In this document: one piece after another, positions 1 to 29,770 of the stretch
How the letters are laid out: each line of letters starts with the position of its first letter
Numbering within the stretch: position 1 is the stretch's first letter
From: Fastidiosibacter lacustris
Lineage (GTDB): Bacteria; Pseudomonadota; Gammaproteobacteria; Francisellales; Francisellaceae
NCBI RefSeq assembly: GCF_003428155.1
Contig: NZ_QLIR01000021.1
Span: 1 to 29,770 of the forward strand
Direction of reading: 5' to 3'
DNA: 29,770 nt
Made by a program: the position numbers and the translations under genes
Notes under the pieces: generated by a model
Database searches by the model: none
What the model was told of the DNA's origin: nothing
Seen by the model: the letters and a program-made list of their open reading frames with translations, nothing else

Positions 1-6
1 GAGAGT

Positions 7-123
7 TACCTGATGATAATAGCGACTGTGAACCACCTGAATCCATTCCGAACTCAGAAGTGAAAACAGTTAGCGTCGATGATAGTGTGGCATTCGTCAT
101 GTGAAAGTAGAACATCATCAGGT
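7..123 (+). rRNA. rrf: 5S ribosomal RNA; 3' end of an rRNA operon, with the window starting in the 23S-5S spacer
   Basis: Colinear with bacterial 5S: it contains CCGAACTCAGAAGTGAAA and GATGATAGTGTGG. The terminal helix ACCTGATGAT (5') pairs with ATCATCAGGT (3'). A T-rich tract follows at 124-140. Confidence 0.85.
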
Positions 124-162
124 TTTTATTTATGTATTTTACTCATAAAATGTATAAGTGTC

Positions 163-207
163 ATTACCAAGGTAAAGTGTCGGACTAATTACCAAGGGAA
201 ATTGTCG
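163..207. repeat. Two 20-bp direct repeats (ATTACCAAGGTAAAGTGTCG / ATTACCAAGGGAAATTGTCG) separated by 5 bp
   Basis: Read directly: 163-182 versus 188-207, 18/20 identical, period 25 bp. They lie between the 5S gene and the IS256-like remnant. Confidence 0.6.
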
Positions 208-229
208 TGTTAATAGTATGGTCTGAATG

Positions 230-466
230 CTATTGAGTCAACAAACTATTAGTAATAGCCCTGGCTTTCTGAATGCGTAAAGCAATTGTATTCAATTTAG
301 GACCACCAAATATACCAGCCCGGTCAACATATAATGTGTAGAAGTTTAGACTTGACCTGACAGTTGCCTATTTTTCAAACGCGGTTTTTGTCATATAGTC
401 AATCGCCAAAAATAAGGTTTTAAAGACTACATTATCATTCGGAAATGAGCGTTTGTTTTTCATCAC
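230..466 (-). pseudogene. C-terminal remnant of an IS256 (mutator) family transposase with an in-frame stop
   Basis: The minus-strand frame reads VMKNKRSFPNDNVVFKTLFLAIDYMTKTAFEK*ATVRSSLNFYTLYVDRAGIF... This matches the conserved IS256 C-terminus (FPNDxxxxKLLYLAI..ITKKW......ALNxFxIxFxDR). There is no N-terminal part; the RTX gene stop abuts at 524. Confidence 0.4.
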
Positions 467-523
467 CTTTTTTCAGTGATTTCAAATATCCTTATAGCGT
501 ATGCTTTTGAATATCTATCATGC

Positions 524-3500
524 TCATGCCTTTGGTATCCATGAATTGACTAAAATACTTTTTATCTCATCTTTTTGATCTTTATTGAGTAAATCTTCAC
601 CTACACCAGTCTCAACATTAAAGCTTGCCAATGTTTGAATAATCACATCGATTCGTTTTTTATCTAGCATATGATTGCCAACTTCAATCTCATCAATTTT
701 ATGTGCTTCAGATTCAAACCAATTTTCTACAACAACTTGCTTAGGTTTATTTTGATTTGCTAAATTCTTAATCACCAAGTTACTTACTTCACGATAAAAA
801 CGGATATCGTCTGTTTTTAGACCATGAAGCTTTAGAAAGTCGCTGCTATTGTCAGTATCGTGGTTATTAATGATCACATTATTTGAACGCCTTAAATCAA
901 CTTGATAGTAATCAGATCCCTCACCACCCTCCAAGGTATTATTATCGCCATCTGCAATCAGTTTATCATCGCCTGTGTTGCCGTAAAGATGATCATTGCC
1001 ATTTTTAGCGTACAAAGTATCATTTCCTGCACCACCTAGCAATTGATCATGACCATCTTTACCTGCATAAAGAATATCATTTCCCTCATTGCCATTGAGC
1101 ACATTATTTCCTGACTGCCCATAAATAATATCATCTCCATCTCCTGAATCGATATTATCATTGCCTTTACCCGAGTAGATCACATCATTACCATCTCCAC
1201 TATAAACTACATCATCTCCATCACCAGCATCAATCCAACTCATTCCTGTGTTAATCAGGATTTGATCATTTCCAGTTGCAGTGTAAATCGAACTGCCGTT
1301 ACTATGTTCAATCTCAATCACATCATCACCAGCACCTGAATGAATTATGTTTTTACCAAATTGCACTTCAATATAATCAGCTCCATTCCCTGTGGTAATG
1401 GTATTATCTCCAGTGCCTGTATAAATTTCATTGTTACCATGACCGGCTTTAATCACATTATTGCCATCACCCGTATAGATATAATCAACATCTTTGCCAC
1501 CAAAAATTTGATTATCCCCACTGCCTGCTTGAATAGTATTCTTACCACTGCCTGCTTTAATAACATTATTACCATGTCCTGCTTCAATGACATCGTCACC
1601 TGCACCACTAAGGATCAAATTATTTCCATTACCAGTATAAATTCTGTTATTCCCACTACCTGCTTTAATCTCGTTGTTACCGCTTCCTGTATTGATCAAA
1701 TCATCACCATTGGCTGTGGTAATTTTGTTATTGCCCTCACCTGCCTCTACCTGATTATTACCACCCTTGGCATTTATCACATCAGCACCGTCATAAGTTT
1801 CGATATAATCATCTTTCTTGCTGCCAATCCGATTTAAATTATCCTCTACTCTACTAAACTTTGTTTCATCTGTTATCAACTCAGAAATCAGGTATTCATT
1901 ACCCTGACTGTCTATGATTTTATCTACACTTAGGTCATTAAAATAACCTTCAAGCTTTATACTGCTGCGATAAAACTGATCTCCTTGTTGATATAATGTT
2001 GCTCGATTATAGTTATGTGAAATCGCTTTGATATATAAATCATCTTGATCACGTAAAAAATATAGCTCTTCTAACGTAATGTCTTTCAATAAAACTGCAT
2101 CTTCATGATTATTGTTATCTGCAACGATCACATCGTCAAAAGTTATTTTTGATAACACGTAATGATCAACACCAAAACCTCCTGCTAAATAGTCATTATG
2201 TTGTTTCCCATCCAAAACATCCTTGCCATCTGTGCCTTGCAAATATTCAACTCTATTTATCCCTTGAATATAATTGGTCTGTGTTTCCTCATCAAAATAC
2301 ATTAGATAAACACTATTAGAGAACTGCTTTTCTAGACCACCTGCTTCGCTTAGGATAAAATCTTTATGCGGTATCACTTGCCAAATTTCAGCTCCATTAT
2401 TAAATTCGAGGGATATTGGTGGTGCATAACGATTGTCTCTATCATCATAAGGCTTCGTTAAAGCATAGTCTGCTATTGTAATATTGATGTTATGTTTTTC
2501 AGCAACAAATACTAAATCCCGTACATACCATTCTGTATAATGCTGACCACTTTTCGAGTAAGTATGCGAACTCAAGCTTAAATAAATATTATTCAAGTCC
2601 TCTAGCTGAATATCATCTTCAAAAACAAGCGTTACACTATTATCTTCATTTACTGAAAACAGCTTAGGAGTTCGTACAACATCATTCCCACTATTCGTTG
2701 AAAAAACATATCGATCATGACCATAACCACCAACCAAAGTATCATTATCCTCTCCACCAACTAGCGTGTCATTGCCCAATTCTCCGTATAAATGATCATT
2801 TCCTTGACCGCCATTTAAAATATCGTCACCGTCGCCACCCTTTAAATCATCATTACCTGCCTTACCATCTATCAATTCGCTTTCAGCATTGCCAATTAGC
2901 TTATCATTATTATCAGTACCCCTTATTTGTTTTGAATCTAATAGAGAATAGTTCTTATCAATCATCTGTCCATCTGAGAAAGTAAATTGATTGACGCCAG
3001 ATATATGCTGTGGTGTATCCGTATAGAACCGTTTTATCGTTACCTGATCCTGATTGTTGATATGCTTAACAATCAAATCATCTTCATTTTTTATAAAATA
3101 AAGATCTGATAGTCGAATGCCATCAATAAATTCGACTGTATTATCAACAAAGGTTTCATCATTATATAAATACACTGCTTCAATTTCATCAACACCAAAA
3201 GACTGACCAAATACATACCGATTCTTCCCATACCCTCCAGATAGGTAATCATTGCCTTCACCTCCAGTGAGTATATCGTCACCTTCATTTCCATAAAGTT
3301 CATCATTGCCAGCATCACCTATAATATTATCATCTCCCTGACGTCCATAAAGCTTATCATTACCACCTAAGCCTTGGATAACATCATCTGCAATTGTCCC
3401 TGAACTAACATCTGCTTGTTCTGTTCCTATATAATGAATATTTTCAGGTGTAACGTTAAATATAGCATCACCACGCTGCCAGACTGTACCATTAGCAAAT

Positions 3501-6500
3501 TCAATACGTGAAACTTTGCCTAGATTAACATAGTCTGATGCACCTTTATAAAAATTATCTAGTTTGATGCTATCGTATTCATTAAGCGTTAAGATGAGAT
3601 CATATTCAATACGTTTAAGTAAAATATCTTCATGACTGATTCCCACTGTAAACTGTAATATATCCCCAAAAGTATCATTGATACTCCCATCTTCTTCGCT
3701 AAATAAATATGTTTCTATCTCTCTCTCGTTATAACCTAGTTTTAATTTCCCCTCATCAATCCACGCATTTTTTAAGATAATATCATGCCCATCACCTGCA
3801 TCAATATAATTAAAACTTGATAAGCTATTGCTTGTTCCAATGTATCGTTTTGAGTCAATCGGTGTCACCACGTTATCTTGGTTATTTCCAACCACAATAC
3901 TATTGCCTTGGACAGTATAAGCTATATCATCTGTCAATAACATAGCATTACTGATCACCCCATTTTTAAATACATATGAGTCTATTTGCGCAAGCTCAGC
4001 CAATGCTTCCTCATTCATTGACCTAAGTGTTTTTGCTAAAGTCTTATTAGCATCCCAACCTAACTTACCTAGTAAATCCTCTGGTGCCAGTTTAATCAAT
4101 AACAACAAACCCACTGCTTCCACAGCAGTTGCATCAACACGATCAATAAAATATTGATCTATAGCATCAAATCCAAGTGACAACTCCCCTTCATCATTAC
4201 TATTAATTTCAATCATATCTACAAAACGTTGATAGTCATAATTCCTAAAAATAGTATTTTCAACTGAACTTAATAACTTATTATACGCACTATCAAGTAA
4301 GCTATTTTGTCTGGGAAGCCCCGAAAATAGGTCATCTTTTAATACAAGCGGTTTACCACTAGTAAATTTAACTAGATTCCACCAATTACCTATTGAGACT
4401 CTAAGCTCAGAATTCTCTCCCTTCTCAATGATATCGTAACTGACCAGATTGCTAAAATTAAAGGTCTCAAGCACAGCTATTCTTTCAAGCCTTTGCCGTG
4501 TGGTGTCACTCAGATCAAAACTAATTGTTGTCCCTGAGCTTAACTCCAAACCTTCTAATTCAGTAACGACTGAATTAAAGCTTTCTGCTGAGTCTGCCCA
4601 CGCCTTAACAAGCTTTTGATAAAGCATTTTGCGTGTATTGTAGTTTTCTGTTTCAGTAATTGCTTGCACTATCTCTACAATGACAGGGTTCAGCACAGCT
4701 GCTTGATTTAAATCCCTTACTGCGCCAGAGCCTCTAAGGCTAAATGCTAAATTTTGCTCCTCTAACTTGTCTGCAAATTGATAATAGAAATCGTCACTAT
4801 ATTCACGGTAAAAGGAATTGACATTAAAATTTAACGCGCCAATGTCATGCTTCTGACCATTCAAGTCTCGATACGTTGAGCTTTTGACAATTACACCCCC
4901 ATCAGCATTACTACCATTATCTACTACTACATTCAAATCAATACTTTGTACATCTGAGTTAGTTAGAGCAGTTATTTCTCCTTCCTGAACCACGCCATCT
5001 TCGTTTTTATCCTGCCATAATCCTACTTCGCTAAATGCATGATCTTCCACATTAAAAACACCATCATTATTATCATCCAAATCTAATAGCGCATCAAAAC
5101 CATCTGTGGCTTTCTCTCCATTTTGCTTAATCGTATTGTCCCCAAATAACTCCAATCCACTATCAATTTGACCATTGTTATCCAAATCACGCACCAACAG
5201 AGCATCATCACCATTAACCCAGCCTGTGGCATGCTTCACTCCATCACTATCATGATCAAATAAAATATTTCCATGAGCTGCAATGGTCTCAATCCCATCA
5301 CCATCTAAATCTAAAATAAGAGGATCACGGGGAGGGAAAGCGACCTTTGATGCTTCAGTAAAGTCATCGTTAACGAGACTATCAATAAAGTCATTAACTG
5401 CGGAACCCTCTCCCATTAAACACATTAAAATATCACCTTTAAAAGCTTTCATGACGTTTTCTTTCTGGTATTCAGATGAAAATAGAGTTTGATTATAATT
5501 AGCCATTCCTAAAAACAAATTGTTATAATTGCTCAGTTGATCCATAAGCTTTTGTTGAGCATGACCTAAGCGATAATACTCCCGCAGTAAAATCGGATTA
5601 TCACTAATCAAAATACCATGAAAAAGATGTAAATTCTGTAATGCCTCATCTTTAATCTGCTCAATATCAGCACGTACCCGTGAGATTTCTGCTACACCAT
5701 CTTCATATAAACGATTAACAATGCTTATGTCTAATTCATTTGGAATCAAAGCACCATTTTGATCAAACTTTTGATAGAGATAATTATTGATGGTGTGTGC
5801 ATCAAGTAAACCTAAACTCTCATGACCTGGAATAATAATTGTATCCCCTATATTTGTCGCCCAAAAAGCAATTAGGTCTCCTTCACGTGCATAGTTGATA
5901 ATCTTGTTGTTCACCATTTCATGATTGACTGCATAGTTTTCATAAAGTGTAATTTTTATTGGATCAGTAACAGCAACATAGCCTAAACTCTTTTCCCCTG
6001 TAAGCCTATCTTCAACTACCCCTACCTCATAATAAGTACCGCCTTCTTTCTTTCCTTGTAAGATTTCCTGCCCACCATAGCCTTCAAAATTGTATATCAT
6101 GCCCAGCTTTTCACTACCTATATAAGTCGCTTGTGCTTGTGCTATCGTCGCCCCAGCTGAATGGTTGGCTCCTGAAAATATTTCAGGCGTATAAATCTTA
6201 TCAACCATATCAATAAAATTCACACCTGCCATCATATTCTGCGAAATACGATAAGCCAGCATTTCTGCGTCTGAAGCATAATCACCCAATTCACTTGTGC
6301 CTTTATTAACAATCACCATTTCGGTTGTATTAAGTTTTGGAGTCACTGCAATAGCGTAATAGCCAGCTCCCCCAATAGCGGTGTGATTCTCAATCGTATT
6401 ACTCGTTGCCATTAGTGTAAAATTGTCCAACACCTGATTAAACTTATTTGCCGCTAGGGCAATTTGATCACGCAAATCCTGGGGGATACCTTCGTGAAAG

Positions 6501-6649
6501 TTACCTTGATCATCGTAAATATACTTTGATAACTGGCTACCTTTGTTCACCTGGTCATTATCAAAAATATATTGATCTGTTTTTATGTCTTTGGTGTAGA
6601 CAATATTTGCTAATATTGCGCTTTGTTCCGCTGTTAACACGCTATTCAT
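524..6649 (-). CDS. Giant RTX (repeats-in-toxin) calcium-binding protein, 2041 aa, with an N-terminal lipase-like alpha/beta-hydrolase head; probable T1SS substrate
   Basis: Single 6.1-kb ORF with SD AAGGAG about 6 nt upstream of ATG 6649. Aa 1-300 carry VIVNKGTSELGDYASD (class-3 lipase FRGT..D-like strand) and the nucleophile-elbow-like ANHSAGA (Ser164, nt 6158-6160), then REGDLIAF and DAHTINNY. Aa 441-575 carry the DPLILDLDGDGIE...TGWV...DLDNNGQIDSGLELFG module common in large RTX proteins. GGxGxDxUx nonapeptide blocks lie at aa 1089-1145, 1244-1315, 1472-1497 and 1616-1915. Confidence 0.9.
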   Translation of the reverse strand: MNSVLTAEQSAILANIVYTKDIKTDQYIFDNDQVNKGSQLSKYIYDDQGNFHEGIPQDLRDQIALAANKFNQVLDNFTLMATSNTIENHTAIGGAGYYAIAVTPKLNTTEMVIVNKGTSELGDYASDAEMLAYRISQNMMAGVNFIDMVDKIYTPEIFSGANHSAGATIAQAQATYIGSEKLGMIYNFEGYGGQEILQGKKEGGTYYEVGVVEDRLTGEKSLGYVAVTDPIKITLYENYAVNHEMVNNKIINYAREGDLIAFWATNIGDTIIIPGHESLGLLDAHTINNYLYQKFDQNGALIPNELDISIVNRLYEDGVAEISRVRADIEQIKDEALQNLHLFHGILISDNPILLREYYRLGHAQQKLMDQLSNYNNLFLGMANYNQTLFSSEYQKENVMKAFKGDILMCLMGEGSAVNDFIDSLVNDDFTEASKVAFPPRDPLILDLDGDGIETIAAHGNILFDHDSDGVKHATGWVNGDDALLVRDLDNNGQIDSGLELFGDNTIKQNGEKATDGFDALLDLDDNNDGVFNVEDHAFSEVGLWQDKNEDGVVQEGEITALTNSDVQSIDLNVVVDNGSNADGGVIVKSSTYRDLNGQKHDIGALNFNVNSFYREYSDDFYYQFADKLEEQNLAFSLRGSGAVRDLNQAAVLNPVIVEIVQAITETENYNTRKMLYQKLVKAWADSAESFNSVVTELEGLELSSGTTISFDLSDTTRQRLERIAVLETFNFSNLVSYDIIEKGENSELRVSIGNWWNLVKFTSGKPLVLKDDLFSGLPRQNSLLDSAYNKLLSSVENTIFRNYDYQRFVDMIEINSNDEGELSLGFDAIDQYFIDRVDATAVEAVGLLLLIKLAPEDLLGKLGWDANKTLAKTLRSMNEEALAELAQIDSYVFKNGVISNAMLLTDDIAYTVQGNSIVVGNNQDNVVTPIDSKRYIGTSNSLSSFNYIDAGDGHDIILKNAWIDEGKLKLGYNEREIETYLFSEEDGSINDTFGDILQFTVGISHEDILLKRIEYDLILTLNEYDSIKLDNFYKGASDYVNLGKVSRIEFANGTVWQRGDAIFNVTPENIHYIGTEQADVSSGTIADDVIQGLGGNDKLYGRQGDDNIIGDAGNDELYGNEGDDILTGGEGNDYLSGGYGKNRYVFGQSFGVDEIEAVYLYNDETFVDNTVEFIDGIRLSDLYFIKNEDDLIVKHINNQDQVTIKRFYTDTPQHISGVNQFTFSDGQMIDKNYSLLDSKQIRGTDNNDKLIGNAESELIDGKAGNDDLKGGDGDDILNGGQGNDHLYGELGNDTLVGGEDNDTLVGGYGHDRYVFSTNSGNDVVRTPKLFSVNEDNSVTLVFEDDIQLEDLNNIYLSLSSHTYSKSGQHYTEWYVRDLVFVAEKHNINITIADYALTKPYDDRDNRYAPPISLEFNNGAEIWQVIPHKDFILSEAGGLEKQFSNSVYLMYFDEETQTNYIQGINRVEYLQGTDGKDVLDGKQHNDYLAGGFGVDHYVLSKITFDDVIVADNNNHEDAVLLKDITLEELYFLRDQDDLYIKAISHNYNRATLYQQGDQFYRSSIKLEGYFNDLSVDKIIDSQGNEYLISELITDETKFSRVEDNLNRIGSKKDDYIETYDGADVINAKGGNNQVEAGEGNNKITTANGDDLINTGSGNNEIKAGSGNNRIYTGNGNNLILSGAGDDVIEAGHGNNVIKAGSGKNTIQAGSGDNQIFGGKDVDYIYTGDGNNVIKAGHGNNEIYTGTGDNTITTGNGADYIEVQFGKNIIHSGAGDDVIEIEHSNGSSIYTATGNDQILINTGMSWIDAGDGDDVVYSGDGNDVIYSGKGNDNIDSGDGDDIIYGQSGNNVLNGNEGNDILYAGKDGHDQLLGGAGNDTLYAKNGNDHLYGNTGDDKLIADGDNNTLEGGEGSDYYQVDLRRSNNVIINNHDTDNSSDFLKLHGLKTDDIRFYREVSNLVIKNLANQNKPKQVVVENWFESEAHKIDEIEVGNHMLDKKRIDVIIQTLASFNVETGVGEDLLNKDQKDEIKSILVNSWIPKA
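905..1804 (-). repeat. About 33 tandem 27-nt (nonapeptide) coding repeats forming the long beta-roll of the RTX protein (aa 1616-1915)
   Basis: Periodic xGxG(N/D)(N/D)xIx units are read directly from the translation (GGNNQVEAGEGNNKITTANGDDLINTGSGNNEIKAGSGNNRIYTGNGNN...). The repetitive opposite strand produces the shadow ORF at 1340-1837. Confidence 0.85.
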
Positions 6650-7724
6650 GGCTTATCTCCTTATCGTATAGTGTTACAATTTGGTTATATAAATCAGTTT
6701 GTGTTAAAAATTGAGCTTCACTTGAATCATACCTTCTGGCAACAATCCAAATCTCCTCCACCTTGCCTGATAAAGTCTTATATTTAACCGTGTGCATAGG
6801 CAATAACTTAATATATTTAGCCACATCCAAAGGAGAGTGAATGCTTTGAGCTATATTGGCATACTCTGGTATATTTGGCTTACCATAACAAAACTTCATA
6901 ATCCCATTCATAGGGCAGTCTGAAATCATTAACACACCCCATGTATACTTATTCATTTCATAACCCTTTTGTTGAATAAAAAAACTCGTGTCCATCTTTT
7001 GTTGCTTTAACCAAGATTCATCTGGGATATCAACTAATCTAATTTCCATATTAAAGCTAAATAGCTTTAACGAGAGTAAATAATTATTGAGCTTATAGAT
7101 TTGACTCATCAAGGTGAGCAAGTTCTGTGGGATTTTTTGTATTTCAATTATTGCAGTAAATGTTAACTCTAGTGCGTTATGGTATTCTCTTATCCATTCT
7201 TGCAAATGCAATGCTTTGCTACGGAAGATATATTCCGTTTCTTTAGCTAAATATCTCTCGTTTTCTGGTAAGTCCTTATCATAAATCGACGTTGCTAATG
7301 TCCTTGCGGCAAAATTATCACTCACTGACTTAAAATAAGGTTCTAGCATTTTAGCTACTTCGATTGATGTCCTAACTAATAAATAATTACTCGCAAACGA
7401 CCCTTTGCCTGTTAAATCCGTAATTACCATTAACTGTTGATCTGGCATTGACTCTGGGATTACAGTAAAAGTATAACTTCTACTTTGTCGATTATAATTG
7501 CCACTTATCACTTTAAAGTTCTCACCATACTTGGCTTTAAGCTGATGAGCTACTTTATCCATCATATCGGAAGAAACCCGACTACCTAAGCCATGGGAAA
7601 TGTAGTAAAAAACGCCTATTAAGATTACTATCGTGATTGAGATGGTTACTATTATAAAGCCCAGCTTTGTTATTCTTGTCTCTTCCTCCAGTTTTACTTG
7701 TCCAATATTCCTTTTCTTATCCAT
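6642..7724 (-). CDS. Hypothetical single-pass membrane-anchored protein (360 aa), first gene of the RTX operon
   Basis: ATG at 7724. A basic N-terminus is followed by one hydrophobic helix (LGFIIVTISITIVILIGVFYYI, aa 21-42), then about 320 aa with no motif I recognise. Its stop TAG (6642-6644) overlaps the RTX start (ATGAATAG, 8-nt overlap), and the RTX SD lies inside its last codons. Confidence 0.7.
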   Translation of the reverse strand: MDKKRNIGQVKLEEETRITKLGFIIVTISITIVILIGVFYYISHGLGSRVSSDMMDKVAHQLKAKYGENFKVISGNYNRQSRSYTFTVIPESMPDQQLMVITDLTGKGSFASNYLLVRTSIEVAKMLEPYFKSVSDNFAARTLATSIYDKDLPENERYLAKETEYIFRSKALHLQEWIREYHNALELTFTAIIEIQKIPQNLLTLMSQIYKLNNYLLSLKLFSFNMEIRLVDIPDESWLKQQKMDTSFFIQQKGYEMNKYTWGVLMISDCPMNGIMKFCYGKPNIPEYANIAQSIHSPLDVAKYIKLLPMHTVKYKTLSGKVEEIWIVARRYDSSEAQFLTQTDLYNQIVTLYDKEISHE

Positions 7725-8235
7725 CTTTCACTTACCTCTAAAACCGCAATTTTTCAATCATACTACGAACATAATTGAAGCCTTCATGCCATTTCAATTT
7801 GGCAATTCCCATTTTTACTTAGGTAACACCACCAAAAAGTCGTTTAAAAACAAGCCTTTAAAATCAAGCTTTGAGTATAATTGATCCCTTATCGGAGAAT
7901 AAAAAAACAAAAACTAGCAGTGTCATCTTGGTTTAAGCGTAGACGATTATTGTAAGAGGTCAAATTTTAATCTTAGACTTTCTCACAGTGTTTTAAAGAG
8001 TGAATAAAAATAAAAACGTAGATTTGGACAATGACTGATATGCTAAAAGGCACTAGTTTGCTTTTAGTTCAAAACACCGATATTCAAATCAAACCTTCTA
8101 TGACGAAAACTGTATTATAGATCTTAACCAAATAGCTTAAAGCACTCCCTAATCCCAAGACCATCGAACAGTCTAAATCGGGATTTGGGATTACGGATTT
8201 TGTCAACAATATTGGAGGTTTTAAATGTGAGTGTA

Positions 8236-9639
8236 TTATGAATAATTTCGAGTAAGAACATAAGGAAAAGCAAGTGCAATCACTATTCCTGTAACAAGTA
8301 ATAAATCAAAGTTAAAGGTGGACATCGTTACATCTGAGGTTGGAATAAATCCTACTATAATTGCAACCAAGCAGCTAATAAATCCTAATGATGACATTAC
8401 AATGGTTCCTTTGACACCGCCATAAATTTGATATTGCCCAAGTTTGATTGGATTAGTGACCCTTAATTTAATTGCCGCAGCAAACATACCGATATAACCT
8501 AATACAGCAAGTTGTGCCGTCAGTGCACTTAAAAACCAATAAGCTGAATTGACCGATGGCATAAGAAGATAACTCAAACAAAATATAGAGAATATCAGAG
8601 CTTGCAAAATAAGCACTTTACTGGGTGCGTTATAAGTATTAGTTTGTGCAAGCCTTTTTGAAATAAGTCCATCTTCTGCTGCTATGGTAAAAGCTCGTGA
8701 TAAACCCATAATCCAAGCTGAAACAGTAGTAAATGCTCCTAATACCAAGGTTAATGCGATGATACTAGACATCCACGGCATATTGAATTTAGCAAAAAAA
8801 TAGCTAAATGATGCCATAAGTCCTGTCACGATATCTACATGCCCAGTGTTATTGCTATTGACTGTAAAGATTGCAACGTTAGACAAAACTAGAGATAGTA
8901 AAATCACTACGCTAGAAATTAATAGTGCTTTGGGAAAGTTTTTTTGTGGATTGTTGACATTACCTGCATGAATAGAACTCATCTCTAGACCAAATAAACT
9001 AAACATTACGGTTAAAAACAGACCCCAACTGTTAATATTGGCAAAGCTTGGTAGTACATCTGAAATAGCCGATGGCTTCAACATGGGTTGACCAGACAAT
9101 ATCCAAAAAAGTGCTAAGCCAATAATGAGTAGCATCGGCATTAAGGTACCAACAATCGCGCCAATGACACTGATTGTGCTTGAGGTTTTTATTCCAAATA
9201 GATTAACAATCGTAGCTAACCAAAACATGCACAGACTCATGCTGATTATATACCAAGGATTACTGACCAAAAAATCTGGATTCATGCCAAACCAAGGTGC
9301 AATAATATAAGCAATGATTCCTGCAAAAAATCCACAGATAGATGGGAACCATACCAAATTATAAATCCATTGCAGCCACAACACGACAAATCCTATTTTG
9401 GCACCAAAGGCTTCTTTTGTCCAAAGGTAGATTCCACCATTTTTCGAATATCCTGTTGCCATTTGTGCAGTTAATAATGCACATGGAATTAAAAATACAA
9501 TAGCGGCAAAAATGTAAAAACTCACCACAACCCACCCAGCTTGTGCTGTAATAGAGATATTACGCAGGCTATCCACGGCAATGATATTGATCATGACTAA
9601 GCGTAGCAAGGTTAAGGATTGAGTTGATGAAATTTGCAT
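8236..9639 (-). CDS. APC-superfamily amino-acid permease (GadC/YjeM-like), about 12 TM
   Basis: 467-aa highly hydrophobic ORF. The N-terminus LTLLRLVMINIIAVDSLRNI and GGIYLWTKEAFGAKIGF are typical of glutamate:GABA-antiporter-like APC transporters. Confidence 0.75.
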   Translation of the reverse strand: MQISSTQSLTLLRLVMINIIAVDSLRNISITAQAGWVVVSFYIFAAIVFLIPCALLTAQMATGYSKNGGIYLWTKEAFGAKIGFVVLWLQWIYNLVWFPSICGFFAGIIAYIIAPWFGMNPDFLVSNPWYIISMSLCMFWLATIVNLFGIKTSSTISVIGAIVGTLMPMLLIIGLALFWILSGQPMLKPSAISDVLPSFANINSWGLFLTVMFSLFGLEMSSIHAGNVNNPQKNFPKALLISSVVILLSLVLSNVAIFTVNSNNTGHVDIVTGLMASFSYFFAKFNMPWMSSIIALTLVLGAFTTVSAWIMGLSRAFTIAAEDGLISKRLAQTNTYNAPSKVLILQALIFSIFCLSYLLMPSVNSAYWFLSALTAQLAVLGYIGMFAAAIKLRVTNPIKLGQYQIYGGVKGTIVMSSLGFISCLVAIIVGFIPTSDVTMSTFNFDLLLVTGIVIALAFPYVLTRNYS

Positions 9640-10082
9640 AATTTGTCTGATGGTTGCTTTTTAACGACAATTAGTATATACCCATCACAAACCATTTTAC
9701 AGCCTTTCTCGCTTTGCATTTGTGCTTTAAATTTTACTTATTGCGTGCTTTAACTTTATATGTTTCGAACTGTTCCTTTAGAGTTGCTAACTGTGCTTAT
9801 GTACATTTAGTGATATAGAACTAGATGAAATATACGTTACATTTGTTTCAATATAATCTGAGAGTATTTTTGTATTCTCCTAAGCAATATGCGCAATACT
9901 AAAGCTCGCCTGGCAATAATCACAGGGCTTAGTATGTTTGTGCTGTCACTTACCTTTCCTTGCTGCTTATATTTGGCATACTTACCACAGAAGCACAACT
10001 TTTATATTTTTTGTCTAGACATCTGGAATACATCGATGTATCGTTACAAGACTACATTGATAATCGTAGCTTGAACTTAAAA

Positions 10083-10349
10083 ATGGAAAAAAATTGGCAA
10101 AGCTTAATTAGAGTAATAAGAATTCTGAAATCTGATAATGAACTTAGTTTATTATTGGATTTTCTTTTTACGTTGGAAGAAAAACGTCAACTCAGTAATC
10201 GTTATGCCCTTGCCCAACAAATGGTCTTAGCACAAAAGTCACAACGTGAAATCGCTAAAGATCTGGGTGTTAGTATCAGCACAGTAACGCGTTGCTCTAA
10301 TGCACTAAAGTTATTACCTGATGAGATAAAACAAAAATTCAAACTATAA
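10083..10349 (+). CDS. trpR: Trp-repressor family HTH regulator (88 aa)
   Basis: Colinear with E. coli TrpR: LLDFLFTLEEKRQLSNRYALAQQMV..SQREIAKDLGVSISTVTRCSNALKLLPDEIKQ versus [57 protein letters not shown]. I place the start at the internal ATG 10083 of ORF 9960-10349; the upstream part has no homology. It could equally be a YerC/YecD-type paralogue. Confidence 0.6.
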   Translation: MEKNWQSLIRVIRILKSDNELSLLLDFLFTLEEKRQLSNRYALAQQMVLAQKSQREIAKDLGVSISTVTRCSNALKLLPDEIKQKFKL

Positions 10350-10370
10350 AAAACAAGAAGGAGTTTTAAT

Positions 10371-10868
10371 ATGGCTATTTCAGCGCTAACAAAAGTACAT
10401 CAAAACCAAGTTCAACAACTTTTTAATGATGTAAATTTTTTTAGCACTGAATGGTTTTTTAGTTCCAAGCAACTGTTTTTTGGATTTTTTAGTAACGAAC
10501 AACTCATTGGTGTTATCGGTGCTGAATTGCAACATAATATAGCCATGCTTAAAGCCTTAGTTATTACCAAAGAGCATCGCAATCAGGGCATTGCAAAGTA
10601 TTTACTTAATTATCTTGAAAATAAATTGATCGACGTAGGCATCAAAGAGCTGATTGCCTTGACGCGCTATGGTGCAAACTACCTTGAGTGCTCAGGCTTT
10701 AATCAAACTATTGTTGAAAAATTACCAAGCAAAATTGATACGTATTTGCAACTAAACTATCATTCAGATTTGATCATCATGAGGAAAAAATTGTTACAGT
10801 CAAAAAAGCATCTAACGCACCAAGATTCTCCTTGCTTCCTTCAACACACAATCTATCTTGCTGCGTAG
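10371..10868 (+). CDS. GNAT-family N-acetyltransferase (165 aa), co-operonic with the trpR-like gene
   Basis: AAGGAG sits 8 nt upstream of the ATG, with a 21-nt gap after trpR. The GNAT motif A-like sequence is LVITKEHRNQGIAKYLLNYLE. Confidence 0.65.
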   Translation: MAISALTKVHQNQVQQLFNDVNFFSTEWFFSSKQLFFGFFSNEQLIGVIGAELQHNIAMLKALVITKEHRNQGIAKYLLNYLENKLIDVGIKELIALTRYGANYLECSGFNQTIVEKLPSKIDTYLQLNYHSDLIIMRKKLLQSKKHLTHQDSPCFLQHTIYLAA

Positions 10869-10982
10869 GTCAATAACAAACTTTTTGAATTGAGCTTTTA
10901 TCTAAATTGAGTTGAATTTAAATAAAAAGGAAATGAATTTCGGAGATACACGTTATCAAATGAATGAGATAAAAAAGTAGCG

Positions 10983-12086
10983 TCAAATAAGTTTTTTAAC
11001 TTCATCAACCAATTTTTCCACTGCATCGAGTTTCGCTACACCCTTGGCGTGACTAGACATATTTTCCAATTTAGAGCGATTTATGTCCATTGCACGAATA
11101 AAAGCCGCGAGCTTTTGTGCATTAAAATGCTCCTCACGCATGCAAATAGCAGCCTCCGCTTGCACTAGGAATTGTGCATTATGATATTGATGATCATCAA
11201 CAGCTTCTGCAAAAGGTACAAAAAAAGCAGGGACGCCTACACTTGCAATTTCCGACACCGTTAATGCTCCAGCACGACATACAATAATATCTGCCCATTG
11301 ATAAGCTTGCGCCATATCGTTAATAAAAGGTTCTACTTTGAGCTCACATTTATAATCGATATTAAGTGCTTGATAAGTACTCATCGTCTCAGCAAAACCT
11401 TTTTCTCCTGTCTGATGCCAAATGTTAACACAGGCTTCACGTGGCAAAGCTTTAATAAATTTAGGCACCACATCATTGAGTACTTTAGCACCTTGACTAC
11501 CGCCTAAGACAAGAACGTTCAGAATATGTTTATAAAAGTCACGTGACTGATTATGCAAATTACGTATTTCACTGCGTATTGGATTGCCGATAACCTCAAC
11601 AATTGACTTTGTTTTAAAACCGCTAGTAGGAAATGCACACAACACTTTTTTAGCAAATTTTGCCAACATCTTGTTGGTCATACCAGGATTGGCGTTTTGT
11701 TCATGAATAATCAATGGAATATTAAGTAGTTTTGCCGCAATCCCACCAGGTCCAGAAGCATAACCACCAAAGCCTAAGACACAATTTGTCTTGCGCCTTC
11801 TTAGAATTATCATTGCACGTAATACAGCTAAGGATAATTGAAAAGAAAACAATAATTTTTTCTTTAGACCTTTGTTGCGTACTCCACCAATTTTTAAAAA
11901 ATCTAGTGGATATTGGTTGGCAACTATTTTTTTTTCTAAACCATATTGGGTCCCAAACCAGAAAATATTGGCGCCTTGTTCTGACAAATGCTTTGCCACT
12001 GCAAGTGCTGGAAAAATATGTCCTCCAGTTCCCCCTGCCATCACCACGATATTCTTACCACTTACGACATCTGTTTGCTGCTGCAT
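10983..12086 (-). CDS. murG: UDP-N-acetylglucosamine--N-acetylmuramyl-(pentapeptide) pyrophosphoryl-undecaprenol GlcNAc transferase
   Basis: MAGGTGGHIFPALAVA, GFGGYASGPGG, IHEQNA, LGGSQGA and CRAGALTVSEI are all canonical MurG motifs. Confidence 0.9.
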   Translation of the reverse strand: MQQQTDVVSGKNIVVMAGGTGGHIFPALAVAKHLSEQGANIFWFGTQYGLEKKIVANQYPLDFLKIGGVRNKGLKKKLLFSFQLSLAVLRAMIILRRRKTNCVLGFGGYASGPGGIAAKLLNIPLIIHEQNANPGMTNKMLAKFAKKVLCAFPTSGFKTKSIVEVIGNPIRSEIRNLHNQSRDFYKHILNVLVLGGSQGAKVLNDVVPKFIKALPREACVNIWHQTGEKGFAETMSTYQALNIDYKCELKVEPFINDMAQAYQWADIIVCRAGALTVSEIASVGVPAFFVPFAEAVDDHQYHNAQFLVQAEAAICMREEHFNAQKLAAFIRAMDINRSKLENMSSHAKGVAKLDAVEKLVDEVKKLI

Positions 12087-12337
12087 CCACTTAAACCCTG
12101 CTTTATAAAAAATAGCTATGAAAATAATTGCTCTTTACTCTTTGTTTCAATCAAAGAATACTACAGTTTGTGTAGCCAAGTATAAATAGTTGATCCTTAT
12201 TGTACCTGATAGCTTTCAAGGCACCAATGATTTCTTAGCTATCGCAAAATAACTTTACTGCTATTTTGGCTAAATCTTTAATGGCATTACATGACTCAAA
12301 AGGTTAAGATTTTTTGTAAAAAGTACGGAGTATTTAG

Positions 12338-13615
12338 ATGAATATATTAGTAGTTGGGAACGGTGGTCGTGAACATGCACTTGCTTGGAAATTGGCTCAA
12401 TCTCCTCATGCAACCCACGTTTATGTTGCTCCTGGTAATGCTGGGACTGAAAAAGAAGAAAAAGTAAGCAATATCAATATCGCTGCAACCGATATTCTAC
12501 ACTTGATTAATTTTGCTAAAGACAATGAAATTGAACTCACAGTTGTGGGTCCTGAAGTACCTTTGAGTCTTGGTATTGTAGATCAATTTGAAGCACATGG
12601 CTTAAATTGTCTAGGTCCTAAACAGCAATGTGCACAACTTGAATCTTCGAAGGTTTTTAGTAAAAACTTCATGGCAAAATATAATATTCCTACTGCGCGG
12701 TACCAAAATTTCAAGGATAGCCAAAAAGCTAAAGCTTATGTTGATGAAATGGATTCTCCGATTGTTATTAAAGCTAGTGGACTTGCTGCTGGCAAGGGTG
12801 TAATCATTGCGCAAACCAAAGAACAAGCGTATCACACGATAGAAGACATGCTTGAGGGTAATAAATTTGGAGATGCAGGTTGTGAGATTGTCATTGAGGA
12901 GTTTTTAGACGGTGAAGAAGCAAGTTTCATCGTATTATGTGATGGTACCCATGCACTTGCGATGGCTAGTTCACAAGATCATAAAGCACGCGATAATGGT
13001 GATCAAGGTCCTAATACAGGCGGGATGGGTGCCTACTCACCCGCTCCGATTGTAACACGCGATGTTCACGACAAAGTAATGCACACCATTATCCAACCTG
13101 TACTAGATGGTATGAAAAATGAAGGGGAAGTATATAAAGGTTTCTTGTATGCAGGTCTTATGATTATGCCAAATGGTGAAATCAAGACACTTGAGTATAA
13201 CTGTCGTTTTGGTGATCCTGAGACCCAACCTATCATGATGCGTTTGGAGTCAGACTTGGTTGAACTTGCTTTTGCAGCGCTCAATGAAGAATTAGATGGC
13301 TATGAGGTCAGTTGGAGCAATAAAACTGCGCTAGGGGTTGTGATGGCAGCAGGTGGCTATCCTGATCAGTGCAAAACCGGTGACATTATCACAGGACTTG
13401 ACCAAGATGATGGTGTTAATACCAAAATTTTTCACGCCAGCACTAAACGTCAAGATTGCAGTATCTTCACCAATGGTGGTCGTGTTTTATGTGTCGTTGC
13501 GCTGGGTGAACATGTTGAAGATGCCTATCACAATGCTTATGATCTTGTTAATAAAATTACTTGGAACAATGAGTATCATCGTACCGATATTGGTAAAAGA
13601 GCTTTTGTTAAGTAA
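12338..13615 (+). CDS. purD: Phosphoribosylamine--glycine ligase (GAR synthetase)
   Basis: MNILVVGNGGREHALAWKL, VVGPEVPL, IKASGLAAGKGV, GPNTGGMGAYSP and EYNCRFGDPETQ are diagnostic PurD motifs. Confidence 0.92.
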   Translation: MNILVVGNGGREHALAWKLAQSPHATHVYVAPGNAGTEKEEKVSNINIAATDILHLINFAKDNEIELTVVGPEVPLSLGIVDQFEAHGLNCLGPKQQCAQLESSKVFSKNFMAKYNIPTARYQNFKDSQKAKAYVDEMDSPIVIKASGLAAGKGVIIAQTKEQAYHTIEDMLEGNKFGDAGCEIVIEEFLDGEEASFIVLCDGTHALAMASSQDHKARDNGDQGPNTGGMGAYSPAPIVTRDVHDKVMHTIIQPVLDGMKNEGEVYKGFLYAGLMIMPNGEIKTLEYNCRFGDPETQPIMMRLESDLVELAFAALNEELDGYEVSWSNKTALGVVMAAGGYPDQCKTGDIITGLDQDDGVNTKIFHASTKRQDCSIFTNGGRVLCVVALGEHVEDAYHNAYDLVNKITWNNEYHRTDIGKRAFVK

Positions 13616-13739
13616 TGTCAATTTATATACCGATTACATATGACTAAAATTTAATTAATCTAAAAAATATGGTTGTATTGATCAGCAAGATTCAGTTACG
13701 ATTGTTTTACAATGTTTGACTAAATGGAGGCAATACAAC

Positions 13740-13919
13740 ATGGAGCTCAATGAAAACAATAAAAATAAAAGCCAACTCAATGAGTTTAATGTGCTAATGC
13801 AAGAAGCAGAATCAATGCTCAGAATGGGCGTACCAGTTTCAGTCGTTGCGAAAACATTGGGTATTTCTATAAATAAGATTAGACACTTAAGAAACGAGCG
13901 TAGCAATAATAATGAATAA
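13740..13919 (+). CDS. Small hypothetical HTH-like protein (59 aa)
   Basis: GGAGG lies 9 nt upstream of ATG 13740, which is in frame within ORF 13716-13919. The C-terminal half VSVVAKTLGISINKIRHLR looks like a helix-turn-helix. Coding status is unproven. Confidence 0.35.
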   Translation: MELNENNKNKSQLNEFNVLMQEAESMLRMGVPVSVVAKTLGISINKIRHLRNERSNNNE

Positions 13920-13926
13920 CGCTAGA

Positions 13927-15342
13927 TTAGCTCAGTTTCTTAAGCAATATTTCGTTAACTTGCTTGGGATTGGCTTGTCCTTTACTACCTTTCATGATTT
14001 GACCGACAAAAAAACTTAAAAGTTTACTGTTGCCTGCTTGATAGTCCGCAACTTGTTTAGGGTTGTTAGCAATAATTTCATCAACTAATGCTTCTATTAG
14101 TGAGCTATCATTACTTTGACGAATGCCTAGTTTATCAATAATAGTTTGAATTGCATCTGATCTTTCATAATAGCTTTGCAAAACAGCTTTAGCAGATTTA
14201 AGCGATATTTCATCTTTATCAACACATTGAATGATTTCAAACAACGTATTAACTGAGATTTTATGCGTATCAAAAGTGCTTTGTGCACGATTAAATAGAG
14301 CTTGTAATTCGATCCCAACCCAATTATAAGCAACTCTTGGTGTGGTTTTTGTGACAAGCGCATCATAGTAATTGGCAATGTCAGGATTATCCATTAAGAA
14401 ATTAACTTCATCTTCATTTAAATCTTTTTGATATTGGATACGGCGCAACCTAGGTAACAATGGCATCTGTGCTTTAATTAAATCGATATCCTGTTGGGTA
14501 ATCAATATAGGCAGTAAATCTGGATCTGGGAAGTAACGATAATCAAAAGCATTTTCCTTATTACGCATACTGCGTGTTTCATTTCTATCTGGATCATATA
14601 AACGCGTTTCTTGAATAACTTTTTGACCTTGTTCAAGCATTTTTATTTGACGCTTATATTCATAAGCAATAGCACTTTCAATAAAGCGAAAAGAATTGAT
14701 ATTTTTAAGCTCTACTCTTGTGCCAAAAGGCTCTTTTTGTTTATGCACAGATAGGTTCACATCACATCTAAATGAGCCTTCTTGCATATTACCATCACAA
14801 ATACCTAAGTGTTGAACAAGTTGATGCAAGTCCTTAAGATAACAAATGACTTCTGTGCTGCTGCTAAAGTCAGGATGGGTTACGATTTCTAATAATGGTG
14901 TCCCAGCGCGATTGTAATCTAATCCTGTTTGATCACCAATGAAATCATGTATTGATTTACCTGCATCTTCTTCTAAATGTGCACGCTCAATTCGAATGAG
15001 TTTACTTCCATTGGAAGTTGTTATTTCTAATATACCATTTTGGACAATCGGATTACTAGATTGACTAATCTGATAACCTTTAGCTAGGTCAGGATAAAAA
15101 TAATTTTTTCGAGCAAAAAAACTATTTTTAGAAATTTTTGCATCGGTCGCAAGTCCAAACATTATTGCCATTTCAATTGTCTTTTTATTGACTACAGGTA
15201 AAGTACCAGGTAAAGCAATGTCAACGAAACTAACTTGTGTATTAGGTTTTTGTCCGTATAAAGTTGCGGCATTAGAAAAAATCTTGGATACTGTTTTAAG
15301 TTGAACGTGCACTTCAAGCCCAATCACCATTTGATAACTCAT
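13927..15342 (-). CDS. gatB: Asp/Glu-tRNA(Asn/Gln) amidotransferase subunit B
   Basis: VIGLEVHVQL, NRAGTPLLEIV, RCDVNLS and the YqeY-like tail are present. I prefer ATG 15342 (ATGA overlap with the gatA stop; AAGGAG 7 nt upstream) over the ORF-track start at 15348. Confidence 0.9.
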   Translation of the reverse strand: MSYQMVIGLEVHVQLKTVSKIFSNAATLYGQKPNTQVSFVDIALPGTLPVVNKKTIEMAIMFGLATDAKISKNSFFARKNYFYPDLAKGYQISQSSNPIVQNGILEITTSNGSKLIRIERAHLEEDAGKSIHDFIGDQTGLDYNRAGTPLLEIVTHPDFSSSTEVICYLKDLHQLVQHLGICDGNMQEGSFRCDVNLSVHKQKEPFGTRVELKNINSFRFIESAIAYEYKRQIKMLEQGQKVIQETRLYDPDRNETRSMRNKENAFDYRYFPDPDLLPILITQQDIDLIKAQMPLLPRLRRIQYQKDLNEDEVNFLMDNPDIANYYDALVTKTTPRVAYNWVGIELQALFNRAQSTFDTHKISVNTLFEIIQCVDKDEISLKSAKAVLQSYYERSDAIQTIIDKLGIRQSNDSSLIEALVDEIIANNPKQVADYQAGNSKLLSFFVGQIMKGSKGQANPKQVNEILLKKLS

Positions 15343-16790
15343 GCACATACTCCTTGTAAGAGTGGTTGTGGTTGATGAAAATTAGTGACCTGTTGAAAAG
15401 TACTTACTACTTGGAGCAATAAATGATCATTAAAATTATTGGCCATCAGTTGCGCACCAAATGGTAAATTATCTATCTTCCCGATAGGAAAGGATATGGC
15501 AGGCGCGCCAGTTAGGTTAGCAATAAGTGTATACATATCAGAAAGATAAGTGCTAACAGGATCGGTTTGAGTACCAATTTTTGGTGCTGTTGTCGCTGCT
15601 ATTGGCAACAAAATAACGTCGACCTGTTGATAAAGAGCATCAAAGTTGGCTTTAAGTTGACTACGAATTTGTTGTGCTTTGTGGTAATAGGCATCGTATT
15701 GACTTGCTGCTAACACATAGTTACCGATAACAATACGGCGCTTAACTTCTTGACCGAAACCTTCCGTTCTAGTGTTGATATATAGCTCATCCAGAGTATG
15801 CGCCTGTGGACTCCTATAGCCGTAACGTACACCATCAAAACGTGCTAAGTTTGTTGCTGCTTCTGCTGGAGCCAAAATATAGTAGCTTGAAACAGCATGC
15901 TCTAGGTTAGGTAGCTTAATTGACCTAATTTTAGCGCCTAGCGTCTTGTAATCATTGATACAGTTTTGTAAAAGTTGTTGCGCTTGTGGTGAGAGCATGG
16001 AAAGCATAGCTTCATCAATACCAATACGTATGTTGTATATATTTTGATCAATAGTTTGAGTAAAGAAATCAGGAGAGGTTAGAATACTTGTACTATCTTT
16101 ATCGTCTTGCCCAGCCATAGTTTGTAAAAGATAAGCGCAATCTTTGGCAAAATGCGTTAATATTCCCACTTGATCTAAAGAAGAACCGTAAGCAATAAGT
16201 CCAAAACGAGAAAGTGTACCATAGCTTGGCTTCATCCCGGTAATACCACAAAATCCAGCAGGTTGTCTGACTGAACCGCCTGTATCGCTGCCTGTTGCAA
16301 ACGGCGTTAACATTGCAGCAACAGAAGCGGCAGAACCACCAGACGAACCACCTGGTACGCATTCAAGCTGATAGGGGTTTTTTGCCGCTCCAAAATAGCT
16401 ATTTTCATTGCTAGAGCCCATGCCAAACTCATCCATATTAGTTTTGCCAAGCAAGATCATCCCACTTTTTTCCAGTTTATCAACAATGGTTGCATTAAAA
16501 GGAGAATGATAATTGTACAAAATTTTAGATGCACAGGTTGTTGTTAAAATATTGGTACATAGATTATCTTTATGTGCAATTGGAATTCCTGTTAATAAGT
16601 TTTGCTTCCCTTGTGCAATTATATTATCGGCTTTTTGAGCTTGTTTGATGGCATGTTGATAATTAATTGAGGTAAAGGTATTTAGTATTGGATTATATTT
16701 TGTAATAAGGTTTAAATATTTCTGTGTTAGTTCACTTGCACTGATGACTTTGTTGTCTAACCTTTGCCGAAGTTGTTGTAATATGCTCAT
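15339..16790 (-). CDS. gatA: Glutamyl-tRNA(Gln) amidotransferase subunit A
   Basis: Amidase signature GGSSGGSAASVAA...GSDTGGSVRQPA; 483 aa; positioned between gatC and gatB. Confidence 0.92.
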   Translation of the reverse strand: MSILQQLRQRLDNKVISASELTQKYLNLITKYNPILNTFTSINYQHAIKQAQKADNIIAQGKQNLLTGIPIAHKDNLCTNILTTTCASKILYNYHSPFNATIVDKLEKSGMILLGKTNMDEFGMGSSNENSYFGAAKNPYQLECVPGGSSGGSAASVAAMLTPFATGSDTGGSVRQPAGFCGITGMKPSYGTLSRFGLIAYGSSLDQVGILTHFAKDCAYLLQTMAGQDDKDSTSILTSPDFFTQTIDQNIYNIRIGIDEAMLSMLSPQAQQLLQNCINDYKTLGAKIRSIKLPNLEHAVSSYYILAPAEAATNLARFDGVRYGYRSPQAHTLDELYINTRTEGFGQEVKRRIVIGNYVLAASQYDAYYHKAQQIRSQLKANFDALYQQVDVILLPIAATTAPKIGTQTDPVSTYLSDMYTLIANLTGAPAISFPIGKIDNLPFGAQLMANNFNDHLLLQVVSTFQQVTNFHQPQPLLQGVCA

Positions 16791-16804
16791 ATCTTTAACC
16801 TTTT

Positions 16805-17092
16805 TTATTCAATGACTTTTGGAACGATAAAGTGATGTGCTTCGTATTTAGGTGCAATTTCTTTGAAATATGGTTCGCTATGTTGTTCGATTGCATTGTC
16901 TTGACGTGCAATAAAATGACTTGTTAAAGGTGAAATCATTGCTGGAACACCTGTGGTATCAACGTTTTGAATGTTGTCGAACAGCTTAATGATATTATTA
17001 AGGTCCGCTTCAAATTTGCTAAGTTCACTTTCATCTGCATCGAGCTTAGACAAGGCAAGTATATGTTTTAATTGTTGTTGCGAAATCGCCAT
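16805..17092 (-). CDS. gatC: Asp/Glu-tRNA(Asn/Gln) amidotransferase subunit C
   Basis: 95-aa ORF lying 14 nt upstream of gatA. LAKL.....EL..F..DLN.I...F..I..VDT pattern typical of GatC. Confidence 0.85.
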   Translation of the reverse strand: MAISQQQLKHILALSKLDADESELSKFEADLNNIIKLFDNIQNVDTTGVPAMISPLTSHFIARQDNAIEQHSEPYFKEIAPKYEAHHFIVPKVIE

Positions 17093-17282
17093 GACACCTT
17101 TCCAAATCAGTTGAGTAGAAGTAGTTTATAATAACATTGTTGATTACAGCATGGAATGATCGTTATGAGTGAAAATTATTGCATCCAAAGATGTTTCTAT
17201 GTAACTGATTGACAAACCTCAAAAACAAGCGCAATCTTGGTGATCAAATTCCTTATTTTGGTATCAAGCCTGTCCATTTAAA

Positions 17283-18764
17283 ATGAAAGAGCTTAGAATA
17301 TTGATTGACAGTCCAGAAGCATGGACACCTTATTTCCCAAGTGATAATGTAGTTTTAATAAAAGATTACTTAATGACCCGAGAAGAAAAAAGCTATTATT
17401 TAATTAACCTTTCAGAGAATATCTCTTATTTGGGTCAAGGATATTATGCCTCACTTTTGGCAGAAGCCAATGGTGATCGCGTTATTCCTAGTGTAAATAC
17501 GCTTAATAATTTGCAACATTTAGATGATTTGTCGTTTAGCTTGTTTAATATTCGTTTGAGTAATGCTTGCCTTGAAACACTAGATAGAATTGCTGTTGAT
17601 AATGAAGCTCAAATCAAAATTTATTTTGGTCAAAGTGAACAACAAAGTTTCAATAAACTAGCACGCAAGATTTTTGATATTTATGATATTCCAATACTAA
17701 AGCTTGTTTTTGAAAAACGACTTGATATATGGCAAATAAAGGGATTGCAAGTTGTTCCGATAAAAGCGTTAAATGATGTAGAAGAGACTTTTTTCGCCCA
17801 AACTTTGAGTGAGTTTAGCACGAAAGTATGGCGTAAGCCGCGACTAAGAAAGCAATATCGCTACGAAATGGCAATTTTAGTTGATCCAAAAGAAGTACTG
17901 CCACCAAGCAATAATAAAGCCATTAAAAAATTTATTCATGCAGGGCGTGAGCTTGGAGTGGATATTGATTTGATTACCAAACAAGATTATGCAAGATTGC
18001 CAGAATACGATGGGTTATTTATTCGTACTACAACAGCGATTAATCATTACAGCTATGCCTTTGCCAAAAAAGCAGAAGAAAATAACTTAGTGGTCATGGA
18101 TAGCACACAAACAATCATGCGTTGCACCAACAAGGTGTACCTTCATAACTTAATGGAAAAAAATAAAATTTTGATGCCTGAATCTTATTTTGTGTTTCGT
18201 GATCAAGAGCCTTTAAATAGCGATGAACTAATTGAAAAACTAGGCTTACCAATGGTATTAAAAATTCCAGATGGTTCGTTTTCTCAAGGAGTTAAGAAAG
18301 TAAATGATAGAAAAGAACTTAATCAATTGTTAGATAAAATGCTGGCACAGTCATCAATTATTATTGCACAAAAATACCACTACACTGATTACGATTGGCG
18401 CATTGGGATTTTGAATAACAAACCATTGTATGCTTGTAAATATTACATGGCGCCTAACCATTGGCAAATTGTCAATCACAACAAGAAGTACATTACGGCT
18501 GGTCCTGCTGAGGCTTTTGGCATTCATCAAGTACCAAAGGATGTGATTAAAATAGCGATAAAAGCGTGCCGTTTGATTGGAACGGATTTATATGGTGCTG
18601 ATATTAAAGTTATCGATAATAAGCCCTGTATTATAGAAATAAATGATAATCCATCATTAGATCATCCTTGGGAAGATGCGTATTTGGATGATGAATTATA
18701 CAGCAGAATCATATTGGAGTTTGTTAATCGCATGGAGTATAAGCGGGTGCATTATGGCGATTAG
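17283..18764 (+). CDS. RimK-family ATP-grasp ligase with an N-terminal RLAN-type domain (493 aa)
   Basis: The C-terminal half has ATP-grasp features (LPMVLKIPDGSFSQGVKKV, IIAQKYHYTDYDWRIGILNNKPLYACKYYM, YGADIKVIDNKPCIIEINDNPSLD). The roughly 200-aa N-terminal extension resembles the RimK-like ATP-grasp N-terminal domain. Confidence 0.75.
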   Translation: MKELRILIDSPEAWTPYFPSDNVVLIKDYLMTREEKSYYLINLSENISYLGQGYYASLLAEANGDRVIPSVNTLNNLQHLDDLSFSLFNIRLSNACLETLDRIAVDNEAQIKIYFGQSEQQSFNKLARKIFDIYDIPILKLVFEKRLDIWQIKGLQVVPIKALNDVEETFFAQTLSEFSTKVWRKPRLRKQYRYEMAILVDPKEVLPPSNNKAIKKFIHAGRELGVDIDLITKQDYARLPEYDGLFIRTTTAINHYSYAFAKKAEENNLVVMDSTQTIMRCTNKVYLHNLMEKNKILMPESYFVFRDQEPLNSDELIEKLGLPMVLKIPDGSFSQGVKKVNDRKELNQLLDKMLAQSSIIIAQKYHYTDYDWRIGILNNKPLYACKYYMAPNHWQIVNHNKKYITAGPAEAFGIHQVPKDVIKIAIKACRLIGTDLYGADIKVIDNKPCIIEINDNPSLDHPWEDAYLDDELYSRIILEFVNRMEYKRVHYGD

Positions 18765-19194
18765 TTTTCGTTTGGCAACAGCTGATGACATACCTGCATT
18801 GGTAGAGCTCGAAAACACCTTATTTAATACAGATCAGATCAGTAAACGTCAGTTTTACTATCATATCCATTCCAAACGTAACTTTTTATGGATAGTAAAA
18901 GAAGAAGCGAAACTTATTGCTTATATGTTAGTATTTATGCGTCGTAAAAGCGCGCGAATTTATTCGCTTGCAGTATCAAAAACTTGTCATGGAAAAGGCG
19001 TTGGAAGTGCGTTATTAATGAAATTATTCGAGGAGTTGCCAGCAGCAAATATTAGTAAAGTAGGGCTAGAGGTTAATATCAATAATCAAGTCGCGATTCG
19101 TTTATACTTAAAACTTGGCTTTAAGATCGTAAAAACACGGATGCACTATTACTTAAATGGTGATCATGCCTATAAAATGTATAAGTTTTTATAA
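18754..19194 (+). CDS. GNAT-family (RimI-like) N-acetyltransferase (146 aa), overlapping the RimK-like gene
   Basis: The homologous sequence starts at MAISFRLATADDIPALVELE (ATG 18754, in frame in ORF 18676-19194). This start overlaps the upstream stop by 11 nt (ATGGCGATTAG). Motif A: LAVSKTCHGKGVGSALL. Confidence 0.75.
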   Translation: MAISFRLATADDIPALVELENTLFNTDQISKRQFYYHIHSKRNFLWIVKEEAKLIAYMLVFMRRKSARIYSLAVSKTCHGKGVGSALLMKLFEELPAANISKVGLEVNINNQVAIRLYLKLGFKIVKTRMHYYLNGDHAYKMYKFL

Positions 19195-19534
19195 GTCTTA
19201 CAATTTGTAGTGGCGTTGACCTAGCTAATCTCTCTACTTAAATTAGTGATAATTTCTCATGCATCTCATTTTGCTTAGATTTGCAAAATGGGGATCTTTA
19301 TTTATTATTGAGCTATTATTTTGGGCATCTATTTTATTCATTGTAGAGTTTATTCTCAGGCCTTTCGTATACGTTCTAATGTAGTTAACGTTAATTCGAT
19401 ATAAATGCTTATAATACAAACAGCACATTTGGCTTTTTAGGCTGGAAGTAATACACAATTAACCTACATAATAGATTTGTCATAAAACTCCATATTGAAC
19501 GATGCCTTTGTATGTTCAATTTGGTTAATCTTTT

Positions 19535-19860
19535 TTAAGTCCTTTTTTCATGTTTTTTTAAACTCATATAATCAGTTGTAACACTAACCCACCCACGTTC
19601 AAAATCTTTATCACCAAACTAATTTATCAATTAAGCCTTGCGTTAAATCCAAAAAACCATCCTATTGTCGATTTTGACCGACTTGCTATCATAATCAAAT
19701 TTAATATCTTTCAAACAAAGATTTGGATGCATCTAGAATTTGACTCAACTTTGATGTCTCAAGAAAAAAATAATGCATCAATCAGTATTTTGTAAATTCT
19801 TCTTTGTGTACAGAGATAAGCTTTACAATAATCAAAAAGTTGAATATTATTTTTGCATTC
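19535..19860 (-). pseudogene. Heavily decayed IS982-family-like transposase remnant (multiple frames, internal deletions)
   Basis: Minus-strand fragments lie in the order expected for IS982 transposases: LFDYCKAY (cf. VDDFCKAF), KILIDALFFS, YDSKSVKIDNR (cf. IDSxPIxVCHNxR), IGWFFGFNARL (cf. GWFYGFKLHL) and FGDKDF (cf. GDKGY). Motif-level evidence only. Confidence 0.35.
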
Positions 19861-20095
19861 AAACTTAAGCCTTTAAATTAGATGTTAAATTTTAATGGCT
19901 ATTGGTGCTAAAAAGAAATTATCATACAGACCTTAGGATTTTACCTATTATATTCATTGAGTGAGCTATAAGCATATAGGAGAACTTAGAAGCATAGCAG
20001 CTGAAGTAAAGTTTGTATAATTTTTATATCCATTTAATGAGCTTATAAGAGAGTCTAACTTTGTACATAAAAACCAAAATTAACGGAAATAGATT

Positions 20096-20541
20096 ATGAT
20101 AATATGGTTACGAAACGTTGTAAAAATAATATTTTTTATCTCTTTTTATCTTTCTACTTACGGTCATTCGGCTGAAAAGCAAGATATAGCAAACCTTCTA
20201 AAACACCAAAAATCAATTAGTAGCATTAATATTGATCACTTTGATGATATTGAGCAACTTCACGTCCCCTTGAATGATTATGAAAGCTATTGTTCAAACA
20301 AAAAAATAGTCTTATTTGTAAACAATTAAGCAAAATTGTCCCGTTTTATTCAATATCTATTAATGAATTAAATAATTTGAATTTTGAAAGTTCAGATCCA
20401 AGAGGTTTATATAATTTTATATGTGGGGAAAAGAGTTCTGAAGATAAAATAAGTAAAATTTGTCAAGAGATAGATAAAAGAAGCCGCGCTTTTGAGACCG
20501 CAGAAAATTTTGACAAACTATATTTGCACAATAAAATTTAA
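20096..20541 (+). pseudogene. Small secreted protein (about 148 aa if repaired) split by a frameshift in an A7 run
   Basis: ORF 20096-20329 begins with a signal-peptide-like MIIWLRNVVKIIFFISFYLSTYG/HSAEK. ORF 20290-20541 continues in the -1 frame. The two frames meet at A7 (20300-20306), and one extra A gives ...YCSNKKNSLICKQLSKIV... Confidence 0.45.
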
Positions 20542-20560
20542 ACTACTACAGCATTAGATG

Positions 20561-20579
20561 AGCTCTTGATAAAAGAGCT
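20561..20579. terminator. Short hairpin between the convergent small ORF and rpoS (possible weak bidirectional terminator)
   Basis: AGCTCTT (20561-20567), a 5-nt loop, then AAGAGCT (20573-20579). There is no clear U-tract on either strand. Confidence 0.25.
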
Positions 20580-20666
20580 TAACCTTCGTTGGACAGTTAT
20601 GATGGATAAGAGTGCTTTTTATATAGTCGAGTAGCAAAACCATATTACTATGATTCCGCTATTTGA

Positions 20667-21701
20667 CTAATGGGAGAATAAATTAGCATCGATGTTATTA
20701 GCAGCAGCAATGACCTTTAGGCGCCTTAATGCATCAACCTGAATTTGGCGGACACGTTCACGTGTCAAGCCAATATGTACACCAGTTTCTTCTAAAGTTT
20801 GGATGTCATATCCGCGAAGGCCAAAGCGCATGGAGAGTACCGCTCGTTGATTATCACTAAGCTCATCTAACCATTGATCAATAAACTCAGCAGCCTTACG
20901 GTGAAGATGTATGACCTCAGGATCACTTGTTTGCTCATCAGCAATGGTTTCGAGCATGCTACGATTGGAGTCATCATAAGCCTCGTCTAGAGAATCGATT
21001 GGTATTGTAGAAGAGAGAATTTTTCGGATATCCTCAACGGGGCGATCAATAAATTCAGCTATTTCTTCAGGTGAAGGTTCATGATCAAGTAGCTTAGTTA
21101 ATTCAGTTGCTGCACGCAAATAAACATTAAGCTCTTTTAAGATGTGTACGGGTATACGTATGGTGCGCTGATGATTTAAAAGCGCACGCTCAATGTTTTG
21201 ACGAATCCACCAAGTAGCATAAGTTGAAAAGCGCCAACCCAAATCAGGATCAAACTTTTCAACTGCACGAATGAGTCCTAAATTTCCTTCAGCAATTAAG
21301 TCTAAAAAGCTCAAGCTATTACCACGTGGCTTATAGCGTTTTGCAATTTTAACAACTAAGCGTAAATTACTCTCAATCATTATATTTTTAGCTTTTTGAT
21401 CGCCTTTTTGTACCAATTTAGCATAGTAAAACTCTTCATCCTTCGTTAACAATGGTCTAAAACCAATGTCAATGAGATACATCTTGGTTGCATCATTCTC
21501 ACTATAAGGAAAGTTCTGAGTCTCAAGCTCGCTAATTTCACTACTGCCAAAGTTTGTGTGGGTATCATCTTCTTGATTATCAGTTATAGCATCGTTATCT
21601 CTGATATTTTCAAAGTCGATATCGCTGTTGTCATCAAATTCCTCAACAAATACATTTTTTGGCTTATTCTTAATTGATTGTTTTGGGAGTGGCTGTAACA
21701 C
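20667..21701 (-). CDS. rpoS: RNA polymerase sigma factor RpoS (sigma-38), 344 aa, GTG start
   Basis: Near-identical blocks to E. coli RpoS: [87 protein letters not shown] and [25 protein letters not shown] lies 7 nt upstream of GTG 21701. Confidence 0.9.
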
Positions 21702-22157
21702 GTTGAATCTCCTTATTATGTTGTCTAAAACTCAAGCTTTAAGAGTTATAACGTGACTTTGTTATGGTTTAAAGCAAAATTTAATTTAAATTGCAACATG
21801 CACGTTTTGGCTTCCTGCTTAGTATCGCAATAACAATTAGCAGATGATAGAGCAAAATGATATTTATACTGTCATCAATCACGGAATTGTTATCAGATAT
21901 TTTTATATCTTATTGATATATCATCGTAACCTATATGGTAATAAGATGACAAGTGTAATAGCAAATTTCTGCACAATTACCACAAACAGAAATTCTATGC
22001 TTTAGAATATAGGGTACAAGCTGTCAACCTAAACCTTTCCGAATTTTGTAGAAATTTGCTTTTGATTAGCTGACGAACCATAGATTTTGCCTATATTGTA
22101 GGGCTAGAAATAAAAAAATTAGAAACAGCTCATATTAAATTTTTTGATGTACACCAG

Positions 22158-23279
22158 TCACACGTTCAAGCTGATAACACAGTTTGCACCTTGTGCTTTA
22201 GCTTGGTAAAGTGCTTGATCCGCTTTATTCAGCGTTTCATCAAAATGGTGATGATCTTTACTATTAAAAAAGCTGTTGGCTATACCTATGCTAATCGTCA
22301 CCTGTATATTACCTATTTTGGGAATTTCTTGCAGCACCATCTTGTTTAATCGCGTTGCTATTTGTTCTCCTTGGATTTGATCAATGTTTGACAGCAAAAT
22401 AACGTATTCATCGCCACCAAAGCGTGATACAACATCATGTTTTCGTGTATGACGAAGCAAAACTTTAGCTACATCTTGTATAACTTTATCACCTACCGTA
22501 TGCCCATACTGATCATTAATGTTTTTAAACTTATCAATATCAATAAACATTACGCTATAAGGCATGCCTTGATGTGTAGCATATTTAAAATCTTCTAGAC
22601 TATCTTGAAAAGCAGATCGATTTAATAAACTCGTCAAATTGTCAGTTTTTGCCATGAGCTCTAGTTGTTTTTCGCTATATTCTAGGTCAGATAAAATCAC
22701 AGAAATTGTGGTTGCAATAACAACTGTAATAGTAATTAGAATAAATAAGTTTGTTGTAAGTTGATTTTGAAGTGTCAACTCAATCAGATAGTTGCTATTG
22801 GGATATATTAAACAAAAAAGCATTAATTCCACAGAAAGTAACGATAATCCCCACTTCGTTTTATGTTCATTGACTTCAAAAATCATATTAGAAAAAGGTG
22901 GCACAACCATGAAAAATAGATAGTTTAATAACTGTGGTTGATATAAAAAGTAGGTGAATATAAAGGTGTTAACGATGAACAATATGCCTAAAGTCAATTT
23001 GGCTAAATAATAGTGTCTTGCCTTAAGCATCGCCAGTGGAATAAGATAGGACAACACCGCACAATAACTATAAATACCACCGTATAATTCTTTTTCTGTT
23101 AAAAAATGTAATATACCAAATATAGTATTTCCAATGATGACCAATATGAGGCTAATCAAAGTAACGTGAATGCGGTGCCAATATGCTGACCTTGAGCTGT
23201 TGACGTTAAATTTTTGGTTTAACCAGTCTTTTATTCTCCTCATTGCTAATAATCCATTTGATGTCTTTACTGTTAACAT
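22158..23279 (-). CDS. Membrane-bound diguanylate cyclase (multi-TM N-terminal domain + GGDEF)
   Basis: About 190 aa of hydrophobic helices are followed by DNLTSLLNRSAF...FIDIDKFKNINDQYGHTVGD...RKHDVVSRFGGDEYVILL. The active-site variant is GGDEY, with an RxxD I-site 5 residues upstream. Confidence 0.85.
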   Translation of the reverse strand: MLTVKTSNGLLAMRRIKDWLNQKFNVNSSRSAYWHRIHVTLISLILVIIGNTIFGILHFLTEKELYGGIYSYCAVLSYLIPLAMLKARHYYLAKLTLGILFIVNTFIFTYFLYQPQLLNYLFFMVVPPFSNMIFEVNEHKTKWGLSLLSVELMLFCLIYPNSNYLIELTLQNQLTTNLFILITITVVIATTISVILSDLEYSEKQLELMAKTDNLTSLLNRSAFQDSLEDFKYATHQGMPYSVMFIDIDKFKNINDQYGHTVGDKVIQDVAKVLLRHTRKHDVVSRFGGDEYVILLSNIDQIQGEQIATRLNKMVLQEIPKIGNIQVTISIGIANSFFNSKDHHHFDETLNKADQALYQAKAQGANCVISLNV

Positions 23280-23527
23280 AACTCTTGTCCATCATATGTT
23301 TTTTCGTTTAATTCACATTATTTTACATTTTTATACATTACGTTTTACTATATGCGATAAGTGAGTGAAAACCTACTCTAAACTATAGTCTATTTTGTAT
23401 TAAAAAGTACTAAAATGGGCAATTTTCATTTTCTAAGTCATATGTATTTCAGAATATTTTCCTAGCATAAATGTTTATGACTTTCTACACTCATCAATAC
23501 ATACGCTTTAGATTAAAGGATCAAACG

Positions 23528-24156
23528 ATGAAGACGCATGAAATCACCCACCCGTTGGTTAGTTACAAACTTGATCTTTTGCGTAATGAAGAGCTTTCTA
23601 GCCAAAGCTTTAAAGCAATTACTAATGAACTTACTACTTTGCTTTGTTATGAGGCATTATCAGATTTACCATTGACCAAAAAAAAAACATTCCACATTGG
23701 CAAGGGACATTTAGTGCGAATACCTTGGCAAAACCATTGCCGACATTTTGCCCCATTTTGCGTGCAGGTTTAGGAATGTTAGAAGGGGCATTAAAACTTT
23801 TGCCTAATGCACCTGTTAGTATGATTGGCATGAAGCGGGATCAAAACACTACCAAAGCGCATTGTTATTACTTTAATCCTTGTCCTGACATTATTCAGCG
23901 TACCGCTATTATACTTGACCCCATGCTTGCAACCTCAAATTCAATCAATAGTGCGATTAATCTTTTGAAATCTCATGGCTGCAAAACGTTTATTGTCATT
24001 ACTTTATTATGCGCACCTGAGGGAATCGCTGCACTTCAAAAATACCATTCAGAAGTAATCCTTTATACTGCCTCCATTGATGAGCATCTTGATCAAAATG
24101 CCTACATTATCCCAGGATTGGGTGATGCTGGCGATAAAATTTTTGCAACGAAATAG
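23528..24156 (+). pseudogene. upp: Uracil phosphoribosyltransferase, interrupted by a frameshift in an A10 run
   Basis: Frame 1 reads MKTHEITHPLVSYKLDLLRNEE...DLPLTKKK (cf. E. coli [22 protein letters not shown]). The frame shifted by -1 reads NIPHWQG....PILRAGLGMLEG...ILDPMLATSNS...YIIPGLGDAGDKIFATK. The frames meet at A10 (23678-23687). Confidence 0.85.
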
Positions 24157-24414
24157 TATTTGACTGCCAACTTAACAATTAGTATGAGTTATTGCTTTGC
24201 TGAAGTAATCAATCAATAAATACTATTATGCTGTGGTTTTTTGCTATTTTGCTAAATATGTATTTTCTTTTACTTATTTAACTACATACGCTTTGTCGTT
24301 TTTACAAATTTGGTTATGATCGCTGGTCATTTAGAAAAAAAGTAACTTTTGGCACTATACTCATATAGATGGAATGTTACATCACCATGAAATGACAAAT
24401 CAGGAAGCATTTTA

Positions 24415-26673
24415 ATGAAAATAAAGCTCAAGGAGCTCGTATTAGGTAAACGACTATTTTGGCAAGTGCTTATTAGTGCAAGCAGTCTACTGTTTTGTTT
24501 AACTTTAGTCGTCTTTCTACTGTCATTTTACCCTCTTTATCAACAAAAACAAACTGATGTGGTTAGTCGTTATCAACAAATTTTAAGTTTCTACACCAAT
24601 CAAATAGTGCTTGCATTATCTGAGGCAAGAAGCAGTTCTTTGCAAGTTAGCAATCACACAAAAGCGAATTACTTGTTAAACGAAATAGAAAAAAAATATG
24701 CTATTGGTCTACCATTTTCAGCTGAAGTCAGTGAGCTTCGCACTATTCTTGCTTCAGCATTGGTATCAAATGATAGTCTAGAAGCCATACAACGTTATGA
24801 GATAAATGGTAACCTTATCGTTGAAGTTGGCACTAAGCAAACTATACCTTTTGCAAAGAAACCACTTTCTTTTTTCACTCAAAATAACCAATTAATGGCT
24901 ATTTTTACCATAGCTATTCGCTTACAGGGCGATCAAGGTAAAGAAATTATCGGCTACGATCGACTATATTTCAACCTTGATCAAATTGTGCATAAACTTG
25001 AAAGCGCAAGTCTGGACAATAAAGTAGATGTCTACTGGTTTGTAAAGCTAAACAACGACTGGAAAGCCGTGAGCACAAGTTTTAGTAATCACTTAAATAC
25101 ACTACCTCATCAAGTACTAGAAACACTCAATGCTCAAGACTTTGCAACTTTTCGACTCAACACAAAGGTCTATTACTTTCAGAAAATAAACAATCAGCAA
25201 ATACTTGTATTAGGCGTGAAACAGAGCATGGTTTCCGCTAGTGTATGGATAAATCTTTCGCATATTCCATTAACTGTTTTAGGGTTTATGGTTGTTTTTA
25301 TCTTGCTATTGATTTTGTGTTTGCGTTCGATTTTATCTAAGCATCTTGCTGAAAATGCTCAATTACATGCGTTTGCTCATTATGATAATATCACAAATCT
25401 TCCTAATCGAAAGCAATTTGAAAAGGTATTTAGTACACAGCTCGACCTAGCATTTACTCAAAATAGTAAGCTGGCACTACTGTATATTGATATTGATCAT
25501 TTTAAGCATATTAACGATGGATTTGGTCATGATTTTGGTGATTGCTTATTGCATGAGTTGGCGATTAGACTTAAAAGTAATATTCGAAAAACCGATTTTA
25601 TTGCTCGGATTGGCAGCGATGAATTTGCCATTATTTTGAATGATATCCAAACTGAAGAGAATATTAGAACGACTGTAAATCACCTGTACAGCATTATTCA
25701 TCAAGTGATCGTTATTGATGCTTATCCCATTAATATTCGTGCCAGTATGGGAGTGGCAATTTATCCAGATCATGCTATTGACAGGCAAACCTTACTTAAA
25801 TATGCGGATATGACCATGTATGAAAGTAAAAAAGCAGGTGGTAACAGTTATTGCATCTTTAACAATAAAATAGGTGAGCATTACTTAAGGCGAATAGATA
25901 TTGCTAAATATTTGGAACGAGCCATTATTAATGATGAATTTTATCTAGTTTATCAACCCATTATTAACCTTAATAACAATAAAATCCCGCATTTTGAGGT
26001 GCTCCTTAGATGGCGAAATAAGTTTTTAGGCGAAGTTTCTCCAGCTGAATTTATTCCAGTTGCTGAAGAGTTAAAAATCATTATTGAAATTGGTAATTGG
26101 GTCATTCGCCAGACTTTCTATCAACTTCGCCAGTGGCATGATGATAAAGTTGTTATCTATAAACCTACAATATCAATCAACCTTTCCGCTGTTCAAATTA
26201 ATAATGCCTCTATTTTTTTGAGTTTATTACAACAAACGCTTGAGCAACTTAATTTACCGAAATCAAATGTGACTTTTGAAATAACTGAGACGGTCATTAT
26301 GGAAAATATGAAAACCACTTCTTTTGTGTTAAGCATGCTCAAAGGTATGGGCTTCCAAGTTTCAATTGATGACTTTGGAACAGGGTTTTGTTCGTTAGGA
26401 TATCTTAAAAACACTGATGTTGACTATATCAAAATTGATAAGTTCTTTATTGATGATGTGTTGACCAATCTCAATAGCAGAGTGATTGTCGAAAGTATTA
26501 TTAGACTGGGGCATAATCTTGGTAGTGCAATAATAGCAGAGGGGATAGAAACAAAAGAACAATATCAACTCCTTAAAGAGCTAAAATGTGATTTCATTCA
26601 AGGCTATTATTTTAGTAAACCATTATCTGCAAATGATGCAAGTGCTTTTATAAAGAATCAAATAAAAACATAA
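24415..26673 (+). CDS. Membrane sensor protein with a periplasmic domain, degenerate GGDEF (GSDEF) and an EAL-type (EVL) c-di-GMP phosphodiesterase domain
   Basis: TM1 (aa about 17-40), a roughly 240-aa extracytoplasmic region, then TM2 (aa about 285-305). The GGDEF domain carries RKTDFIARIGSDEFAIIL. The EAL domain carries YQPII, FEVLLRW, ISINLS, EITE, DDFGTGFCSLGYLK, IKIDKFFI, AEGIET and QGYYFSKP. Confidence 0.88.
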   Translation: MKIKLKELVLGKRLFWQVLISASSLLFCLTLVVFLLSFYPLYQQKQTDVVSRYQQILSFYTNQIVLALSEARSSSLQVSNHTKANYLLNEIEKKYAIGLPFSAEVSELRTILASALVSNDSLEAIQRYEINGNLIVEVGTKQTIPFAKKPLSFFTQNNQLMAIFTIAIRLQGDQGKEIIGYDRLYFNLDQIVHKLESASLDNKVDVYWFVKLNNDWKAVSTSFSNHLNTLPHQVLETLNAQDFATFRLNTKVYYFQKINNQQILVLGVKQSMVSASVWINLSHIPLTVLGFMVVFILLLILCLRSILSKHLAENAQLHAFAHYDNITNLPNRKQFEKVFSTQLDLAFTQNSKLALLYIDIDHFKHINDGFGHDFGDCLLHELAIRLKSNIRKTDFIARIGSDEFAIILNDIQTEENIRTTVNHLYSIIHQVIVIDAYPINIRASMGVAIYPDHAIDRQTLLKYADMTMYESKKAGGNSYCIFNNKIGEHYLRRIDIAKYLERAIINDEFYLVYQPIINLNNNKIPHFEVLLRWRNKFLGEVSPAEFIPVAEELKIIIEIGNWVIRQTFYQLRQWHDDKVVIYKPTISINLSAVQINNASIFLSLLQQTLEQLNLPKSNVTFEITETVIMENMKTTSFVLSMLKGMGFQVSIDDFGTGFCSLGYLKNTDVDYIKIDKFFIDDVLTNLNSRVIVESIIRLGHNLGSAIIAEGIETKEQYQLLKELKCDFIQGYYFSKPLSANDASAFIKNQIKT

Positions 26674-26746
26674 ACAGCGTAAGTGACATTGCCAGCATCT
26701 TACACTCTGTTACAATACTTTAATTTAATGTTCAAGGATTAAATTT

Positions 26747-27949
26747 ATGCTGTTATTTTCTAGGGGATTTGGTTCAGTGATGATTATTACAGGTACCAGC
26801 GTTGGTGCGGGCATGTTAGCAATTCCTGCGACTGTTGCTGCATGTGGTTTTTGGTTAGCAAGCTTTTTACTTGTTACGGTTTGGTTTGTAATGATGTTGA
26901 CAGCACTTCTACTTGCAGAAGTAAATCTTGCCATGCCCGATGGTACAAATTTCAGCCGTATGGCTTATATTACTCTTGGAAAGTCAGGACAAATCATTAC
27001 CTGGGTTGCTTACCTATTGTTGCTATATTCACTTACTGCTGCTTATACTGTAGGTGGTGGTAACCTTGTTGCCAGTGGCTTAGATAAACTCGGTATTGGC
27101 TTGCCAGTTACGGTTAATAACGCTTTATTTGTTCTTGTTTTAGGTTTATTTGTTTATATGGGTACAACAACGGTTGATCATACTAATAAGATACTGATGT
27201 TTATTAAATTTTTAGCGTTCTTTGCTTTTGTGATTGCAATCTTGCCTGAGGTTCAACAAACGTTTATTGATACTAAAACACGTTCTATCAATTATATCTG
27301 GATCACTTTCCCTATTTTAATTACCTCGTTTGGTTTTCACCACATCATTCCAACCTTGCGTAGCTATGTAAAATCTGACCGTAGAACATTGCGCAAATCT
27401 ATTATTTTGGGGAGCTTCATCCCACTTGTCATTTACTTTATTTGGACGTTGACAACACTTGGCTCAATTCCTGTATATGGTGAATTAAGTTTCCAAAGCA
27501 TTATTCAAAATGGGAATGTATCATCTGGGATTGTCGAAAGCTATCATAGTAGTAGAGTGGGTAATTTTGCCTATTTATTTGAATCGGTTGCGATTACCAC
27601 GTCTTTTATAGGAGTTACCCTTGGTTTATTTGATTTTAATCGCGATACGTATCAACTAAAATCCAATACATATATTAATAGAGTTATTATTTTTATTATT
27701 ACGTTTTTGCCACCTTTCTTATTCGCGGTTTTCTATCCACAAGGCTTTGTCATTGCATTGGGTTATGCTAGTATTTTCGTTGCTGTTTTATTAATTGGTT
27801 TGCCTGCAGCCATGACTTGGATTATTCGTAAGCGTCATGGAAAAAACCACATATTGAGTAAACTCTATCTTTCTACTATATTGGCTGTTGCATTACTTAT
27901 GATCATCCTTGAACTTCTGACGCTTGCAAAACTTTTACCAACGCTGTAG
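26747..27949 (+). CDS. Aromatic amino-acid (Trp/Tyr) permease of the Mtr/TnaB/TyrP (HAAAP) family
   Basis: 400 aa, about 11 TM. The N-terminus GSVMIITGTSVGAGMLAIPATVAACGF is the family signature. Confidence 0.8.
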   Translation: MLLFSRGFGSVMIITGTSVGAGMLAIPATVAACGFWLASFLLVTVWFVMMLTALLLAEVNLAMPDGTNFSRMAYITLGKSGQIITWVAYLLLLYSLTAAYTVGGGNLVASGLDKLGIGLPVTVNNALFVLVLGLFVYMGTTTVDHTNKILMFIKFLAFFAFVIAILPEVQQTFIDTKTRSINYIWITFPILITSFGFHHIIPTLRSYVKSDRRTLRKSIILGSFIPLVIYFIWTLTTLGSIPVYGELSFQSIIQNGNVSSGIVESYHSSRVGNFAYLFESVAITTSFIGVTLGLFDFNRDTYQLKSNTYINRVIIFIITFLPPFLFAVFYPQGFVIALGYASIFVAVLLIGLPAAMTWIIRKRHGKNHILSKLYLSTILAVALLMIILELLTLAKLLPTL

Positions 27950-27958
27950 ATTACTTCA

Positions 27959-28402
27959 TTAATGTAGTGTTCTGTTTTCAGAGCACATCGTATCATAAGT
28001 ATAATTACTGGCTCGACTTAATTCCTCGTCGATAAAATCTTGCCAATTTAACAAATCATCAACTTCACCTTCAATGGCGATAAACTGTTGATATTCATCA
28101 AGATAATAATCTAATGCCTGATCTAAGTCTGTGTTGTGGTCCTTAGCATACAGATAAAGTTGATAAACAAGTTCCATCTTTTTATAAAATTCATCTAGAG
28201 TCAGTGCTGTAAATACCTGGCGTTGTTGCCCCTTGTAAAACACATTAACAGCATATAAAACGATTCTTTTTTTATTGTCTATGCAGCATTGTGCTTGGAC
28301 GTTATACCCAAAATAAGAAAGTGCTAACTCAAAATATTGGCAACAGCTATCAAAATGAATGCGTTGTTGTTTGGTGAACAGTTGATCAAGTGACATAGTC
28401 AT
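27959..28402 (-). CDS. Hypothetical acidic cytoplasmic protein (147 aa) with two Cys-Cys doublets
   Basis: Strong SD AGGAGG lies 6 nt upstream of ATG 28402. There is no TM or signal peptide. Motifs DSCCQYF and AQCCID are present, with no family recognised. Confidence 0.55.
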   Translation of the reverse strand: MTMSLDQLFTKQQRIHFDSCCQYFELALSYFGYNVQAQCCIDNKKRIVLYAVNVFYKGQQRQVFTALTLDEFYKKMELVYQLYLYAKDHNTDLDQALDYYLDEYQQFIAIEGEVDDLLNWQDFIDEELSRASNYTYDTMCSENRTLH

Positions 28403-28886
28403 AGCGCATCCTCCTGTTATGGTTGGCTGTTTGGCAAATGCCTTACTGTTAGCCCCATGCTACCCAGTGCAGCCAATGCTTTACCTATCTTTAGTATAGC
28501 ACTTGGTTAGCGTTGATAACTACTTTTTTATATTTTTTCTCCGTATACGAAGAAAAATTTGCAAACTATTATTTGCGACTAATTTACGTGTCAGATATTG
28601 AGCGTTCAACTGCTTTCTATAAATTTTTATTTAAAACAAATTTCATCTTTACCAACCCGCGTTATTTCGCTTTTTCAGCTTCTGCTCTGCTTCAGGTTAT
28701 TCGTTCTTTGCTATTTGGTCTGATGGAGGAAAGCAGCAGTGTAAGCCAACAGATAAATGGCATTTGGATGAGATAAATATCTAAAGTAAATGGTCAACGT
28801 TTTGTCCTTTGACGTGCTGTTGACTCTGAAAGAATAGAGTTAGACATCTTCTTGCAAAAACATCGGAATAAGAAAGTTGCTATTCA

Positions 28887-29401
28887 ATAGAGTTCTTTCC
28901 AAACCTCAATTAGTCAATTCAAAGTTGTAAATTTCCGTTATTAAATTAAATCGAAGTCCAAACCTTTTTCGTCTATTCCGATATTTGTCGGCAATGCACC
29001 TGATGTTCACTGGCATCTACTGCCCTGGCAAGCTGAACTTTTTACTTTTAATCAGCGTATCTTCAACCCAACGAATCGTTTTATAAGCATAGCCCTCACT
29101 AATCCCATAACTTTTGCTAACGTGAAAGTAGGTACGATATTCCCTTAAATATTCTAATGTCATTAACAATGTCTCCTCTATGCTCAACTTATTTTTTCTA
29201 CCACCCCTTAGTTTTTTTTCTGCTCGCGCCGCTTGTAATATTTTCACCATCTCTTCAAACGTTGGCTTTTTTACACCAGTTAAACGACGAAACTCATCTG
29301 CTGCTAACTTGTTTATCGTTTCCCATCTCATTGATCATATCCACCTTTAATTTTTAAATAGCTATTTTGCTAGATTAAATACGGTTTGGAAGGAATTCTA
29401 T
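28887..29401 (-). mobile_element. 515-bp internally deleted IS5-type (HTH_Tnp_4/DDE_Tnp_4-type) element retaining both inverted repeats and only the N-terminal HTH ORF
   Basis: Terminal IRs ATAGAGTTCTTTCCAAACC (28887-28905) and GGTTTGGAAGGAATTCTAT (29383-29401) match at 17/19 positions. A possible TA duplication flanks GAGTTC.../...GAATTC. Confidence 0.7.
29017..29331 (-). CDS. Truncated IS5-type transposase, N-terminal HTH part only (104 aa); the DDE domain is missing
   Basis: FRRLTGVKKPTFEEMVKIL...GGRKNKLSIEETLLMTLEYLREYRTYFHVSKSYGISEGYAYKTIRWVEDTL...LPG is the conserved N-terminus of about 250-aa IS5-type transposases. The ORF stops right after LPGQ, and only about 110 bp remain before the left IR. 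Confidence 0.7.
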   Translation of the reverse strand: MRWETINKLAADEFRRLTGVKKPTFEEMVKILQAARAEKKLRGGRKNKLSIEETLLMTLEYLREYRTYFHVSKSYGISEGYAYKTIRWVEDTLIKSKKFSLPGQ

Positions 29402-29661
29402 TACTAATATCACGTAAGCTTATTCACACGATTGATGAAAAAAACAAATTTTTATTGTCGCCAGATATAACACTAATTTCAGAGAAAACTTTGTATGGCG
29501 ATAGTTATTATCTTAAAAGTAAATATTGCAAATGGAAGTGTTTGCCACTCATTTAATATACAATTCAAACAGATATCACTTAGCTTCAAGGGTTACAATG
29601 CAGAAAAAATTTTAACCAATCTTTACATGAAAAGTATTATCAACACGCCATGTTCAACTTT

Positions 29662-29770
29662 TTAAATCCCCAATTTTTCAAACTGTATCGCTAAATAACC
29701 TTCACTCTTGCATATGACAGCACTAACGGTATGCGCAAGTACCTTTCTGGCAATTCGCTTCGTTAAATGC
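29662..29770 (-). CDS. 3' end of an ORF entering from beyond the window (35 codons visible); transposase-like tail that reads into the IS6 end
   Basis: The open frame reads HLTKRIARKVLAHTVSAVICKSEGYLAIQFEKLGI*. RIARKVLAHT resembles C-terminal helices of IS4/IS982-type transposases. The fragment is too short to call. Confidence 0.2.
   Translation of the reverse strand, partial: HLTKRIARKVLAHTVSAVICKSEGYLAIQFEKLGI

What the first reader, a model, noticed from the sequence alone, without database searches (positions are those of the whole stretch)
524..7724. Translationally coupled pair: unknown membrane-anchored protein plus a 2041-aa RTX protein with an enzyme-like head (candidate secreted lipase toxin with a dedicated partner)
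Seen in the sequence:
- The two minus-strand ORFs overlap by 8 nt (ATGAATAG).
- The RTX ribosome-binding site (AAGGAG) lies inside the last codons of the upstream gene, so they are almost certainly co-translated.

The RTX protein combines a lipase-like N-terminal domain with a very large beta-roll scaffold. That is the layout of T1SS-secreted family I.3 lipases, but about four times larger. A fixed 360-aa, single-TM, extracytoplasmic-facing partner encoded immediately upstream is not part of the canonical rtxC/A/B/D layout.

It could be any of:
- an immunity protein, analogous to the periplasmic Tli immunity proteins of lipase effectors;
- a foldase or secretion chaperone (I did not see the Lif motif RxxFDY(F/C)L(S/T)A);
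- a retention or anchor factor.

No HlyB/HlyD/TolC or HlyC-type acyltransferase gene is present in the 29.8 kb. This is the most system-like uncharacterised unit in the window.
Basis: partly seen in the sequence, partly recalled or inferred. Interest (0 to 1): 0.75.

Follow-up and report, generated by a model that had tools for sequence, protein, structure and literature searches.

The report
Self-cleaving RTX lipase toxin with immunity-like partner
A freshwater bacterium encodes a giant calcium-binding secreted protein that probably cuts off its own lipase-like head outside the cell; the membrane-anchored protein encoded just upstream is most likely its antidote, because the same head-plus-partner pair also turns up next to a different bacterial weapon, the type VI secretion system.

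Summary
In this Fastidiosibacter lacustris contig, ORF 6642-7724(-) (360 aa) and ORF 524-6649(-) (2041 aa) overlap by ATGAATAG, with AAGGAG 7 nt upstream of the second ATG.

RTX residues 443-612 are a FrpC-type self-processing module (E=1.7e-40 to PDB 6SJW), starting exactly after an Asp442-Pro443 bond. The protein is therefore a FrpC/ApxIVA-type "clip-and-link" RTX whose 442-aa head should be released by Ca2+ outside the cell. It is not an oversized family I.3 lipase.

The head is a divergent class-3-lipase-like hydrolase:
- Ser164, Asp258 and His285 are conserved in all aligned homologues.
- Relatives pass the Pfam Lipase_3 and DUF6792 cut-offs.
- The window copy has NHSAG instead of GHSLG.

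The partner belongs to a rare family with no curated annotation (33 representatives in 1.84 billion). Members are membrane-anchored or lipoproteins. A head gene, or further partner copies and then a head, follows in all 13 distinct relatives' loci with downstream sequence. These include SPM-RTX genes, two of them beside HlyB/HlyD, and RTX-less heads beside VgrG in T6SS loci. Tandem partner copies, orphan head fragments and a swapped central cassette point to an effector-immunity pair (confidence about 0.6).

The closest precedents are FrpD-FrpC and Smlt3025-Smlt3024. I rate it a new variant of a known kind.

The parts
6642..7724 (-). Partner gene (360 aa): predicted N-in single-pass membrane protein with an extracytoplasmic alpha/beta ectodomain; candidate immunity protein
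   Evidence: ORF and translation. Rare family: 33 representatives at E<=1e-3 in 1.84e9 proteins. No curated family; only sub-threshold YfjL_N/DUF3139 hits on the N-terminal part. AF2 with a 34-sequence MSA gives pLDDT 87.3, pTM 0.80. The only PDB fold hit is DUF5037 4gl6_A, E=1.3e-5.
7602..7664 (-). Transmembrane anchor of the partner (aa 21-41)
   Evidence: Kyte-Doolittle maximum 2.86 at aa 21. The N-terminal 20 residues carry 6 K/R. AF2 models aa 8-45 as a helix. Homologues carry either such an anchor or a lipobox signal peptide.
6950..7380 (-). Hypervariable central cassette of the partner (aa ~116-258)
   Evidence: This is the only stretch of the partner gene, which is otherwise about 99% identical to 'Ca. 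Nebulobacter' L001, that blastn cannot align. Protein identity here is 36% versus 100% in both flanks, yet 80% to the more distant L002.
6888..6917 (-). Cys270...Cys279 pair in the partner (candidate disulfide)
   Evidence: These are the only two Cys in the protein. They are invariant in close relatives and conserved as C-x(n)-C in the signal-peptide-type homologues.
6642..6662 (-). Coupling junction: AAGGAG (6657-6662), 7-nt spacer, ATG (6647-6649), with the partner's TAG at 6642-6644
   Evidence: Sequence read directly. The tight junction is conserved in all related loci.
524..6649 (-). RTX gene (2041 aa): head, SPM, conserved middle region, four RTX repeat blocks, C-terminal secretion region
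5324..6649 (-). Head domain (aa 1-442): divergent class-3-lipase-like alpha/beta hydrolase plus a region of unassigned fold
   Evidence: Homologous heads hit Pfam Lipase_3 (23.7 bits, cut-off 22) and DUF6792 (27.7 bits, cut-off 25); L002's head hits Lipase_3 at E=1.6e-3. The window copy has no hit itself. Ser164, Asp258 and His285 are conserved in all aligned heads.
6152..6166 (-). Nucleophile elbow N-H-S-A-G (aa 162-166; Ser164), where six other homologous loci have G-H-S-L-G and L017 has G-F-S-L-G
   Evidence: Alignments. The motif is identical in the independent assembly L001.
6514..6556 (-). Variable patch in the head (aa 32-46) that changes together with the partner's central cassette
   Evidence: 20 of the 26 window-vs-L001 differences in the head fall in these 43 nt. 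The patch is the same type in window and L002, which also share the cassette type.
5321..5326 (-). Predicted scissile Asp442-Pro443 bond
   Evidence: The FrpC SPM alignment starts at this Pro. 'PPRD|PLILDLDGDGIET' corresponds to FrpC 'D414|PLALDLDGDGIET' (PMC7078468). D|P is conserved in L002, L006, L009, L011 and L017.
4814..5323 (-). Self-processing module (SPM), aa 443-612
   Evidence: phmmer E=1.7e-40 to PDB 6SJW (FrpC SPM) over its whole length. The two Trp (FrpC W451, W519) and the acidic Ca-binding loops are conserved in the alignment (residues named in PMC7078468). The near-identical L001 protein has a precomputed PF26745 (SPM) hit.
3320..4813 (-). Conserved middle region (aa 613-1110), function unknown
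   Evidence: No Pfam family. Conserved in the SPM-RTX relatives L001, L002, L005/6, L009 and L011 ('mid').
830..3319 (-). Four RTX nonapeptide blocks (aa 1111-1146, 1270-1326, 1636-1779, 1808-1940) interspersed with HCBP_related domains
   Evidence: Pfam HemolysinCabind over 17 stretches; HCBP_related best stretch at aa 1191-1233. Regex blocks.
524..829 (-). C-terminal region after the last repeat block (candidate T1SS secretion signal)
   Evidence: NCBIfam RTX_toxin model positions 692-916 of 930 align to aa 1808-2032. Inference from the general rule that RTX secretion signals are C-terminal (PMC3034196).
7768..7797 (-). Promoter-like site upstream of the partner (TTGAAA-18-TATGTT) in the 511-bp intergenic region
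   Evidence: Consensus scan only, 9 of 12 matches. Weak evidence.

Best explanation
The pair is an effector-immunity module carried on a self-cleaving RTX vehicle.

Proposed steps (all inferred unless marked):
1. The 2041-aa protein is exported unfolded by an unlinked HlyB/HlyD/TolC-type T1SS. This is inferred from RTX family rules and from relatives whose T1SS genes sit directly upstream.
2. Outside the cell, Ca2+ folds the beta-rolls and the FrpC-type self-processing module, which breaks the Asp442-Pro443 bond. Homology and the scissile motif are shown here; cleavage itself is inferred.
3. This frees the 442-aa head with a reactive C-terminal aspartyl anhydride. The anhydride can hydrolyse or cross-link to a nearby lysine ('clip-and-link').
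4. The head is a class-3-lipase-like serine hydrolase (Ser164, Asp258, His285) that attacks membrane lipids of a target cell.
5. The upstream 360-aa protein is anchored in the inner membrane with its ectodomain in the periplasm. It binds and neutralises the head, protecting the producer and its kin.
6. Its central cassette (aa 116-258) and head residues 32-46 probably form the specificity interface.
7. Translational coupling, with the partner first, ensures the partner is made whenever the toxin is.
For: SPM:
- E=1.7e-40 to FrpC SPM (6SJW), beginning at the Pro after Asp442, with Trp and Ca-loop residues conserved (mechanism in PMC7078468).

Head is a lipase-like hydrolase:
- GA-passing Lipase_3 and DUF6792 hits in homologous heads.
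- Ser/Asp/His are conserved in all aligned heads.

The module is independent of the vehicle:
- A profile of RTX heads hits the RTX-less 560-aa proteins of L007 and L018 at E about 1e-14 to 1e-18.
- These lie between a partner-family gene and VgrG. In L007 the surrounding T6SS genes are TssE, DUF4280 (PAAR-like) and TssF.
- In L013 and L017 the partner genes directly follow bona fide HlyB (TIGR01846, 910 bits) and HlyD (TIGR01843, 352 bits). In L017 they precede a 2188-aa head-SPM-RTX gene.

Synteny:
- In all 13 distinct relatives' loci with sequence downstream (counting L005/6 and L013/14 once each), the partner is followed by a head-family gene, or by another partner copy and then a head or the contig end.

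Hallmarks of polymorphic toxin/immunity loci:
- Two or three tandem partner copies (L003, L007, L009, L011, L012, L013, L017).
- Orphan head fragments (L007 9485-9925, L011 8673-8960, L013 8302-8493, L010).

Extracytoplasmic placement:
- TM anchor or lipobox in family members.
- Conserved Cys pair.

Cassette swap:
- In DNA that is otherwise about 99% identical to 'Ca. Nebulobacter' (ANI 99.38%, PMC9837558), the partner's aa 116-258 are replaced (36% identity), and the head's differences cluster in aa 32-46.

Precedent:
- Smlt3024/Smlt3025 and the FrpC/FrpD immunity hypothesis (PMC6759196).
Against: - No binding, toxicity or rescue has been tested.
- No route is known by which a T1SS-released head would reach a target's periplasm, which is where an inner-membrane-anchored immunity protein could meet it.
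- The window's head has NHSAG instead of GxSxG and gives no family hit itself, so it may be weakly active or inactive.
- The partner's predicted fold matches no known Tli, FrpD or Smlt3025 structure. The only PDB hit is DUF5037, of unknown function.
- I could not predict a structure for the head, so its fold is inferred from sequence profiles only.
- The covariation between cassette and head patch rests on three sequences.
- A T1SS was not shown in this genome, because only this contig was available.
- In 'Ca. Nebulobacter' the RTX gene carries a 1-nt frameshift, so the system may be decaying in this lineage.
Confidence: 0.6

Rival explanations
1. FrpD-like tether. The partner is a high-affinity receptor that captures the clipped head and keeps it on the producer. 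The head's anhydride would then cross-link the bacterium to a host (ciliate or amoeba) or substrate surface, giving adhesion rather than intoxication.
For: - The layout matches frpD-frpC: an upstream extracytoplasmic protein plus an SPM-RTX whose N-terminal fragment it binds with Kd about 0.2 nM (PMC5233953, PMC5472700).
- The SPM is conserved.
- The lineage includes a ciliate endosymbiont (PMC9837558).
- Some family members are lipoproteins that could reach the outer membrane.
Against: - The window's partner has a 21-residue TM anchor rather than a lipobox. In a Gram-negative cell it should stay in the inner membrane, out of reach of an extracellular head.
- The same partner family accompanies SPM-less, RTX-less heads next to VgrG, where tethering a clipped fragment has no meaning.
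- The partner shows no sequence or Foldseek similarity to FrpD, although FrpD structures are in the PDB.
- Tandem copies and orphan head fragments are not expected of a receptor.
Confidence: 0.12
2. Steric chaperone or secretion accessory. The partner is a Lif-like foldase or holdase needed for the head to fold or to be exported.
For: - Lif foldases are also N-terminally anchored in the inner membrane, face the periplasm, and are encoded in an operon with their lipase (established knowledge).
- Translational coupling suggests co-production.
Against: - T1SS and T6SS substrates do not fold in the producer's periplasm, so a periplasm-facing foldase would never meet its client.
- The predicted fold is mixed alpha/beta with several beta-strands.
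- I did not see the Lif motif RxxFDY(F/C)L(S/T)A when reading the translation.
- A foldase does not explain a hypervariable, cassette-swapped central region, multi-copy arrays or orphan toxin fragments.
Confidence: 0.06
3. Cis-protection during a two-step T1SS. As in LapA-type adhesins, the N-terminal head lingers at the periplasmic side of the secretion channel, and the partner masks it there until release. The target is eukaryotic, not bacterial.
For: - N-terminal retention of T1SS substrates in the periplasm is established for LapA-type RTX adhesins (for example the LapD/LapG system, PMC11264772).
- This would explain why an inner-membrane-anchored protein is paired with a T1SS cargo.
- The lineage is associated with eukaryotic hosts (PMC9837558).
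Against: - I did not identify a LapG/LapD system or a retention-module motif (not systematically searched).
- The SPM would then release the RTX body rather than the head.
- The idea is still an immunity-type function, so it overlaps with the best explanation rather than replacing it.
Confidence: 0.12
4. Decaying relic. The pair is a pseudo-enzyme remnant with no current function in F. lacustris.
For: - The nucleophile elbow is degenerate (NHSAG) only in this lineage.
- The RTX gene is frameshifted in the near-identical 'Ca. Nebulobacter'.
- The locus is flanked by a transposase-like remnant.
- The genome is reported to hold 129 pseudogenes (PMC9837558).
Against: - Both ORFs are intact over 7.2 kb in the window.
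- The catalytic Ser, Asp and His are retained.
- SPM key residues are intact.
- The coupling junction is intact.
Confidence: 0.1

Closest known systems
FrpC/FrpA (Neisseria meningitidis) and ApxIVA (Actinobacillus pleuropneumoniae) 'clip-and-link' RTX proteins, with the frpD-frpC operon
   Same: - Order of domains: N-terminal head, Asp-Pro bond, SPM, RTX repeats.
- SPM homology at E=1.7e-40.
- An upstream gene for an extracytoplasmic protein; in Neisseria it binds the clipped head (PMC5233953).
- T1SS genes are not adjacent to the RTX gene in the window.
   Different: - The head here is lipase-like, whereas FrpC 1-414 has no known homology (PMC3034196).
- The partner is TM-anchored, not a lipoprotein.
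- The partner shows no detectable sequence or fold similarity to FrpD.
- This pair also exists without SPM or RTX in T6SS loci.
Smlt3024/Smlt3025 (Stenotrophomonas maltophilia X-T4SS effector and immunity; Bayer-Santos et al. 2019, PMC6759196)
   Same: - A toxic domain shared between a contact-dependent secretion system and the N-terminal heads of many RTX proteins (and one VgrG).
- The immunity gene lies immediately upstream.
- The effector acts in the periplasm.
[quoted passage not shown]
   Different: - A different effector domain: unknown function there, lipase-like here.
- Smlt3025 has an FrpD-like fold, unlike this partner.
- The alternative vehicle is a T4SS there and a T6SS here.
- The Fastidiosibacter pair has not been tested experimentally.
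T6SS Tle-Tli phospholipase effector-immunity pairs (for example Tle2/TseL-TsiV1, which has a class-3 lipase domain; recalled from Russell et al. 2013, not re-read here)
   Same: - A GxSxG serine-hydrolase effector paired with an adjacent periplasmic or lipoprotein immunity protein.
- Multi-copy immunity arrays.
- Relatives L007 and L018 sit beside VgrG.
   Different: - The window copy is delivered on an SPM-RTX T1SS vehicle, with no T6SS gene nearby.
- The partner matches no solved immunity structure.
- I could not test membership of Tle1-Tle4 because no models for them were available.
Family I.3 lipases (Serratia LipA, Pseudomonas sp. MIS38 PML; PDB 2z8x)
   Same: - A lipase domain N-terminal to an RTX beta-roll, exported by a T1SS.
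- According to PMC11878206, DUF6792 and Mbeg1-like (the Pfam families the relatives' heads hit) share a permuted, reversed beta1-beta2 arrangement with lipase 2z8x, listed there as a Family I.3 lipase.
   Different: - No self-processing module and no release of the lipase.
- No partner gene.
- About 600 aa rather than 2041 aa.
- No sequence hit between the head and any PDB chain.
MARTX toxins
   Same: Large RTX carriers that release enzymatic effector domains by autoprocessing (PMC3034196).
   Different: - MARTX uses an InsP6-activated cysteine protease domain inside eukaryotic cytosol, not a Ca2+-activated Asp-Pro module outside the cell.
- The repeats are of a different type.
- There is no immunity partner.

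Membership tests
RTX protein / T1SS substrate | Tandem Gly/Asp-rich nonapeptide Ca2+-binding repeats | tested here: met
   Pfam HemolysinCabind E=5.7e-69 over 17 stretches. Four repeat blocks found by regex.
RTX protein / T1SS substrate | Uncleaved C-terminal secretion signal | tested here: inconclusive
   The C-terminal 225 aa align to the C-terminal part of the NCBIfam RTX_toxin model. No signal-specific test is available.
RTX protein / T1SS substrate | Cognate ABC transporter, membrane-fusion protein and TolC | tested here: not met
   None in the 29.8-kb window. The rest of the genome could not be searched. HlyB and HlyD lie directly upstream of the module in relatives L013 and L017.
FrpC-type self-processing ('clip-and-link') RTX | SPM domain homologous to FrpC 415-591 | tested here: met
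   E=1.7e-40 and 142.6 bits to 6SJW, covering 172 of 179 residues.
FrpC-type self-processing ('clip-and-link') RTX | Asp-Pro bond at the N-terminal edge of the SPM | tested here: met
   D442-P443 in 'PPRD|PLILDLDGDGIET' aligns with FrpC D414|P415. Conserved in five related SPM-RTX genes.
FrpC-type self-processing ('clip-and-link') RTX | Stabilising Trp pair and acidic Ca2+-binding loops (FrpC W451/W519; D419-E426, D462-E474, D499-D511, D521-E532; PMC7078468) | tested here: met
   'TGWV', 'LWQD', 'DLDGDGIE', 'DLDNNGQIDSGLE', 'DDNNDGVFNVED' and 'DKNEDGVVQEGE' align to the FrpC positions.
FrpC-type self-processing ('clip-and-link') RTX | Ca2+-dependent cleavage and Asp-Lys cross-linking | not testable with these tools
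   Needs purified protein, Ca2+, and SDS-PAGE or mass spectrometry.
Class-3 lipase-like alpha/beta hydrolase (Pfam Lipase_3 / DUF6792 / Mbeg1-like) | Profile match above the curated cut-off | tested here: not met
   The window head has no hit at E<=0.1. Homologous heads pass: L006 Lipase_3 23.7 bits (cut-off 22) and DUF6792 27.7 bits (cut-off 25); L007 DUF6792 25.4 bits (cut-off 25).
Class-3 lipase-like alpha/beta hydrolase (Pfam Lipase_3 / DUF6792 / Mbeg1-like) | G-x-S-x-G nucleophile elbow | tested here: not met
   The window and L001 have N-H-S-A-G. L002, L003, L006, L007, L009, L011 and L018 have G-H-S-L-G, and L017 has G-F-S-L-G.
Class-3 lipase-like alpha/beta hydrolase (Pfam Lipase_3 / DUF6792 / Mbeg1-like) | Ser-Asp-His triad in that order | tested here: met
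   S164, D258 (the 'GD/ND/AD' motif) and H285 are conserved in every aligned head. The assignment rests on alignment, not structure.
Class-3 lipase-like alpha/beta hydrolase (Pfam Lipase_3 / DUF6792 / Mbeg1-like) | Alpha/beta hydrolase fold | not tested
Effector-immunity pair (Tle/Tli-like) | Adjacent, co-oriented effector and immunity genes conserved across genomes | tested here: met
   All 13 distinct relatives' loci with downstream sequence show it.
Effector-immunity pair (Tle/Tli-like) | Immunity protein located in the compartment where the toxin acts (periplasm) | tested here: inconclusive
   TM anchor or lipobox, and a conserved Cys pair. This is a prediction only.
Effector-immunity pair (Tle/Tli-like) | Association with a contact-dependent delivery system | tested here: inconclusive
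   Not in the window. Met in relatives L007 (TssE, VgrG, DUF4280, TssF) and L018 (VgrG).
Effector-immunity pair (Tle/Tli-like) | Toxicity of the effector and specific neutralisation by the partner | not testable with these tools
   Needs expression and rescue experiments.
FrpD family | Sequence or fold similarity to FrpD (PDB 5EDF) | tested here: not met
FrpD family | Type II (lipoprotein) signal peptide | tested here: not met
   The window protein has a long TM helix and no Cys before residue 270. Some distant family members do have lipoboxes.
Lif lipase-specific foldase | RxxFDY(F/C)L(S/T)A motif | tested here: not met
   I did not see the motif when reading the translation.

The most novel reading that the evidence does not exclude
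SPM-containing 'clip-and-link' RTX proteins would be a general T1SS vehicle for polymorphic, immunity-paired toxins. The same lipase-plus-immunity cassette is exchanged between T6SS cargo and SPM-RTX fusions. The Ca2+-triggered Asp-Pro cleavage would serve to release the toxin head at or on the target cell, and possibly to anchor it there covalently through the anhydride. This pair would then be an independent natural test of the unproven idea that FrpC/FrpD is an antibacterial effector-immunity pair. It would also reveal a new immunity fold whose specificity lies in a swappable central cassette.
Probability: 0.4. Interest if true: 0.75.

Novelty: new variant of a known kind. Interest (0 to 1): 0.58.

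Why it matters
The biological role of clip-and-link RTX proteins (FrpC, FrpA, ApxIVA) is still unresolved. Adhesion is the usual proposal (PMC7078468, PMC5233953); one paper suggested an antibacterial effector-immunity role instead (PMC6759196).

This locus supplies a second, independent head/partner family on the same SPM-RTX chassis. Its head has a recognisable enzymatic type, and its partner/head module also occurs as a T6SS-linked pair. That makes the effector-immunity reading of SPM-RTX loci directly testable, through periplasmic toxicity and rescue, Ca2+-triggered release, and cross-immunity between cassette types. F. lacustris is cultivable, which makes the tests practical.

It also defines an unannotated extracytoplasmic protein family with a confident predicted fold that lacks close solved relatives. 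Finally, it marks one of the few strongly divergent spots between a free-living bacterium and a ciliate endosymbiont whose genomes are otherwise 99.4% identical.

Tried and rejected
**Searches that found nothing**
- Pfam, NCBIfam and PDB sequence searches with the window head and partner gave nothing significant.
- The search for homologous proteins with the head alone and with a 3-head alignment returned nothing, not even the protein itself. The word-indexed search therefore missed it.
- A metagenome scan with the head alignment found nothing, and one with P0016 re-found only the known contig.
- tblastn of the partner and the head against plasmids gave no match.
- The literature holds nothing on this pair, and DUF3139 and DUF6792 have no assigned function.

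**Structure work**
- The first AF2 run on the partner, with three sequences, was poor (pLDDT 51). I superseded it with a 34-sequence run (pLDDT 87.3).

**Other dead ends**
- The search for related loci rejected the broad alignments A3 and A5 as too divergent.

**Readings considered and rejected**
- Pore-forming RTX haemolysin: there is no hydrophobic domain (maximum Kyte-Doolittle 1.56) and no HlyC gene.
- Lif-type foldase and FrpD homologue: see the membership table.
- The antisense ORF 1340-1837(+) as a gene: no family hit, and it lies inside the RTX repeats.

Full report
**1. Observation**

The window is a whole 29,770-bp contig of Fastidiosibacter lacustris. Two minus-strand ORFs, 6642-7724 (360 aa) and 524-6649 (2041 aa), are present as described.

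The junction reads AAGGAG-ataagcc-ATGAATAG. The second gene's ATG (6649-6647) overlaps the first gene's TAG (6644-6642) by 8 nt, and the Shine-Dalgarno sequence (6657-6662) lies inside the first gene.

Pfam confirms the RTX repeats (HemolysinCabind E=5.7e-69, 17 stretches) and HCBP_related domains. The partner has a single strongly hydrophobic helix at aa 21-41 behind a K/R-rich N-terminus, and only two cysteines.

None of the window's other ORFs of 100 aa or more encodes HlyB, HlyD, TolC or HlyC. They encode:
- an amino-acid permease, TrpR, two GNATs, MurG, PurD, GatA/GatB;
- a RimK-like ligase, a sigma-70 factor, GGDEF and GGDEF-EAL proteins;
- a split upp gene, a Trp/Tyr permease and a transposase fragment;
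- two ORFs with no Pfam hit (27959-28402 and the antisense 1340-1837), and one antisense ORF (11732-12094, within murG) that was not scanned.

**2.

Residues 443-612 match the solved self-processing module (SPM) of N. meningitidis FrpC over its full length (6SJW, E=1.7e-40). The match begins exactly at Pro443, preceded by Asp442: 'PPRD|PLILDLDGDGIET' versus FrpC 'D414|PLALDLDGDGIET'.

The two Trp residues and the four acidic Ca2+ loops that Kuban et al. describe (PMC7078468) are conserved in the alignment. In FrpC and ApxIVA this module folds on binding Ca2+ and breaks the Asp-Pro bond. It leaves a C-terminal aspartyl anhydride on the N-terminal fragment, which hydrolyses or cross-links to a lysine (PMC7078468, PMC3034196).

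The protein is therefore a FrpC/ApxIVA-type 'clip-and-link' RTX. Its 442-aa head is predicted to be released outside the cell. It is not a scaled-up family I.3 lipase, in which the lipase stays attached to its beta-roll. The near-identical protein of 'Ca. Nebulobacter' has a precomputed hit to Pfam PF26745 (SPM).

There is no hydrophobic pore-forming segment; the maximum Kyte-Doolittle value over 19 residues is 1.56.

**3. The head**

The window's head has no significant Pfam, NCBIfam or PDB sequence hit. Its homologues do:
- The L006 head passes the curated cut-offs of Lipase_3 (23.7 bits; cut-off 22) and DUF6792 (27.7; cut-off 25).
- The L007 head passes DUF6792 (25.4; cut-off 25).
- Mbeg1-like, PGAP1 and other alpha/beta-hydrolase families appear below threshold.

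DUF6792 was recently placed in the alpha/beta-hydrolase clan and has no known function (PMC11878206).

Ser164, Asp258 (in a 'GD/ND/AD' motif like the class-3 'D-x-V-P') and His285 are conserved in every aligned head. The elbow is GHSLG in seven relatives and GFSLG in L017. It is NHSAG in the window and in the independently assembled L001, so the substitution is real. Activity of this allele is uncertain.

I could not predict the head's structure.

**4. The partner**

A word-indexed search found only three proteins. An exhaustive profile search of 1.84 billion cluster representatives found 33 at E<=1e-3. This is a rare family with no curated model. The only family hits are sub-threshold YfjL_N (8 of 34 members) and DUF3139 (3 of 34), both over the TM helix plus the first small domain.

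Members start either with a long TM helix or with a lipobox signal peptide (LLACGSS, LVGCGE and similar). A few carry about 130 extra N-terminal residues with further hydrophobic helices.

AlphaFold2 results depended on the alignment:
- With three sequences the model was poor (pLDDT 51).
- With the 34-sequence alignment it was confident (pLDDT 87.3, pTM 0.80). It shows a TM helix followed by a mixed alpha/beta ectodomain.

**5. Gene neighbourhoods**

| Locus | Source | Partner copies | Following gene(s) | Delivery context |
|---|---|---|---|---|
| L001 | 'Ca. Nebulobacter yamunensis' | 1 | head-SPM-RTX, 8-nt overlap | none adjacent |
| L002, L005/6 | metagenomes | 1 | head-SPM-RTX, 8-nt overlap | none adjacent |
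| L009 | Cysteiniphilum marinum | 2 | 1476-aa head-SPM-RTX, 8-nt overlap | none adjacent |
| L011 | Cysteiniphilum litorale | 3 in tandem | orphan head fragment, then 1628-aa head-SPM-RTX, 8-nt overlap | none adjacent |
| L010 | Cysteiniphilum sp. JM-1 | fragment | head fragments | none adjacent |
| L003 | Logan assembly | 2 | head gene (cut by contig end) | none adjacent |
| L004 | Logan assembly | 1 (signal-peptide type) | weak head-like gene (cut) | none adjacent |
| L017 | MAG GCA_036281725.1 | 2 | 2188-aa head-SPM-RTX | HlyB-like ABC + HlyD directly upstream |
| L013/14 | metagenomes | 2 | 63-aa head fragment between the copies; contig ends | HlyB (TIGR01846, 910 bits) + HlyD (TIGR01843, 352 bits) directly upstream |
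| L007 | metagenome | 2 | 146-aa head fragment; 560-aa head-only protein | T6SS: TssE, VgrG, DUF4280 (PAAR-like), TssF |
| L018 | Logan assembly | 1 | 560-aa head-only protein | VgrG N-terminus follows |
| L012 | MAG GCA_019825885.1 | 2 (lipoprotein type) | contig ends | not visible |
| L008 | metagenome | 1 | contig ends just after the gene | not visible |

Sources.

So in all 13 distinct relatives' loci with downstream sequence (L005/6 and L013/14 counted once each), a partner gene is followed by a head gene, or by further partner copies and then a head or the contig end. In the one reverse check, the three genome hits to the head all had partner genes upstream.

**6. Signs of a specificity interface**

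F. lacustris and 'Ca. Nebulobacter' share 99.38% ANI (PMC9837558), and the locus is about 99% identical at the DNA level. There are three exceptions:
- The partner's central 430 nt (window 6950-7380, aa ~116-258) cannot be aligned by blastn. Protein identity there is 36%, against 100% on both sides.
- 20 of the 26 differences in the 1.3-kb head region fall within 43 nt (window 6514-6556, head aa 32-46). There is also a 6-nt 'AQ' insertion beside the active-site motif.
- There are repeat-block indels and a 1-nt frameshift in the RTX part of L001.

The window's cassette is 80% identical to that of the otherwise more distant L002, and those two also share the head patch 'V[ND]KGSQLSKYIYD'. L001's cassette is closest to the 'extra' upstream copies in the L011 (Cysteiniphilum litorale) and L003 (unassigned, Cysteiniphilum-like) arrays (53-58% identity).

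This mosaic pattern suggests recombinational exchange of a recognition cassette that co-varies with a surface patch of the head. The inference rests on few sequences.

**7. Most likely mechanism (confidence about 0.6)**

The pair is an effector-immunity module on a self-cleaving RTX vehicle. A T1SS encoded elsewhere exports the protein. Ca2+ triggers Asp442-Pro443 cleavage and releases the lipase-like head, possibly with covalent attachment through the anhydride. The periplasm-facing partner neutralises any head that reaches the periplasm of the producer or its kin.

What is shown:
- SPM homology and the scissile motif;
- hydrolase family membership of the head lineage, and triad conservation;
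- conserved coupling of the two genes;
- independence of the module from the secretion vehicle (T1SS and T6SS contexts);
- tandem arrays, orphan fragments and the cassette swap.

What is inferred:
- export, cleavage and lipolytic toxicity;
- binding and neutralisation;
- topology of the partner.

The main gap is how a T1SS-released head would enter a target's periplasm.

Rivals:
- An FrpD-like tether or adhesion role (0.12). It is disfavoured by the TM anchor and by the T6SS occurrences.
- Cis-protection during a two-step T1SS aimed at eukaryotic targets (0.12). This is really a variant of immunity.
- A relic or pseudo-enzyme (0.10).
- A Lif-like foldase (0.06). It is incompatible with T1SS/T6SS routes and with the hypervariability.

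**8. Comparison with known systems**

By architecture the RTX protein is a member of the FrpC/ApxIVA clip-and-link class; all sequence-level defining features were met. The partner is positionally analogous to FrpD but is not a homologue, since sequence and Foldseek tests were negative.

The idea that RTX heads plus upstream periplasmic proteins are effector-immunity pairs has been published. The T4SS effector Smlt3024 is homologous to the heads of 221 RTX proteins and to one VgrG C-terminus. Its upstream immunity protein Smlt3025 has an FrpD-like fold, and the authors hypothesise that FrpC/FrpD is a T1SS effector-immunity pair (PMC6759196).

The present case is a parallel instance with a different, enzymatically recognisable head and a different partner fold, and with T6SS as the alternative vehicle. 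RTX bacteriocins exist, but their mechanism is unknown (PMC3034196).

**9. Verdict**

- The feature is real.
- Novelty: new variant of a known kind.
- Interest: 0.58. A specialist would not be astonished, but the locus offers a tractable, independent test of an open question about what clip-and-link RTX proteins are for. It also defines a new candidate immunity family.

Noticed in passing
window 9-123 (+): A complete 5S rRNA gene (Rfam RF00001, 79.2 bits) sits at the very start of the contig. The contig therefore probably begins at the end of an rRNA operon, which would be an assembly break.
   Followed up: yes
window ~370-470 (-) and 150-337; L001 8537-10075: Downstream of the RTX stop there is a short reading frame, '...KRSFPNDNVVFKTLFLAIDYMTKTAFEK*', that looks like the C-terminal remnant of a transposase (from memory, IS256-like; not tested). 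In 'Ca. Nebulobacter' the matching region is interrupted by a 512-aa HTH-containing ORF that looks like a transposase. Window 150-298 and 297-337 match L001 at 10007-10155 and 9131-9171.
   Followed up: partly
window 23471-24156 (+): The uracil phosphoribosyltransferase gene (upp) is split into two overlapping ORFs. UPRTase profile positions 3-50 and 70-206 fall in different frames. It is probably a frameshifted pseudogene or a sequencing error.
   Followed up: partly
L001 at the position matching window 3321; L001 ORFs 1588-4914, 4887-5372, 5326-8379: In the ciliate endosymbiont 'Ca. Nebulobacter yamunensis' the orthologous RTX gene is split into three ORFs. It carries a 1-nt insertion relative to the window plus a 426-nt extra repeat block. 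This could be incipient pseudogenisation in the symbiont or an assembly error at 46x coverage.
   Followed up: partly
P0003 (L002 278-1732), P0007 (L003 941-1954), P0010: Some partner-family proteins carry an N-terminal extension of about 130 aa with further hydrophobic helices ahead of the usual anchor. P0007 also lacks most of the central cassette through an internal deletion. Significance unknown.
   Followed up: no
window 29017-29331 (-): A 104-aa ORF has only the HTH_Tnp_4 domain of a DDE transposase, near the other contig end. It is probably another IS fragment.
   Followed up: no
window 19195-20666: A 1.5-kb stretch with the lowest G+C in the window (0.30) has no ORF of 100 aa or more. 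It holds only short ORFs of 41-83 aa. The 77-aa one (20096-20329) begins with a hydrophobic stretch that looks like a signal peptide. It lies upstream of the sigma-70 gene.
   Followed up: no
partner aa 31-101 (window ~7422-7634): The 34-sequence partner profile gives a weak hit (E=0.04) to cystatin B in the PDB over the first ectodomain module (a helix plus beta-strands). This could hint at a cystatin/PepSY-like inhibitor-type fold, but it is not significant.
   Followed up: no
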